Source: Myxococcota bacterium (GTDB lineage: Bacteria; Myxococcota; JACRCW01). Taken from it: a stretch of 64,000 bases of DNA. The translations under genes were made by a program, and so were the position numbers. The notes below the pieces were generated by a model. The model had not been told where the DNA came from. It did not search any database and saw nothing but the letters and a program-made list of their open reading frames with translations. Location of the stretch: contig JBFMGU010000006.1 in assembly GCA_040752415.1 (NCBI GenBank), forward strand, positions 7,779-71,778, in the 5' to 3' direction. This document shows, piece by piece, positions 1 to 64,000 of the stretch. Position 1 is the first letter of the stretch; each line of letters opens with the position of its first letter.

Positions 1-736
1 CCTGCGCGGCCTCGACGTGCGCCATGGGCGCGGTCAGCCCCAGGCCCCGCGTGCGGTGGATGATGGTGAACTCACCGAGCAGGTAGTTGGCGAGCCAGGA
101 GTTGTCCCAGTAGCCGGGGTCCCCGGGGAGCAGGGAGTTGCAGGAGGTGATCAGCTCCGCCGTCACGTAGCCGCGCGCAATCCCGTCGCCGTGGTCCTGC
201 CCGCCGCAGCGGCCGCCCCAGTCCTCCACGGGCTGGCCGGTGAGCGCCGCGCGGACCCGCGCCTGGCGCGCCTCGCTCCACGTCGTGGGCGGGAGCGGGT
301 CGCCTTCCACGGTACCGCTGGGGTAGCCGGCGCCGCCCGCCGTGCAGGAGGCAAAGTTGATGTCCTGCGAGAAGTCGCCCTGCGGGCTGATGTCGTCACG
401 CTGGTCCTGTCCGTCGGTGGCGGTGTGCGGCGGCAGGCCGTGGGCGAGCAGCAGGCGCAGGTCCACCTCGGTGACGTCGTAGCCGGTGTTGTAGACGGAG
501 AACGACGTCACCGGCACGCCCAGGTCCGTCCACAACGTCACCTTCACCAGCGTGGCGGTGGCGGAGACGTTGGTGATGACAAAGGAGGTGTTGACGTTGT
601 TGGGGTCGTCCAGGTCCACCTCGAAGTGGGGCAGGAGGAGCAGCTTGGCGGGAGCCACGTCCAGCGTCCCGGGACGGGCCAGCGCGGGCAGCGTGCTCAG
701 CGTGGCGGCAAGGAGGGTGAGGAGACGGATCTTCAT
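1..736 (-). CDS. secreted protein of unknown function. It is a tandem paralog of the gene at 757..1983, and its 3' end runs off the window edge
   Basis: The minus-strand ATG at 736-734 gives MKIRLLTLLAATLSTLPALARP..., a signal peptide, and the frame stays open to base 1. This is why it is absent from the ORF table. It shares motif blocks with the upstream paralog (LL.P.FE.DLD..N; TATDGQDQ.DDISPQGD.SQDINFA.C; ARGYVT). GC3 is high. Confidence 0.6.
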   Translation of the reverse strand, partial: MKIRLLTLLAATLSTLPALARPGTLDVAPAKLLLLPHFEVDLDDPNNVNTSFVITNVSATATLVKVTLWTDLGVPVTSFSVYNTGYDVTEVDLRLLLAHGLPPHTATDGQDQRDDISPQGDFSQDINFASCTAGGAGYPSGTVEGDPLPPTTWSEARQARVRAALTGQPVEDWGGRCGGQDHGDGIARGYVTAELITSCNSLLPGDPGYWDNSWLANYLLGEFTIIHRTRGLGLTAPMAHVEAAQ

Positions 737-756
737 GGCGTCAGCTCCAGGGGCCG

Positions 757-1983
757 TCACGGGTAGGAACCCAGGTGGGCGGGACGCAGGGCGTCGTCGG
801 TGGCGGCGGCGCGCTGCAGGCTCAGGAAGGGACGCACGGCGCCCTGGCGCTCCGGGTGGGTGAGCACCAGCACCACGCCCTGCGCGGCGTCCGGGTCCAT
901 GGCCGGCGCCAGCTCCGTGGGGTCACCGCGGTGATGCAGGGACAGGTGCATCCACCCTTCCCGCGCCACCACCGGCAGCGCGGCCTCGCCCACCACGGTG
1001 CGCGTCACCACGTGCGGAAAGAGCGGCCGCTGCGAGAAGTCCAGCACCTCCTCCTGGCGATCAAAGACCCACAACGCCTCGAGCGGCAGCGTCCCGTAGC
1101 CCGGCCCCTCGTCGCAGGCGAAGTCGGTCACCGCCACCTTGGGGTCGCGCCACACCAACAGCTCCGCGCGGCCGGTCACGTAGGGGATGGCGTAGTTGCC
1201 GGCGAGCGGCTCCCGCCCGTCCAGCCCGCTGTGTCCGACGAGACGGCCGTAGAAGGTGGGCAGGTAGGTGTTGTTTGCCACGCCCGCCTCCAGGTGGACC
1301 GCCGGCGCGCCCGCCGTCTGCGTGCCGTCCACCAGGAAGAATTCACCGAGCAGCCGGTTCTGCCGCGCGGCCACGCCGCCGCCGTTGGGCAGGAAGTACC
1401 CGTCCTCGCCGGGGAAGCGCGGGTCGCAGCTGTTGACCACGTCGACGGTGACGTAGCCCCGGGCCACCCGGTCTCCGCGGGCCGGCGCGGCGCAGCGACC
1501 GGTCTGCCCCGGCAGCGGTGAGCCCGTCAGCGCGGCCTGCACCCGCGCAACCTCGGTGGCGTCGAGCGCCGCGTAAGGGAGCACGCCGTTGCAGGTGGCG
1601 AAGTTGATGTCCTGGGACTGGTCGCCCTGCGGACTGATGGTGTCGGCCTGGTCCTGCCCGTCGGTGGCGGTGGCCGGCAGCGTGCCCGTGAGCACGTCGC
1701 GCAGGCGGAACACCTCCACGTCATAGCCAGTCAGGTACACGTTGAAGCGCAGCACCGGCACGCCGGCCTCCGACCACACCACGACGTTGGTCAGCGTGGC
1801 ATTGGGCTCCCGGTTGCTGATGCCCAGGATGGTGTCCTTCCCATTGGCGGCATCCAGGTCCGCCTCCGCGTACGGGAAGAGCAATGTGGCGGCGGGCACG
1901 TTGTCCTGCGCACCCCACTCGGCGTGGGCGACGGCGGGAAAGGTGGCGCTCAAGGCCAGCGCCAGGGACAGCGAACGTTTCAT
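757..1983 (-). CDS. secreted protein of unknown function (tandem paralog of 1..736)
   Basis: 408-aa ORF with an N-terminal signal peptide MKRSLSLALALSATFPAVAHA. The partial gene 20 bp downstream on the same strand is clearly related. No family assignment is possible by eye. Confidence 0.7.
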   Translation of the reverse strand: MKRSLSLALALSATFPAVAHAEWGAQDNVPAATLLFPYAEADLDAANGKDTILGISNREPNATLTNVVVWSEAGVPVLRFNVYLTGYDVEVFRLRDVLTGTLPATATDGQDQADTISPQGDQSQDINFATCNGVLPYAALDATEVARVQAALTGSPLPGQTGRCAAPARGDRVARGYVTVDVVNSCDPRFPGEDGYFLPNGGGVAARQNRLLGEFFLVDGTQTAGAPAVHLEAGVANNTYLPTFYGRLVGHSGLDGREPLAGNYAIPYVTGRAELLVWRDPKVAVTDFACDEGPGYGTLPLEALWVFDRQEEVLDFSQRPLFPHVVTRTVVGEAALPVVAREGWMHLSLHHRGDPTELAPAMDPDAAQGVVLVLTHPERQGAVRPFLSLQRAAATDDALRPAHLGSYP

Positions 1984-2070
1984 TCAAGGACTCCTTGCCG
2001 GGTGCGCTCTGCAACTGGCGGGCCTTCAAGCACATCACCGCCGCGACGCACAATCGTTTTCCGAGGGCCA

Positions 2071-3618
2071 TCAACGTCGGAGCTGCCACACCTCGAAGCC
2101 ACCACCGGACGGACAACCCGCCCCGCCCTCACCCGCAAACGACGCGAGCAGCTCCGCGCCGGGCTGCCCATCCACGTCCGCCCACGCCAGGTGCCACGGG
2201 CGACAACCCTGCCGCCACGCAGGGGGAGCCAGGGTCAGGGTGGGATGCAGGACGCTCCCGTGGTGGCGCCACATCCGCAGCGTGCCATCCTCCAACGCCA
2301 CGGCGAGCTCCGCGCCCCCTTCGGTGGGTCGCGCAGCCAACGCGGTGATGCGCGCAGGGAGCGGCAGCGCGCGCAGCTCCTGCGTGTCGGCGGGGCCACG
2401 CAAGGTGACCAGGAGGTGCTCCCAGTGGGCGTCGCGCGCGCGCTGCAAACCCAGGAGGGCGTCCAGGCGGCCGTTCCCGTCGAGGTCCACCAGCGTCACC
2501 GCGCTCACCAGCGTGTTCGGAGCGGGCAGGGGCAACGTGCGCACCTCGGTCCCGTCGGGGCGGGACAGTCGCAACAGGTCCGCGGCGCCGGCCCGGGCGC
2601 TGGCCGCCAGCGCGTCGGCGCGACCGTCTCCGTCCACGTCCCCCAGCGCAACGTCGTCGCCGAAGAGCAGGTCCTGCGGCGTGGTCAGCCGCGTGAAGCG
2701 CGTTCCGCGGGAGAGGAACACCTGCAGTCCCGGTGCCGACGTGGTGACGCCAGGACCCTCGCCACCGGGGGGACGCGGCCCGTCGGAGAGCGCCACGAGA
2801 TCGGGATGGCCATCGCCGTCCCAGTCTCCCGCAGCCACCGCTCTCGACGAGAAACCGGCCGGCCCGGAGCGCGTGGGCGCGGGCAGGCCCTCCGTGCGCA
2901 GCTCAAAGCGCCCCGGCGCCACCTGCGCCAGCACCACCACACCGCCGAGGTGGATGCCCAGCGCCAGGTCGGTGCGCCCGTCGCCATCGAAGTCCGCCGC
3001 GGCCGCGTCGCCGTAGTCGTAGGGGCCGGGAGGAATCACCGCTTCGCGCCACGGCGTGAAATGACCGGTGCCGTCGTTGCGCCAGATCTGCGGGCTGCGC
3101 GCACCCTTGCGTGCCGGGCCATGGATGACCTCCAGGTCGCCGTCTCCGTCGATATCGACCACGTCGAACCCGTTGCGCCACTGGCCGGCGCGGGGCAATC
3201 CGCTCTCCAGCTCATGGGCGCTCCACGACGTGGTGGGCTCTTCCACCAACGGCTCGGGCGCGGGAGGCGGGCCGGCGTCGGGACGGGAAACCGCCGGGGC
3301 TTCCTCGATGCGCACGTAGTACGTGAGGGCATCCTCGCCCTCCAGCGCGTAGATGCCGTCGGGGAGCACGCGCAGCGTGGTGGCGCTCACCCGCAGGGTG
3401 CGACCGGGCACCTTGGGAATGCGGCGGGTGGTGACACGCACGCCGGCGTCGGTGGTGCGCCATGCGTCGCCGCCGTCGGGAAGCAGGGGTTGCGGCGTCA
3501 GCGGTCCGGCGTGGGTGGGCGCGTCACAGCCTGGTGGACCGGCGTGCACCGCGGCAACGGCGAGCGACGCGACGAGCGCAGCGACGCTGATGAGAAGTGC
3601 CGAGGTGTCTTCGCGCAT
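2071..3618 (-). CDS. FG-GAP/VCBS repeat-containing secreted protein
   Basis: 515-aa ORF with an N-terminal hydrophobic signal (LLISVAALVASLAVAAVHA). It has repeated D.DGDG / DWDGDG / DVDGDGR / DLDGNGR calcium-binding FG-GAP-like motifs. Antisense ORFs of 1742..3016 and 1924..4041 were rejected. Confidence 0.85.
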   Translation of the reverse strand: MREDTSALLISVAALVASLAVAAVHAGPPGCDAPTHAGPLTPQPLLPDGGDAWRTTDAGVRVTTRRIPKVPGRTLRVSATTLRVLPDGIYALEGEDALTYYVRIEEAPAVSRPDAGPPPAPEPLVEEPTTSWSAHELESGLPRAGQWRNGFDVVDIDGDGDLEVIHGPARKGARSPQIWRNDGTGHFTPWREAVIPPGPYDYGDAAAADFDGDGRTDLALGIHLGGVVVLAQVAPGRFELRTEGLPAPTRSGPAGFSSRAVAAGDWDGDGHPDLVALSDGPRPPGGEGPGVTTSAPGLQVFLSRGTRFTRLTTPQDLLFGDDVALGDVDGDGRADALAASARAGAADLLRLSRPDGTEVRTLPLPAPNTLVSAVTLVDLDGNGRLDALLGLQRARDAHWEHLLVTLRGPADTQELRALPLPARITALAARPTEGGAELAVALEDGTLRMWRHHGSVLHPTLTLAPPAWRQGCRPWHLAWADVDGQPGAELLASFAGEGGAGCPSGGGFEVWQLRR

Positions 3619-3710
3619 GCCGCGCGCCTTCTACGCGATGTGCCACGCCGTGACGAGGGCGAGCTCACGACCGATGCCCCGCCTCGCCAAGCGACACGGC
3701 CCCTGGCCTC

Positions 3711-6700
3711 GTGCCACATACGTCACCCATGTCTTCCTGGGTCATCACCGCGCCGCAGCGCTGGCCGCTCTGCACGCTGGCGTATCTCAAGGGCAAGGGC
3801 CTGGAGTACGCGCGCGAACGGGCGGGCCGGATGCCACGCACCTACCAGCAGGCGCCGCGGCTGGACGGTGACCACCTCCTTGCCACCCTCACCTCCTTCC
3901 CGCCCGACTCCGATCCTCGTCGTGACTCCCGCAACCCGGAGCGCGTGGCCATCCTGGTGGTGCGCGGTCCCCGTCAGACCCAGCTGCGCGTGGAATGCAC
4001 GTGCGGCGTGTACCGGTGTCTGCACGCGCTGGTGCTGCTGACGGACCTGGCGGTGTGGCCGGACTTCACCCGTGCGCTGACGACGGGACGGGACACCTCC
4101 GCGCTGCTCTCCGGCCTCGACGCTCGACGGGTGGGCCAGCTCCACTCCGCGGCCCTGGAGCAGCGGCTGGGCATCTGGATGAAGGTCCCCGCGGCGCGGG
4201 CGCCCCAGCCGGTGCGCTTCGTGGTCTCGCCGCAGTGGCTCACCGCGGAATGGAACGGCTCCCCGCGCGCGGATTCCACGCCGGCACTGGCGCTGGACGT
4301 CTACGTGGGAACCCGCACGCGGCCGCTTTCCGTCGACGAGCTGGAGACCGCCGCGCTCACCACCGCCGACCGCGAGCTGCTGGAGCTGTGCGTGCTCCAC
4401 CGCTTTGGCGGCGGAGGGTTCGCGGCGCGTGGCTCGGTGGCGTCGCAGGTGCTGGCACAGCTGGAGGGCCGCGCGGTGATGCAACCGGCCAACGTGCGAG
4501 AGGACGAGCGCCCCCTGGCATTCGAGCCGTGGCGTCTGCTTCCGCGCGTGGTGCGTCGCACCGTGCCCCGCGGCTGGCTCCCGGGTGAGGCTCCCGACGA
4601 GGACGACGCCACGGTGGACGCCCTGGTGGCGGAGTGGGCCACCGCCGACGGCACGGTGGTCTCACCCATGACGCGCACCATGTTCTACCCGGGGAGGTCT
4701 CCGCGCGTGCTCTTGTGGGACCGCCTGGTGGTGGCGCACGTGGCGCCCGGCGTCGACGCGCTGCTCGCGCTGCACCTGCAGCGTCAGCCGGTGGTGCGCG
4801 TGGATGATTCCACCACCGCCGCGGCGGCCTGGAACACGCTGCGGAACGCCTGGCGGGGACGCGGGGTGGCCCTGCCCGCGCCGGAGCACGTGGAGGTGGC
4901 CACGGAATCCGCGCTGGCGTTGTGGCTCGCCGTCGACGGGAGCACGCTGCAGGTGGAGGCGCGCCTGGTGGCGGAATACGCCTTTGGCGCCTTTGACCTC
5001 CACCCCGACGAGGCCACCCGGGATCCCCGACGGGACGCCGCGCGCGAGGACGCCGCCGTTGCCGCGGTCCAGGAGGCGGGGCTCAGCTACGACGAGGGCC
5101 AACGCCTCTGGACCGCGGAGGACGACGCGGCCGCGCGCTGGTGGCTGCGCGGTGTCGGCTCCCTGCCCGACGTGGAGGTGCGGGTGGCGGAGTCCCTACT
5201 GGGCATCCAGGTGCGCGGCGCGCTCAAACCGCACCTCGGCGTGGGCGTGATGCAGGGCATGCTGGAGGCGTCGCTGGTGCTGGACGTGAACGGCCTGCGC
5301 GCGGACATGGAGGACGTGCGGCAGGCGCTCCGACGGAAGCGGCGCTTCGTCCGGCTCTCCGACGGAACGCTGGCGGAGATGCAGGACCACCTGCGCGCGG
5401 TGCTGGAGGAGAACCCGGAGCTGGTGACCGGGGGCGGCGTGGCGCGCATCCCGCTGCACCAGGGCGCGCGCGTGCACGCGTGGCTCACCGAGCTGGAAGG
5501 CACCACCAGCAACGAGCCCGCGCAAGCCTGGCGTGACGACGTCACCCGCGGTCCATGGGCGGAAGCGGAGCTGCCCGAGGGCCTGACGGTGGACCTGCGT
5601 CCCTACCAGCGCGAGGGCGTGGCGTGGCTGCAATGGCTCACCCGCGTGGGCGCCGGCGGAATCCTCGCCGACGACATGGGGCTGGGGAAGACGGTGCAGA
5701 CGTTGTGCTGGCTGGCCGGGCTGCATCGGGAGAGGGACGCGGGCACGTCGCTGGTGATCTGTCCCACGTCGGTGGCGCACCACTGGGCGGCGGAAGCGGC
5801 GCGCATGATCCCCTCGCTGCGCGTGGAGGTGTGGCACGGCGCGGAGCGCAAACGGCAACGCCCGAAGGAGCTGGACCTGCTGGTGACGACGTACGGCGTG
5901 GTCCGCCAGGACGCCGACTGGCTCTCCCAGCAGACGTGGAAGGCGCTGGTGCTGGACGAGGCGCAGCAGATCAAGAACGCCGACGCCGTCACCTCCCGCG
6001 TGGTGCGCCAGCTCCCGGCCAGCGTGCGCGTGGCGCTGACCGGAACACCGCTGGAGAACCGGCTGCTGGACCTCTGGACGCTGGTGGACCTGGTGAACCC
6101 GGGGCTGCTGGGCCCGCGCAAGCACTTCGAGGCATTCGTGGAGCCGCTGGTGATGCGTGAGCCCGACGGGTGGCAGTCCCGCCGCATCCGCACGCGCGTG
6201 GCGCCCTACATCCTGCGTCGCACCAAGGCCCAGGTGCTGCGCGACCTCCCCGAGAAGATCGAGCAGGACCGGTCCGTGCTGCCCACCATGCAACAGCGGC
6301 GCGTCTATGATGCCGTGGCCGCCATGGCCCGTGCCGACGTGGCCCGCATGCTGCGCAACAAGGGTGTGGAGCAGGCGCGCATCACGGTGCTGGCCGCGCT
6401 GACCCGCCTGCGCCAGGTGGCGTGCGACCCGCGCCTCGTCGACCCGGAGCGTTCCGCGGAGGAGAGCGCCAAGCGCATGGAGTTCCTGGCGCTGGTGGAG
6501 AGCCTGGTGGCGGCGGGACGACGCGTGTTGGTGTTCAGCAGTTTCGTGGAGCTGCTGACGTTGTGGCGCCGGGACCTGCATGAGCTGGGAATCCGCCACG
6601 AGTACCTGGACGGCGCCACGCGCGACCGCGCGGAGGTGGTGCGTCGTTTCCAGGAGGGCGACGCGCCGCTGATGGTGGTGAGCCTGAAGGCGGGCGGTAC

Positions 6701-6986
6701 CGGGCTGAACCTCACCGCCGCCGACGCGGTGATTCTCGTCGACCCGTGGTGGAATCCCGCCGTGGAGGACCAGGCCGCCGACCGCGCGCACCGTCTGGGG
6801 CAGGACCGCGCGGTGACGGTGTACCGCCTCATCACGCGCGGCACCGTCGAGGAGCGCATCCTGCAGCTCAAGCAGCGCAAGCGCGCCCTGGCCGACGTGG
6901 TGCTCTCCGGCGCCCCCAGCCGCACGGTGACGCTGGATCCCACCGAGGCGCTCGATCTCCTCGAGGACGCGGAAGCCTCAGCGTGA
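3711..6986 (+). CDS. SNF2-family DEAD/H helicase with an N-terminal SWIM zinc finger
   Basis: 1091 aa. A SWIM-like C.C...C.H motif (VECTCGVYRCLHAL) lies near the N-terminus. The helicase core has LRPYQREGVAWL, ADDMGLGKTVQ (Walker A), DEAQQIKN (DEAH box) and the helicase C-terminal block (LKAGGTGLNLTAADAVILVDPWWNP, QAADRAHRLGQ). An alternative ATG is at 3729. Confidence 0.9.
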   Translation: MPHTSPMSSWVITAPQRWPLCTLAYLKGKGLEYARERAGRMPRTYQQAPRLDGDHLLATLTSFPPDSDPRRDSRNPERVAILVVRGPRQTQLRVECTCGVYRCLHALVLLTDLAVWPDFTRALTTGRDTSALLSGLDARRVGQLHSAALEQRLGIWMKVPAARAPQPVRFVVSPQWLTAEWNGSPRADSTPALALDVYVGTRTRPLSVDELETAALTTADRELLELCVLHRFGGGGFAARGSVASQVLAQLEGRAVMQPANVREDERPLAFEPWRLLPRVVRRTVPRGWLPGEAPDEDDATVDALVAEWATADGTVVSPMTRTMFYPGRSPRVLLWDRLVVAHVAPGVDALLALHLQRQPVVRVDDSTTAAAAWNTLRNAWRGRGVALPAPEHVEVATESALALWLAVDGSTLQVEARLVAEYAFGAFDLHPDEATRDPRRDAAREDAAVAAVQEAGLSYDEGQRLWTAEDDAAARWWLRGVGSLPDVEVRVAESLLGIQVRGALKPHLGVGVMQGMLEASLVLDVNGLRADMEDVRQALRRKRRFVRLSDGTLAEMQDHLRAVLEENPELVTGGGVARIPLHQGARVHAWLTELEGTTSNEPAQAWRDDVTRGPWAEAELPEGLTVDLRPYQREGVAWLQWLTRVGAGGILADDMGLGKTVQTLCWLAGLHRERDAGTSLVICPTSVAHHWAAEAARMIPSLRVEVWHGAERKRQRPKELDLLVTTYGVVRQDADWLSQQTWKALVLDEAQQIKNADAVTSRVVRQLPASVRVALTGTPLENRLLDLWTLVDLVNPGLLGPRKHFEAFVEPLVMREPDGWQSRRIRTRVAPYILRRTKAQVLRDLPEKIEQDRSVLPTMQQRRVYDAVAAMARADVARMLRNKGVEQARITVLAALTRLRQVACDPRLVDPERSAEESAKRMEFLALVESLVAAGRRVLVFSSFVELLTLWRRDLHELGIRHEYLDGATRDRAEVVRRFQEGDAPLMVVSLKAGGTGLNLTAADAVILVDPWWNPAVEDQAADRAHRLGQDRAVTVYRLITRGTVEERILQLKQRKRALADVVLSGAPSRTVTLDPTEALDLLEDAEASA

Positions 6987-6994
6987 GACGCTTC

Positions 6995-8605
6995 TCAGCG
7001 ACGTCGACGGAGCAGCACCAACAACCCGGCCACCAACAAACCGATGCGCACGTCGGGCGAATCCGGCGTGGCCGCGCAGCGGCAGCCACGCTCACCGGTC
7101 TCGCCATCACTCGCCGCCCCACCGCTGGACATCGTCACCCCGCCTGGCGCACCGCCGCTGGACGAGCTCGCCGCCGCGCTGCTGGAAGAGGATGACGTTG
7201 ACGCAGCGGTGGAGGACGACGAGGACGACGTCAACGACGACGAGGACGACGAGGACGAGGCCGCCGCCGCGCTGCTCGAGGTGCCACCGGTGGTCGCGCC
7301 GGATGCGCTCGTCGAGCTGGCGCTGCCGGTCGCCGCACTGGAGCTCACCGTCGCGCTGGATGTCGTCGTCGCGGAGCTGGACGTCGAGGTGCCGCTGCCG
7401 GACGAGGCGCCGCCGGACGACACACTCGCGCTGGAAGAAGCCGTGGAGCTGGACGTCACTTCCTGCACCGACGACGACACGCCCCCGGTCGACGTGCTCG
7501 ACGCGACCGAACCGCTCGACGCCGCCGAGCTCGAGCTCTCCGCCCCGCCGGTCGAGCTTGCAGCCGACGTGGAGGATGACGCCGAGGAGCTGCTGGAGCT
7601 GGTCGCGGGCAACACGCGAAGCGTCACCGACACGAGCACCGACCCGCTCACCACGTCATCCGAGTGGACGAACATCCCGCCCGAATACACGTCCGCGACC
7701 AGGCCCGTCGGGTCCACGCGCAGCATGAGGGTGGCGGTTTCATCGCTGAGCAGCGTTCCGGATGCGGTCAGCTCGTCCAGCCACGCGTCCTCCGGCCACA
7801 CCGAGGTGGTCCAAGCCACGTCGGTGTGTTGGGCCGGCGTCACCAGCAGCTCCACCGGCACTTCCACCGCCGGCGAACCTTCCTGCACTGAAAGCTCGAC
7901 ATCGGTGGGTTCGACGACGAGCTGGGCGTTGGGTGTCAGCACGTCCGTGCTGGGTGTGTGGGTGGCCGACACGAAGCTGAACACCACCTGCACCGGGAAT
8001 TGCGGAACGGTGAAGGAAAGGAGATCGCCACCCGGCACGCCACCCTGGCCATAGTTTTCGTCCCAGGAGAGGTTGATCGCGGCCTTCCAGGACCACGTCC
8101 CGGGCGGCAGCTGGGAATCCAACGTCATCGTGTAGACGCCGTCTCCGCCGACGTCCTGGAGCCAGCTCCGCATGCAGTCGGGCGTCCAGTCACCCGGGCA
8201 GCCGATCTGGCTCTGGTAGTCGCCCGGCGCGGTGACGATGCGATGCGAAACGTTGTTGGGTGCCCAGTGGGTCCGCTCGCTGAAGTAGAACCGCACGTTC
8301 TGGGCGGAAGCCAGCTCCAGCGTGTACGACTCTCCATTGGGAACGCCGCCCACACCGTAGTTCTCTTCCCAGCTGTTGTTGATCGCGATCTTGTATTGCC
8401 AGGTGCCGGCAGGGACGAAAGCGCTGAACCGCCACACGTCGTCGAAGCCACGGGTGAGCTGCGTGTTGCCGCACGTGGGGTCCCAGTCCGCGGGGCAGCC
8501 GAGCGCCGATTGGAGGGAACCGGCCAGCGTCACGGAGGCGGGCTGGGCGCTGGCGCCGACGGGACTCAGCAGGAGAACGGCAATGAAGACATGGCTGCGG
8601 CGCAT
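6995..8605 (-). CDS. secreted protein with two tandem carbohydrate-binding-like (pullulanase-associated-domain-like) modules and a MYXO-CTERM-type sorting tail
   Basis: Signal peptide MRRSHVFIAVLLLSPVGASA. The table ORF starts 11 codons earlier at 8638. Two ~100-aa repeats carry G.LQSALGCP.DW.P.C ... W.YK.AIN.SW.ENYG. A ~190-aa Ser/Thr/Ala low-complexity linker follows. The C-terminus GCRCAATPDSP..IGLLVAGLLVLLRRRR has the Cys, hydrophobic helix and Arg cluster typical of the Myxococcales MYXO-CTERM signal. Confidence 0.8.
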   Translation of the reverse strand: MRRSHVFIAVLLLSPVGASAQPASVTLAGSLQSALGCPADWDPTCGNTQLTRGFDDVWRFSAFVPAGTWQYKIAINNSWEENYGVGGVPNGESYTLELASAQNVRFYFSERTHWAPNNVSHRIVTAPGDYQSQIGCPGDWTPDCMRSWLQDVGGDGVYTMTLDSQLPPGTWSWKAAINLSWDENYGQGGVPGGDLLSFTVPQFPVQVVFSFVSATHTPSTDVLTPNAQLVVEPTDVELSVQEGSPAVEVPVELLVTPAQHTDVAWTTSVWPEDAWLDELTASGTLLSDETATLMLRVDPTGLVADVYSGGMFVHSDDVVSGSVLVSVTLRVLPATSSSSSSASSSTSAASSTGGAESSSSAASSGSVASSTSTGGVSSSVQEVTSSSTASSSASVSSGGASSGSGTSTSSSATTTSSATVSSSAATGSASSTSASGATTGGTSSSAAAASSSSSSSSLTSSSSSSTAASTSSSSSSAAASSSSGGAPGGVTMSSGGAASDGETGERGCRCAATPDSPDVRIGLLVAGLLVLLRRRR

Positions 8606-8714
8606 TGACACTCCGGACGAAGAGTATGCTCTTAGCACAGCTTCGGATCCGGGATGGCCGTTGCGCGAATGTCATCCGGGCAGCCCGGGCAACGTTGGTT
8701 CAATCGCCGCTCTC

Positions 8715-9716
8715 TCAGCCCGCCCGCGCCGCCGCGCGCCAGAGCGCACGCATGCCCCGCGCGTCGTCGTACAGTTGCGCCGTGCGCAGCGCGCGACACA
8801 ACGACTCCACCCGCTGCGCCGTGGGCCGGGTGGCGCGGATGTCGTCGGGTTCCATCTCCAGCGTCCCATGCGCCGCGCGCAACGACGTCATCCACGTTCC
8901 CTTCAGCACGACGGAGGGAAGGCGCGCGGGGTCCCACCGCCCATGACGGTGCAAGGGCTCCTGCAGGGCTTCCTCCAGGATTCGCCGCGCGTGCAGGACC
9001 GCATCACCTTCCGCGTGATGTCGCCGGAGCGCCGCCAGGCGAGCGGGCTCCTGCACCAGGTGCGGCGCATGACGACGTCCACCACAGGCGCGGATGAGCG
9101 AGGCTGAAGCGCGCTCCCATGCCGTGAGGAAACGCGTCCACGCTCGTGGCTCCCGCGGCAGCCCCAGCGCGGCGGTCAGGTCGTGGAACGCATGAGGCGG
9201 GAGCAGCGCCTGCAGGTGGCGGAGCTTGGGAACACGACCGCCGTAGGTGGCAAACACGTGCAGACACGCCACGCGCCACGCCAGCTCCCGCAGGTGCATC
9301 AACCGGTGCCACGACGAGCCGATGAGCGCGTGCTCGCTCGCGTCCAGGATGGCCTCGCGCGAGGCGGCGACGATGCTCGCGTGGATGCGCGCGCGCTCCA
9401 GCGCGTAACGTCGACGAATGCGCGCGAAGTGTCCGTGCGGATCATGGAGCACCCAGAGGTCGTCCACGTCGTAGAAGCACAGGTTGTCCAGGCTGGCAGC
9501 GTGCTCGGGCGTCTGCAGCAGCAGCGTCACGGGGACGCCGCGGTGGAAGAAGTGGTGCCGTCCGTCGAGGTGCCCCAGCACCCAGAGGTCCACGTCGCTG
9601 TGTGGCCCAGGCTGCCCGCGCCCCACGCTCCCGGTGACCGCCACGCCCAGCGTGTTCCCACGCATCAGCCGCGCCGCGACGTCGAGGGCCACCTGGTGCT
9701 GGAGGAAGGGAGGCAT
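8715..9716 (-). CDS. nucleotidyltransferase-domain protein (MNT/aminoglycoside-NTase-like N-terminus with a helical C-terminal domain)
   Basis: Starting at ATG 9716 gives MPPFLQHQVALDVAARL...GSVGRGQPGPHSDVDLWV, the GS-x9-13-D.D nucleotidyltransferase-fold motif. Total length is ~333 aa. The table ORF extends 22 codons further upstream with a poor N-terminus. Confidence 0.65.
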   Translation of the reverse strand: MPPFLQHQVALDVAARLMRGNTLGVAVTGSVGRGQPGPHSDVDLWVLGHLDGRHHFFHRGVPVTLLLQTPEHAASLDNLCFYDVDDLWVLHDPHGHFARIRRRYALERARIHASIVAASREAILDASEHALIGSSWHRLMHLRELAWRVACLHVFATYGGRVPKLRHLQALLPPHAFHDLTAALGLPREPRAWTRFLTAWERASASLIRACGGRRHAPHLVQEPARLAALRRHHAEGDAVLHARRILEEALQEPLHRHGRWDPARLPSVVLKGTWMTSLRAAHGTLEMEPDDIRATRPTAQRVESLCRALRTAQLYDDARGMRALWRAAARAG

Positions 9717-9800
9717 GGCGCGGAAAAGAAACGAGCGGGCCGCGCAAGGGAAAACGCGCGTGCCCGCTCCTTGTACCTTCAATCCCCCGTCGTGGGCGAA

Positions 9801-10631
9801 TCAGGAGCCGATGCCGCCGGCGCCGCCACCGCCCCAGCCACCGCCACCGCTGCCCCCGCCGCCGACGAACCGGCCGCCACCCCAGCCGCTGTCGCCGCCA
9901 CCCACGGAACGACCACCTCCGCCACGACGACCGATCGAGCCGCCACCACTGTCGCCACCGCCGACGAACCGGCCGCCGCCGCCACCGCTGTCACTGCCAC
10001 CCACGTGACGACGGGGGCTGATGCCGGAATCCAGGCCCCCGGTGCGCGCGTCCACCAGCGCGCCCAGGCCACCGCGACCGGCCTTGGGCATGGGGAAGGG
10101 ACCGGCGTACTGGGTCATGCCGGCAAACCCACCGGAGCGCTCGATGAAGAACTGCGTGGCCTTGTCGGGGTCGGTCTGGGGAGAGCCGGGTCGCAGGCCG
10201 CCGGTGGGAATCAGCACGGAGTAGGCGAACCCGTCGGGATGACGCTCCCGCATGAGCTCCTCACGGAACATGCGCGGGCCGAGGGGAAGCGAGGACTGCC
10301 AGTTCACCGTGCCGCGCGTGTTGAGGCTGTTGAACTTGGCCAGGATGGCGCTGGCCGTGCTCGGGCTGAGCTTGCCGTCGTCGCCACCACCGCTGCGCTC
10401 GTGCTGGGCCACGAAGGCCTGCAGGACCTCGCGCGCACCGTCGGTCATGGTGGCCTTGGCGAGCACATCCTTGGCCGCCTTCAGCTCCGAGGTGCTCACC
10501 TTGCCATTGCCGTCCAGGTGACGGAGCGCCTTCTCCGCTTCCGTCTTGGACAGCTTCTTGCCGGAGGTGCTCCCGGCCTTCTGGAACTCCTGGATTGCGG
10601 AATTGAACTGCTTCACCGACGAGATCGCCAT
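9801..10631 (-). CDS. hypothetical protein with an EF-hand-like loop and a glycine-rich C-terminal tandem repeat
   Basis: Starting at ATG 10631 gives MAISSVKQFNSAIQEF.... A DGNGKVSTSELK loop resembles an EF-hand. The C-terminal ~90 aa consist of GGGDSGGG..RFVGGG units encoded by ~42-bp tandem DNA repeats at ~9830-10000. Confidence 0.55.
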   Translation of the reverse strand: MAISSVKQFNSAIQEFQKAGSTSGKKLSKTEAEKALRHLDGNGKVSTSELKAAKDVLAKATMTDGAREVLQAFVAQHERSGGGDDGKLSPSTASAILAKFNSLNTRGTVNWQSSLPLGPRMFREELMRERHPDGFAYSVLIPTGGLRPGSPQTDPDKATQFFIERSGGFAGMTQYAGPFPMPKAGRGGLGALVDARTGGLDSGISPRRHVGGSDSGGGGGRFVGGGDSGGGSIGRRGGGGRSVGGGDSGWGGGRFVGGGGSGGGGWGGGGAGGIGS

Positions 10632-10759
10632 GGGATTCCTTCCGTGCGCTCCGTGCGCAGCAACGCGCCTGGACTTAGGAGCCGGTGGCGCACTTCTCAA
10701 TCGCCGGCCTGACGCCCTGCGTCACAACCCACGACGGGCGACCGTGGTGGTGTGCCGTC

Positions 10760-13519
10760 TCACGGGCAGCCGGACCCCCCGTTGTTGCCTCCCACGTCGA
10801 CGGCGCCGGTGAATCCGCGCTCGGTCACGATCTGGAGCAGGGAGCACGCCGCCGCGTTGGACAGCGAGGGGTTGTCCTTGATGATGAACGCGTGGTCCAT
10901 GCTGGTGATGGCACTCAGCGAGCTGATGTCGCTGAGTGCGGCGTTGCCGGCAATCTGGAGGAACCACGCCAGGTGGGTGAGGACGGGGAAGTCCACACCG
11001 ACGAGCGAAGCATTGTTGCTGATGTTGAAGACGCCGCCCTCACTGCGCAGCCGGGGTGCGGAGACGCTGCGCAGGGCCGGGTTGTTGACAATGTCGACGC
11101 GCTCGAAGCCCACCGTCACCAGCTCCGGGAAGGAGACGTCCAGGGCGTCCGTGACGTTGGCGATGACCAGCGCGCCGGTGGAGCACCGGGTCTGCGCGTG
11201 GGAGGCCACCTGGGCCGCGGCGTTGCCCCCGTCGATGTAGACGATGGACACCACGCCGGTGTCGTCGTTGCCGCCCATGTCCACGTCCAGCAGCGTGCTG
11301 CCGGGAAGCTGGACGCGGTTGCGCAGGTCCAGCACCTCACAGGTGGAGAGCGCGCTGTTGTTGCGCACCGAGGCCGCTTCCAGCACCAGCAGCCCGCCCA
11401 GGCCCGCCAGACTGGTCAGCGCGGGGTTCCCGGTGAGCGTCAGGGTCTGCAGGCTGGCCAGCGCCGGGAAGCTCATGCCGGTCAGCGCCGCGTTGGTCTC
11501 CACGCGCAGCTCGTCCAGGGAGAGCAGCTGCGGCAGCGCCATCCCCGTCAACGCGGCGTTGCCCGTGACCACCACGCTGGTGGCGTCCCGGAGCTGGGGT
11601 GCGGTGAGGGCGCCGTCGGCGGGGTTGCCCTCCACGCGCAACGTCGCGCCCACGGTCCGCAGCGCCGGCAGGTTGATGCTCCACGACGCGGCCTGGTTGG
11701 TGACGGCGAGGTCGGCGCCCACCACGGCAAGCTGGGTCATCGACGCCGCCAGGGGCCCGGGGTCCGCTCCGTCCTCGGGGGTGAACGCCAGGGTCCCGGT
11801 GACGCAGGTGACGTTGGCGTGCCCGTCCGCCTCCAGCGAGGAGCGGATGAGCAGGTCACCCTCCACGGCGTTGGGATGGTCGCAGGGCCCCGGCGGATCG
11901 ACGAGGCCACACAGATTCGCGTCACCCGAGCACACCTCCGCCACCAGGCGCCCCGAGGGTCCGTTGCCGCATCCGGGGTCCCGCTCGACGACGGCGCCGG
12001 GTTCCAGCACCACCGTGCCCGCCACCACCTTCTCGCCGCTGCAGATCTCCAACCTACCGCGCACCCGCAGCGTGCCCGCCACGCGCGCGGACTCGACAAA
12101 GCGCACCGACGTCACCACCTCGACGGTGCCGAAGCTGGGCCGCGCCAGCGTGACCTGCGCGGCGGTGGTGCCGTCCAGGACCAGCTGGTGGGAGGCAAAC
12201 GCGTCCAGGTCCCCCGTCCCGGTGATGTCGCCGCGCACCGTCAGCGTTCCGGCGCTGAGGGCCACCACGGTGGCGGTGTCCCAGGTCAGGTCGTCGTCGA
12301 CGAGCACCCGGTCCGCCGCGTCCGTCATGTCCAGTCGTGCCAGCGGTCCCAGCTGCAGGGAGCGCGCGTGGAGCCGGGAGGCGCCCAGCGTGACCGAGGC
12401 GGCAACCTGGGAGGCCTCCACCACCACCGCACCCGCCTCCACGTCGCCCAGCAGCGCGTGCGCCGAGGTTGCCGCGCCGCCGAGGGTGACGTCGGGAAGC
12501 TCACCGAACACCGTGGTATCCACGCCCACCAGCCGCATCCCGCCGGACAGACCGCTCCCGGGACGCGCGGTGCCCGCCACCCACAGGGCCCGCGAGACGG
12601 AGAGCTGCACGCCGGGCGCCACCACCAGCGCCGCCCCGTTCTCGACGAGCAAGTCGCCCGCTTCACCGGCGAAGTCGACCTCCGGCACGCGGGCGGCGCC
12701 GCGGGGGATGAGCACGGTGGCGGTCTGGTTGGGCACCTGCGCTGGCGTCCAGTTGTCCGGGTCCCACCACGACGTGCTCACGCCGCCGTTCCAGGTGGAC
12801 AGGCCCTCACTCCGCAACGCCACGTGGACCACCCCGCGGCTGCGCGTGCCGGTGGTGTCGGCGGTGCACACCGTGACCTCCACGTCGACGACGACGGCGG
12901 ACTCCAGCGGAGAGAACACCAGCTCCCCGCCCTCCACGATGGCCACACCCGCGGCGGGGGAAACGGAGAGGACGCCGTGGGAGAGCGCGCCGGGGTCTAC
13001 GTCCTGAAGCGGAATGCGGGCGTGGACCTGGCCAGCGCCAACCGCGCCCACCTGGCGCCACTGCAACGGCAGGGTCTCCACCGTCGAATCCGCCTCGCAC
13101 CCGCTCCCGGATGACGACGAGGAAGCGCTTGAGGAGGAATTGCTGCTGGAGCTCCCGCCCGAGGAGGAGCTGGAGCTGCTGGCGGAGCTGGAGCTGGTGA
13201 CGCTGGAGGAGACGCCGCCGCTGGAGGTGCTGGAGGAGGCGCTGGACACCGCCGATGACGGGACTGCTCCCGACGAGGATGACGACCCCGTGGAAGCTTC
13301 GGCCAGCTCCGCCAACGGGACGCAACCGCCGTCCACGCAACGCGCGTCACCGCCGCACTCCGGGGAATCCGCGCACTGCGTGCGACACACCGACTGCACG
13401 CACACGTACCCGGAAAGGCAATCCTCCCCGGTCTCGCACGCGTAGCGACCCAGATCCGTCAGGCATCCGGCCAGGAGCAGGGACGAAGTCAACACGAAGC
13501 CGCGCGTGGCAGGCAGCAC
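10760..13519 (-). CDS. large lipoprotein with a Cys-rich N-terminal module, a Ser-rich linker, a beta-helix-like region and C-terminal receptor-L-domain/LRR-like repeats
   Basis: A likely GTG start at 13519 gives MLPATRGFVLTSSLLLAGC, a lipobox. An upstream in-frame ATG at ~13590 is also possible. It is followed by CETGEDCLSGYVCVQSVCRTQCADSPECGGDARCVDGGC, then a poly-Ser linker. The middle is rich in G/T/V/A, consistent with a parallel beta-helix. The C-terminal repeats follow the pattern L..L..I.GN.AL..L, like receptor L-domains. Confidence 0.7.
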   Translation of the reverse strand: MLPATRGFVLTSSLLLAGCLTDLGRYACETGEDCLSGYVCVQSVCRTQCADSPECGGDARCVDGGCVPLAELAEASTGSSSSSGAVPSSAVSSASSSTSSGGVSSSVTSSSSASSSSSSSGGSSSSNSSSSASSSSSGSGCEADSTVETLPLQWRQVGAVGAGQVHARIPLQDVDPGALSHGVLSVSPAAGVAIVEGGELVFSPLESAVVVDVEVTVCTADTTGTRSRGVVHVALRSEGLSTWNGGVSTSWWDPDNWTPAQVPNQTATVLIPRGAARVPEVDFAGEAGDLLVENGAALVVAPGVQLSVSRALWVAGTARPGSGLSGGMRLVGVDTTVFGELPDVTLGGAATSAHALLGDVEAGAVVVEASQVAASVTLGASRLHARSLQLGPLARLDMTDAADRVLVDDDLTWDTATVVALSAGTLTVRGDITGTGDLDAFASHQLVLDGTTAAQVTLARPSFGTVEVVTSVRFVESARVAGTLRVRGRLEICSGEKVVAGTVVLEPGAVVERDPGCGNGPSGRLVAEVCSGDANLCGLVDPPGPCDHPNAVEGDLLIRSSLEADGHANVTCVTGTLAFTPEDGADPGPLAASMTQLAVVGADLAVTNQAASWSINLPALRTVGATLRVEGNPADGALTAPQLRDATSVVVTGNAALTGMALPQLLSLDELRVETNAALTGMSFPALASLQTLTLTGNPALTSLAGLGGLLVLEAASVRNNSALSTCEVLDLRNRVQLPGSTLLDVDMGGNDDTGVVSIVYIDGGNAAAQVASHAQTRCSTGALVIANVTDALDVSFPELVTVGFERVDIVNNPALRSVSAPRLRSEGGVFNISNNASLVGVDFPVLTHLAWFLQIAGNAALSDISSLSAITSMDHAFIIKDNPSLSNAAACSLLQIVTERGFTGAVDVGGNNGGSGCP

Positions 13520-13585
13520 GGCTGCATTCTTCCCAGGGGTGTCGCGATCTGCCAAGGGCGGACGTGGGAGGGATTTGGTGGCAGC

Positions 13586-14140
13586 ATGCATGCCATGTCG
13601 GATGACTTCCTGCTCCGCACCCCGCGACTCCTGCTCCGGCCCCACCGCCCCGACGACGCGCCGTTCATGGTCGAGCTCAACGCCGACCCGGAGGTGGTGC
13701 GCTACACCGGCGACACGGCCTTTGGCAGGCTGGCGGAAGCGGAGGAGGTCATTGCGTTGTTGATGCGCCAGTACGCGGAGCGCCGCATGGGCCGCTTCAT
13801 GGTGGTGGAGCGCGAGAGCGGGCAGCGGTTGGGGTTCTGCGGCCTGAAGTTGCTCCCCGACGGAGAAGTGGACCTGGGCTACCGGCTGCTGCGCTCGGCG
13901 TGGGGCCAGGGTCTGGCCACGGAGGCGTCTCGTGCGTGCCTGGACTACGGGTTCGGTGAGCTGGAGTTGCGTCGGATTGTGGCGGACGTGATGCCGCAGA
14001 ATTCGGCTTCGCTTCGCGTGGTGGCCAAGCTGGGTTTCACGTTGGAGGGGCCCCGCCACGAGGACGGCATGGACCTGTTGCGCTTTGCGCTGCACGCACC
14101 GGACGGTCCGCTCAGTACTCCGGCTCCGCGTACGCGGTGA
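13586..14140 (+). CDS. GNAT family N-acetyltransferase (RimJ/RimL-like)
   Basis: 184 aa. It begins FLLRTPRLLLRP..., has the typical motif RF.VV.RESG..LGFCGL, and QGLATEA..A.LDYGF. An alternative start MSDDF is at 13595. Confidence 0.85.
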   Translation: MHAMSDDFLLRTPRLLLRPHRPDDAPFMVELNADPEVVRYTGDTAFGRLAEAEEVIALLMRQYAERRMGRFMVVERESGQRLGFCGLKLLPDGEVDLGYRLLRSAWGQGLATEASRACLDYGFGELELRRIVADVMPQNSASLRVVAKLGFTLEGPRHEDGMDLLRFALHAPDGPLSTPAPRTR

Positions 14141-14675
14141 AGGCCGCCTTCACGGCGAGGTCGAAGTGCGCGGGCACCATGTCCACGCAGCCGTTGAAGG
14201 AGAAGCGCAGGTCGGCGTCGGAGTCGAGCGCGGCCTTGAGCCAGGCATTGACGGGCTCGCGGTCAAACGGCACTGACACCGTGTTGCCCTCGGACACTTC
14301 AATGGTCTGCGGCCCAAAGACCAGGCCTTCATCCTGCTCGTCGAGCTTGAGGATGACGGTGCCCTCCATGGTGGTGGACCAGTTCTCCGCGCCAATGTTC
14401 TCCACCTTCACGCGCAGGCCGGTCAGCTCCACCTCCAGCGCGTTGCGCGTCTTCTCCCGCCACTCCGCCAGCTCCTCCTTGGGCACGCGGTCCTCGCGGT
14501 GGAAGCAGTTGGGTGAGTCATCCACGTCCTGACCCCGCACCTGCACGGAGTCCTCCAGCTCGAACGTCGTCAACTGCACCCGCGGCAGACAGGCTTCATT
14601 GCCCGCGGTGGCCAGGTAGATGGCCGTCATCAGCGCGGTTTGGGACCAGATGGAATGCCGGCGTGGCGTGGACAT
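14112..14675 (-). CDS. hypothetical secreted protein
   Basis: 187-aa ORF with strong GC3 bias and an N-terminal hydrophobic segment (ALMTAIYLATAGNEAC). It is convergent with the GNAT gene and overlaps it by ~28 bp. No recognisable family. Confidence 0.55.
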   Translation of the reverse strand: MSTPRRHSIWSQTALMTAIYLATAGNEACLPRVQLTTFELEDSVQVRGQDVDDSPNCFHREDRVPKEELAEWREKTRNALEVELTGLRVKVENIGAENWSTTMEGTVILKLDEQDEGLVFGPQTIEVSEGNTVSVPFDREPVNAWLKAALDSDADLRFSFNGCVDMVPAHFDLAVKAAFTAYAEPEY

Positions 14676-14919
14676 GGCTCTCTCCTCCCGGCGCGACCGT
14701 GCCGGCGGACCTGATGGGCTGTTGCCTCGGACAGGCGCGGAGAGAGCACACGCCGTGCCGACCCGCGGGCGGTAGCACGCTCACCGTGAAATGCGTGGTT
14801 CTCCTCGAGAAAGCGCAGTGGGGGCCAGGTGGGAGACGCGGCGAAGGGGCGCACGCGGGACAGGCGCGGGCATTCCATGGGGCACCTGAGCCTCATGGCG
14901 CCTGGCGTCGGTGGGCAGG

Positions 14920-15371
14920 TTTTCCCTCTCCCTCTCCCTCTCCCCCTCCCCCTCCCGGGATGTCAGCGGGACGTGTCCACGTGATCCGCATCAGGCGAGC
15001 CGTTCGGTCGCAGGCAGCCGAGGCTGCACCTGGAAAGGCACCAGCCCTGCCCGCGCGGACCTTCTTCACGACGTCATCGTCGGCAGGGCTCTACCTTGGT
15101 GGCGGTAGGGAACGTGGCTCGGGACAAGCAGCCTCAGGCCGCGCCCCCGTCGTCAAAACCCACCTTCTGCGAACCACGTCCCCTACCCCGCCGAGGTGGA
15201 GCCCTGCCGACGCTGACGTCGTGAAGAAGGTCCGCGCGGGCAGGGCTGGGTGCCTTCCCAGGTGCAGCCTCGGCTGCCTGCGACCGAACGGCTCGCCTGA
15301 CGCGGATCACGTGGACACGCCCCGCTGACATCCCGGGAGGGGGAGAGGGAGAGGGAGTGGGAGTGGGAAAA
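14920..15371. repeat. large imperfect palindrome. The ~190-bp inverted arms are ~93% identical and are separated by a ~70-bp spacer. Each arm is tipped by a (CCCTCT)n simple repeat
   Basis: Arm 1 (14920-15110) is ttttccctctccctctccctctccccctccccctcccgggatgtcagcggg...cgtcggcagggctc. The reverse complement of 15181-15371 is nearly the same sequence. The ORFs 14911..15108(+) and 15183..15392(-) encode near-identical peptides only because of this symmetry. Confidence 0.85.
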
Positions 15372-15419
15372 CCTGCGCGTGGCGCACTGCACTCCGGGTG
15401 CTGCGACCAGCCACGTCCC

Positions 15420-15857
15420 TCAGTGCTGGATGATGCCGGCCTCGCGGTGGGAGATGTTGCGCAGCACGGTGGCGGCCCGCGCGCCGCGCTCCACGTCGGC
15501 CACGTCGGAGAGGCTGATGACGCCCACCGGCCGCTGGTGCTCATCCACGCAGATCACGCGGGACACGCGGTGGCGGCTCATGAGGCGCTCGGCCTCGTGC
15601 AGGTCGTCGGTGGGACGGCAGGCAATGATGGGCTGGGACATGACCTCGTGCACGCGGGTGGTCTCCAGGTCGCGGTCGGTGGCGAGCACGCGCACCACCA
15701 GGTCGCGGTCGGTCACCGTGCCAAGGACCCGGCCCACCTCGTCGCGCACGGGCATGAAGCCGATGTTCTTCTCCGCCATGCGACGGGCCACCTCGCGGAT
15801 CTCGTCGTTGGGGTCGCAGCATTCCACGCTGGTCTTCATGATCTCGTGGCACTTCAT
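15420..15857 (-). CDS. CBS-domain pair protein
   Basis: Starting at ATG 15857, preceded by GGAGG, gives MKCHEIMKTSVECCDPNDEIREVARRMAEKNIGFMPV.... Two CBS motifs are present (G.VTDRDL; GVISLSDV). The table ORF has 19 extra upstream codons. Confidence 0.85.
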   Translation of the reverse strand: MKCHEIMKTSVECCDPNDEIREVARRMAEKNIGFMPVRDEVGRVLGTVTDRDLVVRVLATDRDLETTRVHEVMSQPIIACRPTDDLHEAERLMSRHRVSRVICVDEHQRPVGVISLSDVADVERGARAATVLRNISHREAGIIQH

Positions 15858-15879
15858 GGTGTTCCTCCAGGGTGCGCGA

Positions 15880-16344
15880 TCAGTGACGCTTGAAGAACTG
15901 CACCTGCCGCTCATGCTTCTCCGCCGCGGCGCGGGTCTTGAACGTGCCCAGGTTGCGGCGCTTGCCGGTCCTGGGATCCTTCTTGCGCGAGTAGAGGCGG
16001 TACTCCCCGCTGGCGAGCTTGCGGATCATGATCTGGCTCCCGCTGACGTTGGTGCGGCTTGCGCGGCCGCCCGTGCGACCAAAAAGCCGGCGCAGCTCAT
16101 CCTTGGCCTTCTCCAGGCGCGCGCGGTCCCGCGGGGACAGCTTCCGTCCCGCGCGGTTGATGTGGAGATTGAGCATGGACATGGCGGACTGGAACTTGGT
16201 TCCGCGGGTCCGCCGGCTGCGCTCGACCGCCCGCTTCAGGCCTTGCGCGATTCCCGGGGCGTCACGTCGGAAGACTCCCGGCGGCAGGTCCATGGCATTG
16301 GACGTCTCCGCCACCTGGCGCACCCAGGACTTTCGCGCGGACAT
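15880..16344 (-). CDS. DUF3175-like basic protein
   Basis: 154 aa. It begins MSARKSWVRQVAETSNAMDLPPGVF and has a basic C-terminus ...GTFKTRAAAEKHERQVQFFKRH, which resembles the DUF3175 family. It lies 22 bp upstream of the CBS gene on the same strand, so the two are probably an operon. Confidence 0.65.
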   Translation of the reverse strand: MSARKSWVRQVAETSNAMDLPPGVFRRDAPGIAQGLKRAVERSRRTRGTKFQSAMSMLNLHINRAGRKLSPRDRARLEKAKDELRRLFGRTGGRASRTNVSGSQIMIRKLASGEYRLYSRKKDPRTGKRRNLGTFKTRAAAEKHERQVQFFKRH

Positions 16345-16414
16345 GCGGCCCTCCGCCGTTCCGCCACGGAGCTAACCGTTGCCCACCCGGTCGCCAACGC
16401 GTTTCCGCCCGACG

Positions 16415-17599
16415 TCACGGACCCGGGGGCACGCTCCCGCCGCCCGCGCCCGCGGAGCCGCAGACCGCGCCACCGTCGGGGGTGGTGCCGCCGCCACCGC
16501 AGTTGCAGTCGCACGGCGGGCAGGTCTCTCCGGGCGCGCACGCCGGGCAGGCGCAGGCGCATCCGCCGCCACCGGTTCCCCCGCTGGAGGGCTGCGACTG
16601 GCACACGCCACTGACGCACGTCTCCCCTTCGCGACACGGCATGCCGAGCCCGTACCACACACACGCGTGCATGGTGTCCTCGGCGCACGCGGTGGCGTCG
16701 GTGTGTGTGTTGCAGGGATCGGAGGCCATGCCACCGTCGTGGTCCATGCAGTCGCAGGAGCACGGCTCACAGGTCTGGCCCTCGGGACACGCGGGACACG
16801 CGCAGGTGCACGCACCGGTGCTGCCTCCGCTGCCTCCCGAACCGGGCTCACCGCCGCCGGTGCTCCCGCTGCCGGAGCACGCGCAGTCGCAGGGCGGACA
16901 CTCGCCCAGGGACTCGTCGCAGGCGGGGCACACGCAGGTGCACGTCCCGTCGCCGGAGCAGCTGGTGCCGCCGCTGTCACCGCTGTTGCAGTCGCACGCG
17001 CACGGCGGGCAGCTCTCTCCCGGTGCGCACGCGGGGCACGCGCAGGTGCAGGTGCCACCCTCGTCGCCACCGGGCTCGCCGTCGGAGGCGCAGCTGCACT
17101 CGCACGGCGGACACTCGGCGCCCTCCGGGCAGTACATGGGGCACGCGCACAGGCAGTCATCTCCGCCGCCACTTCCACCGGCCTGGTAGCAGACGCCCTC
17201 CCCGCAACCCGCTCCCCCCGTCGGGCAGAGGCGCTCCAACCTGGCCCACGCACAGCTGTTGGCCGTGTCGGCGGCGCAGCTCGCGCTGTCGCTGTGCGAC
17301 GCACAAGGATCCTGCACGTGACAACTTCCCGCCGGGCAATCGGGACACGCTGCTTCCATCCCGGACCAGACACAGCCGTTACCGGTATCCGCTTCACAAC
17401 CGCCTTCCTCGACGTGGGCAGCGCACGGGTCCCGGGCATCATACGCGGCCACCAGGGCACCGGAGGACCCACCACCCGACGAGCTCGACGACGAAGTGGA
17501 ACCCGATGACGAGCTGGTGCTGCTGCTGCTCGACGACGATTCCGGGGTGCATCCCCACACCAGCACCGCGACCATCCACACTGGGGCTGTTGCTCTCAT
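16415..17599 (-). CDS. cysteine-rich repeat lipoprotein
   Basis: A lipobox (MVAVLVWGC) is followed by a Ser-rich linker and at least 5 tandem copies of CTCACPAC.PGE.CPPC.C-type units, ~70 Cys in total. Three other long ORFs in other frames or on the other strand over the same DNA are artefacts of the repeat composition. Confidence 0.7.
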   Translation of the reverse strand: MRATAPVWMVAVLVWGCTPESSSSSSSTSSSSGSTSSSSSSGGGSSGALVAAYDARDPCAAHVEEGGCEADTGNGCVWSGMEAACPDCPAGSCHVQDPCASHSDSASCAADTANSCAWARLERLCPTGGAGCGEGVCYQAGGSGGGDDCLCACPMYCPEGAECPPCECSCASDGEPGGDEGGTCTCACPACAPGESCPPCACDCNSGDSGGTSCSGDGTCTCVCPACDESLGECPPCDCACSGSGSTGGGEPGSGGSGGSTGACTCACPACPEGQTCEPCSCDCMDHDGGMASDPCNTHTDATACAEDTMHACVWYGLGMPCREGETCVSGVCQSQPSSGGTGGGGCACACPACAPGETCPPCDCNCGGGGTTPDGGAVCGSAGAGGGSVPPGP

Positions 17600-17765
17600 G
17601 GCGCTCTCCTGAAGTTGGTGGCACCAGTGTCCTCCGGGCCCCTGCGGTCCTCAACCCCTTTGTCGTCGAGAAAAACGCTCCGCAACGATTGCGCCTCTTC
17701 GTGGTGAATCCTTTGGGCGCGGCGCGGCTCCCACCCCTGAGGAGCCTGCAGGAGGAGACACGCAC

Positions 17766-18113
17766 ATGGTTTGGATTCGCTGGGTGGTGATTGCCGCGGT
17801 GGTTCTGGTGGCGTGGACGTTGTACGCGCAGCTGAGCAGCAAGCAGTCGGCGGAGGCGCACCGCCTGGTCAGCCAGGGCGCGGTGCTGCTGGACGTGCGC
17901 ACCAGGGAGGAATTCACCGCGGGCCACCTGCCGGGCGCCATCAACATCCCCGTGCAGGACCTCACGCAGCGCATGGCGGAGGTTGGCCCCGACAAGAAGA
18001 AGCCGGTGGTGGTCTATTGTCGCAGCGGCAATCGCAGCGCGCGGGCGAAGCGCATGTTGACGGAGGCGGGCTACCAGCAGGTCTTTGACCTCGGGGCGAT
18101 GTCCAACTGGTAG
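17766..18113 (+). CDS. single-domain rhodanese (sulfurtransferase, GlpE-like) with an N-terminal TM helix
   Basis: 115 aa. It has LLDVRTREEF.AGHLPGAINIP and the catalytic CRSGNRS loop. Confidence 0.85.
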   Translation: MVWIRWVVIAAVVLVAWTLYAQLSSKQSAEAHRLVSQGAVLLDVRTREEFTAGHLPGAINIPVQDLTQRMAEVGPDKKKPVVVYCRSGNRSARAKRMLTEAGYQQVFDLGAMSNW

Positions 18114-18210
18114 CGCCCATCATCAACCAATCCTTTACAGACACATCAAGAAAATACCGATTCTCTTGGCGCCGGCGCGTTGCTACCTCTGGGCCTGTAC
18201 GGAGGTTGCC

Positions 18211-19614
18211 ATGCTGCGACGTTGGTTCACGGTGTTCATGTTGACGACGGGTTGTGCCGCGGGAGAGCACGCGCTTCCGGCGGATTCCACGCCCGCCTCC
18301 ACGTCGGAACCGGGGCACGAGACCGGCTCCCACGTCAACCCGGTGCGCGCCACGCCGCCGACGGACCCGGGGTGCCAGGGTCAGTTCCTGGTCTCGCTGG
18401 AGGGACCCACGCTGACGCGGCTGGAGGCGGACGGCTCCACGCGCGCGTTGTTCACGCTGGGCCAGGCGGTGGGGCTCGGCGACAATGACGTCGTGGTGAA
18501 CCAGTGGGAGATGCGCGGGAGCTTTGTGGCGCTGGTGGGTTTCCTGTACGCCCCGCCCGCGCCGCACCGCTACGAGTACGTGGTGCTGGACCTGGACGGG
18601 AACGTGCGGTTCCACCGCATCCAGGAGGAACCGTACAACCCGCAGGTGTACCTGGCGTCGGATGGCTCGTTGGCGGTGACGGGCGGCCAGGGCTTCGTGG
18701 TTCGCGCGGATGGCGGCGTCACGGAGCTGGGCGTGTTCCGTCCCGTCGTGGCGGCGCAGGGTGGATACGTGCTGGTGGCCAACGGAGAGCCGTGGCGTCA
18801 GGGCGCAGGCTACGGCTGGATGCACCTCGACACCCTCACGTTCTCCCCGCTCACCACGTCACCGTTCGAGTACGCCAACTTCGCACGGGTGGGTGGTCGC
18901 GTGGTCTATCCCGTCAGCCATGGCCTGGCGCTGGCCACCCCGTCGTCGACCGAGGTCATCACGGTGGGACCGGAGACCTATCTCGCCGTGGCCGCCACCA
19001 CCCCCGACGAGCGCTTTGCCCTGGTGGCCTCCACGAACGACGGTCGGCTCTTCCGCCTCGACGTCAACGCGGCGCGCCTGGACGCGGTGAGCAGCGGCGG
19101 GGCGGTGGGACAGATCTGGGGCCACTGGAACGCGACGCTGGCGCCCGACGGCGCGGTGCTGACAATGGCGAAGTTGGAGGATGGGCGGCTGCAGCAGCGT
19201 CGGACGGCGGACCTGGGCACCACCTGGGTCGACGTGGGCGAGCCGATGACGCCGGGCCCGGACTTTGGCCTGGGCAGCCACCTGGTGGCGCTGGCGCGCG
19301 GGGAGCGGGTGCTCATCCTGAACCTGTCCACCGGCTACGGCGACTTCCTCGACGAGGTGCAGCTGGTCTCCCCCTCGGCACCGAGCCAGCGCGTGACGGT
19401 GGGCGGGCTGTACATCAACGCGGACATCCACCCCGGCGCCGCGGACCTCTCCCCCGACGGCACGTGCGCGGCAACGTGGGTGCAGCGTGAGGGCACGGTG
19501 TTCGAGGAGGACGCGCTGTTCGAGCTGCACCTGGTGGACCCCACCAGCGGCACCTCGCGCGTGGTGCAGACGTCGTCACGCGTCTCGCAGCTGCGCTTCG
19601 GGATGGGGAGCTGA
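18211..19614 (+). CDS. lipoprotein of unknown function
   Basis: ATG at 18211, preceded by GGAGG, gives MLRRWFTVFMLTTGCAAGE, a lipobox. 467 aa with no recognisable motif. The table ORF starts upstream at 18085 with no signal peptide. Confidence 0.7.
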   Translation: MLRRWFTVFMLTTGCAAGEHALPADSTPASTSEPGHETGSHVNPVRATPPTDPGCQGQFLVSLEGPTLTRLEADGSTRALFTLGQAVGLGDNDVVVNQWEMRGSFVALVGFLYAPPAPHRYEYVVLDLDGNVRFHRIQEEPYNPQVYLASDGSLAVTGGQGFVVRADGGVTELGVFRPVVAAQGGYVLVANGEPWRQGAGYGWMHLDTLTFSPLTTSPFEYANFARVGGRVVYPVSHGLALATPSSTEVITVGPETYLAVAATTPDERFALVASTNDGRLFRLDVNAARLDAVSSGGAVGQIWGHWNATLAPDGAVLTMAKLEDGRLQQRRTADLGTTWVDVGEPMTPGPDFGLGSHLVALARGERVLILNLSTGYGDFLDEVQLVSPSAPSQRVTVGGLYINADIHPGAADLSPDGTCAATWVQREGTVFEEDALFELHLVDPTSGTSRVVQTSSRVSQLRFGMGS

Positions 19615-19718
19615 TTCCCGCGGGCGGAGGCCTGCAGCGCGTTGGGCCGCGGCGTTTTCCTTGCGTCGCTGATGCCTGCGTCTATGCTCGTGCTCCCCGT
19701 TGCCTGTTGGTGGAGCCC

Positions 19719-20474
19719 ATGCGCGTCCCTTCCCTGCTCTCTTCCTCCAGCATCATCCTCCTCCTCACCACGCTGGCGTGCAGCGGCGGAAGCAGCTCCA
19801 CGTCGTCGACGAGCTCCTCCACCGGCGGCACCAGCACCTCGTCCTCCTCTTCCAGCTCGTCGGGCAGCAGCTCCAGCTCGTCGTCGGGCGGGACGGTGGC
19901 GGAGAACGAAAGCTGCGTGAGCGACGAGGGCGAGGAGCTGGAGTGCGAGGACGGCCTCATCTGCGTCACCGTCTCCGACGAGAACGACACCCTCCTCTAC
20001 GGCGCGTGCAAGACCCCGTGTGAGAGCGACGCCGACTGCGGCAGCCGCACCTGCGCGCTGGGCTTCCTCTCCGACGGCAGTGGCGTGTGCGGCAACCTGC
20101 ACGGCCCGGGCGAGACCGGCTGTGAGTTCTGGGAGGAGGGCGACGACTTCTGCTTCAACCCCGACTTCACCGAGGGTCCGGACACCGCGTACATCGAGTG
20201 TCTCAACGGGACATGCGGCTACGTGTGCAACGCGGAAGGCGCCACGGACCCGGCCCTCACCTGCCCGACGGGACAGACCTGCGGCACCACCTTCCAGAGC
20301 TACGACGGATATGAGTCCGCGCTCGCGGTGTGTGAGACGGGCGGCGCCAGCTCGTCGTCGTCTTCCTCCTCCTCGAGCTCCTCCTCCAGCTCGACGGGCG
20401 GAGCGGGCACCTCCAGCACCTCCAGCAGCGGCGGCACTTCCAGCAGCACCGCGTCCTCCACCGGCGGACCGTAG
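19719..20474 (+). CDS. lipoprotein with a Ser/Thr linker and a Cys/acidic-rich domain
   Basis: MRVPSLLSSSSIILLLTTLACSGG, a lipobox, is followed by a poly-S/T linker, an acidic Cys-rich core (~18 Cys) and a second poly-Ser tail. The 643-aa antisense ORF 19335..21266 was rejected. Confidence 0.7.
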   Translation: MRVPSLLSSSSIILLLTTLACSGGSSSTSSTSSSTGGTSTSSSSSSSSGSSSSSSSGGTVAENESCVSDEGEELECEDGLICVTVSDENDTLLYGACKTPCESDADCGSRTCALGFLSDGSGVCGNLHGPGETGCEFWEEGDDFCFNPDFTEGPDTAYIECLNGTCGYVCNAEGATDPALTCPTGQTCGTTFQSYDGYESALAVCETGGASSSSSSSSSSSSSSSTGGAGTSSTSSSGGTSSSTASSTGGP

Positions 20475-20489
20475 TCGCGGGTCCCGCCG

Positions 20490-21233
20490 GTGCAGGTCTA
20501 CGACGAGATCGGCTCGGGCTACGCGCCCGTCCGGCGTGCCGACCCGCGCATCCGCCAGGCCATCACCGACGGGCTGGGAACCGCTTCCCGGGTGGTGAAC
20601 GTGGGGGCCGGCCCTGGCTCCTACGAGCCGCGGGACCGACGCGTCGTTGCCGTGGAACCCTCGTGGGACATGATCCGCCAGCGTCCCGCGCATGCGTCTC
20701 CGTGCATCCGCGCCGCCGCCGAAGCGCTCCCCTTCCCCGACGACACCTTCGACGCCGCGCTCGCGGTGCTGACCATCCACCACTGGTCCAACCTGCGGCA
20801 CGGGCTGCGCGAGATGCGTCGCGTGGCGCCCCGGCGGGTGGTGCTCTTCACGTGGGACCCCGCGTACGCAAACGCCATCTGGATGAACACGCACTACCTG
20901 CCGGAGGCCGCGGCGCTGGACGTGCGTCGTTTTCCGACGATGGAGGCCATCACCCACGCATTGCCCGGCGCACGCGTGGACGTGGTTCCCATTCCGCATG
21001 ACTGCACCGACGGCTTCTACGGCGCGTATTGGCGGAGACCGGAGGCGTACCTGCAACCGGAAGTCCGCGCGGGCATCTCGGTGCTGCGGATGCTGCCGAA
21101 TGACGTCGTGGCGGCGGGACTCAAGCGGCTTGCGGATGACCTGCGTTCCGGGGCGTGGCACGCGCGCCTGGGGGCGCTCCTGCAGCGGGAGACGTTGGAT
21201 CTGGGTTATCGCCTGGTCGTCGTCGGGCAGTGA
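20490..21233 (+). CDS. class I SAM-dependent methyltransferase
   Basis: Motif I-like VVNVGAGPGSY is present. Further motifs PFPDDTFDAAL...LTIHHW are consistent with the Methyltransf_11/25 type. The start is a GTG. Confidence 0.8.
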   Translation: MQVYDEIGSGYAPVRRADPRIRQAITDGLGTASRVVNVGAGPGSYEPRDRRVVAVEPSWDMIRQRPAHASPCIRAAAEALPFPDDTFDAALAVLTIHHWSNLRHGLREMRRVAPRRVVLFTWDPAYANAIWMNTHYLPEAAALDVRRFPTMEAITHALPGARVDVVPIPHDCTDGFYGAYWRRPEAYLQPEVRAGISVLRMLPNDVVAAGLKRLADDLRSGAWHARLGALLQRETLDLGYRLVVVGQ

Positions 21234-21344
21234 CGCATGCCGAGCGGGAACCGGGCACGCCGGCAAGTGTCCAAGGCGCGTGGTGGTGTGTCCCAGCCAG
21301 CGGGACTACGAAGTTACTTCACGTTTGCGCGCGGGAGGCGGTGG

Positions 21345-22448
21345 ATGCGGAATGGGTTGCGGTGGCAGGTCGCCGCCATGCTGGTGGTCGCGACGTCGTG
21401 TGGCTCAAGCAAGGACGCCCGGAGGGGAGGCTCCGACGAGAAATGGGTGGAGGTGAGCGAGATCATCCGCATGCTGGAGCAGTCGCCCGTCGCCTACCAG
21501 ATCGCCGACCTCGACAAGGTTCCGGACATCGACCCCAAGCGCCTCGCGGAAGCGCAGTGGCCGCAGCTCATCGAGCCGGTGTCATTCCCGAAGCTCGACG
21601 CCAACGGACAGGTGGTCCCCTATGAGATGGAGCGCGGCTGCCTGGACCTCTTGAGCGCGGCGGAGCCGCTGTTCGAGAAGAAGGACTACGCGGAGGCACG
21701 CAAGCACTACGAAGCGGCACGCGCGCAGTATCCCGGTTGCTACATGGCCACCGTCTACCTCGGCGACGCGACCCTCTTCGGCGGCGACCCGGTTGCGGCG
21801 GAGAAGCTCTACCTCGAGGTCATCGAGAAGAACCCGGTGGACTACCGGGGTCATTTCTTCCGCGCCTCGGCGCTGCTCGCGCAGGAGCGCGTCGACGAGG
21901 CCATCGAATCGTACTCCTGGGCCCTGACGCTGCGCCCACGTCACGAGTCCATCCTGACGGCGCTCCACAACAACGCCCGGCACATCGGCGCCACCGTCCA
22001 CGACCAGCCCTTCGCGCTGCGCGCGCTGGCACGGAAGGAGAAGGATGGCTTTGGCATCTTCTTCGACGCGGACAAGCCCTATTGGCTCTCCTACGCCGCA
22101 GTGAAGGCCGCGTGGATGGGCGAGCCGGAGGTGCGACGGCGGATGGGCGCGAATCCGGAGCGCTACGTGGGGTGGTCATCCGACGAGGAACGGCACGCGC
22201 TGCTCTCCCTGCTGGCCACCTACCTCTACATGCGCTCCGAGGGGAAAGTTGAGCGCGACGACGAGCTGGAGCGCCTGCACAACATCGGCCGCGCCAAGTT
22301 GCTGACCGGCTTCATCCTCTACGAGGTGGCCTCCCGCATGCACCCGCATCTCATCCTGACGCTGCCCAAGGCGGTGCAACAGCAGGTGCAGGACTACGTG
22401 AAGCGGTTCATCATGGGAGTCGGGCCACGCGAGATCATTCCCTCCTGA
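21345..22448 (+). CDS. TPR-repeat lipoprotein
   Basis: ATG 21345 gives MRNGLRWQVAAMLVVATSCGSSK, a lipobox. The TPR-like helices contain EKKDYAEARKHYEAA...YLGDA... and EAIESYSWAL. Confidence 0.75.
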   Translation: MRNGLRWQVAAMLVVATSCGSSKDARRGGSDEKWVEVSEIIRMLEQSPVAYQIADLDKVPDIDPKRLAEAQWPQLIEPVSFPKLDANGQVVPYEMERGCLDLLSAAEPLFEKKDYAEARKHYEAARAQYPGCYMATVYLGDATLFGGDPVAAEKLYLEVIEKNPVDYRGHFFRASALLAQERVDEAIESYSWALTLRPRHESILTALHNNARHIGATVHDQPFALRALARKEKDGFGIFFDADKPYWLSYAAVKAAWMGEPEVRRRMGANPERYVGWSSDEERHALLSLLATYLYMRSEGKVERDDELERLHNIGRAKLLTGFILYEVASRMHPHLILTLPKAVQQQVQDYVKRFIMGVGPREIIPS

Positions 22449-22942
22449 CGTCGGACTGTGTCGGTTTGTCCGTGTCAGCGAAGGCCGGCGAACAGGGGCT
22501 GCGTCAAGAGAAATTGCCCATCTGGTCCTGACCGCCTCCAGCGGACCACGACCTGGAGTGCGGCGGGCCCTCGCCGCCCTGGTCAGCGGTGAGCGGTTTG
22601 GACAACCGTCAAGGATCCAAGCGCCTCGCCCGACGTCATTCAGCCCCAGGGCTGTTAGGCCCGTTGTGAACGCGCTCGGCGCCGACCAGGGCGGCGCGGG
22701 CCCGCCGCACTCCAGGTCGTGGTCCGCTCACGACGTCTGCAACCCCACCGGGCCATTGCTCCAACACGGACGACGTCAACGCGCACCTCCCCCGGCTCAT
22801 TCCGCCGCGCGCAGGCGGCCGTCATGCGCCACGCGGAGCCAGATGCTCACACGTTTCCCGGCGTGAACGCGTGGTCACACCGTCGGGAAAACTTGTGCGG
22901 CGCGTCCCCGTCGATGTCTCCTGCGTGGGCAAGGAGTGATCC

Positions 22943-23455
22943 ATGTGGCTGGCCGTGGGCATGATCGGGATGGTGCTGGGCGCGCAGGTGGAGACGCCGC
23001 GTGACGACGCGCGGGCGCTGGTGTGGACCTTTGAGGTGCAGGACGGCGTGGACAGCGCGCTGGCGCCGTTGCTCACCGACGCGCTGGTGGTGGCGCTCCG
23101 TCGCAGCGGTGAGTTCTCCATGGTGCACAGCAGCGCGGACGTGCAGGACATCCTGCAGCGCACGCCGGCGGAGCGCCTGGGTCAATGCACCGCGTGCCTG
23201 GCCTCCGTGCAGCGACTGCTGGCGGTTTCCCACGTCGTGGTGGGGCGGATCACGCGGGTGGGCGGACAGCTGGCGGTGAGCGTGAAGCTGGTGGACACCG
23301 AGGGAGCGCGCGTGATGGCCAGCGTGCTGCAGTTGGTCCCGGACCCCAATGAAGCGGCGCTGCTGCGACTCATGGACGTGTTGGCTTCACGCCTGCTCAT
23401 GACGCTGGCGCAGCAGGACCTGCAGGACGCCGTGGCGGAAGCAACCGCGCCGTGA
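22943..23455 (+). CDS. secreted protein, paralog family A (LpoB/CsgG/TolB-N-like pattern)
   Basis: An AAGGAG site precedes the ATG. A signal peptide is followed by a ~120-aa domain with a V.TF.V.....S.LA.LLTDALV.AL..SG.F block, a C..C pair and a VVVG.I.R.G..L.V.VKLVD block. It is related to 24062..24934 and 56606..57460. Confidence 0.65.
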   Translation: MWLAVGMIGMVLGAQVETPRDDARALVWTFEVQDGVDSALAPLLTDALVVALRRSGEFSMVHSSADVQDILQRTPAERLGQCTACLASVQRLLAVSHVVVGRITRVGGQLAVSVKLVDTEGARVMASVLQLVPDPNEAALLRLMDVLASRLLMTLAQQDLQDAVAEATAP

Positions 23456-23459
23456 GGCG

Positions 23460-23984
23460 TCAGTCCCGTCGGGAACGGATCTCGTCCAGCACTGCGCTGA
23501 GCTGAGCCGCTCCGAGCAGTCGCTCCGCCGATGGGAAGATCACGTTCTCCTCCAGGACCAGATGCGCCTCCAGGTGTTGCGCCAGCGCGGCCGCGCCCTC
23601 CGCCAGCTCCGCGGCGAGCACATCCCATTCCCGCGGGTCATGGGCGAGGCGCTGCCAGCGCGGAAGCAAGGCGGCCAGCATGGCATCCTGCTCCGCGTGC
23701 TCCCGGCGCATGCGCTCCAGCGCGGCGGTGACGTCGTCTGGCGCGCCGGCGGCGAGGATGCGCGGGAGGAGCGACTCGTCCTCGTCGCGCGCGTGGGCGG
23801 GCAGGGAGCGGGAGAAGTAGCGGACCAGCTGTTGCGCCGCTTCCACGCGCTGTTCCGTTGGCGCATCCCGCGTGGTGGCGAGCCGCTGCGCCAGCGCGGT
23901 GTGGTGACGGATGCGGACGTGGCACGCGAGCAGGCTGGCCACGGGCCCCTCGTTTCCTCGCGGTGCGCCAATGCGGACGAGCAT
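23460..23984 (-). CDS. hemerythrin HHE cation-binding domain protein
   Basis: Starting at ATG 23984 gives MLVRIGAPRG.... Repeated H...E and H....E spacing (HHTALAQ, HAEQDAML, HLEAHLVLEE) is typical of the hemerythrin-like domain. The table ORF's upstream 82 codons are Arg/Pro-rich and implausible. Confidence 0.7.
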   Translation of the reverse strand: MLVRIGAPRGNEGPVASLLACHVRIRHHTALAQRLATTRDAPTEQRVEAAQQLVRYFSRSLPAHARDEDESLLPRILAAGAPDDVTAALERMRREHAEQDAMLAALLPRWQRLAHDPREWDVLAAELAEGAAALAQHLEAHLVLEENVIFPSAERLLGAAQLSAVLDEIRSRRD

Positions 23985-24061
23985 GTGGGGATGAAGCGGT
24001 GCGGCGCCGGCCCTGTCAAGCGTGACCGCCCCTTGAGCACTCCCCCCTCCACCACGAGAAT

Positions 24062-24934
24062 GTGCACGTGCCGTCACGCCTCGCCATCCTGCTGACGCTC
24101 CTGCTCGCGGCTTCCCCCGCCGCCGGATCGACGACGTCAGCGCGCAGCATCGGCGTGCTGGCCCTGCAGGTGCATCCCGGCATTGCCAGCGCGGAGGTGC
24201 AGGCCGCCAGCGCCGCACTGGTGACGACACTGCAGGGAAGCACCGCCATCTCCCGCGTGCTCTCCCCGTCGGAGATCGAGGTGGTGGTCCGTCCGGAGGT
24301 CCAGGTCGACCTGCAGCAGTGCACCGACCCCGCGTGCATCCTTGCCGTGGCGGGCGGGCTGGGCGGTGACTTCGCGTTGCTGGGGCTGGACCTGCTGATG
24401 ATGGGGGACATGAAACGCGCGCTCAATGACGTCGTCGTCGAGGTGCGCGTGGTGGACCTGCGCACCGGTCAGACCGTGGGGGGAGGACATGGGCAGTCGG
24501 AGTCCGCGGCGTCGGCGGCCACCCTGAGCGCCAACATGGTGCTGGGTGCGCTGGGCGACGCGCGCGAGGTGTCCGCGGCCCCCACCCCCGCGCCCACGAC
24601 GAGCAACACCGCGCCACCGCCTGCCTCTTCGTCGGAGACCGGGGTTTCCCCGCTAACGGTTGCGGGAGGCTCGCTGCTGGCGGTGGGGGTGTTGGCGCTG
24701 GTGGCGAGCCTTCCCGCGGCGGCCGGAGCCATCTCCGCGGTGGTGGCACTCTCCCGCGGCGCGGTGGTGGGCGCCCTTCCCACGCCAATGCTGACGCGCA
24801 CCTCGCGCTACGTGGCGCTGCGCGTTCCTCCCGTGATGCTGGCAATCACCGGCGGCGTGCTCGCGCTGCTCGGTGTCGTCGGAGTCTCGCTGGGCATGGC
24901 GCTCCTGGGCGGCGCGTTGGCCACCGACGGGTAG
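24062..24934 (+). CDS. secreted protein, paralog family A, with a C-terminal Gly/Ala/Val-rich polytopic membrane anchor
   Basis: GTG start. Signal peptide MHVPSRLAILLTLLLAASPAAGS. The same domain pattern as 22943..23455 is present (IGVLALQV...C.DP.C..AVAGGLG...LLG). It is followed by a Thr/Pro linker and ~3 hydrophobic segments. Confidence 0.65.
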   Translation: MHVPSRLAILLTLLLAASPAAGSTTSARSIGVLALQVHPGIASAEVQAASAALVTTLQGSTAISRVLSPSEIEVVVRPEVQVDLQQCTDPACILAVAGGLGGDFALLGLDLLMMGDMKRALNDVVVEVRVVDLRTGQTVGGGHGQSESAASAATLSANMVLGALGDAREVSAAPTPAPTTSNTAPPPASSSETGVSPLTVAGGSLLAVGVLALVASLPAAAGAISAVVALSRGAVVGALPTPMLTRTSRYVALRVPPVMLAITGGVLALLGVVGVSLGMALLGGALATDG

Positions 24935-24962
24935 GACGAGCAAGCGGGATCCAGGGTTGACC

Positions 24963-24984
24963 CCTTACTGATTAGTAAGTAAGG
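24963..24984. promoter_or_regulatory. candidate TetR operator O1 (8-6-8 inverted repeat CCTTACTG-attagt-AAGTAAGG)
   Basis: It is a perfect inverted repeat apart from 1 mismatch. It is extremely AT-rich for this genome. It ends 8 bp before the tetR ATG (24993). Confidence 0.55.
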
Positions 24985-24992
24985 TGCTGGCC

Positions 24993-25559
24993 ATGTCCGC
25001 CAAGCCCGACACGCGCGAGGAGATCCTGAAGACCGCCAGCAACATGCTGCAGCTGCGCGGCTTCAACGGCTTCAGCTACGGGCACATTGCCGAGGTGCTG
25101 GGCGTGAAGGCGGCCGCGGTCCACTACCACTTCCCCTCCAAGACGGACCTGGGGCTGGCGCTGATTGCCCGCTACCGCGAGCGCTACGGCCGGTGGATGA
25201 AGGACGCGCAGGGGCTCTCCGCGCGGGAGCGCCTGGAGGGCTACATCACCATCTACTCACGCTTCCTGCAGGAGGGCGCCAAGGCGTGCCCGGCGGGCGT
25301 GCTGCAGGCGGAATACCAGGCCATCCCCGAGGAGATGCAGCGCGAGACCCGGCGCATGGTGCAGGAGATCCACCGCTGGCTCACCGACGTCCTGGAGGAT
25401 GGACGCCGCAAGAGCGAGTTCGCGTTCAACGGGGACGGTTCCGACAAGGCCACGGTGGTGATGGCCACGTTGCAGGGGGCGCTGCAGGGGGCGCGCGCGC
25501 TGGGCAAGGAGTGCTTCCAGGCCGCGGTGCGACAGCTCAAGAAGGACCTGGGGGTGTGA
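24993..25559 (+). CDS. TetR/AcrR family transcriptional regulator
   Basis: The N-terminal HTH is REEILKTASNMLQLRGFNGFSYGHIAEVLGVKAAAVHYHFPSKTDL. A T8 tract lies directly after the stop. Confidence 0.9.
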   Translation: MSAKPDTREEILKTASNMLQLRGFNGFSYGHIAEVLGVKAAAVHYHFPSKTDLGLALIARYRERYGRWMKDAQGLSARERLEGYITIYSRFLQEGAKACPAGVLQAEYQAIPEEMQRETRRMVQEIHRWLTDVLEDGRRKSEFAFNGDGSDKATVVMATLQGALQGARALGKECFQAAVRQLKKDLGV

Positions 25560-25581
25560 CTCCCTTTTTTTTGGCCCGCGT

Positions 25582-25603
25582 CCTTACTTATCAGAAAGTA
25601 AGG
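25582..25603. promoter_or_regulatory. candidate TetR operator O2 (CCTTACTT-atcaga-AAGTAAGG)
   Basis: Same half-sites and 6-bp spacer as O1. It lies immediately upstream of the hydrolase gene start (ATG 25604 or 25622). Confidence 0.55.
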
Positions 25604-25621
25604 ATGCCCGAGGAGGACGCC

Positions 25622-26551
25622 ATGTTGGAGACGCAACGGGGGGCGACGACGGGCAAGCGCAGCACACCGGTGGTGAACCCGCTGGCCATGCGCGTGGCGC
25701 AGGCGGCGTTTGGCGGTCTGGGGGAGCTGGCCCCCGACGTCATGTCGCGGCTGGCCTACAAGCTCTACTTCACGCCCCGCCGCTTCCGACGTCCGGAGAC
25801 GGAGGCCGCCTACCTCCGCAAGGCCGAGCGTTTCTCGGTTTCCACGTCGGTGGGCGAGGTGGCGGCGTACGCGTGGACACCGCAAGGCGCGTATCCCTGG
25901 GACTCCCGCGCCACGGTGCGCAACGTGCTGCTGGTGCACGGCTGGGAAGGTCGCGGCACGCAGTTGGGCGCGTTCATCGAGCCGCTGCGCGCGCGCGGGT
26001 GTCGCGTGGTGGCCTTTGATGCGCCGGCGCACGGCCACTCCGAGGGGGAGCGCTCCAACGTGCTGCAGTTCGTGGAGGCGATCCACGCCGTCACGCGCAT
26101 GGTGGGCCCGCTCAGCGGCGTGGTGGCGCACTCCATGGGCGGGGCAAGCCTCACGCTGGCCATGGCGGAGGGACTGCCGGTGGACCGCGCGGTGCTGGTG
26201 GCCTCGCCCTGCTACCTGGACAACGTGATGCGCAACTTCGTGCGGATGCTGCATCTCACGCCGGAGACGGAGCGGCGGCTGCGGCGCATGGTGGAAGCGG
26301 ACTTTGGCGCGGATGTCTGGCAACGCCTCTCCGTCCCCAGCCTGGCGCACGCGCTGCAGACCCCCGCCCTCATCATCCACGACGAGGACGACGGCGAGGT
26401 TGCCTTCAGCGAGGGGCTGGCGGTGCACCAGAGCTGGTCGGGCAGCCGCCTGCATGTCACGCGTGGGCTGGGCCACCGTCGCGTGCTCAAGGACGGCCTG
26501 GTCATTGACGAGGTGGTGGGATTCCTCATGGGAGAGCGGGACGGGGCGTGA
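25622..26551 (+). CDS. alpha/beta hydrolase (probable TetR-controlled target)
   Basis: ATG 25622 is preceded by GAGGAGG. It has HGWEGRG, a nucleophile elbow HSMGG, and a C-terminal IIHDEDD...GH pair typical of the alpha/beta hydrolase fold. Confidence 0.85.
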   Translation: MLETQRGATTGKRSTPVVNPLAMRVAQAAFGGLGELAPDVMSRLAYKLYFTPRRFRRPETEAAYLRKAERFSVSTSVGEVAAYAWTPQGAYPWDSRATVRNVLLVHGWEGRGTQLGAFIEPLRARGCRVVAFDAPAHGHSEGERSNVLQFVEAIHAVTRMVGPLSGVVAHSMGGASLTLAMAEGLPVDRAVLVASPCYLDNVMRNFVRMLHLTPETERRLRRMVEADFGADVWQRLSVPSLAHALQTPALIIHDEDDGEVAFSEGLAVHQSWSGSRLHVTRGLGHRRVLKDGLVIDEVVGFLMGERDGA

Positions 26552-27155
26552 CCTGCGCGGGCGTCACCAGGATGTTCCCGCTCCGGTAGCGCCGCGCGTG
26601 GTGCGGGACGCCGCCGGGCACGTCGACGAAACAGATGGGCTGGGAGCGGTTCTGCCGGTCCACCACCTCGAAGTGCAGGTGCGGCTCCCACGACCAGCCC
26701 GTGTTGCCCGAGAGCGCGAGCACCTCCCCCTGCTTCACCGCGCGGCCCACGCGCACGCGCGCGCTGTGCGGAGCCAGGTGCTGGTACACCGAGAAGCGTC
26801 CGGTCCCGTGGCGCACCACCACGACGTTGGCGCGCTCCGCCAGCCGACGGTCCGGACCGCCCTGCGTGTGATGATCCGTCACGCGCACCACCACCCCGTC
26901 GGCGGCGGCGGTGACCGGGCTGCCCGGCGGCATGCGGAAATCCCAGGCGTACAGGTCATCATCCAGGTGGCTGAACGCGCCGCGGTTGGCCTGCATCACC
27001 TGGTGCTCCACGCCGGCCGGGAAGGGGAGTCGCCAGGGCACGTCGTCATGCGCGCAGTGACCCTGGCGCCACGGCGCATCCATCCGTGCCGCGGGATGGG
27101 AGCGGCATCCCAGCAGCGTCACCATGAGCAGCACCACCCGCGGACCCACGCGCAT
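26526..27155 (-). CDS. M23 family metallopeptidase lipoprotein
   Basis: Starting at ATG 27155 gives MRVGPRVVLLMVTLLGC, a lipobox. The HxxxD (HLDDD..YAWD) and HxH (EPHLHFEV) LytM-type motifs are present. It overlaps the convergent hydrolase gene by 26 bp. Confidence 0.8.
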   Translation of the reverse strand: MRVGPRVVLLMVTLLGCRSHPAARMDAPWRQGHCAHDDVPWRLPFPAGVEHQVMQANRGAFSHLDDDLYAWDFRMPPGSPVTAAADGVVVRVTDHHTQGGPDRRLAERANVVVVRHGTGRFSVYQHLAPHSARVRVGRAVKQGEVLALSGNTGWSWEPHLHFEVVDRQNRSQPICFVDVPGGVPHHARRYRSGNILVTPAQVTPRPALP

Positions 27156-27280
27156 GGCCCTGCTGTAGCGGGCCGCCCCGTTCCCGACGACAGCGACGTT
27201 CGTGCCCACCGTTGTCGACGGGGAACGGGCCACTTGCTCCGCCCGCCTCCGGGGTTATCCCCTCGGTGGCGAGGTGGGTC

Positions 27281-27469
27281 ATGACGCAGCGCAAGAAGCA
27301 GGCGCAGCCCAAGCACCGCGAGCCGGGCCGCACGCCGGACACGGCGGGGGCGGTGCCCGCGCGCGAGGGACAGATCGTCTTCCAGGAGCCGGGCCGCACC
27401 CCGGGCAGCGCGGAGGGTGACCGCGACACGGTGGAGGAAGACCTCCGCAGCAAGGGCCTGGACCACTGA
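27281..27469 (+). CDS. small hypothetical protein (62 aa) with an EPGRTP internal repeat
   Basis: ATG 27281. Nearly every codon ends in G/C, consistent with genuine coding in this genome. No signal peptide. Confidence 0.4.
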   Translation: MTQRKKQAQPKHREPGRTPDTAGAVPAREGQIVFQEPGRTPGSAEGDRDTVEEDLRSKGLDH

Positions 27470-27590
27470 AGTCCGTCGTCACGCCCCACGGAATGGTGGA
27501 TCCGCGCACGCCCACGCAACCGGCTGGCCGTCATGAACCCCGACGTTAGACTGCTTCACAACGGCGAGGGGTCGTTATCACGCGTGACCG

Positions 27591-27803
27591 GTGACGCGCT
27601 CCTTCATGGGACTCGTGCGGACCGCCGTGATGCGCAAGGAGCTGATCATGTTGGAGATGGCTCGCGGGCAGGATGAGCAGCGGAGACCACCGGCGGGTGC
27701 GCTTTCTTCCGAGGAGGATGACCTGGAGGAGCGCCTGGAGAGGTTGGAGCTGCTCCTGGCCTTCAAGGAAGAGTACGGCGGCGACGGCGACGACCAGTGC
27801 TGA
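27591..27803 (+). CDS. small hypothetical acidic protein (70 aa)
   Basis: The GC3 bias is moderate. The product is acidic (EEDDLEERLERLELLLAFKEEYGGDGDDQC). A hairpin with a T-tract follows 28 bp after its stop. Confidence 0.35.
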   Translation: MTRSFMGLVRTAVMRKELIMLEMARGQDEQRRPPAGALSSEEDDLEERLERLELLLAFKEEYGGDGDDQC

Positions 27804-27830
27804 GCTTGGAGCGATGATGTCGCCCTGCTC

Positions 27831-27870
27831 GGGTCGCGTTCTCCTTCGGGGGAGCGCGACCCTTTTCTTT
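27831..27870 (+). terminator. rho-independent terminator-like hairpin (8-bp GC stem gggtcgcg/cgcgaccc followed by ttttcttt)
   Basis: Read directly from the sequence. It sits between small ORF 27591..27803 and gpmA. Confidence 0.55.
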
Positions 27871-27926
27871 ACCCACCGTGACGGTGGTGCTGCGGCGCGC
27901 GGGACGTTCCGCTATGGTGCGCGGCC

Positions 27927-28670
27927 ATGAAAAAGCTCGTCCTCATCCGTCACGGTCAGAGTCTGTGGAACAAGGAAAACCGCTTCACCGGCTGGGTGGA
28001 TGTCCCGCTCAGCGACGTGGGCATGGAAGAGGCCCGCGCCGCGGCCAAGCTGCTGAAGGAGGGCGGCTACCAGTTCGACGTGGCCTACACCTCGGTCCTC
28101 AAGCGCGCCATCAAGACGCTCTGGGTGGTGCTGGAGGAGACCGACCACATGTGGATCCCCGTCCACCGCTCCTGGCGTCTCAACGAGCGCATGTACGGCG
28201 CGCTCCAGGGCCTCAACAAGACCGAGACCGCCAAGAAGTACGGCGAGGAGCAGGTGCACATCTGGCGACGCAGCTTCGACACGCCGCCGCCGCCGCTCAC
28301 CCAGGATGACGAGCGCTGGCCGGGCCGGGACCGTCGCTACGCTTCGCTCAAGCCCGAGGAGCTCCCGCTCACCGAGAGCCTGAAGAGCACCATTGCGCGC
28401 TTCCTGCCGTACTGGGAGACGGAGATTGCCCCGGCCATCCGGCGCAACCAGCGCGTGCTCATTGCGGCGCACGGCAACTCCCTGCGCGCGCTCATCAAGC
28501 ACCTGGACAAGGTGGGTGACCAGGAGATCGTCGAGCTGAACGTGCCCACCGGCATCCCGCTGGTCTACGAGCTCAACGACGACCTCACCCCCATCCGCCA
28601 CTACTACCTGGGCGACCCCGAGGCCGCGGCGCGGGCGGCGGAGGCGGTGGCCAAGCAGGGCAAGGCCTAG
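27927..28670 (+). CDS. gpmA: 2,3-bisphosphoglycerate-dependent phosphoglycerate mutase
   Basis: [29 protein letters not shown] has the RHG catalytic His motif. ...[12 protein letters not shown] is also present. Length is 247 aa. Confidence 0.95.
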
Positions 28671-28772
28671 GACATCCGCAGCGTCGGGAAGATCGCGTGA
28701 CGTGCGCGGGTGACGACGCACGGTCATGCCACATGCTCCGCCTTCCGCTACCTCGGCAGACGGAGGCCCGAC

Positions 28773-29453
28773 GTGAACCACACCCTGTCGGCGCACGCCC
28801 CGGCCAGCCCCGGGGAGGAGCACACGCTCTCGCTGTGGACGGAGCGGGGTGAGGTGGTGGTGCGTTTCCACCCGTCACGCGGCGCGCGCGCGGCGGTGCT
28901 GATGGTGGGCGGCGTGGGCGGGGATTGGGACACGCCGGCGCATGACCTCTACCCACGCCTCTGCCAGGAGCTCCCCGCGGAGGGCATGGCCGCGCTGCGC
29001 GTGCGCTTCCGTCACGCCACGGACCTGCGGGAGGCGGTGTACGACGTGCTGGCCGCGCTGCGTTTCCTCGACGAGCAGGGCATCGAGCGCGTGGTGCTGC
29101 TGGGCCACTCCTTTGGCGGCGCGGTGATCATCCAGGCGGCGGAGTCCAGCCCGGAGGTCACCGCGGTGATCACCCTGGCCACGCAGAGCTACGGCACCAA
29201 CGCGGTGAGCGAGCTGGGCCCGGAGTGCGCCGCGCTGCTCATCCACGGACTGGAAGACCACGTGCTGCCGTTCTGGAGCAGTGAGCACGTCTACGAGATG
29301 GCGCGTGAGCCGCGGAAGCTGGTGTTCTTCCCCGGCAACGGACACACGCTGCAGGAGAGCGCGGACGCGGTGCATCACCTGGTGCACCAGTGGGTGATCC
29401 ACTACGGGCGACCGCGCGACGAACAGGAGCTCGCGCCACCGCCGCCGCCGTGA
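28773..29453 (+). CDS. alpha/beta hydrolase (dienelactone-hydrolase-like)
   Basis: GTG 28773 is preceded by GGAGG. The nucleophile elbow is GHSFGG, and IHGLEDHV...GNGH is present. The table ORF begins earlier at 28710. Confidence 0.8.
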   Translation: MNHTLSAHAPASPGEEHTLSLWTERGEVVVRFHPSRGARAAVLMVGGVGGDWDTPAHDLYPRLCQELPAEGMAALRVRFRHATDLREAVYDVLAALRFLDEQGIERVVLLGHSFGGAVIIQAAESSPEVTAVITLATQSYGTNAVSELGPECAALLIHGLEDHVLPFWSSEHVYEMAREPRKLVFFPGNGHTLQESADAVHHLVHQWVIHYGRPRDEQELAPPPPP

Positions 29454-29469
29454 CGTCGGAGATGGACCG

Positions 29470-29799
29470 TCACTCCAGCACCGCGTCGGAGGGCAGCAGC
29501 AGGTACGGCTCCGCCAGAGGTGCATCCCCGGGCGCACGCCGCAAGCGCAGTCCCCAGGAGCCGCCACGCACCAGCACGCAGCTCCCCGCCCCGGAATCCT
29601 CGACGGTGGCGGCGCGCGCAACACACGGCGCGTCATCCTCATCCACACCCTCGACGAGCCAGAGCCGCGCCTCCTCCCGCCCCGGTGTCCAGTGCACCCG
29701 CGTGACCGTGCGATCCTCCGAGATGGCGGCGTAACGCATGCAGCAGTCCTCCGGAATCGCGTCGTGCGCTTCCACCATGACTTCAACGTAACGGGGCAT
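29470..29799 (-). CDS. hypothetical protein
   Basis: Starting at ATG 29799 gives MPRYVEVMVEAHDAIPEDCCMRY.... Moderate GC3 bias and no recognisable motif. Confidence 0.35.
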   Translation of the reverse strand: MPRYVEVMVEAHDAIPEDCCMRYAAISEDRTVTRVHWTPGREEARLWLVEGVDEDDAPCVARAATVEDSGAGSCVLVRGGSWGLRLRRAPGDAPLAEPYLLLPSDAVLE

Positions 29800-29847
29800 G
29801 GACCACGCAGCTCCTCTCACCGCCGGCGGACGGTGCCGCCATCCTAG

Positions 29848-30795
29848 CTACGCCGCGTCGACGTCCCAACTGCGCCGTTGCGGAAGCGGCTCCGCGGGCT
29901 CCCCGCCCGGTTCCGCTCGCGCTGACGCCGGTTGCCGCGGCCCCGCGCGCGCCAACCACCACCGGCGAACATCCCGGACCAGGCGCGGCGCGAAATGTCG
30001 ATGCGGATCGTTCGCGCGGAAGGACAGCAGCGTGTGCACGCCCTCCTCCACGGCGCGCTTCACGCGGTTGCGCAGCTCACAACACGCCGCGCCGTCGTGG
30101 CTCCGGCCCGCGAACTCCCTGGTGGTGATGGGCTCGCCAAACCGGAAGTACAGACGCTCCGGCCGGGGCACCGGCGTTGGCCCCACGCCCCGCACCAACG
30201 GGAGCAACACCTCACGTCGCACGCCGCTCATGGCCAGCAGGGGCCCCAGCGGGGAGTTGAACATGTCGTCGGCGTCGTAGAGGACGGTCAGCGCGTCGTC
30301 GATGCCCACCGCGGAGAACGGGATGATGGTGCAACGGTGCCGGATGGCCAGGCGCGCGAAACCGGTGCGGTCCTTCCAGAACAGCGCGTAGCGCTCACCC
30401 TTGCGCTTGGCCACCTCGCGGCCGCCGCCGGGGAACACCAGGATGCACTCGCCCTGCTGCATCAGCTGCGCGCAGTTCTGCCGGGTCCCGTCGACCACGC
30501 CGTAGAGCGACATCATCTCGCGCCACAGCGGGAGCTGGAAATGCACGTGGTCGCCGAGGGAGCGCAGGAAGATGCCCTGTCTCCAGTACAGCTCCGCGAT
30601 CATCAGCGGGATGTCCCACAGCCCATAGAGCGTGTGGTTTCCCACGAAGAGCAGCGGCCGCTCCGACGGGACGTTCTCCAGCCCCAGGAACACCGGGTCC
30701 AGCAGCCGACGCCACGGCTCGAGCATGCGGAAACCCCGCTCCACCCACGGCCGCGGGTCTCCACCCAGAAGCTTGGGAAGCACAGGTGACCTCAT
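29848..30795 (-). CDS. lysophospholipid/glycerol-phosphate acyltransferase family protein
   Basis: Starting at ATG 30795 gives MRSPVLPKLL.... The H(X)4D-like block is FVGNHTLYGLWD, and FPGGGRE is present. The upstream 52 codons of the table ORF were rejected. Confidence 0.75.
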   Translation of the reverse strand: MRSPVLPKLLGGDPRPWVERGFRMLEPWRRLLDPVFLGLENVPSERPLLFVGNHTLYGLWDIPLMIAELYWRQGIFLRSLGDHVHFQLPLWREMMSLYGVVDGTRQNCAQLMQQGECILVFPGGGREVAKRKGERYALFWKDRTGFARLAIRHRCTIIPFSAVGIDDALTVLYDADDMFNSPLGPLLAMSGVRREVLLPLVRGVGPTPVPRPERLYFRFGEPITTREFAGRSHDGAACCELRNRVKRAVEEGVHTLLSFRANDPHRHFAPRLVRDVRRWWLARAGPRQPASARAEPGGEPAEPLPQRRSWDVDAA

Positions 30796-30980
30796 CTGCC
30801 GCGCAGTGTGACGACGGACCGCCCGCTCCGCCACGGAAGCCCGACCGTTCACGCTTTCCGTGACGTCGTGAATTGCCGCCGCGCGGTGGAGCCCGCTGCG
30901 CCGAGTCCGCGCTCCTCCGGGAACGCCAGCACACATCCTGCGGTTAGGCATGGTGCCAATCCCACGGAGAGTCGCCCCGA

Positions 30981-32228
30981 ATGATCGCTGTGAGCCGGAA
31001 GAAGAAGAGACCGGTCCGCCCGTCCATCGTCGTGGTGGGCGGGGCGGGAGCCATGGGACGCATCACGGTGCGCGACCTGGTGGAAACCCTGCCCCCGGAC
31101 CTGGACGTGGTGGTGGCCGATCACAACGCCGCCGCGGCACGCAAGCTGGCGACGAGCCACCGGCCCCAGCGGTCCGTCCGCGCCGCCGGTGTCGACGTGG
31201 AGGACCCGCGCTCCACCGCGCGCATGCTCTCCCGGGAGAACGCGCTGGCGGTCATTGGTGCCATTCCGCACCAGCTGAATCTCCCGTTGATGCAGGCGGC
31301 CCTCGACGCTGGCGTGCACTACTGCGACCTGGGCGGCCTGTTCCATCACACGCGCCAGCAGCTCAAGCTCCACGCGCGCTTCGAGAAGAAGGGACTCCTG
31401 GCCCTGGTGGGAATGGGCGCGGCCCCCGGCGTGGTCAACGTGCTGGCGCGCTGGGCCGCCGACGAGATGGAGGAGGTGCACGAGATCCACGTTGCCGTGG
31501 GAACCGTGGACCGCAGCCCGGAACGCAACACCGCGCCCCTGGCCGCCAGCTATTCCATCCAGACCATCCTCGACGAGGCCAACCTGCCCGCGGCGGTCTT
31601 CACCGGCGGCGACTGGGAGTTCATCGAGCCGATGAGTGGCGAGGTGGAGGTGGACTTCGGGCCGCCGGTGGGGAAGCGACGACCGGCGTGCACGCTGCAC
31701 TCCGAGGTGGCCACGCTGCCACTGAGCTACCGGCACAAGGGCGTGCAGGAGGTGAGCTTCCGCATCGCGTTCCAGCCGGAGCTCGTCGAGAAACTGCGCT
31801 TCCTGCGCGCGCTGGGCATCTCCTCCAGCGTGCCCATCACGGTGGGACGCGGTCGGAAGGCCCGGAAGGTGGTTCCGCGTGACGTGCTGGAGACGCTGCT
31901 GGCCCGCGTTCGTCCCGCGCGCACCACCGGTGTTCCCGACGAGTACGAGGTGCTGCGCGCGGTGGTGCGCGGCATGCGCGCGGGTCGCGCGGCGGAGGAC
32001 GTGCTGGAGTGCCACTGCCCGGGCATCCCGGAGTGGGGCTTTGGTGTCGACGTGGACACCGGGTGCCCGCCCTCCATTGCCATGCAGCTGCTGCTCAAGG
32101 GCGTCATCACCGCGCGCGGTGTCCTGCCGCCGGAGCAGGCCGTGCCGTGTGACGCGTTCTTCCGGGAGTTGGGGAAGCGCGGCATGCGCGTCCAACGGAT
32201 CCAACGTGCTGCCATCGCGGCGGCTTGA
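30981..32228 (+). CDS. saccharopine dehydrogenase NADP-binding domain oxidoreductase
   Basis: The Rossmann motif is SIVVVGGAGAMGRITVRDL. Length is ~415 aa with the typical Sacchrp_dh layout. Confidence 0.8.
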   Translation: MIAVSRKKKRPVRPSIVVVGGAGAMGRITVRDLVETLPPDLDVVVADHNAAAARKLATSHRPQRSVRAAGVDVEDPRSTARMLSRENALAVIGAIPHQLNLPLMQAALDAGVHYCDLGGLFHHTRQQLKLHARFEKKGLLALVGMGAAPGVVNVLARWAADEMEEVHEIHVAVGTVDRSPERNTAPLAASYSIQTILDEANLPAAVFTGGDWEFIEPMSGEVEVDFGPPVGKRRPACTLHSEVATLPLSYRHKGVQEVSFRIAFQPELVEKLRFLRALGISSSVPITVGRGRKARKVVPRDVLETLLARVRPARTTGVPDEYEVLRAVVRGMRAGRAAEDVLECHCPGIPEWGFGVDVDTGCPPSIAMQLLLKGVITARGVLPPEQAVPCDAFFRELGKRGMRVQRIQRAAIAAA

Positions 32229-32237
32229 GGGAGGATG

Positions 32238-33705
32238 CATGTCCCAGAGACACAAGATGTGGATTGGCGGGGAATGGGTGGACGCACGCAACGGTGCCAC
32301 GCGCGACGTCATCAATCCCGCCGACGGCAGCGTGCTGGCGCGGGTTCCCGAAGCGGGGACCGAAGAAGTGGCGCGCGCGGTCCAGGCGGCGCGTGAGGCG
32401 TTTGATCACGGTCCGTGGGGCAAGAGCATGCACCGTGACCGCGGACAGATCCTCTTCAAGGTGGCCGAGGGCATCCGCGCCCGCGCGCGCGAGCTGGCGG
32501 AGCTGGATACGCGCAACATGGGCAAGCCCGTCGTGGAGGCGGAGTTCGACGTTACCGACGCGGCCCACTGCTTCGAGTACTACGCGGGCATGGCGAGCAA
32601 GATCCACGGCATGACGCTGCCCGTGCCGGACAACGCGCTCTCCCTCACCGTGCGCGAGCCGGTGGGCGTGGTGGGGCAGATCATTCCGTGGAACTACCCG
32701 CTGCTCATGGCGGCGTGGAAGCTGGCACCCGCGTTGGCGGCGGGCTGCACCGCGGTGCTCAAACCGGCCGAGCAGTCACCGTTGTCGGCGCTGGTCCTGG
32801 CGGAGATCCTCGACGAGGCGGGAGTTCCGCCCGGCGTGGTGAACGTGGTCACCGGGGACGGACCGGTGGCGGGCGCCGCGCTGGTGGCGGACCCGCGCGT
32901 GGACAAGATCGCGTTCACCGGCGGCGTCGAGGCGGGACGCACCGTGGTGAAGCGCGCGGCGGACACCATGAAGCGCACCACCATGGAGCTCGGCGGGAAG
33001 AACCCGAACATCGTGTTTGCCGACGCGGACCACGTGGCGGCGGTGGATGGTGCGCTGTTCGGCGCGTTCGCGAACCAGGGCGAGGTGTGCTCGGCGGGGT
33101 CGCGGCTGCTCGTCGAGAGGACGATCTATCCGCAGATGGTGCACGCGCTGCGCGAGAAGGTGAAGGCCGTGCGCCTAGGCAACCCGCTGGACCGCGAGAC
33201 GAAGATGGGACCGCTGGTGACGTCGGAACACCGGGACCGCGTGCTGCGCTACATCGAGATTGGCAAGAAGGAGGGCAAGCTCTTGTGCGGGGGAAGCGCG
33301 GCCATGAGCGCGGAGCTGCGCCACGGGTTCTACGTGGAGCCCACCATCTTCGTCGACGTGGAGCCCAGGGCGCGGATTGCGCAGGAGGAGATCTTCGGGC
33401 CGGTGCTGGCGGTGATTCCGTTCGACACCGAGGACGACGCGGTGCGGATTGCCAATGACACGCCGTACGGTCTGGCCGGCGCGGTGTGGACGCGCGACGT
33501 GTTCAAGGGACTGCGCGTGCTGCGGCAGATTCGCGCGGGGATCCTGTGGCTCAACACGTACCACCCCACGTACAACGAGGCGCCCTGGGGCGGTTACAAG
33601 CAGTCGGGTTTCGGGCGTGAGCTCGGGGTGTGGGGCATCGAGAACTACCTCGAGACCAAGCAGATCAACGTGAATCTCAACGAGGCGCCCATCGGCTGGT
33701 ATTGA
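32238..33705 (+). CDS. NAD(P)-dependent aldehyde dehydrogenase
   Basis: It has the catalytic block ELGGKNP, and the catalytic Cys lies in GEVCSAGSR. The C-terminus is GGYKQSGFGRE. ATG 32238 follows GAGGGAGG. Confidence 0.95.
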
Positions 33706-33726
33706 GGCGTGGGTGGCGGGTTGGGG

Positions 33727-34013
33727 TTGGTGGCACGTTGGCCCCCCACCCGGCCGCCAGCCGATCACTGAGTTCACGACGTGGCGGCCGACCTCCCCCA
33801 CGGTGTGGGGAGGCGTAGATGTGCCGCCTCGCTGGAACGGTGCGCGCATTGGGCGGCACGGGCTCAATGAGGCCTTGTGCCGCGCTTGGCTCAATGAACA
33901 ACCCCGACGCGGCACATCTACGCCTCCCCACACCGTGGGGGAGGTCGGCCGCCTCGTCGTGAACTCGGTGAAATCGGTTGGCGGCCGGGTGGGGGGGCCA
34001 ACTCGCCACCAAC
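33727..34013. repeat. large inverted repeat. The ~105-bp arms are ~93% identical and the loop is ~75 bp. It fills the gap between two convergent genes
   Basis: Arm 1 (33727-33830) is ggttggtggcacgttggccccccacccggccgcc...gtggggaggcgtagatgtgccgc, and the reverse complement of 33905-34013 matches it. The loop holds a short direct repeat (gctcaatga). Its sequence is unrelated to the 14920..15371 palindrome. Confidence 0.8.
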
Positions 34014-34022
34014 CCCACCGGG

Positions 34023-35534
34023 TCACGGCCGGGTCGCGGTGACCTCGCGCTTCCGCGTCGACAACTCCCGCGCAATCGTATCCGCCGCGGCCATGGCGCT
34101 GCGCGCCGCACCGTCGGAGTGACCACTCCAGGTGTAATCCCCGACGAGCCACGTCCCCAGCTCGGGCTCCCGCAACCGCTGGTGCTTCTCGTCCATCGGC
34201 GACCGACCCGGCGGCCACACCGCAATGGAACCCGGGTGATACGTGTACGCCGTCGTCGTCACCACGTGGCGCGAAAACCCCGGCCACAGCCGGTCCATGG
34301 CCGCAAGCATCTCCTTCACCTTGTGGTCGCGCGGCGCCATGTGGAACGCGCTGGCATTCACTCCGTGCACCAGGAAGGAGAACACCTCGTTCGCCTCGTC
34401 CTCCGGACTCTCGCTCTGCGCGCCGTAGATGACGCCCAGCACGCCGTCGGTCAGGTAGGGGAACGGGTCCTGCCCATCCACGTACGTAAGCTTGCGGTGC
34501 TCCTTGCTCACCACCATGTGCACCACGGTGTACTGCCCGCGCATCAACGTGCTCACCGCCTCCCATTTCGCCGACGACAGCGAAGGCTCGAAGTGGATCT
34601 GGTGCAACCGCCAGAACGGCACCGCCACCACCACGCGCTCCGCCGCCACCACGTGCTGCGTTTCCTCAACGCCCTGCCGCAGGAACGTGACCCGCGCCCT
34701 GTCCCCTTCGCGGTCAATGCGACTCACCAGCGCGGAGGTCAGCGCGTTCGGGCCCGCTTCCTTCGCCAGCGCCTCGATGAGCCGGGAGTTCCCGCCCTTC
34801 ACCTTGTAGTTGGGCTCGCCCTCCCCGAGGAACACGCCAAACTCCAGCAGCCCCACGAGCCCCGAGAAGAGCTCCCAGCTCGTCGCCAGCTCGCACTCGA
34901 CGGTGAGGCGGATCCAATCCTCCACGCGCTTGCCCATCTTGAAGCCGCGCACCCACGTCGCAAAGGAGACGTCCTGCAGCGCCCGGACCTCCGACGCCGC
35001 GAGCCCCCGGGAGAGCGCCACGCCGCGCAGGGCCCGCGCATCCTCCATCCACCACCGGAGCACGCGCGCGTTCTTCACGCCCAGCAAGCTGTGGAAATAC
35101 TCCTCGGTGGTGTCCTGCACGTACGGATACAGCTTCCCGTCCAAGACCATGCTGGAGAACGGCGCTTCCACGTCGCCATCCAGCTCCACGCCCAGGTCGC
35201 GAATCACCTCGAGCAGCGGGTTGTCACCCCAGATCTCCTGCAGTCCGTATTCCGCACGGAGACCGTGACCGTAGTGGGCGGTCTGGACCCGCCCGCCAAA
35301 CTGCTCGCTGGCCTCCAGCAACAGGAACGAGACGCCGCGCTTTTTCAGCTCATGCGCCGTCACCAGGCCCGCCAGGCCGCCGCCCACGATGACCACGGGA
35401 GCTTCCGTCGGCACCGGGCCCGCGTGCGCGTCAGGCGCGGACTGCGCGTGCGCCTCCGGCTTCCGGCACGACGTGACGGCGAGCAGGATGAACAACACGA
35501 ATGGGAGGGTGGGACGCGCGGTGATGGGACCCAT
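34023..35534 (-). CDS. flavin-containing amine oxidase lipoprotein
   Basis: Starting at ATG 35534 gives MGPITARPTLPFVLFILLAVTSC, a lipobox. The FAD dinucleotide fold is VVIVGGGLAGLVTAHELKKRG. The C-terminal amine-oxidase region has DYTWSGHS.GA. The upstream 85 codons of the table ORF were rejected. Confidence 0.85.
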   Translation of the reverse strand: MGPITARPTLPFVLFILLAVTSCRKPEAHAQSAPDAHAGPVPTEAPVVIVGGGLAGLVTAHELKKRGVSFLLLEASEQFGGRVQTAHYGHGLRAEYGLQEIWGDNPLLEVIRDLGVELDGDVEAPFSSMVLDGKLYPYVQDTTEEYFHSLLGVKNARVLRWWMEDARALRGVALSRGLAASEVRALQDVSFATWVRGFKMGKRVEDWIRLTVECELATSWELFSGLVGLLEFGVFLGEGEPNYKVKGGNSRLIEALAKEAGPNALTSALVSRIDREGDRARVTFLRQGVEETQHVVAAERVVVAVPFWRLHQIHFEPSLSSAKWEAVSTLMRGQYTVVHMVVSKEHRKLTYVDGQDPFPYLTDGVLGVIYGAQSESPEDEANEVFSFLVHGVNASAFHMAPRDHKVKEMLAAMDRLWPGFSRHVVTTTAYTYHPGSIAVWPPGRSPMDEKHQRLREPELGTWLVGDYTWSGHSDGAARSAMAAADTIARELSTRKREVTATRP

Positions 35535-35570
35535 CGTCGTCGTTAAACCAACGCCAACGGAGCTTTCTTC

Positions 35571-35741
35571 ATGATCGACGACGCACTGGCCCTCGCGCGC
35601 AACGAGGAGCTGCGGCACCGCATTGCCCGGATCTCGAGCTATCCCGACACCACCTTCGGCACCATGACGCGCGCGGAGATGGCGTGGATGTCGGTGGTGT
35701 TCATCATCCTTCCCGCGCTGCTGGTGTGGAGCTTCCAATGA
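35571..35741 (+). CDS. small membrane protein (56 aa) translationally coupled to the NCS1 permease
   Basis: ATG 35571. The C-terminal TM helix is MAWMSVVFIILPALLVWSF. Its TGA overlaps the permease ATG (ATGA at 35738-35741). It is below the 60-aa cut-off of the ORF table. Confidence 0.45.
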   Translation: MIDDALALARNEELRHRIARISSYPDTTFGTMTRAEMAWMSVVFIILPALLVWSFQ

Positions 35742-37222
35742 CCACCGCCACCGCGCCCACGCCGCCTCCGTCGCCACCCACGCGTGCACCGGCGCTTGAA
35801 GCGCAGCTGCGCGAGGAAGCGGTGTTCGGTCGACTGCCGCTGCTGCGTGAGGAACGCGAGTATTCCACGCGCGGCATCCTGGCCACCGGTTTCTCCTACG
35901 CGGTGGCGGCGTGGTGTTTCCTCATCGGCGGATTCGCGGCCACCTACGTCGACGCCATCCAGGGCATGGTCACCTTGATTGCCGGCTCGGTGATTGGTGT
36001 GGCGCTCTCGTCGGCGGCGGCGGCCATGGCATGCAACCGCTACGGGCTCGAGCAGATCGACTACACCAAGACCGCGTTCGGCCAACACGGCGCCAAGCTG
36101 GTGCTGATCTTCTACGTCGTCAACCAGGTGGGCTGGACGGGAATGATCCTGGTGATGTTCGGCCGCGGTGTCATGAACGTGGCGCAAGCTTTCGGCTTCC
36201 AGGGCGGTGAGAGCCTGGTGCGCGTGGCGGTGGTGCTCGGCCTGCTCGCGGCGTACGTCGTGGTGGTGCGCGGCGTGCACGTGCTCAACGTGTTCAACGC
36301 GGTGATCACGCCGGGCCTGCTGCTGGCCACCGCGTTCCTCTTCTACGCCATCTGCCGCGACGGCGGCTGGCAGACCGTCCTCGACGCCACGCCCATCCAG
36401 CCCACCGGCGAGCGCGCGCTGGACAACATCATCGCCTTCGAGCTGGGGCTGGGCGCGGGATTCTCGTGGTGGCCGGGCATCGGCTTCTTGGCGCGCAACA
36501 CCGACACACAACGCAACAGCGTCTACCCGCAGATCCTGACCATGGGGCTGGGCATGGGTGTGGTGTGTTGCACGGGGCTGTTCGCGGGACTCGCCTTCCA
36601 GGCCAGCGACCCGACGGAGTGGCTCATCCAGGCGGGTGGTCGCGGCATGGGCACCGCGGTGCTGGTCCTCCTGGGCGTGGCCAATCTCTCCGCCAGCGCC
36701 ATCATGATGTACACCGCCGCGCTCGGCCTTAGACACGTGCGCGTGCTGCGCGCCCTGCCCTGGAAGCTCCTCGTCGCGCTGGCCTTCCTCCCCGTGCTGG
36801 CCTACGCCGTGGCGCCGGAGCTGCTCTACGAGAAGGGCAACGCCTTCCTCACCTACAACGCCACGATGTTCGCCCCCATCTCGGGCATCCTGCTCGTGGA
36901 CTACTTCCCGCTCCGTCGGGAGCGCATCAACGTTTCCCAGGTCTTCGAGGATCATCCCTCGGGTCACTACTGGTTCACGCGCGGCTTCAACGTCGTGGCG
37001 CTGGTGGCCATGCTGGTGGGCCAGGTCCTCTACGTGTGGCTGCTCAACCCGGTGAGCCTGGAGACCCACGGCCCGGTGCGCAGCACCACCGCGTCGGCGC
37101 CGGCGTTCCTGGTGCCCACGCTGTTCTACGCCGTGGCGACCTGGGCCTGGGGCACCCGGCGCGGCCTGGGCGGCTACGGCGCTCCCACCGAGGCGCTCCC
37201 GCTCAAGCAGCCCAACCTCTGA
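35738..37222 (+). CDS. NCS1 family nucleobase/allantoin/cytosine-type cation symporter
   Basis: 494 aa with ~12 TM helices. The N-terminal cytoplasmic REEREYSTRGILATGFSYAVAAW block is typical of NCS1. The table ORF starts 18 codons earlier at a GTG. Confidence 0.85.
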   Translation: MTTATAPTPPPSPPTRAPALEAQLREEAVFGRLPLLREEREYSTRGILATGFSYAVAAWCFLIGGFAATYVDAIQGMVTLIAGSVIGVALSSAAAAMACNRYGLEQIDYTKTAFGQHGAKLVLIFYVVNQVGWTGMILVMFGRGVMNVAQAFGFQGGESLVRVAVVLGLLAAYVVVVRGVHVLNVFNAVITPGLLLATAFLFYAICRDGGWQTVLDATPIQPTGERALDNIIAFELGLGAGFSWWPGIGFLARNTDTQRNSVYPQILTMGLGMGVVCCTGLFAGLAFQASDPTEWLIQAGGRGMGTAVLVLLGVANLSASAIMMYTAALGLRHVRVLRALPWKLLVALAFLPVLAYAVAPELLYEKGNAFLTYNATMFAPISGILLVDYFPLRRERINVSQVFEDHPSGHYWFTRGFNVVALVAMLVGQVLYVWLLNPVSLETHGPVRSTTASAPAFLVPTLFYAVATWAWGTRRGLGGYGAPTEALPLKQPNL

Positions 37223-37424
37223 GGCTCCGGCGTCATCACGCGCTGCGTCATCCCCACCTCGTCGACGGGATGGGACAGGGGTGGGCGCAGGATTTGCCCG
37301 GGGTCACGCGGGGCTGTCCCTTCATCACGGGGTGAAGTAGGGGTGCCGCCCTCGTCCCAGCGCCGGTCCATGACAGAACCATGACCAACGGCGTGCTCCA
37401 TTCGGGGCGACCTGGAGGAGCCTC

Positions 37425-38285
37425 GTGGCGCGTCTTTCGTCTTTTGTTCGCATGGTGATCGGGCTGGCCTACCTGGCCCTGCTGGTGGCCGCGTTCATGG
37501 CGGTGTGTGTGGTGCTGCTGCCCTCGCGAACGGCGCGCATCAAGGTCTGCAACCTGTTTGGGCACGTCACCGGGCGCATCCTGCTGTGGCTGTGCGGCGC
37601 GCGCGTGACCGAGAACGTGCCGGCACTGATGAAGGCGCACAAGCCAGCGCTGTACCTCTCCAACCACAGCTCCATCCTGGACATCTTCATCGCCATCTGG
37701 TCGTGCCCGGTGGGGACGTGCGGCGTGGCCAAGAAGGAGATCGTCAAGTACCCGTTCTTCGGCCAGCTCTACTGGATCAGCGGTCACCTGCGGCTGGACC
37801 GCAGCAATCACCAGAGCGCAGTGACGGCGTTGAATGAGACGGCGGAGATGGTGCGTCGCAACAAGCTGGGCGTGTGGATGTGGCCGGAGGGGACGCGCTC
37901 CAAGGATGGTCGCCTCTTGCCGCTCAAGCGCGGCTTTGCGCACCTGGCCATGGTGACGCGCCTGCCCATTGTGCCGGTGGTGGTGAAGGGCGCGCACAAG
38001 GGCTGGGAGAAGAACACGCTGCTCATCCAGCCCACCAACGTGGAGATCTCCGTGCTGGACCCCATCTCCACCGAGGACTGGACGGCCGAGAACCTCGACG
38101 AGAAGGTGGCCATGGTGCAGCGCATCTTCAACGACGCGATGCCCGAGGACCAGAAGATGATCCCCCTCAGCGACGAGAAGCAGGCGCGTCGGGCCAAGGC
38201 CATGGCGCGTCTCAGCCGGCTCTCCGCCGCCGCTTCCCAGCCGCCCGCGGCGTCGCCCGCCGAGCCCACCACCGTCACGGCCTGA
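37425..38285 (+). CDS. plsC: 1-acyl-sn-glycerol-3-phosphate acyltransferase
   Basis: N-terminal TM. The H(X)4D motif is NHSSILD, and the block FPEGTRS appears as MWPEGTRS. Confidence 0.85.
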   Translation: MARLSSFVRMVIGLAYLALLVAAFMAVCVVLLPSRTARIKVCNLFGHVTGRILLWLCGARVTENVPALMKAHKPALYLSNHSSILDIFIAIWSCPVGTCGVAKKEIVKYPFFGQLYWISGHLRLDRSNHQSAVTALNETAEMVRRNKLGVWMWPEGTRSKDGRLLPLKRGFAHLAMVTRLPIVPVVVKGAHKGWEKNTLLIQPTNVEISVLDPISTEDWTAENLDEKVAMVQRIFNDAMPEDQKMIPLSDEKQARRAKAMARLSRLSAAASQPPAASPAEPTTVTA

Positions 38286-38330
38286 GCATTCCTCTTTCGC
38301 CATTCCGCAACCATCACCGCGCACCGGGGT

Positions 38331-39143
38331 GTGCAAGGTGGCGTCATGCCTGACGTCGTGAACCGGGGGGTTCGCATCCATTACGACGTGCAGGGCACCG
38401 GTCCCACGGTGTTGCTGCTGGCCGGCCTGGGCTACGGCGGCTGGTACTGGCGTCACGTGCGCGCGCGTCTGTCGCCCCATTGCACCGTCGTCACGGTGGA
38501 CAACCGCGGCTCCGACGGCTCCGACAAGCCCGCCGGTCCCTACACCACCGCGCTGCTGGCCGAGGACGCCGCGGCGGTGCTGGACGTGTTGGGCCGTCTC
38601 TCGACGACGGTGGTGGGGCACTCGCTGGGTGGGCTGATTGCGCAGGAGCTGGCGCTGGCGCGGCCGGACCTGGTGGGCAGGCTGGTGTTGATGTCGACGC
38701 ATCACGGCGGGTGGCAGGCCATTCCGGTCACGCCCGCGGCGTTGGCGGTGATGCTGGACCGCAGTGGGAGCGCGCAGGAGGTGTTCCAGCGCGGCATGGC
38801 GGTGGCCACCGCGCCGGGTTTCTCGACGTCACACCCGGAGCTGGTGGAGGAGCTGCGGGCCTACCGCGCCGGCGGGCCGGTCCCCGCGTCCGCGTACACC
38901 GCGCAGCTGATGGCGGGCGCTGGCCACGACGCCGCGAGCCGGCTCTCACGCATCAGCTGTGACGTGCTGGTCCTCGCCGGCGCGTTGGACCAGGTGGTGC
39001 CGGTGGGAAACGTGGAGCTGCTGCGCAAGCGGATGCCGCACGCGGTGACCCACGTCTTTCCGCGCGCAGGCCACCTGCTGGGCTGGGAGGAAATCGACGA
39101 CGTCAGCGACCAGATCCTGCGCTGGGTCCGCGCGGCGTCGTGA
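38331..39143 (+). CDS. alpha/beta hydrolase
   Basis: The nucleophile elbow is GHSLGG, and LLLAGLGYGGWYW is present. An alternative start is at 38346. The first ~100 codons are duplicated as a decayed copy at 40529..40842. Confidence 0.8.
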   Translation: MQGGVMPDVVNRGVRIHYDVQGTGPTVLLLAGLGYGGWYWRHVRARLSPHCTVVTVDNRGSDGSDKPAGPYTTALLAEDAAAVLDVLGRLSTTVVGHSLGGLIAQELALARPDLVGRLVLMSTHHGGWQAIPVTPAALAVMLDRSGSAQEVFQRGMAVATAPGFSTSHPELVEELRAYRAGGPVPASAYTAQLMAGAGHDAASRLSRISCDVLVLAGALDQVVPVGNVELLRKRMPHAVTHVFPRAGHLLGWEEIDDVSDQILRWVRAAS

Positions 39144-39287
39144 GCGCGTGCATCACGGTGCCACGGACATGGTGCTCAGCGACGGTAGCTGATGGGCATT
39201 GGTTGTCGCTGCGCGCGTCCATGGGCCGTGGCGCAGTCATTCTTGCCTGCGATTCCGCGTGCAAGGGCCATCACTTTCGCGGGTTGT

Positions 39288-39336
39288 CACCACGCGCGCA
39301 CGCCCGGGATGGGAATCCGCAGGGGCAGGGTCCTCT
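39288..39336. repeat. 49-bp repeat copy (ccacgcgcgcacgcccgggatgggaatccgcaggggcagggtcctctgg). The second copy at 41084..41132 forms the 3' end of the rhodanese-like gene
   Basis: The two copies are 47/49 bp identical. Together with the hydrolase fragment they form a degenerate direct duplication bracketing the ArsR-SRPBCC module. Confidence 0.75.
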
Positions 39337-39557
39337 GGGCGTTCACCGCGCCCGGGATGTGGAATTCGTAGGTAATGTAAAACAGGGGTGGACTCGGTCT
39401 CACCCAGGACGAGCGCGGATTGCCAGGACGTGTGCCGCAGCGAACGCGGACATGCAGCGCAAGTGTTGCGGGATCTTCGCTCCGGAGAACGCGCGTGACG
39501 ACGGGTACAGCGTGGCACGTGCTCCACCGCGACGCCGGCGCACGCGTTGCTGCGCGG

Positions 39558-40067
39558 TCACCCTTGCTTGAGGGATTCCACCACGGCGGAGAGTTGGACC
39601 ATGGATTCCCGCATCCCTTCTTCCATGCCCGTGGCAATGACCTGGTCCCGCACTTCCTTGGACGGATAAGTGGAACGGGACGTCATGGTGGTCCTTCCGC
39701 CGTTCTCCGTCAAAGTCACCGTCACGGTGGCGGCCGCGTCCGGGAACGGGTCGAAGATTTCGGTGTTCACCACGCGGTGCGGCGCGTCGATCTCCAGGTA
39801 CTTCCCGTGGAAGCCCACGTCCATCCCGTCGTGGGTGCGCATGGCAAAGCGCCAGCTACCGCCCACGCGGAAATCGATCTTGCATTCCGTCATCTTTCCC
39901 TTGGACGCGGGCGACCACCACTTGCTCACAAGCTCCGGCTCATTCATCGCGCGGAAAACCAGGCGCAGGGGCGCGTTGAAGCTGCGCGTGATGAGAATCT
40001 CCCGATCCGCGGGGAGCTCCAGCGTGGTGCTGTCATTGACGGAATCTTGAGCGGTTCTTGCTTGCAT
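39558..40067 (-). CDS. SRPBCC-superfamily protein (Aha1/activator-of-Hsp90-ATPase-like)
   Basis: It has ITRSFNAPLRLVFRAMNEPELVSKWW and F.GKYLEIDAPHR, typical of the AHSA1/SRPBCC domain. GC3 is visibly lower than in neighbouring genes. Confidence 0.75.
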   Translation of the reverse strand: MQARTAQDSVNDSTTLELPADREILITRSFNAPLRLVFRAMNEPELVSKWWSPASKGKMTECKIDFRVGGSWRFAMRTHDGMDVGFHGKYLEIDAPHRVVNTEIFDPFPDAAATVTVTLTENGGRTTMTSRSTYPSKEVRDQVIATGMEEGMRESMVQLSAVVESLKQG

Positions 40068-40449
40068 GGCTTTTCCTCTCCTTGTTGTGGGTGTGCCGAC
40101 CGGAGTGGCCGGACGTGGCTTTGCCGACGGCGCCCGACTCGGAGCGCTTCAGCTCCTCCAGCACCTCATCCATCTGTGTGAAGCGTTCTTCCCAGAGCTG
40201 GCGGTACCGCTCCGTCCACGCGTGCAACTCACGGATGGGCGCAGGGCGAAGCTCATACACGCGCTGCTGCGCATGCGGTTGCATGTCCACCAGGCCCGCT
40301 TCCTTGAGCACCTTCAAATGCTTGGAGACTTGCGGCTGACGGATGTTGAGCTGGTCCCCAATCTCCCCCACGGGGCGGGCTCCGCTCAGGAGCAGCTCGA
40401 CAATGCGGAAGCGGTTGGGCTCGGCCAGGGCCGCGAAGGTGGCGTGCAT
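40033..40449 (-). CDS. ArsR/SmtB family transcriptional regulator
   Basis: Starting at ATG 40449 gives MHATFAALAEPNRFRIVELLLSGARPVGEIGDQLNIRQPQVSKHLKVLKEAGLV, a winged HTH. Its 3' end overlaps the SRPBCC gene start by ~35 bp. Confidence 0.8.
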   Translation of the reverse strand: MHATFAALAEPNRFRIVELLLSGARPVGEIGDQLNIRQPQVSKHLKVLKEAGLVDMQPHAQQRVYELRPAPIRELHAWTERYRQLWEERFTQMDEVLEELKRSESGAVGKATSGHSGRHTHNKERKSHASKNRSRFRQ

Positions 40450-40528
40450 GGTCAATATATTCTCCATTACGAATAGTCGTGTCAAGGAATATTTACGGGC
40501 AACGCCCGCCGCTGCGGAGACAGAGCAG

Positions 40529-40842
40529 CGCGTCGATGTTGACTACGACGTGGAGGGCACCGGTCCCACGGTGTTGCTGCTGGCCGGCCTGGGCTACGGC
40601 GGCTGGTACTGGCGTCACGTACGCGCGCGGCTGTTGCCGCACTGCTCCGTCGTCACCGTGGACAACTGCGGCTCCGACGGCTCCGAGAAGCCCGCCGGTC
40701 CCTACACCACCGCGCTGCTGGCCGAGGACCCGGCGGCGGTGCTGGACGCGCTGGGACGTTTCTCGACGACGGTGGTGGGGCGCTCGCTGGGCGGACTGAT
40801 TGCGCAGGAGTTGGCCGTGGCGCCGTCGGACCTCGTCGGCTG
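40529..40842 (+). pseudogene. truncated, degenerate copy of the N-terminal ~105 codons of alpha/beta hydrolase 38331..39143
   Basis: ~92% nucleotide identity to 38384..38683. The GHSLGG elbow is changed to GRSLGG, NRGSD is changed to NCGSD, and the frame runs into unrelated sequence (..CGSQTRMSAPQLES) with no hydrolase C-terminus. Confidence 0.65.
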
Positions 40843-41072
40843 CGGCTCGCAGACAAGAATGTCCGCGCCACAGCTTGAGAGCCAATGGAGCTCCCGCCGA
40901 CGACCCCCGTGAAGTCGCTGGGCGCCGCAAGAGGTCCGTGGCGCGGACATTTCTGCCTGCGATCCGCGGCGACGCGGCTCACCGTCAGCCTGCAGCCTCG
41001 TTGGGCGATCGTTGGACGGGGTGCGGTATCGACGAGGACTTCGATCCAGTCGTTTCTCTCCGCGCCGGCTCC

Positions 41073-42020
41073 CTACCACGCGCGCACGCCCGGAATGGGA
41101 ATCCGCAGAGGCAGGGTCCTCTGGTCGAAGAGTCTGCGCGTCTCGTCGCTGACCCACTCCTGCAATGAGCCCTCGAACATCCGCGTCTCGAACCCGAGGT
41201 AACGCGAGACGAAGTACAACCAGCTCGCATCCACGCCCGTGGTGGCGTACGGCACCATCACGTTCCTCCACTCCGCACCGGCGTCGCGGAACAGCTGTCG
41301 CAGCTCCTGCGGGCTCTTGAGATACGGCAGGTCCAGCGAGGTCACCGTGTCCTGCCAGAACACGTTCACCGCGCCGGGAATGTGGCCCGCGCGCGCCATG
41401 CCCTCGGACAGCACCGCACCCAGGTACTCGTCGGGGGAGCGCGCGTCGATGAAGCTGATGGCGGGCTCGAAGAGGCGGTCGGAGACCCAGGAGGCGTCGA
41501 CCATGCGCTCCAACTGGGGCATCACCGTCAGGTTGCCGTAGATACGCTCGGGCACGTCGGGAATGGCGGGGAGGCCCACGTCACGCCAGCCCGCCAGGCC
41601 GCCGTTGAGGATGGCCGTGCGCGCACCGTGGCCCATGAGGTCCAGCAGGAAGAACGCACGCGCCGCGGCATGGGGTGGTCCGTAAAGGATGATGCGCGCG
41701 CTGTCGTCGAGGCCCACGTAGCGGAACGCGGTCTCCAGGTCCTCGAACGCGGGGAAGCGTGGCAGCTGTCCCTCCACGGGGCGCATCAACGCCTCGAGAG
41801 AGAGGAAGCGCGCGCCGGGGATGTGCTCCTCGCGGTAGCTCGAGATGTCCTCGCCCACCTCGATGATCTTGACCGCGGGGTTCTCCAGGTTGTCGCGCAG
41901 CCAGTCCGCGCCGACGAGCAGGTCACCCTGCACCGGGGGCGGACGCGCCTGCATGACGTCGCCACACGCGGCGGACAGGAAGAACAGACAACCAGCGGAA
42001 AGTGCCTTGAGCCGTATCAT
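41073..42020 (-). CDS. two-domain rhodanese-like lipoprotein lacking the catalytic cysteine
   Basis: A lipobox (LFFLSAAC) is followed by tandem rhodanese folds (EEHIPGARFL ... AGHIPGAVNVFW). The loop where CxxGxR is expected reads VPYATTGVDAS, and the mature protein has no Cys. Its last 16 codons lie in the 49-bp repeat. Confidence 0.7.
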   Translation of the reverse strand: MIRLKALSAGCLFFLSAACGDVMQARPPPVQGDLLVGADWLRDNLENPAVKIIEVGEDISSYREEHIPGARFLSLEALMRPVEGQLPRFPAFEDLETAFRYVGLDDSARIILYGPPHAAARAFFLLDLMGHGARTAILNGGLAGWRDVGLPAIPDVPERIYGNLTVMPQLERMVDASWVSDRLFEPAISFIDARSPDEYLGAVLSEGMARAGHIPGAVNVFWQDTVTSLDLPYLKSPQELRQLFRDAGAEWRNVMVPYATTGVDASWLYFVSRYLGFETRMFEGSLQEWVSDETRRLFDQRTLPLRIPIPGVRAW

Positions 42021-42157
42021 GATGCCCTCGCCATCACGGGCGGCGGACCAGGTACGGTGATGAGCACACGGCAGCCGCCGCGCCCTGAGTGGGGATGTAG
42101 CCCCCGCTCCCCCGGCGGCAACAGCAGCGTGTCCGTGTCAGCGACGGAGCAGCGAGC

Positions 42158-44155
42158 TCACATGGCCTCGGGCGCGCGCACGCCCAGCAGCGCCAGGCCG
42201 CGCGCCAGCGTGTTGCGCACCGCGTCCATGAGGTGCAGGCGCGCGGCGCGCACGGGGTCGTTGGGATCCTCCAGCAGCACGCGCTTGCTGCGGTCCTGGT
42301 TGCCGCTGGTGAGGTAGCTGGCGGTGGCCTGCGCAATGTCCATGATGGCGCGCGTCACCAACGAGGGCTCGAACGACTCACACGCCTCCGCCACCACGTC
42401 GGGGAAACTGGCCAGCGCCAGGATCACCGCGCGCTCCTCCTCCAGCTTCAGCAGCGCCGTGTCCGCCGTGGCCGGAACGCCGCCACCCTTCTTGATGATG
42501 CTGCAGGCGCGCGCGTGGCTGAACTGGATGTACGGCCCGGAGAAGCCGTCAAAGTTGATGGCCTCCTCCAGCTTGAAGGTGTAGTCGCTCATGCGGAGGT
42601 TGCGCAGGTCACCAAACACCACCGCGCCCACGCCAATGGCCTCCACCGTCTCGTCGAGGTGGGAGCGGTCGATCTTCTCGGAGGCCTCGCAGATCTCGCG
42701 CGCCTTCTGCACCGCCTCGTCCAGCACCTCGTCCAGGAACACCACGTTGCCGCGGCGCGTGCTCATGCCGTGCACCCGGCCAAAGGCAATGTGCGAGATG
42801 CGCTCCGCCCAGGGGAAGCCCATGGCGCCCAGCGTGCGCTTGAGCTGGTCAAAGTGCAGCGACTGGTCCGCCGCCACGACGTACAGCGAGCGGTCGAAGT
42901 TGAAACGCTGGTGGCGGTCCATGGCCGCGGCGATGTCGCGCGTGACGTAGAGCGTGGTGCCGTCGCGGGTCTTGAGGATGACCGGCGGCTCGCCCTCCTT
43001 GTACGGGAGGTCCACCACGGTGGCGCCTTCGCTGATGCGGGTGCCGGGCTTCTCCGCCACGCGCTTGACGGTGTCCTCCAGCACGTGGGTGTAGAAGCTC
43101 TCACCTTCCAGCGCGTGGAACTGGATGCCCATGCGCTTGTACACGCGCTCGAACTCCGCCACCGACGTCTCGCGGTACTCCTTCCACTCGGCCAGCGCCT
43201 CCTTCTCACCCTCTTCGAGACGCTTGAGGAACAGGCGCGCCTCGCGGTCGCGCGCTTCCGCCTCGGGCAGCTCCGCTTCCGCCTTCTTCTTCTCGGCGTC
43301 CAGCTCGGCGTACCAGGCCTCCAGGCCCGTCAGCGGGTCCCCGCTCTCCATTCCCCGACGGGCGCGCAGCTTCTTCTCCAGGCCCTTCACCTTCCCTTCG
43401 GCACTCTTCTTGGCCTTGGGGTCGGTGGCCTTCTCCGCTTCCGCGCGCGCGGCGGTCAGCTCCGCCACCTGCTTGCGGACCTCCTCGGGCGCGGCAATGG
43501 CGGCCTTGCGACCTTCCACGTCGGCGTCGCGGTTGGCCTTCACGTACACCTCAACCAGGTGCTTGGCATCCGCGCGCCGCTTGGGGTCTCCGTAGCGACG
43601 GAAACCGGTGGCGAGCAGACCAAACTGCTTGCCCCAGTCGCCCAGGTAGTTGATGCCCACCACCTTCCATCCCTGCGCCGCGTGCAGGCGACCAATGGCC
43701 GCGCCAATCACCGTCGAGCGGATGTGGTGGAAGGCCAGCGGCTTGGCGATGTTGGGCGAGGAGAAATCGATCACCACCGTGCGACCACGTCCCGCCTCGG
43801 AGGTGCCGTAGTCGCCCTTGCGCGCCTCGGTGAGGACGGCGCCGGCCAGCGCGGCGGGAGCAATGTGCACGTTGACGTAGGGGCCCACCGCCTCCACGCG
43901 CGCCCAGCGTGCATCCTTGCCCGCCGCGTCGGCAACGCGCTTGGCCAGCTCGGGGGGCTGCAGCTTCAGCCGACGGGCGAGGTCGAACGCGGGCAACGCG
44001 AGGTCACCGCGGCCCGCCTCGGGGATGCGGATCTGCTTGAGGAGCGCCTCCAGCGCGGAGGCCTTGTCTGCGTCGGGAATGCCGGCCACGTCCACGGCGG
44101 TGCTGGCCAGGGCGTGACGGAAGGATGCCAGGGGAGATGCCATGATGCGGGGCAA
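42158..44155 (-). CDS. argS: arginine--tRNA ligase with a ~70-aa Lys/Glu/Ala-rich insertion
   Basis: It has a HIGH-like PLAFHHIRS block, a KMSK-like HGMSTRRGNV block and the C-terminal anticodon-binding DALK domain. An alternative ATG is at 44143. The insertion is ...AELTAARAEAEKATDPKAKKSAEGKVKGLEKKLRARR.... Confidence 0.92.
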   Translation of the reverse strand: MPRIMASPLASFRHALASTAVDVAGIPDADKASALEALLKQIRIPEAGRGDLALPAFDLARRLKLQPPELAKRVADAAGKDARWARVEAVGPYVNVHIAPAALAGAVLTEARKGDYGTSEAGRGRTVVIDFSSPNIAKPLAFHHIRSTVIGAAIGRLHAAQGWKVVGINYLGDWGKQFGLLATGFRRYGDPKRRADAKHLVEVYVKANRDADVEGRKAAIAAPEEVRKQVAELTAARAEAEKATDPKAKKSAEGKVKGLEKKLRARRGMESGDPLTGLEAWYAELDAEKKKAEAELPEAEARDREARLFLKRLEEGEKEALAEWKEYRETSVAEFERVYKRMGIQFHALEGESFYTHVLEDTVKRVAEKPGTRISEGATVVDLPYKEGEPPVILKTRDGTTLYVTRDIAAAMDRHQRFNFDRSLYVVAADQSLHFDQLKRTLGAMGFPWAERISHIAFGRVHGMSTRRGNVVFLDEVLDEAVQKAREICEASEKIDRSHLDETVEAIGVGAVVFGDLRNLRMSDYTFKLEEAINFDGFSGPYIQFSHARACSIIKKGGGVPATADTALLKLEEERAVILALASFPDVVAEACESFEPSLVTRAIMDIAQATASYLTSGNQDRSKRVLLEDPNDPVRAARLHLMDAVRNTLARGLALLGVRAPEAM

Positions 44156-44218
44156 GTAGAGGACAGCGGACGGTTTGGCAACGGGCTGGCGACGTCCCGG
44201 GGCCCGCTCGGCCGTGCG

Positions 44219-44764
44219 TCACCTCCGCGCCGCGGCAAGCGTGGCCTCCACCCACGACGTGACGTCGGCCAGCGCGTCCAACACCAGCATTCCCGTCGTG
44301 TTCCACGGCACCGACGTTGTTCCAGGCAGGTAGACCACCAGCGGCTTGGCGTAACGCCGTGCCAGCGCCACCTCGCTCGCGGTGCCCAGCCCGCCGGGCA
44401 GCGCCACGATGACGTCGGAGCTGAGCACGTTGATGTGGTTGCGGCTCATGGGTTCCATGCCCTGCGCGCCGCTGAGCGGGAGATGCGTGTGCAGCGCCAG
44501 CTCGACGTGCGGATGGGGATACCCCTCCCGCGGGTGGTGGCCATGCGCATCCACCTCGCCGGGAATGACGCCCAGACACAGGCCAGCGCGCGGCGTGACG
44601 GAACAGAAACCCCGGCTCACCGACGTCATCACGCCACAGCCACCGCCGGTCAGCAGGTGGTATCCCCGCGTGGCAATCCAGCGTCCCAGCGGCTCGGCCC
44701 AACTCGGGTGCTCGTCGGTGCCGGAGCCCATCACGCCCACCACGGGACGACGTCCGCTGCTCAT
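44219..44764 (-). CDS. LOG/TIGR00725-family Rossmann protein (lysine-decarboxylase-like, putative nucleotide phosphoribohydrolase)
   Basis: Starting at ATG 44764 gives MSSGRRPVVGVMGSG..., then LLTGGGCGVMTSVSRG and ALPGGLGTASE, the LOG signature blocks. ~181 aa. It lies 55 bp downstream of the H-NOX gene on the same strand. Confidence 0.7.
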   Translation of the reverse strand: MSSGRRPVVGVMGSGTDEHPSWAEPLGRWIATRGYHLLTGGGCGVMTSVSRGFCSVTPRAGLCLGVIPGEVDAHGHHPREGYPHPHVELALHTHLPLSGAQGMEPMSRNHINVLSSDVIVALPGGLGTASEVALARRYAKPLVVYLPGTTSVPWNTTGMLVLDALADVTSWVEATLAAARR

Positions 44765-44819
44765 GCGCGTGCTCCTCGTCGTGTGCGCATCCTGCTGCCG
44801 GACCCAACGGCGTTGCAAT

Positions 44820-45404
44820 TCACGCCGACGTGCCGCGCGTGCTCCTGGCCCATTGCGGCGCCTGATCACCCACGCGCACCACGATGACGCAGTTGGGCGC
44901 GCCCCCGTGCATGCACTGCCGCTCCACCATGCCCACCGGCTCGTCGTAGTGGCGCGCCAGCGCGGTGATGATGCCCTTGGCCACGCCGCACATCTTCCGC
45001 GCGGAGCCGTAGGTGATGGTGACCTCGTCGGTGCCGCTGCGGTTGCACACCAGCTCCGGCGGCGCCGCCCCCTTGTTCTCGATCTGCACCACGCGATGGA
45101 TGGCCCCCTGCGTGTTCAGCAGGACGTCCAATGTCCGCCACTCCGGCTTGATGAGCCGCTGGTACTTCTTGACGAGGTTGGGACCGATGAACTCACCGAA
45201 CGCCTCCAGCAGCACCGGCACCGGCTTCCCCGTCAGGCGTGACGCCGTGGTCACCAGCGCCAACGCATCCGCGTCGGGATACCGCTCCATGGGCAGGAAC
45301 ATCCTCCCGGACATGCCGGCGGCCTTCAGCAGCTCATCCCATGCTTTCTCGCCCAGGTTCGCGCCCACAAAGGCGCGCAGCTCGGCGAAGATGACGCCAT
45401 GCAT
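44820..45404 (-). CDS. H-NOX (heme nitric oxide/oxygen-binding) domain protein, stand-alone
   Basis: Starting at ATG 45404 gives MHGVIFAELRAFVGANLGEKAWDELLKAAG.... The candidate proximal His is in TQGAIHRVVQ, and the Y-x-S-x-R propionate-binding motif is in ITYGSARKM. ~194 aa, typical H-NOX length. Confidence 0.7.
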   Translation of the reverse strand: MHGVIFAELRAFVGANLGEKAWDELLKAAGMSGRMFLPMERYPDADALALVTTASRLTGKPVPVLLEAFGEFIGPNLVKKYQRLIKPEWRTLDVLLNTQGAIHRVVQIENKGAAPPELVCNRSGTDEVTITYGSARKMCGVAKGIITALARHYDEPVGMVERQCMHGGAPNCVIVVRVGDQAPQWARSTRGTSA

Positions 45405-45482
45405 TGTGTGTCCCTTCAGTTCACGTCGACGTGCGGGAGCGCCAGTCAAACCCGGCACAGCGCGTCCCAACCAGCGTTGGCG

Positions 45483-46547
45483 TCATCGACCGGTGGTGCC
45501 GCGCAGCCGCCGCTCCAGGGGATGTTCCACCACGACGTGGAGCAGCCACGCCGCCACCACCGACGCGCCCACCATGGCCAGCGCCACACCCAGCTGGTGC
45601 GGAAGCGGCAACACGCCGAGCGGTCCCCACCAAGCATGGAACACCTGCGCCAGGGGCAGGATCACCAGCTGCACGTGCACCAGGTAGAACGCGTAGGACC
45701 ACATCCCCAGTTTCACCATCACCCTCGACGTGCGGGGCGCCTCCGCGTCCAGGTTCTCCTGCGCCACCGCGGCAATGAGCAGGGCGTACGGCACCAAGGT
45801 CACCGACGCGTAGCGGAACGACTCCGGCACCACGCCCGCCACCAGGTACGCCAACACCGCCAGCACCAGCGCCACCGGCGCGCGCACCGGCGCCCGCGTT
45901 CCTTGCAGCATCTCCACCGCCACCAGCGCGCCGAGGAGGAACTCCGGGAGCCGGCCGAGGGGAAGGATGTAGACCAGCCACTGGCTCGTCGAGAAACCCT
46001 CCACGGGATGACACGCCCAGGCCAGCGCCACGGTGATAACGACCAGGAACACCATCAACGCGCGGCGCGGTGTCGTCGGGAGCGTGGTGAGGCGCGGCAG
46101 GATGAACGGGAACACCGCGTAGAAGAAGGCTTCACAGCTCAGGGACCAGGAGACGTTGTTGACGGCGTAGTAGACGCTGGGCTGCGGCACCCAGGCCTGC
46201 ACCAGCACCAACGACGGATACACAATCCACGGCAACGCCCCCACGTGGTAGACCAACCGCCCCGCCGCGATGAGCCAGGTGACGAGGTGCGCGGGATACA
46301 CCCGGGCGAAGCGGCGCCGCCAGAAACGCCGCGGCGTGTCGTCGGACGGGTGCGACCAGGCGAGCACGAAGCCGCTGAGGATGAAGAAGAACGAGACGCC
46401 GGTCAGGCCCTGCCGCAGGAACGGCGCGAATTCACCGCTGAGGATGCCGTAGGCCTGCAGGTGGAACCCCGCTACCAGCAACGCGGCCCAGAAGCGCAGA
46501 CCGGTCAGCGACTCCAGCCGTCGTCGTCGCTGCGGCGCGGGCTCCAT
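45483..46547 (-). CDS. acyltransferase family 3 (OafA/OpgC-like) integral membrane protein
   Basis: Starting at ATG 46547 gives MEPAPQRRRRLESLTGLRFWAALLVAGFH.... ~10 TM helices. FFFILSGFVL is characteristic of Acyl_transf_3. Confidence 0.8.
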   Translation of the reverse strand: MEPAPQRRRRLESLTGLRFWAALLVAGFHLQAYGILSGEFAPFLRQGLTGVSFFFILSGFVLAWSHPSDDTPRRFWRRRFARVYPAHLVTWLIAAGRLVYHVGALPWIVYPSLVLVQAWVPQPSVYYAVNNVSWSLSCEAFFYAVFPFILPRLTTLPTTPRRALMVFLVVITVALAWACHPVEGFSTSQWLVYILPLGRLPEFLLGALVAVEMLQGTRAPVRAPVALVLAVLAYLVAGVVPESFRYASVTLVPYALLIAAVAQENLDAEAPRTSRVMVKLGMWSYAFYLVHVQLVILPLAQVFHAWWGPLGVLPLPHQLGVALAMVGASVVAAWLLHVVVEHPLERRLRGTTGR

Positions 46548-46626
46548 GGAAACTGTGTACCGACGGGCGGAAGGCGGCGTCAAACCGCGCTTGACCCCGC
46601 GACACCCGTGCACGATGGGTCCACGC

Positions 46627-47502
46627 ATGGAGAAGCGGCCTCTGGGTGCAACGGGGATGCAGGTCTCGGTGCTGGGCCTGGGCGCGGGTCACGTGGGCGG
46701 CGCGGAGCTGTCCGAGGACCACGTGGGCTGGCTGCTCAACGCCGCGTTGGACCTGGGCGTCAACCTCGTCGACACCGCGCGCGGCTACGGGCTCTCGGAA
46801 GAGCGCATCGGGCGTCACCTGGCGTGGCGACGACGTGATTTCGTGCTGGTGAGCAAGTGCGGCTACGGCGTGGAGGGGGTGGCGGACTGGACGCCGGAGT
46901 GCATCCGCGTCGGCGTGGACCAGGCGCTGCGTCGCATGCGCACCGACCACATCGACGTCATGATGCTGCACTCCTGCCCGCGCGCCACGTTGGAGCAACC
47001 GGGGCTGCTGGACGCGCTGGACGACGCGGTGCGCGCCGGCAAGGTCCGCCACGCGGGGTACTCCGGCGAGAACGAGGACCTGGCCTACGCGATCTTGACG
47101 GGGTGTTTCACGGTGTTCGAGACGTCGGTGAATGTGTTTGACCAGCGTGGCCTGTGGGAGCTGGTTCCGCGCATGGGCGCCGCGGGGGTCATTGCGAAGC
47201 GGCCGGCGGGGAATGCGCCGTGGCGTTTCGTCGAGCGGCCCCACGGGCATTACGGCGAGGTGTACTGGGAGCGCATGGTGCAGTTGGGGCTGCGGCCTGG
47301 TCCGCTGTCCTGGACGGAATACGCGTTGCGGTTTGCCGCGCATGCGCCGGGAGTGCACTGCGCCATCGTCGGGACGTCCAGCGTGGAGCACCTGCGGGAG
47401 AACGTGCGCGCGGTGGAGGCGGGGCCGTTGTCGTCGGAGGTGTTTGCCGAGGCGCGCGCTGCGTTTGAGCGGGTGGGGAGAGATTGGCGGGGGCAGGTGT
47501 GA
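46627..47502 (+). CDS. aldo/keto reductase
   Basis: ATG 46627 gives MEKRPLGATGMQVSVLGLGAGH.... DTARGYG and IDVMMLH are present. It is divergent from the acyltransferase-3 gene, with an 80-bp gap. Confidence 0.9.
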   Translation: MEKRPLGATGMQVSVLGLGAGHVGGAELSEDHVGWLLNAALDLGVNLVDTARGYGLSEERIGRHLAWRRRDFVLVSKCGYGVEGVADWTPECIRVGVDQALRRMRTDHIDVMMLHSCPRATLEQPGLLDALDDAVRAGKVRHAGYSGENEDLAYAILTGCFTVFETSVNVFDQRGLWELVPRMGAAGVIAKRPAGNAPWRFVERPHGHYGEVYWERMVQLGLRPGPLSWTEYALRFAAHAPGVHCAIVGTSSVEHLRENVRAVEAGPLSSEVFAEARAAFERVGRDWRGQV

Positions 47503-47509
47503 GGTCCGG

Positions 47510-47785
47510 TCCCAGCGGCGCGCCGGCCTCCCGAGTCAGGGCGTGAGCGTGGGCCGGCTCTCGGACTGCGGCATGAAGTGCCGCTTTGCCTTGGTGCACC
47601 CATTGAGACCGGGGTCGTCATGCGGCCGAGCGAAAGCGGTACTTCATACCGCAGTCCGAGAGCCGGCCCCCGCTCACGCCCTGACTCGGGAGGCCGGCGC
47701 ACCGCTGCGACCTCACGCTTGCCCTGGCCAATCACCCCCAAAGCCGGCCCACGCTCACGGATTGACTCGGAAGGCCGGCGACGCC
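47510..47785. repeat. cluster of at least 3 REP-like ~40-bp units (cgccggcctcccgagtcagggcgtgagcgtgggccggctc), one in forward orientation and two in reverse orientation
   Basis: The forward unit is at 47518-47557. The reverse units are at 47655-47694 and 47741-47780. Each has a gccggcc...ggccggc internal stem. The first two form a ~50-bp-arm hairpin. Confidence 0.75.
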
Positions 47786-47807
47786 AAACGCACTCGTCAC
47801 CAACGCC

Positions 47808-48278
47808 TCACCCCAACGCATCCATCGTCAACGCGCGAATCTCCGCCTCACCCATCCCGCGCGCCGGCCGCATCACCCCATCCACGTAGCGCCATCCCCC
47901 GCCCTCCCGTCGGAACGTGGACCGCTCCACGAAACCCACGTCCCGCGCGCCGTCCTGCACCTGCGCCCAGAACAGCACCCGCGCCACCCCGCTCTCGTCG
48001 GGGCCATCACTCGCCAACACCACCAGGCGCGGGTAGCGGAACCGGTTGCAGTTGCGCTTGAGCTCACGCCGCACCTCCTCGCGCGGGCGCTGCGCGTCGG
48101 GGTTGCTGCTGTGCAACGTGCGCCACAGGTGGTCCACCTGCGCCAACGCAAACGCGGCGTAGCGCGAGCGCATCAACGCCTCCGGCGTGGGCGCCTCCAC
48201 CCCGTCCTTGTGGAACGGCCGACAACACTCCGCATACCCGCGCCCCGACGAGCACGGACATTCCCGCGGCTCACCCAT
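47808..48278 (-). CDS. YchJ-family (UPF0225) protein with SEC-C metal-binding motifs
   Basis: N-terminal CPCSSGRGYAECC, the SEC-C motif. A second Cys pair lies near the C-terminus. ~156 aa. Confidence 0.8.
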   Translation of the reverse strand: MGEPRECPCSSGRGYAECCRPFHKDGVEAPTPEALMRSRYAAFALAQVDHLWRTLHSSNPDAQRPREEVRRELKRNCNRFRYPRLVVLASDGPDESGVARVLFWAQVQDGARDVGFVERSTFRREGGGWRYVDGVMRPARGMGEAEIRALTMDALG

Positions 48279-48287
48279 GTTCTTGGC

Positions 48288-50216
48288 TCACTCCGGGTCG
48301 CACATCCCGTCGCAGGTGGGCTCCACCACGCCATCCGGCTTGAGGAACCGCTTCTTCATCTCGATGGCCGCCGCGAGACGTCGCACCGCCTCGTGCGTCT
48401 CATTCCCTTCCGCGGCCTCGTTGGTGGGCGGGGGCGTCTTGCTCACCGGCACCCCGAAGTACACGTACGCCGACGGCGCCGTCTCCACCGTCTCAAAACC
48501 CCACGGCGTGCGTGCGCTCTGGCTGAGCAGCGGCAACCCCGCCGTCCCGTACACCATGTCGGAGGCCAGGTTGGGGACCTGCGCGTCGTCGGTGCCAATC
48601 TGCGAGAGCACGTAACGCACCGTCGAGCCCGGCAGCGGGTCCTTCACCACGTGCGGCGCATAGCTCACCGGGTCCGCGTAGTCCCACAGGCTCTGGATCA
48701 TCGCCAGGATCACCTGTCGCTCCACGGGCACGCGGTAGCTGTCGTCGAACACCAGCGACATGGCCGGCCAGTTGGCGCTGCGCTGGATCATCATGGACCA
48801 GTTGCCCGCGCCCACCCCCACCACGCCACGCTCGATGTCCGGCGTGAGCGCCAGGAACGTGAGCCCCATGATGCCGCCCAGGCTGTTGCCGTCGTAGTAG
48901 GTGGTTCCCTCGTCGATGAGCCGGCTCCCGTCGGCGCGCTGGAGCTCGGGCGCGTCGCCCAGGATGCCGCGCACGGTGCGCGTGAGCGCAATGGTGTCAA
49001 TCACCGCCTGCTGCAGCCGGGAGGCGGTGCGGTGGAACAGGCTCATGTCCCGCAGCGCGTTGGTGACAATGCCCACGTCCTGCTCGGTGAGGCCGGTCCA
49101 GTTGGTGGCCGCCACCACATAGCCCAGCTCCTCGGCGAGACGACGCACGTGACCGCTCTGGATCTCGTCATAGCCGGAGCCCAGCAGCCCGTGCCCGTAG
49201 ATGAGCAGCGGCACCGGCCCCGGGGCGTTCATGGCCTTGGGCGGCACCACCACGGTGAACTCACGGTCCCATTCCCCCGTCGCCACCGGGGTGCCGGACG
49301 CGTCGCGCGCCAGCGTGGCGGTGAAGCCGCCCTCGTCGGTGAGGAAGAGCGGGGAGCGGAAGGTCCCGTCCACCAGGCGCGCCACGTCCGGGTACGTGTT
49401 CTCCCGGGAGCGTGAGATGGCATACGCAATGCCGCGGTTTCCCAGCGTCGTCAGCGCCTGCTCACGCATGCTGAGCAGCGCGCCGGTGATGGCTTCCTGG
49501 GAGGCGGTGTGCACCTCGAACGCGAGCAGCAGGTCGTCCCGGGTGAGCCCCAGCTGCGTCGCCACCTCCATGGCCTCCACCAGCGACGCCCGACGGGACT
49601 CCAGCCGCGCGCTGGTGGTGGGCAGACCGTCCAGCACCGCCTGGAACCCCGCGCTGCGCGGCACCGCGCTCCCGTCCAGCGCACGCACCCGGTGCGTCAC
49701 CACGACGAGATAACGCGCATTGTTCCGCAGCCGCCGCATGGGCCGGATGATGAGCGTGCGCTCGCCGGGCTCCTCCACGGTCATGTCCAGCTCGGAGAAA
49801 TGCGGCACGCGCTCCCGGCGCTCCACGTCGATCAACACGGTCCCGCTCTCGGCGGTGAGGCTGCGCGCAATGTCATCCTGCGGCGGCAAGGCGGTGTTGG
49901 AGATGGCCACCGGGAAATGCACCATGTACGGCGCCGCGGGCGAGAACCCGTCCTGGTCCAGGGAGGTCACATCCACGGGAATTCCCTCACTGCTCAGCGG
50001 CGCGGCGCCCTGGGGGATGCGCACGCGTCGACCGGTGACGGTGCTGGCGTCGACTTCCAGGTACATGCTGGAGGGGAACGGGTTGAGGCACTCCGGGCCG
50101 TAGCCCAGCGGATTGCACGGCTCCGCCGCCACGTTGACCGCCGGTGGCGTCCCCGACGTGGAAGAGCAGGAAACCAGGAGCAACAGGACCCACAACGGTT
50201 GACGACCTTGACGCAT
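48288..50216 (-). CDS. secreted alpha/beta-hydrolase-fold lipoprotein (lipase/esterase-like)
   Basis: Starting at ATG 50216 gives MRQGRQPLWVLLLLVSCSS, a lipobox. GxSxG is YDGNSLGG, and LLIYGHGLLGS is present. ~640 aa. Confidence 0.75.
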   Translation of the reverse strand: MRQGRQPLWVLLLLVSCSSTSGTPPAVNVAAEPCNPLGYGPECLNPFPSSMYLEVDASTVTGRRVRIPQGAAPLSSEGIPVDVTSLDQDGFSPAAPYMVHFPVAISNTALPPQDDIARSLTAESGTVLIDVERRERVPHFSELDMTVEEPGERTLIIRPMRRLRNNARYLVVVTHRVRALDGSAVPRSAGFQAVLDGLPTTSARLESRRASLVEAMEVATQLGLTRDDLLLAFEVHTASQEAITGALLSMREQALTTLGNRGIAYAISRSRENTYPDVARLVDGTFRSPLFLTDEGGFTATLARDASGTPVATGEWDREFTVVVPPKAMNAPGPVPLLIYGHGLLGSGYDEIQSGHVRRLAEELGYVVAATNWTGLTEQDVGIVTNALRDMSLFHRTASRLQQAVIDTIALTRTVRGILGDAPELQRADGSRLIDEGTTYYDGNSLGGIMGLTFLALTPDIERGVVGVGAGNWSMMIQRSANWPAMSLVFDDSYRVPVERQVILAMIQSLWDYADPVSYAPHVVKDPLPGSTVRYVLSQIGTDDAQVPNLASDMVYGTAGLPLLSQSARTPWGFETVETAPSAYVYFGVPVSKTPPPTNEAAEGNETHEAVRRLAAAIEMKKRFLKPDGVVEPTCDGMCDPE

Positions 50217-50316
50217 GACCGCGACCTCCGACGGGTGCGCAGTCTGCCGCCCGATGATGCATTTGGCCAGTCCGTCGCCATCCGACAAACCGCGGCTGTG
50301 CTAGAGAGATGGGTGA

Positions 50317-51725
50317 TGCGCATCCGGTGGGTGATGGTGACGTTGCTGGGCGTGGCGGCGTGTCTCCCGGTGGTTCCCGAGTCCCCGTGCGAGACCAGCG
50401 ACGATTGCGACGTGGAGCACCATTGCGTGGATGGGAGCTGCGTGCCCCGGGACCAGGGTTCCTTCTCCACGTCGTCGTCAGCGGTCGCGAGCACTTCCTC
50501 CAGCGCCAGCTCCTCGAGCAGCGCTTCCTCTTCCGCGTCCTCCGCCGCCGTCAGCTCCTCGAGCGCGAGCGGAACCGCCAGCACATCCGACGTCACCTCC
50601 TCCAGCAGCGCCACGTCCACGTCGGGTGCCACCTCCTCCACCGGCGGAAGCAGCACGTCGCAGACCTCCTCCACCTCGTCGGGCAGCTCCACCACGTCGG
50701 CGGGAACGTCCTCCCCCAACGCCACCAGCAGCACCACCTCCACCAGCTCGTCCGCCACCAGCGCCGCGTCCACGTCGAGCAACACCACCTCGACGTCATC
50801 GACGGGGAGCACCACGTCCTCCAGCGGCTACCACGCCCCGCCCTTCTTCACCGCCTACAATGACCTGGCGTGGTTCTCCGGCCAGACCACCACCAGGATC
50901 AGCACGCTCACGCGCGGCCAATCCGGGAATCTCGTCGACGCCAACACGGGCGTGGCGCTGGGCGCTTCCCTGTCCATCAGCGCGGGCGGCGCGGGCCCGT
51001 ACGACACCTATGGCGCCATGCCCGCCCCGGGGACGGAGGCGCACAACTTCTTCGCGAGCCACGTGGATGGGGCCGGGCTCATCAGCTTTGACCCCTCCGA
51101 CCTGGTGCTGACCTTCAGCTCGCTCCCCACGACGATGCGCTACGAGCTGGTCTTCCTGTGCAACCGCGACAACGCCACCTACACCGACCGGCTCACCCGC
51201 GTGACGCTTTCCGGGATGACGACACTCATCAACGACAGCTCACCGGGCACGTCCTTCCAGCCGGGCACGGCCTCCACGGTCTTCTCTTGCGGTGCCAACG
51301 CGGAGGGACGGGTGGCGCGCTTCGTGGGTGTGGACCCCGGCTCCGACGGCGAGCTGGTCCTCACCATCTCCGACGGAGGCAGCCCCACGCCGCCCGCGTA
51401 CTACGCCAACGCCGTCATGATCCGCGCCTTCCCGCCCGGCACGCTCTACAACGCGCGCCCCGTGGTCGACGCCGGCGCGGACTTCACCACCTCCATGGGC
51501 GGGCTCACCTTCCTGGCCGGTTCCGCCAGCGACGACGGGTATCCCGCCGCGTTCACCGCGCAATGGACGCCGGTCACCGGTCCGGGCACGGTCTTCTTTG
51601 GCGATCCCACGCAGCTCCAACCCGAGGTGAGCTTCTCCGCGGAGGGCACCTACGTGCTGCGGTTGGATGTCTCCGACGGAGAGCTGGTGGGCACCGACAC
51701 CGTCACCATCTCCGTGACGCCCTGA
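50317..51725 (+). CDS. lipoprotein with an N-terminal Cys-rich module (CETSDDCDVEHHCVDGSCVP), a long Ser/Thr linker and a C-terminal beta-rich domain
   Basis: ATG 50317 gives MRIRWVMVTLLGVAAC, a lipobox. The architecture is shared with 10760..13519 and 57469..59235. Confidence 0.7.
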
Positions 51726-51833
51726 GCGGAGGACGGCGGCCAAATTCCGCGGTGGTTATATCCACGGTTGCGCGTGTGACGTCACCCAACCACGCGCCAC
51801 AACCCTCACGGATGCCGCAACACCTGGGCACGC

Positions 51834-53867
51834 GTGTCAGACACCTCGCGGCGTTCCCGCGGGTCCGGTTGGAGCCGCCGCATGGTCACCTTCACCTCGC
51901 GTTACACCCGCTGGCTCCACTCCGTCTCGACCCACGACGTGGCCGCGGTGGGCACCCGGAACGCCCTGCTGGGCGAGATGGCACGCACGCTGGGGGCTCG
52001 GGGCATTCGCGTGCCCGGCGGGTTTGCCATCACCGTGGAGGCGTACCGCAGCTTCCTGCAGGAGAACGGGCTCTCCCGTCGGGTGACCCGTGCGCTGGAC
52101 GACCTCTCGCTCGGGAAGGTGACGTTGGAGGAAGCGGGTGCGCACCTCCGTGAGCACTTCCTCCGCGCCGAGTTTCCCGAGGAGCTGGCGCTGGCCATCC
52201 GCACCGCCTACCGCGAGCTGTGCCACCGCCACGCGGTCGACGAGGTGAACGTGGCGGTCCGCGGCAGCGCCACCCTGGAGGAGCATCCCCATCCCGACCC
52301 ATTGCTCAACGTGCGTGGTGAGTCGGCCCTGCTGGAAGCCACGCGCGACTGCTTTGCCGCGCTGTTCAGCAACCGCGCCATTGCGTGGCGTCGGGACGGT
52401 GGCGTGGATCACCTGGGGGTGGCGCTCAGCGTGGGCGTTCAGAAGATGGTGCGCAGTGACATGGCGTGCGCCGGCGTGATGTCCAGCATGGACCACGAGA
52501 CGGGCTTTCCCCACGCCGTGATCATCCAGGCCAGCTGGGGCCTGGGCGCGCTTCACGCCGACGACACCGCCGACCAGTACACCGTCTTCAAGCCGCTGCT
52601 GCGGAGCCGGGACCACCGGCCCATCGTCGAGAAACGGCTGGGCACGCAGCGGCGCAAGCTGGTGTACGGGCACAACGGCACGCCCACCACGTTCGTGGAC
52701 ACCTCCCCGGACGAGCGCGGCTCCTTCATCCTTGACGACGAGGAAATCTTGGAACTGGCGCGCCGCGCCTGCGCGGTGGAGGAGCACTTTGGCCGTCCCG
52801 TGGACCTGGCGTGGGCGCGCGACGGGTTCACCGGGGAGCTCTACGTGGTGCACGCGCAGCCGCGGGCCCCGGCGCGACTCGGGACCGACCCGTTCCCGAC
52901 GGACACGCCCACCACGCGCACGCAGATCATGATCAACCTGGCCAACCCCGCGGCGGCATTCCGCGCATGGAAGCTGCCCAGCCGTGGCATTGGCCTGGCG
53001 CGCCTGGAGCTGATCATCAACCACTGCGTCAAGGTCCATCCCATGGCGCTGGTCCGCTACGACGAGCTGAAGGACGCCGCCCTCCGCGCCCAGGTCGACG
53101 GGCTCACCCGGGGTTATCGTCGGAAGACGGACTACTTCGTGGACTCGCTGGCGCGCGGGCTGGCCAAGCTTGCGTGCGCGCAGCATCCCTACCCGGTGAT
53201 GGCGTGCCTCAGTGATTTCCGCAGCGACGAGCACGCCGGTCTCGTCGGCGGAGCGCTGTTCGAGCCCAGGGAGGTGAACCCCGTGCTCGGGCTGCGCGGC
53301 GCCTCCCGCTACTACAGCGACGCCTACCGGGAAGCGTTTGCGCTGGAGTGCCAGGCCCTCCGCAAGGTGCGCGAGGAGATGGGACTGAGGAACGTGGCGG
53401 TGATGGTCCCGTTCTGTCGCACACTGGAGGAGGCCGACCGGGTGCTGGAGCTGATGTCGCTGCACGGGCTGAAGCGCGGTGTCGACGGGCTGGAGGTGCA
53501 CGTCACGGCGGAGGTCCCGGCCAACGTGATCCTGGCCGAGCAGTTCGCGGAGCGCTTTGACGGCTTCTCCATTGGCAGCAACGACCTCACGCAGCTGGTG
53601 CTGGGCGTGGACCGCGGCAACGGACCGCTGGCCGCGCTGTTCGACGAGCGCAATGACGCCGTCAAGGCGATGATCCGACAGCTCATCCGCGTGGCGCACG
53701 CGCGCGGACGCAAAGTGGGCATCTGCGGCCCGGCTCCCAGCGTTCACCCGGAGTTCGCCCAGTTCCTCGTCGAGGCGGGCATTGACTCCATCTCCCTGCA
53801 CCCGGACTGCGTGCTCGCGGTGCAGGAGCGCGTGGCCCAGGCGGAGCGCGCCCGCTACGGCGCCTGA
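51834..53867 (+). CDS. phosphoenolpyruvate synthase/pyruvate-phosphate dikinase homologue lacking the phosphohistidine (mobile) domain
   Basis: The N-terminal ATP-grasp/PPDK_N-like region (GTRNALLGEMAR...GIRVPGGFAIT...ARDGFTGELYVVHAQPR) joins after an ~18-aa linker directly to the PEP-utilizers C-terminal TIM barrel (TRTQIMINLANP...GIGLARLELIINH...GSNDLTQLVLGVDRGN). No GG.TSHAAI-type His motif is present. An alternative start is at 51882. Confidence 0.85.
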   Translation: MSDTSRRSRGSGWSRRMVTFTSRYTRWLHSVSTHDVAAVGTRNALLGEMARTLGARGIRVPGGFAITVEAYRSFLQENGLSRRVTRALDDLSLGKVTLEEAGAHLREHFLRAEFPEELALAIRTAYRELCHRHAVDEVNVAVRGSATLEEHPHPDPLLNVRGESALLEATRDCFAALFSNRAIAWRRDGGVDHLGVALSVGVQKMVRSDMACAGVMSSMDHETGFPHAVIIQASWGLGALHADDTADQYTVFKPLLRSRDHRPIVEKRLGTQRRKLVYGHNGTPTTFVDTSPDERGSFILDDEEILELARRACAVEEHFGRPVDLAWARDGFTGELYVVHAQPRAPARLGTDPFPTDTPTTRTQIMINLANPAAAFRAWKLPSRGIGLARLELIINHCVKVHPMALVRYDELKDAALRAQVDGLTRGYRRKTDYFVDSLARGLAKLACAQHPYPVMACLSDFRSDEHAGLVGGALFEPREVNPVLGLRGASRYYSDAYREAFALECQALRKVREEMGLRNVAVMVPFCRTLEEADRVLELMSLHGLKRGVDGLEVHVTAEVPANVILAEQFAERFDGFSIGSNDLTQLVLGVDRGNGPLAALFDERNDAVKAMIRQLIRVAHARGRKVGICGPAPSVHPEFAQFLVEAGIDSISLHPDCVLAVQERVAQAERARYGA

Positions 53868-53954
53868 ACCGCGGTGGCGACGGAGCACGCCGTGGGTTGA
53901 CACGTGCCGCCAGATGGGATTGCCATTCGCCGCACGAACGAAGTGAGGCGAAAC

Positions 53955-55145
53955 ATGAAGCGGCGGATGGCGGTGCTGGTGGTGGTGTGGGCGGCGGCGT
54001 GCAGTGCGGGCAGTGGATCGGGGACCAGCGGTGCGTCGTCCTCCAGCGGGTCGGTGGAGTCCTCTTCCACGTCGGAGAGCGGCTCCTCCACGTCGGAGGG
54101 CTCCACCTCGTCGGGTGGGACCGGTTCCTCCAGCAGCACCTCCGGCGGCGAGACCCGGAGCTCCTCCACCAGCAGCGCCACGACGACCTCCACGTCGAGC
54201 GCGACATCATCCACGGGTTCGTCGAGCGCCACGGCCAGCTCGTCCTCCAGCTCGTCGTCCAGCTCCTCCAGCTCCTCCTCGGGAGTGGCCGTGGATGTCT
54301 CCGCCGCCAAGCGCGCCTATCTCACCAGCGCCGCGGCCTACGAGGTGCCGGTGGCCACCAGCGCGCTCGTCGTCGACGCGGTGTACACGGCGAGCATCCT
54401 GGGCGCGCAGGGCCAGGCCATCCTGACCACGGGGACCATCACCCAGGACGGCAACGGGCAGCTCAGCTACAGCAGCTCGCCGTCGGACCGGCTCCGCGTG
54501 GTGTACAGCGCGGGCGCCACCGTCGAGTACTTCATCTCGCAGATCGACGGGAACTTTGCCCTGGACTCCAGCGCCTTCCTCACCGAGGACCACGCGCTGA
54601 ACTTCCGTTACGTGAACAGCGGCGTGGCGGACCTTCAGGTGGTGGCCTCGCGTTCCGGCAGCACCCAGCAGGGAAGCATGAACGGCACGCTGGTCATCGA
54701 GTCGGTGAGCCACACGGTGAGCTGCTCGCGGCAGGGCACGGTCACCAGCCAGGTGGACTCCGGCTTCGCCCGCACCGACAGCAACGAGACGGTGACCGGG
54801 ACCATCACCGCCGCGGACTTCTCCATGACGGTGAATGAGCAGCGCGTGAGCGCCTTCCAGGTCTACAACGGGCAATCCGTCAACGACATCTCCCGGACCA
54901 TCGACGACGCGTGGACCACGCAAGGCATTCCGTACACGCTCTCCGGCGGGCTCATCCAGAAGAGCTTCGTCGACGGCGTGGCGGCGCAGCTGGACTCCTA
55001 CTGGCGCGCCGAGGGTCCCCTCACGCGCGACGGCGTGCCGGTGGGTGGGCTGGGCTGGGGTCAGGACGGCCTGGCCATCCAGGTCTGGCTGGACGTGGGT
55101 GGGCAGCGCACGGTGCTGGAGACCTACAGCGCGCCCCAATCGTGA
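53955..55145 (+). CDS. lipoprotein of unknown function with a Ser/Thr-rich linker
   Basis: ATG 53955 gives MKRRMAVLVVVWAAACSAGSG, a lipobox. A ~100-aa poly-S/T region is followed by a ~270-aa C-terminal domain. Confidence 0.7.
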   Translation: MKRRMAVLVVVWAAACSAGSGSGTSGASSSSGSVESSSTSESGSSTSEGSTSSGGTGSSSSTSGGETRSSSTSSATTTSTSSATSSTGSSSATASSSSSSSSSSSSSSSGVAVDVSAAKRAYLTSAAAYEVPVATSALVVDAVYTASILGAQGQAILTTGTITQDGNGQLSYSSSPSDRLRVVYSAGATVEYFISQIDGNFALDSSAFLTEDHALNFRYVNSGVADLQVVASRSGSTQQGSMNGTLVIESVSHTVSCSRQGTVTSQVDSGFARTDSNETVTGTITAADFSMTVNEQRVSAFQVYNGQSVNDISRTIDDAWTTQGIPYTLSGGLIQKSFVDGVAAQLDSYWRAEGPLTRDGVPVGGLGWGQDGLAIQVWLDVGGQRTVLETYSAPQS

Positions 55146-55159
55146 CGGAAGCCAGAAGT

Positions 55160-55281
55160 GCCCTTGCCCTGCCCGTGCCCGTGCCCGGCCTGTAGGTTCT
55201 CTCAGCGCAGAGGTTGTCTGCGGAGAACCCTCGTCGGGCGCTGAGCCCTCAAGCCGGGCACGGGCACGGGCAAGGGCAGCG
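55160..55281. repeat. nested inverted repeat between convergent genes. The 28-bp arms are gcccttgccctgcccgtgcccgtgcccgg, and the inner hairpin is ctcagcgc...gcgctgag. It is a likely bidirectional terminator or REP
   Basis: Read directly from the sequence. It lies 15 bp after the stop of 53955..55145 and 25 bp after the stop of the minus-strand gene ending at 55306. Confidence 0.65.
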
Positions 55282-55305
55282 TTTCTGGGATTGGCCGACA
55301 CACCC

Positions 55306-56133
55306 TCAGTTCCCGTCGATGCACTTGCCGAAATACACCGACTCGCTCACCGCCTCGCCTTCCCCGTCGGTGAACTCGCCGTAGAGGCGGGGATTGCCGC
55401 CCACGCCGCCAATGGAGGGCTGCTTGGCGATGTGGATTGGGCCGTCGGTGGGCGTGATGACCATGTCCACCGTGGTCTCATACGGGTCCGTGGTGTGCGT
55501 GCCCTTGGTGTTGTTCTTGAAGCGCATGCGGCCGTTGAGCCCGCTCATGACAATCGCCTCGTCGACGTAGATGTAGGGCCCGGGATGGTTGGTGCAGCCG
55601 CTGAGGTCCACGTACGCGGACAGGTCCGTGGGCAGGTCAAAGTAGAGGTCCTTGGCGCCGAGCCCCTTCTTGCACCGGCCGAGATAGAACTCATCCGTGA
55701 TGGGGTTCCACTTGTCGTCGAAGAGCTGCATGTAGATCAGCGGATTGCCGCCGGCGCCTCCCGCCGCCACCGACTTGGGGACCTGGATGGATTGCCCGTA
55801 GGGAATCATGTTGAGGCCAATGGTGGCCTCGATGTCACCGGACTTGTGCGTGCCCTTCTCGTTGTTCTGGAAGATGAGGTTCATCCCCGCGCCGCCCACG
55901 TACATCTCGCCGCTGATGGTGACGTAGGGACCGCCGGACTGCTCACACCCCGTCACGCTGGGTTTGAGCTTGAGGTTGCCCCGCGTGGTGGTGGTGGCCG
56001 TCATGACGTGATCCGTGTACTGCACCGGCGCAAGCGCGCTCCCGGTCTCCGGGCTCGTCGTCTCCGGGCTGGCGTCGGCATCACATCCCACCGCCAGCGC
56101 TCCCGTGAGCAACAACCCCGCTCCCTTCAACAT
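55306..56133 (-). CDS. lipoprotein with an internal tandem duplication of a ~110-aa domain
   Basis: Starting at ATG 56133 gives MLKGAGLLLTGALAVGC, a lipobox. The repeats YVTISGEMYVGGAGMNLIFQNNEKGTHKSGD... and YIYVDEAIVMSGLNGRMRFKNNTKGTHTTDP... share the pattern F.NN.KGTH and GG.GGNP. Confidence 0.7.
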   Translation of the reverse strand: MLKGAGLLLTGALAVGCDADASPETTSPETGSALAPVQYTDHVMTATTTTRGNLKLKPSVTGCEQSGGPYVTISGEMYVGGAGMNLIFQNNEKGTHKSGDIEATIGLNMIPYGQSIQVPKSVAAGGAGGNPLIYMQLFDDKWNPITDEFYLGRCKKGLGAKDLYFDLPTDLSAYVDLSGCTNHPGPYIYVDEAIVMSGLNGRMRFKNNTKGTHTTDPYETTVDMVITPTDGPIHIAKQPSIGGVGGNPRLYGEFTDGEGEAVSESVYFGKCIDGN

Positions 56134-56605
56134 GCACTCCGCGCGATGGTAACGACCCATGTGCATCGCTCCCTCTGCTTGTCGACGGGAACCCGGCGGA
56201 CAAGCTGGTGTCATGCGTGGCCCGTCACGGCCGCGCGTGGCCCTGCTGCAAATGGCTGTGACGGGTGATTCGGGCCGCTGCGCGCTTCCCCTGCGGGGGA
56301 CAACGCCAGCAGCACGTGCAACGAGCGCCGCGGCTTGAGGGATGCCCTCAGCGCGGACGTCACGGCCAGCTATCCTAACGGTGGGAGGCGCCCAAGCCAG
56401 CGCTCACTCGACGTCGACAAGGCAGTCAACGTGACAACGTGCGCCGAGGCCCCGGGACACCGGGCGCGTGCCCGCGTCGGAAATCTGCAACCCGCTGAAG
56501 ACGGCGTCACGGCGACACCAACCAAGTTGACGACGTGGGAATCAAGCCAGCGTCCCAGGCGCGGTCCGCTGGTGGCACCGCGGGACCTCCTCCAAGCGCG
56601 GAACG

Positions 56606-57460
56606 TTGCGGCGCGGTCCGCAGGTGGTGGAAGCTCCGGGGGTGTTGGCGTTGTGGATAGGCACCTTGGTGGTGGCGGGCGCGGTGACGCAGGACGCGTC
56701 GGTGGCGGTGTTCCCACTGCGAGCGGAAGCGGAGCTGAAGGAGAGCGTGGCGCGGCTGCTGACGGAGTCGCTGGTGGAACAGGTGCGCAAGAGCGGAAGG
56801 TTCTCCCGGGTGGTGACGCCGCAGGAGATTGCCGCCACCATGCCCGCGCAGCAGCAGACCGTGATCATGGAGTGCGCTCGCAGCGAGTGCGGGATGGTGG
56901 ACACGGAGCTGGCCGGGGCGTTGGGGGCAACCCACGTGCTGGTGGGGACGGCGGGGCGGCTGGGGAGCACCTACGTGCTGGCCTTGCGGCTCCTGGAGCT
57001 GCGGAGCGCACTGGTGGTGGCGTCGGTCACCGAGAACGTGAGCGGCAGCGGTGATGAGGTCCTGTTGCGTGCGCTGCCGCGGATGGTGTCCCACCTGCTG
57101 GGGCAAGCCGGGTTGATGCAGACGCACGTCGTGACGTCCCCGGAGTCCACTCGTCCTCCCCTCCGACCCGCGCTGTGGAGCGTGGGCGCCGTGACCGGCC
57201 TGGGCGCCGTGGCGGGCCTGGTGCTCGCGGGCGGTCTCGGCGTGGCCGGCGTGGGATGGATGTGGCTGACCTATTCCGTGACCCCGCGCTTCGCTCGCCT
57301 CCTGCCCGTGGGGCCGCTGGAAGACGACACCGCGCTGCTGGCGCGACTGGTCGGACCGGCGTCCATCCTGTTCGTGCTCGGTGCTGGCGTGGCGGTGCTG
57401 GGATTGGTGCTGGGCGGCGTGGCGGTGGGTACTGTGGCTGCCGGCTTGGGAATGGAGTGA
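56606..57460 (+). CDS. secreted protein, paralog family A, with a C-terminal polytopic Gly/Ala/Val-rich anchor
   Basis: Signal peptide. The domain AVFPLRAEAELKESVARLLTESLVEQVRKSGRFSRVV...ECARSEC...THVLVGTAGRLGSTYVLALRLLE matches 22943..23455 and 24062..24934. The C-terminus has at least 3 hydrophobic segments, like 24062..24934. Confidence 0.65.
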   Translation: MRRGPQVVEAPGVLALWIGTLVVAGAVTQDASVAVFPLRAEAELKESVARLLTESLVEQVRKSGRFSRVVTPQEIAATMPAQQQTVIMECARSECGMVDTELAGALGATHVLVGTAGRLGSTYVLALRLLELRSALVVASVTENVSGSGDEVLLRALPRMVSHLLGQAGLMQTHVVTSPESTRPPLRPALWSVGAVTGLGAVAGLVLAGGLGVAGVGWMWLTYSVTPRFARLLPVGPLEDDTALLARLVGPASILFVLGAGVAVLGLVLGGVAVGTVAAGLGME

Positions 57461-57468
57461 AGCCGCTC

Positions 57469-59235
57469 ATGACCCGACGGTGGCTACCGGTGATCCTGGC
57501 AAGCCTTGCGGCATGGGGCTGTCCCAGCACGGAACAAGCGTGCGACACCACGGAAGACTGTTTTGCGGGAACGGAGTGCGGCCCCGACGGGCGGTGTCAT
57601 CGCATCACGTCGTCATCGCTTTCCTCCACGTCGGCCACGTCCTCTTCGGGCTCCGCGGCATCCTCCGCCACAAGCTCCGCCTCGGCGTCGTCGTCCTCTT
57701 CTGCCTCATCGGCCGCGGTGGGGACCTCAACGTCGTCCTCATCGTCCGGCGCCTCGGGGGTGGCCTCGACGAACAGCGCCACCACGACCAGCACCTCCCA
57801 GGCGGCCTCTTCCAGCAGCAGCTCCAGCGGCCAGAGCACCTCCCTCTCCACGGCAGCGTCGTCGACAACGTCCTCCTCGTCGTCGTCCACGGGCGCCACG
57901 TCATCCGCCTCCGCCGCGGCCACATCCACGAGCGGCGGGACAACCACGTCTTCGGCGGCCGTTTCCTCGTCGTCCTCGTCGTCCTCGTCGTCGTCCTCGT
58001 CGTCCTCGTCGTCCTCGTCGTCTTCTTCGTCGTCCTCGTCCAGCAGCGGGTGGGCGGTGAGCAGCTCGTCGTCCGGGCAGCCACACTGCGGGGGCCCGCC
58101 GGCATTCACGGATGACTTTTCCAGCACCTATGTGGACAGCGCTCGCTGGGTCGTCACGGCGGAGGGCGTTTCGGTCAACCAGTTTTCCTCCAAGCTCTCC
58201 GTCTACTTTCCCGCCAACGGCGAGCAGGATCCCCACGGCGGCGTGACCACGACGCTGCGGTACGACGTCAGGGGCTCGTATGCGTCGGTGAAGGTCGACT
58301 CGGTGGGAGGCGAGCAGATCGCTCCGTCGCTCGCCATCACGGATCCGGACAACCTGGCCCGGGGCTTCATGCTGGAGCGGCAAGCCGGGGAGCTGGTGTT
58401 CATGGTGGACGGGGTCGAGCAGGCGCGCGCGGCCTTCGTCCCAGGCACGGATGTGTGGTGGCGGATCCGGGAGGCGTCCGGCGTGGTGTACTGCGACACG
58501 TCGGCTGACGGGGCCAACTGGGCAACGCGCTTGTCGGTGATTTCCTCCCAGAGTGCATTGGACCTGTCCCGCGCCGTGGTGGCGTTGCAGGCGCGGCACC
58601 TGTCGGGCGGGCCGGGTGATGGCAGCTCGGCAAGGTTCACCAACTACAACGGCGGGGGCGTACCCGCGGAGCCGTTCTGCCCAAGTCTTTCGTTCTCGCA
58701 GGACCTGACCCGGCCCCTGCCCGATCCGGACTTCACCTTCGAGGGGACGTGCCCCATCGCCGCCACGCCAGGCGGACTGAGCTTCACCATTCCCGGCACG
58801 GCGTGCTCCAGCGCCTATTCATCCGCCACGGCCTACAATCTCGTGGACTCCGCGGTGTTCGTGGAGCTCTCCGACGGCACGAACGCGAGCGCGTACATGG
58901 GGCTGGAAGTGAGGACCGCGGACGGGCTGTACGCGGCGTCGTTCTCCCGGGTCAGTGGTGGTGGGTTCTACGAAGCGCGGACCATCGTGCCCGGCATGTC
59001 CTCGCCGGTCCGGAGCGATATGCTGGGAGGGGTCCAACACCTCTGGCTCAAGATCGCGCAGGAGGGCACGCTGCTCGTCTGGTACTACAGCAGCGACGGG
59101 CTCACCTGGATCGCATTCGCCAGCACCATCGCGGACACGCCGTTCTCGGACGTGCGGATCAAGCTGTTCTTCTCGAGCAACGGCCAGCCCAACGGGTCCA
59201 GCGCGCTCTTCAACCACCTGAACACGTCGCCGTGA
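57469..59235 (+). CDS. lipoprotein with an N-terminal Cys-rich module (CDTTEDCFAGTECGPDGRCH), a very long Ser/Thr linker and two tandem beta-rich domains
   Basis: ATG 57469 gives MTRRWLPVILASLAAWGC, a lipobox. It contains an uninterrupted 27-Ser run. The table ORF starts earlier at 57175 in a poor context. Confidence 0.7.
   Translation: MTRRWLPVILASLAAWGCPSTEQACDTTEDCFAGTECGPDGRCHRITSSSLSSTSATSSSGSAASSATSSASASSSSSASSAAVGTSTSSSSSGASGVASTNSATTTSTSQAASSSSSSSGQSTSLSTAASSTTSSSSSSTGATSSASAAATSTSGGTTTSSAAVSSSSSSSSSSSSSSSSSSSSSSSSSSSSGWAVSSSSSGQPHCGGPPAFTDDFSSTYVDSARWVVTAEGVSVNQFSSKLSVYFPANGEQDPHGGVTTTLRYDVRGSYASVKVDSVGGEQIAPSLAITDPDNLARGFMLERQAGELVFMVDGVEQARAAFVPGTDVWWRIREASGVVYCDTSADGANWATRLSVISSQSALDLSRAVVALQARHLSGGPGDGSSARFTNYNGGGVPAEPFCPSLSFSQDLTRPLPDPDFTFEGTCPIAATPGGLSFTIPGTACSSAYSSATAYNLVDSAVFVELSDGTNASAYMGLEVRTADGLYAASFSRVSGGGFYEARTIVPGMSSPVRSDMLGGVQHLWLKIAQEGTLLVWYYSSDGLTWIAFASTIADTPFSDVRIKLFFSSNGQPNGSSALFNHLNTSP
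57964..58040 (+). repeat. trinucleotide/9-bp (tcctcgtcg)n microsatellite encoding the poly-Ser run
   Basis: Near-perfect tandem 9-bp units are read directly from the sequence. It lies inside the CDS 57469..59235. Confidence 0.8.
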
Positions 59236-59512
59236 CGGGCGCAGCGACGGCAATCCGGCGGACCTGGCCCCCTTCACGCGTGGCGGTGATGACCCCGTGA
59301 CCACAGTACGGAGCCGTTCCGTGCCCGCGTCGGTCATCAGCGACGCGCCATGGATGTCCAGCGTGTACCTTGGATGCCCACGTTCCCGTGCGGCCGCCGC
59401 CGTGAACGGGTCCGCATCCCATGGCAATCATTGATGATTCTCCCCGCGGCCTCGCGCGCCTGGGCCTGGGCACGCTCCTTGGATTGTCGGGTGGTCACAA
59501 GGAGAAACCACC

Positions 59513-59905
59513 ATGCTGACCACGCTCACCCTCGCCCTGCTCGCCCTCACCGCGGAGCCGCACGCGCCCACGTGCGGTGAGGTCGCCGCGCACCAGGCCG
59601 CGCTCCTCTCCCGCAACCTGGCGCCCCTCTCCCGTCCCACCATGACGACGGAGCTGGAAGCGCAGTGCCGCGAGGAGGCGTTCAGCGTTGCGCTCCGTCG
59701 GTGCGTGGTCTCCGCGCGCAGCTTCACCGCCGCGCAGCGCTGCACCGCGCCCACCCCGGAGATCGTCGTCGACGGGAGCACGCCCTCCCTCTTCTTCGCC
59801 CTGCCCCGCCCGGACCGGGTCATCCGCATCGCGCGGGCCACGCTGCCGCAGCCGTCCGCACCGGAGACCACGCGCACGGTTTCTGCCGGGGCACCGCGTC
59901 GCTGA
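59513..59905 (+). CDS. small secreted hypothetical protein (130 aa)
   Basis: AAGGAGAAACCACC precedes the ATG at 59513. The signal peptide is MLTTLTLALLALTAEPHA. The mature part contains 4 Cys. Confidence 0.5.
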   Translation: MLTTLTLALLALTAEPHAPTCGEVAAHQAALLSRNLAPLSRPTMTTELEAQCREEAFSVALRRCVVSARSFTAAQRCTAPTPEIVVDGSTPSLFFALPRPDRVIRIARATLPQPSAPETTRTVSAGAPRR

Positions 59906-59980
59906 GGGGCGTCTCGACGCCTGCGCTCGCCGTGTCCTCCAGCAATTCCGACGACGAGCGGGTACCCGGACGGGTCCGCC

Positions 59981-60649
59981 TCACGCCTCCCGACGGCGGT
60001 ACCGGCGCGACCAGACCGCGATGAGCGGCGTGATGACGACGGTGGGCGCCAGCCACGCCGCCAGCATCCACTCCCCCGGCAGCACGCGGTTGGCGTTGGT
60101 GACCAGGAACGCGGTGAGCGTGGCGATGCAGGAGATGAGCATGGCGCCCAGGTGCTCCCGCAGCCACCAGCCCTTCTCCGAGGGAACCGCGCGCATCCGT
60201 CGGAGCTGCGGCACCGCCACCAAGAGCCCGAGCGGCACGAAGGTCATGCCCAGCACGTAGCCCACGCGCACCGACTGGACCCCCAGGGCCACCGTGGCCA
60301 CGACGAGCATCAGCGGGAGCACGTGGTCCACCACCACGCGGTGCGGCGCGGTCCGCGTCTTCTGGCGCAGCACCCTCACGCCGTAGAAGGCGGTGGTGAG
60401 CGACATCAGGCCCACGTAGCCCAGGAACAACACGCCCATGGGATTGCGCTCCGGGTTGTGCACCAGGCGCAGCGGCACCACGCAGAACGTGGTCAGCGCG
60501 GCCACCATCATGGCCGCCACGTAGGCCACGCCCACGCGTCGGTGCACCGTGTTGCCCTTGGTGACGACGAGCGGGACCCAGAAGGTGGCCAGCGCAACGC
60601 CACCGGCGATGACGTGCAGGGCAATCAGCGCATCCATCAGCGTCGACAC
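59981..60649 (-). CDS. integral membrane protein of unknown function (~6 TM)
   Basis: 222 aa with alternating hydrophobic helices, an Arg-rich C-terminus, and GC3 bias. Confidence 0.6.
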   Translation of the reverse strand: MSTLMDALIALHVIAGGVALATFWVPLVVTKGNTVHRRVGVAYVAAMMVAALTTFCVVPLRLVHNPERNPMGVLFLGYVGLMSLTTAFYGVRVLRQKTRTAPHRVVVDHVLPLMLVVATVALGVQSVRVGYVLGMTFVPLGLLVAVPQLRRMRAVPSEKGWWLREHLGAMLISCIATLTAFLVTNANRVLPGEWMLAAWLAPTVVITPLIAVWSRRYRRREA

Positions 60650-60674
60650 GCGTCACCTGGAGTCCGGGCGCGGC

Positions 60675-61181
60675 TCAGCCGCCGTCGGCGACACCGCCGT
60701 CGCGCGGGGCGGGCAGCTGGTCGCCGGGCAGCGCGCCCCCCGCGATCCAGGCGCGGATCAGGGCAATGCGCTCGTCGGACAGGCGCGTGCCGATGGGCAT
60801 GCGGGAGCCCCCGCCGCTGGGTGGACGGTCCACGACCTTGATGTACAGGAAGCTCTCCTCGGGGACGCCGGGCTTCACCTGCGGGAAGTCGCTCTTGATG
60901 GCGTTGGCGCCCTGGCCGTCCGGCCCCAGCAGCGCCTGGTAGGCCGCGCCCGCCACCAGGCTGAGCTGGCCAGCGGGGTTGGCGCTGCCGTCGTGGCAGT
61001 CGGCGCACTCCGGCGTGAAGATGGTGGCCTGGATGTTGTTGAAGGTGGGGGGGCCCGCGTCGGGGGCGGCCGTGCCCGCGTCGGAATCCCCGCCGGAGGA
61101 CGAGCCTCCCGAGCCGGTGGTGGGCCCACACGCCACCGCGGCCATCACCAGCGCCATCCCTGCCCAGCCCGCAGCCTTCAT
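60675..61181 (-). CDS. c-type cytochrome lipoprotein
   Basis: Lipobox ALVMAAVACG. A single CxxCH heme-binding motif (PECADCHDG) is present. ~168 aa. Confidence 0.7.
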   Translation of the reverse strand: MKAAGWAGMALVMAAVACGPTTGSGGSSSGGDSDAGTAAPDAGPPTFNNIQATIFTPECADCHDGSANPAGQLSLVAGAAYQALLGPDGQGANAIKSDFPQVKPGVPEESFLYIKVVDRPPSGGGSRMPIGTRLSDERIALIRAWIAGGALPGDQLPAPRDGGVADGG

Positions 61182-61236
61182 GCCGTGCTCCTCACCCCCT
61201 CGGGGAGGGGAAGGAAACCGTGCGCCCGGGCGGCCG

Positions 61237-63513
61237 TCAATTCACCGCGCCCGCCGGCAGACGGTCCAGCACACGCCTCAGCGCCTCCCGCAGCTCCTCC
61301 GGGCGGAAGGGTTTGCGCAGGAAGGCCGCGTGCCCCCGGCGCCCCACCTCGTCGGTGATGTGGTCCTCGGTGTAGCCGCTCATCAGGATCACCCGCGCCT
61401 TGGGGTCCAGCTCCAGCAAGCCGCGCAACACCTCCAGCCCACCCATGCCGGGCATGGTGAGGTCCACCACCGCGGCGCTGATGCGCCCCCGTTCACGCGC
61501 GTACAGCTCCAGCGCCTCCGCGCCGTGACGCGCCTGCAGCACCGTGAGCCCGGAGCGTTGCAGCACGCTGGCCACCAGGGCGCGCACGCCTTCCTCGTCG
61601 TCGACCACCAGGATGGTGCCTTGCGCGGTGAAGGGCGGCGGCGTGGGACGACGCGCGGGCTCGGACACCCCCTCCGCCACCGGCAGCAGCAGGCGGAAGA
61701 CCGAGCCGGCGCCGGGAGCGCTCTCCACGCGCAGGGCGCCCCGGTGCGCGCGCACAATGCCCAGCACCGCCGCCAGGCCCAGGCCGCGCCCGGCGAACTT
61801 GGTGCTGAAGAACGGCTCGAAGATGCGCGCGCGCGTGGCCGCGTCCATCCCGCTGCCGGTGTCCTGCACCTCCACGTAGACGCACCGCCCCGCCGCGGTG
61901 GTGATGGGTGGCTGGCACTGCGCCAGGTAACCGTGATCCACGTCCATGACGCCGGTGCGCACCGTGACCTCGCCGGGCTGCTGGGCCAGCGCCTCCACCG
62001 CGTTGATCACCAGGCTCAGGATGGCCTGGCGCACCTGCGCGGGGTCGGCCTGCACCGGAGGCAGCGTCACACCGTTCACGTGGTGCAGCGTGGCGTTGCC
62101 GCTCAGCGAGGGGCGCACCACCTTGGCCGCGTCCTCCACCAGCGTGCCCACGTCGACACGCCGCATCTCCATCCGGTTCTTCCCGGCGTAGGACAGAAGC
62201 TGCTGGCACAGCTCCGCGGCGCGCACGCTGGCGCTCTCAATGCCCTCCAGCCATTCCAGCGCAGGGTTGTCGGGCTGCAGCCCGGTGGCGGCCAGCGCCG
62301 CGTGGCCCAGGATGACGGAGAGCAGGTTGTTGAAGTCATGGGCAATGCCGCCGGCCAGCACACCCAGGCTGTCCAGCTTCTGCGCGCTGATGAGGGCCTC
62401 CTGACGACGCTGGCGGTCGGTGATGTCGCGGATCACCACCAGCATGCAGCGCTGCCCCTCCAGGGTCACGCCCTTGATGGAGGCCTCCACCGGCACGCGG
62501 TGGCCGCGCTTGTGGATGATGCGCGTCTCGTGGTGCTCACTGACCGGTCCTCCCGCCTCCCGTCGACGACGTCGCTCCAGCGCCTCCGGCACGTCCTCCG
62601 GCGCCACCACCTGCAGGTACGTGGGCCAGGCGCGCATCTCCTCCTGCGTGTAGCCGTTGATCTGGGAGAGGGCCTCGTTGGCCAGCAGGATGCGCTGGCT
62701 CGCCAGACCCACCACGCACACGCCCAGGCCCAGGTCGCTCTGCGCGCGCAGGATGGCCTCGTACAGCGCGGTCTGCCGCTGCAGCTCCTCCTGCACGCGC
62801 TTCTGCTCGCCAATGTCGCGCATGGCCACCAGCCGCGCGGGCATCCCGTCAAACCGGCAGGAACGGGAGCAGAGCTCCAGCATCACGCGGGAACCGTCGG
62901 AGCGGATGCCCACCACCTCGTAGCGGCCCTCCAGGTTGTCCTGGAACCGACGGTTCACCTCCGGCAGGCTCTCCGGCGCCACCAGCTCACCCACCGCGCG
63001 CCCCACCAGCTGCTCCCGCGGCGCGCGGTAGATGCGCTCCATGGCCGGGTTGCACGCCACCACCCGCCCGCGCTGGGCCACCACCACGCCGTCAAACGCC
63101 GACTCCACCAGCCCCAGGTAGCGCTCCCGGCTCTCCTGCAGCTCCTCCAGCTCGGCGCGCTGCGCGGTGACGTCGCACAGCATCGAGACCACACGCTCCC
63201 CGCGGACGCGCAGCTCTTCGCGCAGCCACATCGTCCCGCCCGCCGCACGCTGGAACCGGTACTCCAGCACGTGGCTGCCACCCGCCTGCAGCGCGCGGTG
63301 ATACGCGGCGCTGGTGGCCGCGCGGTCGTCCGCGTGGACGTGGTTCAACCAGAAGCCCTGCTCCTGCAACCACCGGTCCGCGACATGACCGGTCAGCCGT
63401 TCCGTCGGCGCGCTAACATGGGTGAAGGTCCGGTCCGGCCCGTGGGCCTCCGTGACCGCCACCTCCAACTCCTCCAGCAGGTGCTCGCCTGGCCTGCCGT
63501 GCCGCGTCTCCAT
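61237..63513 (-). CDS. hybrid sensor histidine kinase/response regulator with multiple PAS domains
   Basis: Three PAS-like segments are followed by the HisKA H-box (GIAHDFNNLL), the HATPase_c G-boxes (DTGSGMD, GRGLGLA) and a C-terminal receiver domain (ILVVDDEEGVR ... DLTMPGMGG ... KPF). Confidence 0.9.
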   Translation of the reverse strand: METRHGRPGEHLLEELEVAVTEAHGPDRTFTHVSAPTERLTGHVADRWLQEQGFWLNHVHADDRAATSAAYHRALQAGGSHVLEYRFQRAAGGTMWLREELRVRGERVVSMLCDVTAQRAELEELQESRERYLGLVESAFDGVVVAQRGRVVACNPAMERIYRAPREQLVGRAVGELVAPESLPEVNRRFQDNLEGRYEVVGIRSDGSRVMLELCSRSCRFDGMPARLVAMRDIGEQKRVQEELQRQTALYEAILRAQSDLGLGVCVVGLASQRILLANEALSQINGYTQEEMRAWPTYLQVVAPEDVPEALERRRRREAGGPVSEHHETRIIHKRGHRVPVEASIKGVTLEGQRCMLVVIRDITDRQRRQEALISAQKLDSLGVLAGGIAHDFNNLLSVILGHAALAATGLQPDNPALEWLEGIESASVRAAELCQQLLSYAGKNRMEMRRVDVGTLVEDAAKVVRPSLSGNATLHHVNGVTLPPVQADPAQVRQAILSLVINAVEALAQQPGEVTVRTGVMDVDHGYLAQCQPPITTAAGRCVYVEVQDTGSGMDAATRARIFEPFFSTKFAGRGLGLAAVLGIVRAHRGALRVESAPGAGSVFRLLLPVAEGVSEPARRPTPPPFTAQGTILVVDDEEGVRALVASVLQRSGLTVLQARHGAEALELYARERGRISAAVVDLTMPGMGGLEVLRGLLELDPKARVILMSGYTEDHITDEVGRRGHAAFLRKPFRPEELREALRRVLDRLPAGAVN

Positions 63514-63630
63514 GGCCCCTCCGCCACCAGCCGGTAGGAGAACCCACCGCAGGTGTCAACACGAGCGGGCGCAAGCCGGGGCGCTTGACGTCGCTGGAGC
63601 AGGCCCGTGGTGCGTGCTAGCTGGGCGCGC

Positions 63631-64000
63631 CATGAGAGCTTCCCTGCTGCCCTGGTGCGTGCTGGCCCTCGTCGTGGTGATTCCGCTGGCGTCCGCGCAG
63701 ACCGAGGAGACCGAGCCGCCGCCGCGCACGCTGGCGGAAGTGGGAACGCGCTACCAGACGGAGTGCCCGCCGCCGCTCTTCAAGCTGCAGAAGCCGGAGA
63801 CGGTGAGCGCGGCGGGGCACAACTTCGTGGTGGAGGGCAGCACCATGGTGCGACAGGGCGGCCGGTGGCAGGGGCCGCTCACCATCGGCGTGCTGGGCGC
63901 GATCAAGGACGCCTCGCCGGAGACGGCGCAGAACATCAGGAAGGCGCAGGCGGAGTTCCACAAGCGCGGCGTGCAGCTGGTGGTGGCCAACGGCGACATC
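63631..64000 (+). CDS. secreted hypothetical protein (N-terminal fragment; continues beyond the window)
   Basis: ATG 63631 gives MRASLLPWCVLALVVVIPLASAQ, a signal peptide. The frame is open to the window end and ends ...VQLVVANGDI, possibly a metallophosphoesterase-like start. Confidence 0.45.

Follow-up and report, generated by a model that had tools for sequence, protein, structure and literature searches.

Palindromes of several hundred base pairs are a textbook example of sequences that are unstable in bacterial chromosomes, and palindromes of the REP type can shield upstream mRNA from 3' exonucleases. REP, BIME and REPIN elements are extragenic and often found after stop codons or between cistrons (PMC2817692, PMC8049555), and they are made of units of 20-40 nt that occur in tens to hundreds of near-identical copies together with a RAYT transposase. 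A second group of extragenic elements with inverted symmetry are MITEs and foldback elements, i.e., non-coding sequences of less than 600 bp with long terminal inverted symmetry, shared termini and target-site duplications. High-GC bacteria further carry U-tract-less "I-shaped" or bidirectional terminator-like hairpins directly after stop codons, for which the capacity to terminate transcription is disputed (PMC3993855). Much larger palindromes have been engineered into the E. coli chromosome, where a 460-bp perfect and a 480-bp interrupted palindrome form hairpins at replication that are cut by SbcCD, and the perfect one is lethal (Azeroglu et al. 2014, PMC4245961). Finally, replication template switching is known to generate inverted repeats and to keep them near-perfect without any transposition, as described for short repeats (Lavi et al. 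2018, PMC5941160).

The window, i.e., the whole 64-kb stretch of DNA that we analysed, contains a natural sequence of this kind that we call palindrome A, 462 bp of non-coding DNA with two long arms facing each other around a unique central spacer (Table 1). The initial annotation had described a near-perfect palindrome with long arms at this place, and the structure is real, with the symmetry reaching 5 nt further on each side than had been noted. In the gapped alignment of the left arm with the reverse complement of the right arm, 194 of 208 columns are identical (93.3%), and the differences comprise nine transitions, three transversions and two gap columns. Ungapped detection finds one arm pair of 128 nt with 95% complementarity (14915-15042/15249-15376) and a second one of 80 nt with 85% (15032-15111/15179-15258), while Markov shuffles of the window contain arms of no more than 24 nt. 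In size, palindrome A is close to the E. coli constructs, and it shares the interruption by a spacer with the 480-bp one, but it is natural, has arms of 93% identity and a 48-nt spacer, and evidently persists.

Table 1. Positions in the window of palindrome A and its parts, of the neighbouring genes, and of the five further long palindromes (B to F).
Feature	Positions	Strand	Description	Basis or location
A, left arm	14915-15121		207 nt	gapped arm alignment; ungapped arms also detected
A, central unique spacer/loop	15122-15169		48 nt	gapped arm alignment
A, right arm	15170-15376		207 nt	ungapped detection and gapped arm alignment
A, left tip	14920-14956	+	TTTT (14920-14923), then (CCCTCT)3(CCCCCT)2CCC (14924-14956)	sequence, repeat search
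A, right tip	15335-15371	+	(GGGAG-type)n tract (15335-15367), then AAAA	sequence, repeat search
CBS-domain gene	15420-15857	-	GC by codon position 0.70/0.42/0.95	Pfam CBS, E = 3e-27
DUF3175 gene	15880-16344	-	upstream same-strand partner of the CBS gene	Pfam DUF3175, E = 2.5e-30
Orphan gene	14112-14675	-	187 aa; GC3 0.90	no Pfam family
Palindrome B	22540-22728		56-nt arms, 93%, spacer 77	92 nt past the stop of a TPR gene (+)
Palindrome C	33713-34026		~113-nt arms, 92%, spacer 73	convergent gap: aldehyde dehydrogenase (+) / amine oxidase (-)
Palindrome D	40831-40977		41-nt arms, 83%, spacer 66	between an alpha/beta-hydrolase fragment and a convergent rhodanese gene
Palindrome E	47508-47712		80-nt arms, 94%, spacer 45	convergent gap: aldo/keto reductase (+) / YchJ (-)
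Palindrome F	~55160-55282		~44-nt arms, 84%, spacer 29; C-tract/G-tract (G4 motif) tips	convergent gap

The RNA fold that the initial annotation had pointed to comes out as one continuous long hairpin, predicted for either strand of A with -474.5 kcal/mol on the plus strand (about -226 in shuffles, z = -39) and -485.4 kcal/mol on the minus strand (about -231 in shuffles, z = -35). A single arm folds no better than its shuffles (z = -0.47) and is therefore unstructured, which means that arm-to-arm pairing is the only structure of A and that the palindrome did not arise from a pre-structured domain that was later duplicated. Like the terminator-like hairpins of high-GC bacteria, A is a GC-rich inverted repeat right after a stop codon that lacks a U-tract, and several members of its class (see below) are found in convergent gaps, in which a single hairpin could work for the transcripts of either strand. 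However, those hairpins have stems of ca. 5-20 bp and loops of 3-8 nt, compared to a stem of ca. 207 bp and a spacer of 48 nt in A. The size and symmetry had been called far beyond a terminator, which is a fair description. A canonical intrinsic terminator is ruled out by the long spacer and the missing U-tract, with AAAACCUGC following the hairpin on both strands, and a terminator scan found no canonical terminators in 14500-15900.

Both tips of A carry the (CCCTCT)n repeats that had already been recognized, the left one in the form listed in Table 1 and the right one as the complement of the variant (CCCACT)2(CCCTCT)2CCCCCT CCC. The left tip is a pyrimidine tract on the plus strand and a G-quadruplex motif on the minus strand (14924-14956), and the right tip is its mirror image with the G-quadruplex motif on the plus strand (15335-15367) and the pyrimidine tract on the minus strand. 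Both strands of A have a 33-nt pure-pyrimidine tract at their 5' tip, and whichever strand is transcribed, this C-rich tip enters first, before the rest of the palindrome. Among segments of 78 nt, the one at 14916-14993 is at the 99.55th percentile of the C/G ratio on the plus strand and the one at 15326-15403 at the 99.48th percentile on the minus strand.

The same tips could also speak for a role of A at the level of DNA, i.e., as a cis-element forming a cruciform or a G-quadruplex/i-motif site for replication, recombination, telomere resolution or protein binding. Of the fifteen strong G-quadruplex motifs that the two strands of the window contain, four belong to the tips of A and F; in addition, A is predicted to form a very stable hairpin as DNA (-287 versus -113 kcal/mol in shuffles, z = -37). 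However, no GC-skew switch is found near A and its surroundings contain no recombinase, protelomerase, replication or mobile genes. The symmetry of A ends abruptly at its outermost GCAGG...CCTGC, beyond which the flanks are unrelated, and the presence of five other palindromes without sequence relationship speaks against one specific protein site, so that we regard a DNA-level element of this kind as very improbable. The same lack of a GC-skew switch led us to discard an origin or terminus of replication.

Palindrome A sits in a 744-nt spacer between tandem genes, with the DUF3175, CBS and orphan genes all encoded on the minus strand. The hypothetical gene on its far side had been taken as convergent with the CBS-DUF3175 pair, which is not the case: it runs in tandem with both, and its start codon faces A. 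In the sense of transcription, the CBS stop codon is followed after 43 nt by palindrome A, and another 239 nt separate A from the orphan start codon at 14675. The orphan gene is coding as judged by its GC3, and a search of 5.8 billion proteins with its 187-aa product returned no homologues beyond the match to itself. This protein and the CBS protein each have a 100% match to a protein recorded for a metagenome-assembled Myxococcota bacterium, on an 89-kb contig. Altogether, the neighbours of A are the CBS, DUF3175 and orphan genes as well as a GNAT gene, and no transposase, integrase or reverse transcriptase is encoded within about 7 kb. A retron msr/msd locus was therefore rejected, given that no reverse transcriptase is among the neighbours. 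The closest relative of the CBS protein in species-representative genomes is merely 38% identical, and the best ones in the protein database reach 51-60% identity with synteny absent. No orthologous locus of A was found among the relatives of the flanking proteins.

Two mirror-image ORFs do exist in A as had been reported (14911-15108 on the plus strand and 15183-15392 on the minus strand), and the label of pseudo-ORFs suits them because they show no coding signature. The GC content at codon positions is flat across A in all six frames (0.65-0.72), while real genes have a GC2 of 0.42-0.46 and a GC3 of 0.90-0.95. This flat profile also excluded that the arms or flanks are a coding relic or an inverted gene duplication. 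A dedicated non-coding RNA gene, e.g., one producing a long hairpin RNA as a source of small RNAs or a double-stranded RNA decoy, would agree with the extreme stability of the predicted RNA hairpin on both strands and with the observation that six of the nine transitions between the arms are compatible with G-U pairing on the minus (sense) strand, as derived by hand from the list of mismatches. However, this bias of 6 versus 3 is not significant, a single arm is unstructured, and neither a homologous locus nor a promoter-like consensus was found for A. Furthermore, no Rfam family is detected at gathering thresholds in the whole window, and at relaxed thresholds the only hits to A are hairpin models of plant miRNAs, whose scores fall well short of the gathering cut-off (93.9 bits versus 168). 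We thus give very little credit to a dedicated RNA gene; tRNA or tmRNA genes were not found either.

Palindrome A is the largest of six in the window, as an inverted-repeat scan revealed five more long palindromes with arms of 41-113 nt and spacers of 29-77 nt (Table 1), so that arms across all six range from 41 to 207 nt. Considering the textbook instability of long palindromes, it is unusual to find six of them in 64 kb, each unique and each at the end of a gene. Arm identities are alike in A, B, C and E (92-94%), but the six have no sequence in common, with the best cross-matches covering 9-14 nt at E >= 0.5, and no convincing motif is shared between the spacer of A and those of the others. 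We also considered TTCACGACG / GTCGTC as a motif common to the palindromes or their spacers, and it proved not to be specific to them. Palindrome E has an additional partial third arm directly adjacent at 47737-47780. The arm of D has a diverged third copy at ~39222-39262, i.e., 1.7 kb away, and the class is therefore not fully homogeneous; it is heterogeneous.

All six palindromes are located in the non-coding part of the window (ca. 17.7%), and each of them abuts a stop codon. Four lie between convergent 3' ends (C, D, E and F) and the other two downstream of a gene in tandem gaps (A and B), while none is found in any of the nine divergent gaps, although two of these span 469 and 1214 nt. 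Palindromes C, E and F fill their convergent gaps nearly exactly, and the genes flanking these gaps are supported by Pfam or GC3. Two of the convergent assignments come directly from the gene caller, and those of D and E from Pfam-confirmed flanking ORFs, because this rather crude caller had overlooked both the fragment of the hydrolase and the gene of the aldo/keto reductase, and had therefore put D and E in tandem gaps. With six cases, the bias towards 3' ends is suggestive but not conclusive, and the palindromes could be extragenic simply because insertions or duplications are tolerated there. With the same detector, the longest arm in 289 kb of non-redundant comparison loci measures 35 nt, and the longest one in the 96 kb of these loci that have a GC content of at least 0.63, including the closest retrievable relatives, measures 30 nt. 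Long extragenic palindromes are thus a peculiarity of this genome, and what is new about A is that it belongs to a genome-specific set of long, unique palindromes at gene 3' ends, with some members at the junctions of rearrangements.

These junctions are apparent at palindromes C and D. In three relatives with an aldehyde dehydrogenase of ca. 81% identity (L026, L029 and L035), an aminotransferase gene follows within ca. 10 nt and then further genes, and 4.6 kb further along, L029 encodes the orthologue of the amine oxidase of the window (64% identity over 454 aa). In the window, a gap of 317 nt separates the aldehyde dehydrogenase gene from the amine oxidase gene and is filled by palindrome C, so that C is located at a gene-loss junction relative to these relatives. 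The left arm of D begins exactly where the homology of the alpha/beta-hydrolase ORF ends, and this ORF covers positions 1-90 of the 245 in the Pfam profile with the G-x-S-x-G nucleophile motif retained. When the six palindromes were compared to the loci of the relatives by tblastx, nothing but compositional noise was obtained. Together, the junctions, the extra partial arm of E and the divergence between arms fit an inverted duplication that arose locally through fold-back repair or template switching, and low-copy foldback transposons are compatible with the same junction features.

It is also conceivable that A is an assembly or amplification artefact, i.e., a chimeric inverted join, given that the source is a metagenome-assembled genome and that long palindromes were seen in this assembly only. 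Such a join would give identical arms, though, while those of A differ by 12 substitutions and two gap columns; the predominance of substitutions, chiefly transitions, indicates real divergence after duplication rather than an assembly chimera or the indel errors of long reads. In addition, none of the six palindromes interrupts intact coding sequence and each abuts a stop codon, the composition of A matches that of the genome (GC content of 0.688 versus 0.696), and intact unrelated genes are present on both sides. We consequently see hardly any room for an artefact.

A MITE-like element had been among the options offered by the initial annotation and is not supported by our results. Within the window, a sensitive BLAST search returned A itself and no second copy, and distant-mode blastn found no match in the phage and plasmid collections. 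We further scanned three contig collections for exact words of 20-22 nt, a search that diverged copies would escape. The 22-mer taken from the longest block that the two arms share without mismatch does not occur in the genome, metagenome or viral collections. The 20-mer of a second block is absent from viral contigs and occurs in three metagenome contigs, where the match extends over only 20-24 nt of unrelated and apparently coding sequence and is a chance one; beyond such chance matches, the arms of A matched no other locus among the sequences searched. A target-site duplication, for which the edges of A had been singled out, is not seen above chance: direct repeats flanking A reach 5 nt at most, with offsets, and random pairs of positions typically have 4-5 nt and up to 9 nt. 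Likewise, none of the six palindromes has flanking direct repeats beyond chance length. As a separate matter, we rejected A as a REP or REPIN because its arms are unique and 207 nt long and because no unit is common to the six palindromes, whereas REPs are short and repetitive.

Palindrome A could nevertheless be a foldback-type non-autonomous MITE if the six palindromes represented different low-copy families and a transposase gene at another place in the genome provided mobility in trans. Inverted symmetry over the whole length, a size of less than 600 bp and an extragenic location would all suit foldback elements or MITEs, and the abundance of long palindromes in this genome, as opposed to their absence from 289 kb of comparison loci, hints at a process that is active specifically in this genome. 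Moreover, C and D are found at sites of gene loss or truncation as in transposon-mediated deletions, and the arm of D has its third copy 1.7 kb away. However, unlike in such elements, no target-site duplications were found for A, nor a second copy in the window and the collections searched, the six palindromes share neither termini nor sequence, and no transposase or integrase is encoded within about 7 kb, so that we consider a mobile element unlikely. The practical lesson is that a large palindrome should not be labelled as a MITE without evidence from copy number and target-site duplications.

The position of A right after a stop codon, together with five more palindromes at gene 3' ends, points to either a role as a 3'-end hairpin or a scar of local duplication. 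In the latter case, A would be the functionless remnant of fold-back break repair or of a replication template switch that persists because intergenic DNA tolerates it, perhaps aided by inefficient hairpin cleavage in this lineage, and would be no more than a curiosity. Several observations agree with this, i.e., that the sequence of A is unique, without family and not coding, that arm identities are similar in A, B, C and E, that C and D are located at rearrangement junctions, and that spacers of 29-77 nt are far longer than those of functional terminators. What speaks against a mere scar is the distribution of the palindromes, with none of the six in any of the divergent gaps, all of them abutting a stop codon and three filling convergent gaps almost exactly, though with n = 6 this is suggestive. 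On balance, we find it doubtful that A is nothing but a scar.

We favour the explanation that A is a locally generated inverted duplication that, once transcribed, acts as a 3'-end RNA barrier or processing hairpin, to which we assign a probability of roughly 45%. A fold-back or template-switch event may have made an inverted copy of ca. 200 nt of the spacer DNA, with 48 nt left as the loop between the two, after which the arms would have diverged by ca. 7%. An event of 200 nt with a spacer of about 50 nt is far larger than those of Lavi et al. 2018 (PMC5941160), and the route of duplication is inferred only. Minus-strand transcription leaving the CBS gene would then first produce the 33-nt pure-pyrimidine, G-poor tract, which would stay unpaired for ca. 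400 nt of further transcript and could plausibly serve as a Rho entry site. Subsequently, the transcript would close into a hairpin of ca. 207 bp that may stop 3'-to-5' exonucleases and may also serve RNase III as a long double-stranded substrate. In this way, the hairpin might set the 3' end of the CBS-DUF3175 mRNA and uncouple the orphan gene downstream. Because A is a palindrome, antisense transcripts would be treated alike, which fits the members of the class in convergent gaps.

Two observations from other bacteria count against parts of this model. U-tract-less hairpins of mycobacteria failed to terminate RNA polymerase in vitro (PMC3993855), which argues against a purely intrinsic terminator, and long palindromes are a liability at the level of DNA in E. 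coli, where they are cleaved by SbcCD (PMC4245961). The persistence of A might be explained by the 48-nt spacer, by the 7% of mismatches between the arms, or by a missing or weak SbcCD. Among the readings raised at the outset, i.e., a mobile element, a structured RNA locus, a recombination or regulatory palindrome and, as a fallback, a large bidirectional terminator, our favoured explanation comes closest to the fallback in that A is a large, bidirectional and terminator-like structure, but the definition of a canonical terminator does not apply to it. Any function of the six palindromes is putative.

A broader version of the favoured explanation would see in the six palindromes a sample of a lineage-wide population of sequence-unique extragenic palindromes of ca. 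120-460 bp, about one per 10 kb, for which a fold-back or template-switch process would be active at the 3' ends of genes and at junctions of rearrangements, and which would be tolerated or used as 3'-end RNA modules. We hold this generalization to be rather improbable at present, yet if true, it would contradict the notion that bacterial chromosomes cannot keep long palindromes. Should the pattern extend genome-wide, it would offer a natural system to study the origin and survival of long inverted duplications in bacteria, and to ask if very long U-tract-less hairpins set the 3' ends of mRNAs in high-GC lineages with few canonical terminators.

Beyond A, the palindromes are weakly tied to C-rich tracts across the six loci. 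C-rich segments at or above the 99th percentile on either strand accompany five of the six, compared to 43% of random segments, and such segments on both strands accompany two of the six, compared to 4% of random segments, an association that may in part reflect antisense coding composition. Palindrome E is directly flanked by the top-ranked C-rich, G-poor segments of the whole window on both strands.

The aldehyde dehydrogenase and the convergent amine oxidase of the window are separated by a 317-nt gap (33706-34022) that is occupied by palindrome C, one of the long extragenic palindromes found alongside the main palindrome A. In three relatives with a ca. 81% identical aldehyde dehydrogenase (loci L026, L029, and L035), this gene is directly followed by an aminotransferase, and at L029 an orthologue of the window's amine oxidase lies 4.6 kb beyond. 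Palindrome C therefore marks a gene-loss or rearrangement junction.

Palindrome D (40831-40977) encodes the tail of a truncated alpha/beta-hydrolase ORF that retains the G-x-S-x-G motif. The left arm of the palindrome starts exactly where the alpha/beta-hydrolase homology ends. A third, diverged copy of the arm is found ca. 80 nt beyond the stop codon of a gene that ends at 39143, in the vicinity of an ArsR-like regulator gene (see table). Palindrome D may represent either a dispersed short repeat or a site resembling an operator.

Next to the main part of palindrome E (47508-47712) is a third partial arm, which suggests repeated local duplication at this site. The most C-rich, G-poor 78-nt window of each strand across the whole 64 kb was found at 47427-47504 (minus strand) and 47781-47858 (plus strand). 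Both of these extremes adjoin palindrome E on its outgoing side, and they could serve as Rho-loading sites behind the hairpin.

Additional features near palindromes A, D, and E

Feature	Position	Strand	Remark
Third, diverged copy of palindrome D arm	39222-39262		1.7 kb upstream of D
ArsR-like regulator gene	ca. 39558-39947, or extending further	-	near third D-arm copy
Truncated alpha/beta-hydrolase ORF	40343-40912		covers positions 1-90 of the Pfam profile (245 positions)
Third partial arm of palindrome E	47737-47780		86-90% complementary to 47521-47564
12-nt exact direct repeat GGACAGGCGCGG	14729-14740 and 14858-14869
14-nt inverted repeat	14650-14663 and 14865-14878		overlaps orphan gene start

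The 239-nt spacer between palindrome A and the neighboring 187-aa gene, a strict orphan, contains a direct and an inverted repeat (see table) that could be regulatory or a product of chance. Many genes near palindrome A, including those at 14112-14675 (the orphan), 10760-14095, and 16415-17599, have no Pfam family. Long poly-Ser tracts are present in the nearby 1111-aa and 394-aa ORFs, the latter of which is also very Cys-rich.

Finally, the metagenome contig L033, which is unrelated and was reached solely through a chance 20-mer match to an arm of palindrome A, carries three hairpins within 2 kb (835-907, 2052-2136, and 2756-2838). With arms of 29-35 nt and loops of 13-27 nt, these hairpins possibly form a REP-like family.

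Follow-up and report, generated by a model that had tools for sequence, protein, structure and literature searches.

Three related genes, here called P1, P2 and P3, lie in the window, a stretch of 64,000 nucleotides from a Myxococcota MAG (Table 1). An earlier reading of the letters alone (the original prediction) had proposed them as paralogs, and their open reading frames (ORFs) were found exactly at the coordinates given there. All three are present in the NCBI gene annotation, and their codon positions carry a coding signature (GC3 0.87–0.90, GC2 0.44–0.55) in a sequence with 69.6% GC. In BLASTP comparisons, P1 matched P3 with an E-value of 5e-12 (29% identity across 140 aa), P2 matched P3 with 5e-7 and P1 matched P2 with 1e-3. 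A profile of 41 family sequences scored 114 bits for P1, 103 for P2 and 174 for P3, and a six-frame translation of the window yielded, besides these three, no match to it above 4.4 bits. P1, P2 and P3 are thus confirmed as coding and homologous, with a similarity well beyond chance.

P1 and P2 are separated by a hemerythrin gene on the minus strand (PF01814, E=8.8e-15), which had been described as convergent; it is so with respect to P1, its stop lying 5 nt away, but it is divergent from P2. Since the sequence of P1 is nearer to that of P3, despite the distance between the genes, than to that of its neighbor P2, the adjacency of P1 and P2 does not reflect a recent tandem duplication. P2 is followed by a TetR regulator at 24984 and, 1.6 kb downstream, past two unrelated genes and on the opposite strand, by an M23 peptidase gene (26526–27233). 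Overall, the gene neighbors in the window encode TPR, hemerythrin, TetR, hydrolase, M23 and unknown lipoproteins.

Table 1. Features of P1, P2, P3 and the putative partner gene of P3, in window coordinates. Domains, hairpins and the partner are predicted.
Feature	Position	Strand	Remarks
P1	22943..23455	+	NCBI AB2A00_01940; 170 aa; short form
P1 TolB-N/LpoB/PelC/CsgG-type α/β domain (aa 23–157)	23009..23413	+	family HMM 114 bits
P2	24062..24934	+	NCBI AB2A00_01950, annotated from 24068; 288–290 aa; long form
P2 α/β domain (aa 27–169)	24140..24568	+	family HMM 103 bits; AF2 pLDDT ~90
P2 flexible linker VSAAPTPAPTTSNTAPPPASSSETGVS	24569..24649	+	pLDDT 56–61, without secondary structure in the model
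P2 C-terminal membrane hairpin	24650..24928	+	AF2 helices 195–229 and 244–287, pLDDT 84–92
P3	56606..57460	+	NCBI AB2A00_02115, annotated from 56624; 278–284 aa; long form
P3 α/β domain (aa 30–170)	56693..57115	+	Cys pair C90/C95 at nt 56873–56890
P3 C-terminal membrane hairpin	57170..57451	+	AF2 helices 183–219 and 236–276 (278-aa numbering), pLDDT ~80–90
Putative P3 partner, lipoprotein gene	57457..59235	+	lipobox; position overlapping the P3 stop

The proteins share a domain that is real but somewhat longer than originally described, with a length of about 135 rather than 120 residues. The sequence motifs listed for it are found in P1 and P3, whereas P2, the most divergent of the three, lacks some of them although its modelled fold is the same: AASAALV replaces LLT[DE]xLV, and there is an insertion ahead of the β-hairpin. 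P3 fits the family consensus best. The conserved cysteine pair is present in all three proteins, as C-x4-C in P2 (C87/C92, nt 24320–24337) and P3 and with an atypical C-x2-C spacing in P1 (C82/C85, nt 23186–23197). It recurs in 181 of 183 family domains, 163 of them with the C-x4-C spacing.

At their N-termini, P2 (aa 1–22) and P3 have hydrophobic segments with AxA-like cleavage sites. The corresponding segment of P1 (aa 1–14/16) is weaker, being short and without a basic n-region. The first 80 residues of P1–P3 contain no cysteine, and only 2 of 150 relatives have a lipobox-like N-terminus; by sequence, the family's signal appears to be of the Sec type, and it is not of the lipoprotein type. 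The near-invariant cysteine pair fits an oxidizing compartment and is consistent with the predicted export to the periplasm. Members of the family are predicted to be exported to the cell envelope and consist of an α/β domain with a cysteine pair, to which the long forms (P2, P3) add a linker and a hairpin; P1 has neither.

The linker of P2 is rich in Pro, Ala, Ser and Thr, and that of P3 is short (nt 57116–57169). For the region that follows, at least three membrane spans had been proposed, but the models of P2 and P3 and the tails of the family favor a hairpin of two helices. These lie at nt 24650–24754 and 24797–24928 in P2, connected by an Arg-rich loop, and at nt 57170–57280 and 57329–57451 in P3, connected by the loop TPRFARLLPVGPLEDD. 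Among the 119 single-domain top matches, 99 carry two and only two long hydrophobic stretches (median 38–39 charge-free residues each) and 9 are short forms, which bears out the proposed modularity; two or three copies of the domain in tandem occur in 31 of 150 relatives. The order of elements in the tail is conserved: a linker, [RK]xP, G-x6-G-x6-G, a loop with P and R, and a second Gly-heptad helix. A tail HMM from which the window proteins had been left out gave 47.3 bits for the tail of P2 and 31.8 for that of P3, and at most 3.1 and 5.7 bits, respectively, for their shuffled versions. By this separation, the tails are homologous and not just alike in composition. Their helices are uniformly hydrophobic (Kyte-Doolittle 1.9–2.6 over 19-aa windows) and not amphipathic. 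The stretch of 12 residues ahead of helix 1 contains about 1.9 lysines and arginines and the loop about 2.1, which makes the positive-inside rule ambiguous, and the arrangement in the membrane is uncertain because helices of 38 residues far exceed what a bilayer needs.

The three genes first recognized in the window are an undercount of the family. At least ten paralogs in the source MAG carry AB2A00_ locus tags, a HMMER profile of P1–P3 matched 9,670 cluster representatives at E≤1e-3 and still 1,306 when the cutoff was E≤1e-10, and a genome scan with an alignment of family members identified 43 loci, every one of them in a Myxococcota MAG. The family is large, expanded in Myxococcota and, as had been supposed, unnamed: no Pfam or NCBIfam model scores above its threshold, except for a partial CsgG match on P1, and the NCBI name is hypothetical protein. 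The sole label found, on some relatives, is the generic JGI term "TolB-like protein". In the literature searched on COG5616, on TolB-like proteins of Myxococcus, on CsgG-, PelC- and LpoB-like proteins and on myxobacterial glycine-zipper lipoproteins, the family did not come up, and searches with PADLOC and PHROGs yielded no matches.

The resemblance to LpoB, CsgG and the N-terminal domain of TolB, originally noted by eye, is borne out by sub-threshold HMM matches to five families of this group, by AF2 models and by Foldseek. The modelled domains of P2 and P3 have a pLDDT of about 90 or above; that of P2 shows the topology β-α-β-α-α-α-β-β-β-α, and Foldseek matched it to TolB, LpoB, PelC, FlgT and CsgG with E-values of 1e-4 to 1e-3. 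For P1, the Pfam matches were DUF3280 (5.8e-5), CsgG (1e-4), FlgO (2e-3) and TolB_N (0.015). Judging from the models, the domain belongs, at the level of the superfamily, to the TolB_N/LpoB/CsgG/PelC/PqiC/LptE-type α/β fold group.

The nearest families in sequence are DUF3280 (PF11684), which 55 of 105 family members match at E<0.01 (best 1.2e-7), and FlgO (PF17680), which 25 of 105 match at the same cutoff (best 9.6e-8). P1 and P3 matched DUF3280 over most of the domain at about 6e-5, with 23.9 and 23.6 bits against a gathering threshold of 30.1, and P2 did not match it; their scores for FlgO, 18.4 and 19.3 bits against a threshold of 22.6, come from the C-terminal third of the profile alone. 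All three families have in common a strand-turn-strand core, G-[VA]-D-x-[LV]-[LV]-x-G-x-[VI], but neither DUF3280 nor FlgO has been described with a C-x4-C pair or a C-terminal helical hairpin. On sequence similarity, DUF3280, a family whose function is not known, is the closest named family and is a sister, not the parent, of the P1–P3 family. FlgO is part of the flagellar outer-membrane apparatus of Vibrio; to our knowledge, an apparatus of this type is absent from myxobacteria, and there are no flagellar genes near P1–P3. The description line of PF11684 also gave a lead to "DUF2380", which we rejected, as that name properly belongs to PF09533, the family of SitA6 toxins, which is unrelated (PMC12077181, PMC6091211).

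The match of P1 to CsgG (PF03783) exceeds the cut-off (22.1 against 20.8 bits), but it covers only profile positions 40–99 of 210; P2 and P3 do not match, and only 3 of 105 family members do. CsgG and PelC are outer-membrane lipoproteins, whereas the P1–P3 family lacks a lipobox. CsgG further adds transmembrane β-hairpins and sits in the csg operon, and the anchor here is an α-helical hairpin. PelC is a lipoprotein of Pel polysaccharide export encoded in the pel operon. Neither curli genes (csgE/F, csgA/B) nor pel genes were found near P1–P3, and the family does not belong to PelC, which is marked by lipoprotein status, a dodecameric ring and the pel operon. LpoB (PF13036) gave no Pfam match for P1–P3 and matched one of 105 relatives (5.6e-5). 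It activates PBP1b and is a lipoprotein of the outer membrane whose linker is N-terminal, and relative to it the polarity of the P1–P3 family is reversed, with a C-terminal, helical and probably inner-membrane anchor. Further, LpoB occurs once per genome, whereas this family has at least ten paralogs and no linkage to PBPs. For TolB, scores were far below the cut-off for TIGR02800 (17.2 against 343 bits) and below that for TolB_N (PF04052, 15.8 against 22.4). TolB is a soluble protein of the tol-pal cluster in which the N-domain is fused to a six-bladed β-propeller, whereas P1–P3 end after the domain or hairpin, without a propeller and without adjacent tol-pal genes. TraT, a conjugative surface-exclusion lipoprotein, differs in being lipidated, with a surface-exposed domain, and its helices are amphipathic, located in the outer membrane and set between parts of the domain instead of at the C-terminus. 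PelC forms a dodecamer and TraT a decamer (PMC11733297), and PA3214 forms an octamer (PMC13631591).

PBP, Tol-Pal and motility genes, which the original prediction had suggested as a place to look, were not found to co-occur with the family in the neighborhoods of P1–P3 or at the 43 loci. BLAST clustering of neighbors at 1e-8 returned only generic myxobacterial Ser/Thr kinases and sigma-54 activators. The sole conserved neighbor, missed at first, is a translationally coupled downstream lipoprotein gene, which came to light when we inspected downstream ORFs that overlap the stop codons of family genes. With lipoboxes detected by a crude regular expression, a lipobox ORF lies downstream of 16 of 33 family genes and of 57 of 377 background genes (p=2e-5); when at least two extra cysteines are asked for, the counts are 12 of 33 and 22 of 377 (p=1.6e-6). 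The start of the lipoprotein is typically offset by −3, which is a 4-nt overlap, and the same arrangement was seen in an independent set, at four of five informative P3-like metagenome loci. The pairing is read only from position and N-terminal pattern, because the partner lipoproteins are too divergent for BLAST clustering. An adjacent lipoprotein gene is missing for at least half of the family, including P1 and P2. From this pattern in the sequences, the downstream lipoprotein is probably the partner of many members, including P3, and the pairing appears to be new, as apparently nobody has named or studied it.

Of the three genes in the window, only P3 has such a neighbor. The putative partner starts either at GTG 57457, which overlaps the stop codon of P3 as GTGA, or at ATG 57469. 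Its lipobox, LAAWGC, is followed by a four-cysteine knot, ACDTTEDCFAGTECGPDGRC, a Ser/Thr/Ala/Gly spacer of about 160 residues in which about 29 serines stand in a row, and a C-terminal region of about 380 residues without a database match. Searches against Pfam (to E=1), NCBIfam, PADLOC and PDB sequences yielded nothing significant. The knot bears a non-significant likeness (E=0.14) to squash trypsin-inhibitor knottins, and a few partner lipoproteins elsewhere in the family gave weak propeller-type hints, which we record as a mere curiosity.

The architecture can be read as an inner-membrane-tethered periplasmic docking module, whose docked partner is often the downstream lipoprotein and of which P1 and P2 are solo paralogs; we hold the chances of this reading to be about even. 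The hydrophobic hairpin would act as a stop-transfer sequence and fix the protein in the inner membrane, the cysteine pair would form a disulfide in the periplasm, and the tethered domain would reach into the periplasm for docking or scaffolding of proteins, in a geometry that would mirror LpoB, which extends inward from the outer membrane. To describe such proteins as periplasmic adaptors, as had been proposed, is a reasonable inference. By analogy with most structural relatives, self-association is probable, with contacts made by the domain and by the Gly-heptad helices, and it has indirect support from the tandem-domain relatives and from the rings formed by the structural neighbors PelC, TraT and PA3214. 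For about one third to one half of the members, including P3, the docked partner would be the product of the coupled gene, with its disulfide-knot N-terminus, Ser/Gly-rich spacer and variable C-terminal domain. P1 would be a soluble solo form consisting of the domain only, and P2 an anchored one without an adjacent lipoprotein.

The same features could instead belong to an oligomeric ring or export platform in the outer membrane, in which the hairpins form an α-helical barrel and which exports or displays, for example, the downstream lipoprotein. TraT joins a related ring domain to α-helical membrane anchors (PMC11733297), the helices are overlong for a simple span of the bilayer, their Gly heptads suit tight bundles, tandem-domain relatives exist and the very long Ser-rich stalk of the coupled lipoprotein suggests surface display. 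Yet CsgG, PelC, TraT, LpoB, PqiC and LptE are all lipoproteins, which the family, with 2 lipoboxes in 150 relatives, is not. Through Sec stop-transfer, strongly hydrophobic helices are kept in the inner membrane, and retention there would be expected for the uniformly hydrophobic, non-amphipathic helices of this family. As CsgG-type transmembrane β-hairpin segments are missing as well and secretion, polysaccharide or curli genes were not found nearby, we regard such a ring or platform as fairly unlikely. A regulator of cell-wall synthesis or remodelling or of Tol-Pal, which in the manner of LpoB or TolB would bind a synthase, a hydrolase or a Tol-Pal component, is improbable. Its flexible linker would recall that of LpoB, the M23 peptidase gene lies close to P2 and some relatives bear the JGI label, but this gene is on the opposite strand past two unrelated ones, and no gene for a PBP, a Tol-Pal component or a hydrolase recurs beside members at the 43 loci. 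At least ten divergent paralogs per genome are ill-suited to a housekeeping regulator, scores for LpoB and TolB_N stay under the Pfam thresholds and no β-propeller follows the domain.

That the proteins are membrane-active effectors akin to toxins or bacteriocins seems very unlikely. The Gly-rich hairpin, of a kind that pore-forming toxins can contain, would enter target membranes in the manner of glycine-zipper pore formers, the neighboring gene would provide immunity or delivery, and the diversity of this large family would reflect antagonistic arms races. Myxobacteria are indeed rich in polymorphic toxins (PMC12077181). The conserved part, however, is a periplasmic scaffold domain without any toxin domain, short forms have no hairpin at all, and the neighbor is a large lipoprotein and not a small immunity protein; PADLOC and PHROGs gave no matches and a mobile-element or secretion-system context was not seen. 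An artifact, in which high GC and a composition rich in Ala, Gly, Val and Leu mimic similarity or the ORFs are not genes, has a negligible probability and is already refuted. Many long spurious ORFs do arise in high-GC genomes and the tails are compositionally biased, but the correct frame shows the coding GC3/GC2 pattern, NCBI annotates all three genes, no other ORF of the window approaches their profile scores of 103–174 bits, real tails far outscore shuffled ones (at most 5.7 bits) and the AF2 models are confident.

The TolB-N/LpoB/PelC/CsgG/PqiC/LptE fold is a standard building block of outer-membrane lipoprotein machines. Here it is found in a different configuration, unlipidated, with an α-helical hairpin as anchor, stapled by a cysteine pair and present in at least ten copies per genome. 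That family genes are often translationally coupled to those of large, variable lipoproteins points to a specific partnership between protein and lipoprotein. A bolder reading, which we consider unlikely, is that of an undescribed two-gene envelope cassette: PelC/CsgG-type ring domains and Gly-heptad helical bundles would together build an oligomeric membrane platform, with many copies per genome, that docks, tethers or displays one cognate lipoprotein. The platform would recognize the N-terminal disulfide knot of the lipoprotein, and various functions at the surface would stem from the lipoprotein's variable C-terminal domains. If the pairing is not functional, the family would still be correctly classified, as an ordinary lineage-specific expansion of a known fold. 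If it is functional, it would warrant two new Pfam families, one for the hairpin module and one for the domain, and would offer a way into the question of how myxobacteria position or display a portion of their very large set of lipoproteins.

The three secreted paralogues of the original prediction (P1, P2 and P3) were all found exactly where it had placed them, annotated by NCBI as genes of the Myxococcota MAG, and they are indeed homologous. P1 matches P3 in BLASTP at 5e-12 (29% over 140 aa), P2 matches P3 at 5e-7 and P1 matches P2 at 1e-3, so that the nearer relative of P1 is not the adjoining P2 but P3, at a distance of 33 kb. A profile of 41 family members gave P1, P2 and P3 scores of 114, 103 and 174 bits, respectively, and no other six-frame ORF of the window exceeded 4.4 bits; the window therefore holds exactly three copies. 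The hemerythrin-domain gene on the minus strand between P1 and P2 was also recovered (PF01814, 8.8e-15). GC3 and the Pfam match at residues 97-233 favor a start for it at the Met at nt 23984 (∼174 aa), which would leave ∼80 bp of divergent promoter space before P2.

Features of the window that encode the three paralogues or lie in their neighborhoods
Feature	Position	Strand	Length	Remarks
P1	22943-23455	+	170 aa	AB2A00_01940, "hypothetical protein"
P2	24062-24934	+	290 aa	AB2A00_01950, "hypothetical protein"
P3	56606-57460	+	284 aa	AB2A00_02115, "hypothetical protein"
Putative P3 partner lipoprotein	57457-59235	+		GTG at 57457 overlaps P3 stop as GTGA; ATG at 57469
Hemerythrin ORF, longest version	23460-24230	-	256 aa	82 codons upstream, into P2 start
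TetR regulator	24984-25559	+		3' of P2; probably in operon with hydrolase
Alpha/beta hydrolase	about 25600-26551	+		3' of TetR gene
M23 peptidase	26526-27233	-		beyond hydrolase, opposite strand to P2
Secreted protein	55306-56214	-	302 aa	divergent from P3; no Pfam match
"Stalked" lipoprotein type	19707-20474	+		no Pfam match
"Stalked" lipoprotein type	53904-55145	+		no Pfam match
"Stalked" lipoprotein type	60675-61181	-		no Pfam match

Pfam searches gave weak matches to DUF3280 (5.8e-5), CsgG (1e-4), FlgO (2e-3) and TolB_N (0.015) for P1 and to DUF3280 (6.8e-5) and FlgO (1e-3) for P3, all belonging to one fold group; P2 had no match, and none of the three had a useful match in NCBIfam. The AlphaFold2 model of P3, built from a 105-sequence alignment, has a mean pLDDT of 82.5 (90-98 in the domain) and the topology β-α-β-α-α-α-β-β-β-α, which recurs identically in the model of P2, the most divergent copy (pLDDT 84). 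Comparison of the domain with known structures gave, as unlabelled figures, 12.3 for CT253, 11.9 for CsgG, 11.8 for PelC (23% identity), 11.7 for a Vibrio LPHT-ring protein, 11.5 for TolB, 10.5 for XCC0632, 10.0 for LpoB, 9.9 for HpaA, 9.4 for GNA1162, 8.8 for TraT, 8.3 for PqiC and 8.0 for LptE. Foldseek searches with the P2 model returned TolB, LpoB, PelC, FlgT, CsgG and GNA1162, each with probability 1.0, and a 2026 paper (PMC13631591) brings these very structures together as lipoproteins of the outer membrane with one common α/β core. The LpoB/CsgG/TolB-N-like fold, originally proposed by eye, is thus correct at the superfamily level.

The domain falls into this known fold group, yet it belongs to none of the named families. 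Its scores fall short of the Pfam cut-offs for DUF3280, FlgO, TolB_N and LpoB, the only CsgG match above the cut-off (P1) spans just 60 of 210 profile positions, and P1-P3 lack a lipobox, a β-propeller and the operon contexts of the named families. Among 105 members, matches to DUF3280 (55) and FlgO (25) outnumber those to TolB_N (4), CsgG (3) and LpoB (1), with best E-values of ∼1e-7; judged by these profile matches, DUF3280 and FlgO are the nearest named families, but neither captures this one. A few relatives carry the JGI label "TolB-like protein", and our literature search found no paper describing the family. The Pfam description of PF11684 (DUF3280), "Protein of unknown function (DUF2380)", points the wrong way, as the name DUF2380 properly belongs to PF09533, which comprises the SitA6 lipoprotein toxins of myxobacteria; an automated reading could falsely tie the P1-P3 genes to Sit toxins.

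An exhaustive HMMER search with a profile of the three paralogues against 1.84 billion cluster representatives yielded 9,670 proteins at E<=1e-3; the number falls to 1,306 at a cut-off of 1e-10 and to 8 at 1e-30. The domain is single in 119 of the best 150 relatives and present in two or three tandem copies in the other 31; exactly two long hydrophobic stretches follow it in 99 of the 119, of which nine more are short forms resembling P1. While the structural relatives are nearly all lipoproteins, a lipobox-like N-terminus occurs in only two of these 150. Of 183 domains, 181 contain a Cys pair, with C-x4-C spacing in 163; the pair forms the sole invariant columns of the 105-sequence alignment. 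The family is expanded, with at least ten members bearing the AB2A00_ prefix of the source MAG. The 43 loci of a genome scan lie without exception in Myxococcota MAGs, at most four per assembly and none in a cultured myxobacterial type strain; since the scan relied on one exact 8-residue pattern, absence from cultured strains cannot be read from these loci. Tandem domains, in two to three copies, occur in about one-fifth of the best relatives (including P0005, P0006, P0013, P0043 and P0053); P0006 consists of a signal peptide, two domains ∼5 residues apart and the hairpin of the long forms. Low-GC relatives have PEGA-like segments and one C-terminal transmembrane helix along with two domains, so that the domain reaches beyond Myxococcota in different architectures.

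The C-terminal region of the long forms, P2 and P3, had been credited with at least three membrane-spanning segments. Instead, it comprises two helices, as judged from charge-free runs with medians of 38 and 39 residues, each of which AlphaFold models as one long helix of an antiparallel hairpin (pLDDT ∼80 in P3, ∼90 in P2). Across the aligned tails of 98 relatives the order is kept: a Pro/Ala/Ser linker, one to three basic residues and a Pro, a helix with G-x6-G-x6-G, a ∼12-residue loop with conserved Pro and Arg, and a second helix with approximately heptad-spaced Gly. A tail HMM trained without the window proteins scored P3 at 31.8 bits and P2 at 47.3 bits, far above the maxima of 5.7 and 3.1 among 200 shuffles per tail, so the module is homologous beyond compositional likeness. 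The 38-residue helices are longer than a bilayer requires, and the positive-inside rule is uninformative (K+R 1.9 ahead of helix 1, 2.1 in the loop). Strongly hydrophobic helices are expected to stay in the inner membrane by Sec stop-transfer, and the uniform, strong hydrophobicity of the hairpin therefore suggests its retention there.

A conserved lipoprotein neighbor had escaped the original prediction. Many same-strand downstream genes overlap the family stop codon by 4 nt, and the overlapping ORFs begin with a lipoprotein signal, a short Cys knot and a Ser/Gly-rich spacer. A downstream lipobox ORF follows 16 of 33 family genes, against 57 of 377 other genes in the same loci (Fisher p 2e-5); with at least two further Cys within 50 aa the counts are 12/33 and 22/377 (p 1.6e-6), with at least three, 9/33 and 14/377 (p 1.7e-5). 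An independent metagenome scan for the P3-like subfamily gave seven loci, five with sufficient downstream sequence, and four of these five have a stop-overlapping lipoprotein with a Cys knot and then a Ser/Gly-rich stretch. The lipoproteins encoded downstream are variable and of large size (242-939 aa), and most have no Pfam match. The P3 partner, which reads MTRRWLPVILASLAAWGC-PSTEQACDTTEDCFAGTECGPDGRC ahead of its spacer, has a lipobox, a 4-Cys knot and a ∼160-residue Ser/Thr/Ala/Gly spacer with a ∼29-Ser homopolymer (roughly nt 57980-58075). Its last ∼380 residues have no match in Pfam, NCBIfam or PADLOC, and the weak similarity of the knot to squash trypsin-inhibitor knottins was not significant (PDB phmmer, E=0.14). 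By eye, its C-terminal region resembles two jelly-roll/ConA-like repeats (WWRIREASGVVYCDTSADGANW, HLWLKIAQEGTLLVWYYSSDGLTW). No lipoprotein partner adjoins P1 or P2. One partner elsewhere (locus L011, 7080-9569) carries a β-propeller signature (Sortilin/BNR, 2.4e-27), and two others (L040, 6758-8023; L020, 6144-8084) show weak Ycf48/PSII_BNR and SBBP hints. As TolB fuses the same α/β domain to a propeller in one protein, a family protein with a propeller lipoprotein could be a split TolB-like arrangement, which we note as a curiosity only.

Near P1 and P2 lie genes for a TPR protein and for the hemerythrin, TetR, hydrolase and M23 proteins, the last three of which do not recur beside family members elsewhere; near P3 lie unknown secreted proteins and lipoproteins. 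The 302-aa secreted protein has an apparent ∼110-aa internal duplication (NNEKGTHKSGD...GGAGGNPLIY / NNTKGTHTTDP...GGVGGNPRLY). The window abounds in "stalked" lipoproteins without assigned function, the three tabulated ones having a lipoprotein-type signal followed by a Ser/Gly-rich low-complexity spacer (e.g. ...TTLACSGGSSSTSSTSSSTG, ...WAAACSAGSGSG, ...AAVACGPTTGSGGSSSGG).

In our reading, which we hold with middling confidence, the long forms are periplasmic docking modules tethered to the inner membrane, with the coupled lipoprotein as partner of P3-type members. Family proteins would be exported via Sec, and the Cys pair would form a periplasmic disulfide stapling a helix end to the next loop; in the P3 model, C84 and C89 lie at the end of helix 75-87 and in the loop after it. 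The hairpin would anchor the long forms, and the domain, on its flexible linker, would serve docking or scaffolding as in every characterized relative of the fold, the docked protein of P3-type members being the lipoprotein. LpoB and PelC are likewise membrane-tethered periplasmic docking domains, whereas the family would have reversed polarity and another anchor. TraT, a decamer, sets a precedent for joining helical membrane anchors to a domain of this kind (PMC11733297).

Self-association is plausible, given the rings that relatives form, the frequent tandem-domain forms and the tight packing favored by Gly-heptad helices. An outer-membrane ring or export platform seems unlikely to us; curli and pel genes are absent from the window neighborhoods of P1-P3, as are PBP, Tol-Pal and motility genes. 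Co-occurrence with PBPs, Tol-Pal or motility genes had been proposed as a lead; it was not borne out near P1-P3, BLAST clustering of neighbors at the 43 loci gave nothing specific, and we judge a role as an LpoB/TolB-like regulator of the cell wall or Tol-Pal distinctly improbable. The probability of a membrane-active effector is very small. Spurious ORFs are numerous in the window (69.6% GC); P1-P3 carry a coding signature (GC3 0.87-0.90, GC2 0.44-0.55), and an artefact is scarcely credible.

Beyond the known fold, the family has an architecture, an invariant Cys pair, a copy number and a coupling to lipoproteins that are undescribed. Neither the family nor its coupling overturns current understanding, and the MAG-only hits of the one-pattern scan matter for the choice of a tractable host. 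The cassette, still unnamed, occurs commonly in an important phylum and is directly testable.

Follow-up and report, generated by a model that had tools for sequence, protein, structure and literature searches.

What is a 297-bp palindrome doing in the gap between two convergent genes? The question is raised by an imperfect, non-coding palindrome (positions 33721-34017, here called H33) that lies between an aldehyde dehydrogenase (ALDH) gene and an amine-oxidase gene in a metagenome-assembled genome (MAG) of a Myxococcota bacterium. We analysed H33 within the 64-kb stretch of DNA that surrounds it (the window, ~70% GC), and the answer that we reached is that H33 is most likely a two-way transcript-end hairpin rather than a recognisable mobile repeat. 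In its fullest form, that of an apparently single-copy DNA-level inverted duplication serving as an oversized bidirectional 3'-end hairpin, we give this answer about an even chance of being correct.

The palindrome and its setting

The ALDH gene (32239-33705, + strand) encodes a protein of 488 aa that starts MSQRHK and matches PF00171 (E 3.5e-182); its TGA stop codon occupies positions 33703-33705. Facing it is a flavin amine oxidase gene (34023-35534, - strand; PF01593 and PF13450) whose stop codon at 34023-34025 reads TCA on the + strand, and whose 503-aa product has a lipoprotein-like N-terminus and is 100% identical to MEW5847550.1 ('MAG: Myxococcota bacterium'). An earlier note on this DNA, made from the sequence alone, held that the repeat exactly fills the gap between these two convergent genes, and this was borne out. 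The distances of 22 and 10 nt to the two stop codons given there are correct for the span 33727-34013; the true edges of the palindrome lie 15 nt past the ALDH stop and 5 nt short of the amine-oxidase stop. (Note that the 3' end of the ALDH gene contains a 24-nt direct repeat, 33573-33596 and 33678-33701, 79% identical, that reflects a repeated NEAPxGxY peptide motif and lies outside the hairpin.)

The wider neighbourhood is that of an ordinary chromosome. A saccharopine-dehydrogenase-like gene is the upstream neighbour of the ALDH gene, and the window also carries argS, the genes for a PPDK-type enzyme, an SNF2 helicase and a histidine kinase, and similar genes. The gene map of the window was built from GC3, and the 46 GC3-supported genes were scanned against Pfam; none of the 46 encodes a transposase, reverse transcriptase (RT), integrase or RAYT/Y1-transposase domain, and there are no tRNA genes in the window. 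Two stretches of 1.7-1.9 kb each, 16371-18061 and 58115-59981, are without a GC3-supported gene call.

Arm alignment together with a repeat search placed the left arm of H33 at 33721-33831 (111 nt) and the right arm at 33905-34017 (113 nt); the two are 92% identical and enclose a loop of 73 nt (33832-33904). When 33713-33831 was aligned, with gaps, to the reverse complement of 33905-34026, we counted 109 matches, 10 mismatches and 3 gap columns, and the outer limit of pairing was sharp, at 33721/34017. Thus the repeat described in the earlier note is real, and the arm identity of ~93% reported for it agrees with the 92-94% that we obtained over 33727-34013, although its arms of ~105 nt and loop of 75 bp need to be replaced by the values just given. 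The inner ends of the arms form a perfect block of 45 nt, GGCGGCCGACCTCCCCCACGGTGTGGGGAGGCGTAGATGTGCCGC, at 33786-33830, with an exact mirror at 33906-33950, that adjoins the loop and contains a small CCTCCCC/GGGGAGG sub-hairpin. If the 13 differences were evenly spread over the 122 columns, an uninterrupted run of 45 matching columns would have an estimated p of ~0.035; divergence is greater in the outer than in the inner parts of the arms. The outer end of H33 carries a short tandem hexamer/G-run tract, GGGTGGCGGGTTGGGGTTGGTGG (33708-33735). Within the loop, the direct repeat GCTCAATGA to which the earlier note drew attention does occur twice, the full unit being the 10-nt GGCTCAATGA at 33861-33870 and 33888-33897, 27 nt apart (the chance expectation for a 10-mer repeating within 73 nt is ~0.002), and there is a local GCGGCAC/GTGCCGC mini-stem.

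H33 folds far better than expected by chance, whichever strand is considered. The minimum free energy is -294.2 kcal/mol for the + strand RNA (z -20.5), -276.7 kcal/mol for the - strand RNA (z -20.2) and -172.2 kcal/mol for single-stranded DNA (z -20.8), and in none of these three cases did any shuffled sequence fold as well. Folded singly, the arms were no better, or only slightly better, than their shuffles, and the loop folded alone was not unusually structured (z -0.9 and -1.4). The folding signal is therefore that of arm-to-arm pairing.

Searches with blastn found no second copy of any part of H33 in the 64-kb window, no further copy in 1.1 Mb of related Myxococcota loci and, at blastn sensitivity, nothing among plasmids and phages. 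An exact 22-mer from the perfect core had no match in GTDB species-representative genomes, JGI metagenomes or IMG/VR (collections to which the source MAG does not belong), and the pattern formed by one terminus, a gap and the other terminus had no match in JGI metagenomes. On the strength of these searches, H33 appears to be single-copy. Nor does it appear to encode anything: GC at the three codon positions is 0.76/0.65/0.73 in H33 versus 0.62/0.43/0.89 at the 3' end of the ALDH gene, and the two stop-free frames that cross H33 gave one low-complexity match among 1.8 billion proteins and none among 5.8 billion. The missing codon-phase signal argues against a copied piece of a gene as the source of the arms. 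No Rfam family was found anywhere in the window at the gathering score, and a permissive scan of the H33 locus returned as its sole sub-threshold match mir-1421, an animal miRNA precursor (32.9 bits versus a threshold of 45), which we attribute to the shape of the hairpin. H33 belongs to no named family. The interval 33000-34800 contains no terminator-like site, there is no U-tract on either side of H33 (the flanks are CCGGGTCACGG on the + strand and ACCCGCCACCC on the - strand), and there is no sigma-70-like promoter in or around it.

Giant hairpins in the window and in related loci

A second palindrome, near position 14920, had led to the claim that the window holds two independent large hairpins. 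Their independence was upheld, in that low-stringency blastn finds no similarity between H33 and 14915-15376, but the count was too low, for the window contains at least five or six large hairpins that are unrelated in sequence. The largest, H14 (14915-15376), has arms of ~197 nt with 186 matches around a 67-nt loop and lies in a tandem gap, 43 nt past the stop codon of a CBS-domain gene on the - strand. (The outer ends of H14, (CCCTCT)3(CCCCCT)2 and its complement, form a canonical G4/i-motif-type tract, with a period of 6 according to TRF.) Another tandem gap holds H22 (22540-22728; 56-nt arms, 93% identical, 77-nt loop), 92 nt past the stop codon of a TPR gene. H40 (40831-40977; arms of ~48 nt with 37 matches), which is weaker, lies in a convergent gap, 96 nt past the stop codon of a rhodanese gene. 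H47 (47499-47716, or to 47785 if a third arm is included) fills a convergent gap with 87-nt arms that are 91% identical around a 31-nt loop; the left copy of the arm (47508-47594) overlaps the TGA of an aldo/keto reductase gene, the right copy lies at 47626-47712, and a second, partial right arm (84-86%) follows at 47737-47780. Finally, H55 (55153-55292), with (GCCCGT)n arms, fills the convergent gap between stop codons at 55145 and 55306. H55 reached a z of -5.0 in a fold of 120-nt sliding windows, which are too short for hairpins with 70-nt loops and hence were informative only for H55.

All six hairpins, H33 included, are located just 3' of stop codons: they occupy four of the nine convergent gaps in the window and two tandem gaps, and are found in none of the ten divergent gaps. 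The arms of H47 show a codon-like GC phase (0.59/0.91/0.69), at which H22 also hints and of which H14 has no trace. The possibility that the H47 arm is a lost gene end was ruled out, since the aldo/keto reductase encoded upstream has a complete C-terminus.

No sequence similarity among the six hairpins was detected by blastn, and we found neither shared termini nor a significant motif across them. The 9-mer TCACGACGT occurs seven times in the window versus 0.92 expected, with four occurrences inside H14, H22 and H33 (15066, 15216, 22728 and 33774) and three outside the hairpins (30863, 38353 and 57126). We entertained this 9-mer as a shared hairpin motif and rejected it, as a three-way 9-mer arises in ~4% of shuffles and in ~19% of random region sets in this post-hoc comparison. 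Hexamer or G-run outer tracts like that of H33 were also seen in H55, with its (GCCCGT)n, and in two loci of related Myxococcota, L008 (5740-5780, (GGTCCC/GGTCCG)x5) and L006 (112-417, CCACG-type hexamers). Such tracts could be seeds for slippage or template switching, or could be protein-binding subterminal repeats.

The excess of long hairpins sets the window apart from related loci. A census of inverted repeats found four with arms of at least 50 nt in the 64-kb window versus none in ~1 Mb of Myxococcota argS loci, and a gapped blastn census of long hairpins found four in the window versus two in the relatives, both of them in the closest relatives, L006 and L008. Inverted repeats with arms of 12-19 nt were as frequent in the window as in the relatives, and in the inverted-repeat census the distribution of arm lengths was bimodal, with no smooth tail. 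In L008, directly after a stop codon, there is an element of 544 bp (5712-6255) with terminal inverted repeats of 64-70 nt, CTAG at both ends, and an interior that encodes the N-terminal fragment of a DUF772-type, IS5/IS1182-type transposase (MMIALLLYAYCTGIYSSRRIARATYEDIPLRVLAG); the ArgRS of this relative is 64% identical. Judged by its sequence, the element is a decayed insertion sequence or MITE, an IS5-like remnant, which implies that at least some long inverted repeats in the clade derive from insertion sequences. In another related locus, L003, the stop codon of the amine oxidase is immediately followed by a direct repeat of ~48 nt, GCGGGCTGCCGACGCTCGAGCGTTTACGCCTACAAGAGCGGCGGCCTT, whose two copies (7535-7582 and 7652-7699) are separated by 117 nt.

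The comparison of orthologous gaps that the earlier note had proposed proved informative at one point only, the 3' end of the ALDH gene in L001 (GCA_023248635.1). The nearest amine oxidases (63-65% identical) and ArgRS proteins (at most 67% identical) belong to different genera, in which synteny is broken at this gap; neither an empty-site nor a one-arm state of the H33 gap was recovered in the loci of the nearest relatives. The ALDH of L001 is 81% identical over 488 aa and its gene is preceded by the same saccharopine-dehydrogenase-like gene. It ends in an ordinary, terminator-like hairpin (9908-9968) with a 29-bp stem and a 3-nt loop, which includes the TAT-TGA end of the gene, has a z of -5.05 and is followed by UAUCUUGUG. 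Thus the position of a hairpin at the 3' end of the ALDH gene is conserved across genera, and its sequence and size are not.

Origin and role of the palindrome

Besides indels, the arms of H33 differ by six transversions and four transitions; of the latter, three produce a G·U pair on the + strand and the fourth does so on the - strand. When the six hairpins are taken together, transitions and transversions are about equally numerous, and wobble pairs show no preference for either strand. The lack of a wobble bias argues for an inverted duplication at the DNA level that was followed by drift, rather than for compensatory evolution at the RNA level, and a DNA-level inverted duplication is indeed what H33 looks like from its sequence. 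The perfect inner tract of 45 nt fits homogenisation through template switching, a process documented to give rise to inverted repeats, to make them perfect and to enlarge them (PMC5941160, PMC8794818, PMC13100816). H33 resembles the products of that process in that its arms, with their unbiased mismatches and perfect, homogenised tract, have the character of a DNA-level copy, but the documented events span tens of nucleotides whereas the arms of the hairpins in the window span 50-200 nt.

We envisage that template switching or a fold-back gave rise to H33 as an inverted duplication, and that it now occupies the whole of the spacer between two convergent transcription units. Either transcript would thereby gain a stem of ~110 bp that runs from 5-15 nt past its own stop codon to 5-15 nt before the stop codon of its partner. 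Such a stem might arrest or stall RNA polymerase at the border between the two genes and so limit antisense read-through into the partner; the stem would be complete with the polymerase still 5-15 nt short of the stop codon of the partner, so that antisense transcription of the partner would be cut short there. The stem might also define the 3' end of the mRNA, either as a block to 3'-exonucleases or as a substrate for RNase III, a role suggested by its long perfect duplex. RNase III acts on duplexes longer than ~20 bp.

Several observations support a role as a bidirectional 3'-end hairpin, namely the fold far beyond chance on both strands, the filled convergent gap, the intactness of both flanking genes, the 3'-end bias of the hairpin class as a whole and the ordinary hairpin at the 3' end of the orthologous ALDH gene in L001. 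The earlier note had allowed that absence of the repeat elsewhere in the genome, combined with clean read-through transcription, would mark it as just a long convergent terminator. The evidence points that way, with no other copy present in searchable sequence, of which the source MAG is not a part. Because there is no U-tract or canonical terminator motif at H33, however, intrinsic termination is unproven, and a stem of 110 bp with a loop of 73 nt is far outside known terminator geometry. The idea that a terminator grew gradually to this size is at odds with the bimodal arm lengths, which better fit a distinct generating process or type of element, and simple outward growth is at odds with the greater divergence of the outer arms.

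The strongest competing explanation, which we nevertheless consider unlikely, is that H33 is a non-autonomous foldback or MITE-like element that inserted into a convergent spacer of ~15 nt and duplicated CGGGT, that more copies are present in the genome of ~10 Mb and that any effects on the transcripts are incidental. CGGGT abuts the sharp left boundary of H33 at 33716-33720 and recurs at 34019-34023, offset by 1 nt from the right end, an arrangement with an estimated chance of ~0.02-0.05; it is a weak candidate for a 5-bp target-site duplication. Were it one, the spacer prior to insertion would have been 15 nt, and excision of the element together with one CGGGT does leave a plausible empty site, TGA-GGCGTGGGTGGCGGG-TCA (predicted empty allele TATTGAGGCGTGGGTGGCGGGTCACGG). 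The small size of H33, its terminal inverted repeats and its lack of coding capacity are those of such an element, the bimodal arm lengths suggest a discrete class of elements, and the IS5-like remnant in L008, with its long terminal repeats, likewise sits right after a stop codon. The preference of the hairpins for convergent gaps also fits, such a preference being typical of REPs and MITEs. But no second copy came to light in the 64 kb, the 1.1 Mb of related loci or the collections searched (the source MAG being absent from the collections), no convincing target-site duplication comparable to CGGGT accompanies any of the other five hairpins, and the palindromy of H33 extends along its whole length and is not confined to its termini. 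Moreover, given the lack of common termini (post-hoc p of ~0.04 for the best 9-mer in common), the six hairpins would have to represent six different families. We would also expect high-copy repeats of 300 bp to break metagenome contigs, as they usually do, yet a single contig of 89 kb spans all six.

It is also conceivable, and in our judgement improbable, that H33 is a by-product without function. A mutational bias of the lineage, be it frequent template switching or weak surveillance by hairpin nucleases, would then make long palindromes that persist only in places where they are harmless. Such places would be 3' spacers, above all those of convergent gaps, in which positive supercoiling makes the extrusion of cruciforms less favourable. 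The unbiased spectrum of mismatches between the arms, the uniqueness in sequence of every hairpin, the absence of hairpins from divergent, promoter-bearing gaps and the restriction of the excess to this genome would all follow, and template switching is, as noted above, a documented source of such repeats. Nevertheless, the presence of a hairpin at the same position 3' of the ALDH gene in a different genus (L001) suggests a need for one there, the perfect 45-nt inner block points to constraint or to homogenisation that still goes on, and a stem of this stability can hardly leave transcribed RNA unaffected.

We think it very improbable that H33 belongs to a known class of structured sequence, such as retron msr/msd, integron attC, a small-RNA gene or a protein-binding palindrome. 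In favour of this are that the hairpin is long and stable, that retrons are well known from the phylum and that Rfam yields the sub-threshold match to an miRNA precursor, a match that reflects hairpin shape only; but there is no RT or integrase beside H33 or among the genes of the window, no Rfam match at the gathering score and no sigma-70-like promoter in or around H33. Integron attC was rejected on the grounds that the ends of H33, TGGGGTTGGTGGC ... GCCACCAACCCCA, are without RYYYAAC/GTTRRRY core sites, that its length is 297 bp as compared with 57-141 bp, and that there is no integrase. Retron msr/msd was likewise rejected, the neighbours of H33 being an ALDH and an amine oxidase and the window being without an RT domain. 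That H33 is a chimeric fold-back created by assembly is scarcely credible, even for a metagenome-assembled genome, since its arms do not match perfectly (10 mismatches, 3 indel columns), it lies within the contig and not at an end, the genes on both sides are intact with no coding sequence duplicated, and five other hairpins of differing sequence are placed alike.

Returning to H33 as a bidirectional 3'-end hairpin, we raise, tentatively and as something we think doubtful, a more general proposal: that a process peculiar to this lineage, or an unrecognised type of fold-back element without shared termini, builds giant (100-460 bp), sequence-unique palindromes, as a discrete class of their own, specifically at the 3' ends of genes. 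The density of giant hairpins in the window is about one per 10-15 kb. If the proposal were true, terminator hairpins of 10-30 bp would have been replaced in this lineage by hypertrophied bidirectional insulators or by 3' ends processed by RNase III. Should the hairpins terminate or process convergent transcripts, then a high-GC bacterium would be using stems ten times the textbook length without a U-tract, which would bear on the mechanism of termination in GC-rich phyla. The excess of giant, unique palindromes in one lineage also offers a natural system in which to study how inverted repeats originate, by template switching or foldback insertion, and how chromosomes tolerate them. Should H33 be no more than an insertion that is neutral or selfish, it would be a curiosity of a single MAG and nothing out of the ordinary.

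Comparison with known systems

Bidirectional intrinsic terminators are like H33 in that a single palindrome in a convergent gap, just past both stop codons, folds on both strands, and the ALDH orthologue in L001 has a conventional version with a 29-bp stem at the same place. Of the features that define a canonical terminator, H33 has the location within ~100 nt of a stop codon and has neither the short stem and loop nor the U-tract. Its stem of ~110 bp compares with 5-20 bp in intrinsic terminators and its loop of 73 nt with 3-8 nt, and H33 is not flanked by the A and U tracts of the bidirectional kind.

Families of long palindromic repeats between genes, and MITEs, represented by ERIC, YPAL and Correia/NEMIS elements, share with H33 a non-coding length of 100-300 bp and the capacity to form long RNA hairpins in transcribed intergenic regions. 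These elements make up multi-copy families of conserved sequence, and those of them that are MITEs have defined terminal repeats and target-site duplications. In contrast, each of the hairpins in the window is unique, and H33 has only a weak, offset 5-bp repeat at its flanks.

The sib retroregulator of phage lambda, a 3' hairpin that is cleaved by RNase III, offers a different parallel. There, too, a long double-stranded stem lies downstream of a coding region and is formed only in read-through RNA, and the stem of H33 would be expected to be a substrate for RNase III, a prediction founded on stem length and the established specificity of the enzyme. sib and H33 have no sequence relation.

REPs, in the form of BIMEs and REPINs of E. 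coli and Pseudomonas, are extragenic palindromes that, like the hairpins in the window, concentrate at the 3' ends of genes and within convergent gaps. They differ from H33 in being ~20-40 nt long, present in hundreds of copies and tied to RAYTs, whereas H33 is ~300 bp long, no second copy of it was found and the window is without a RAYT. An assignment of H33 to REPs or REPINs was rejected: its arms exceed 110 nt, no part of it is repeated within the 64 kb, and no Y1-transposase domain is encoded by the genes of the window. Functionally, REPs have been reported to combine the roles of partial terminator and mRNA stabiliser, and the expression of convergent gene pairs that flank a REP to be raised (bioRxiv 10.64898/2026.03.23.713779). 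By analogy, this dual role as terminator and stabiliser would be the closest functional counterpart of the role that we envisage for H33.
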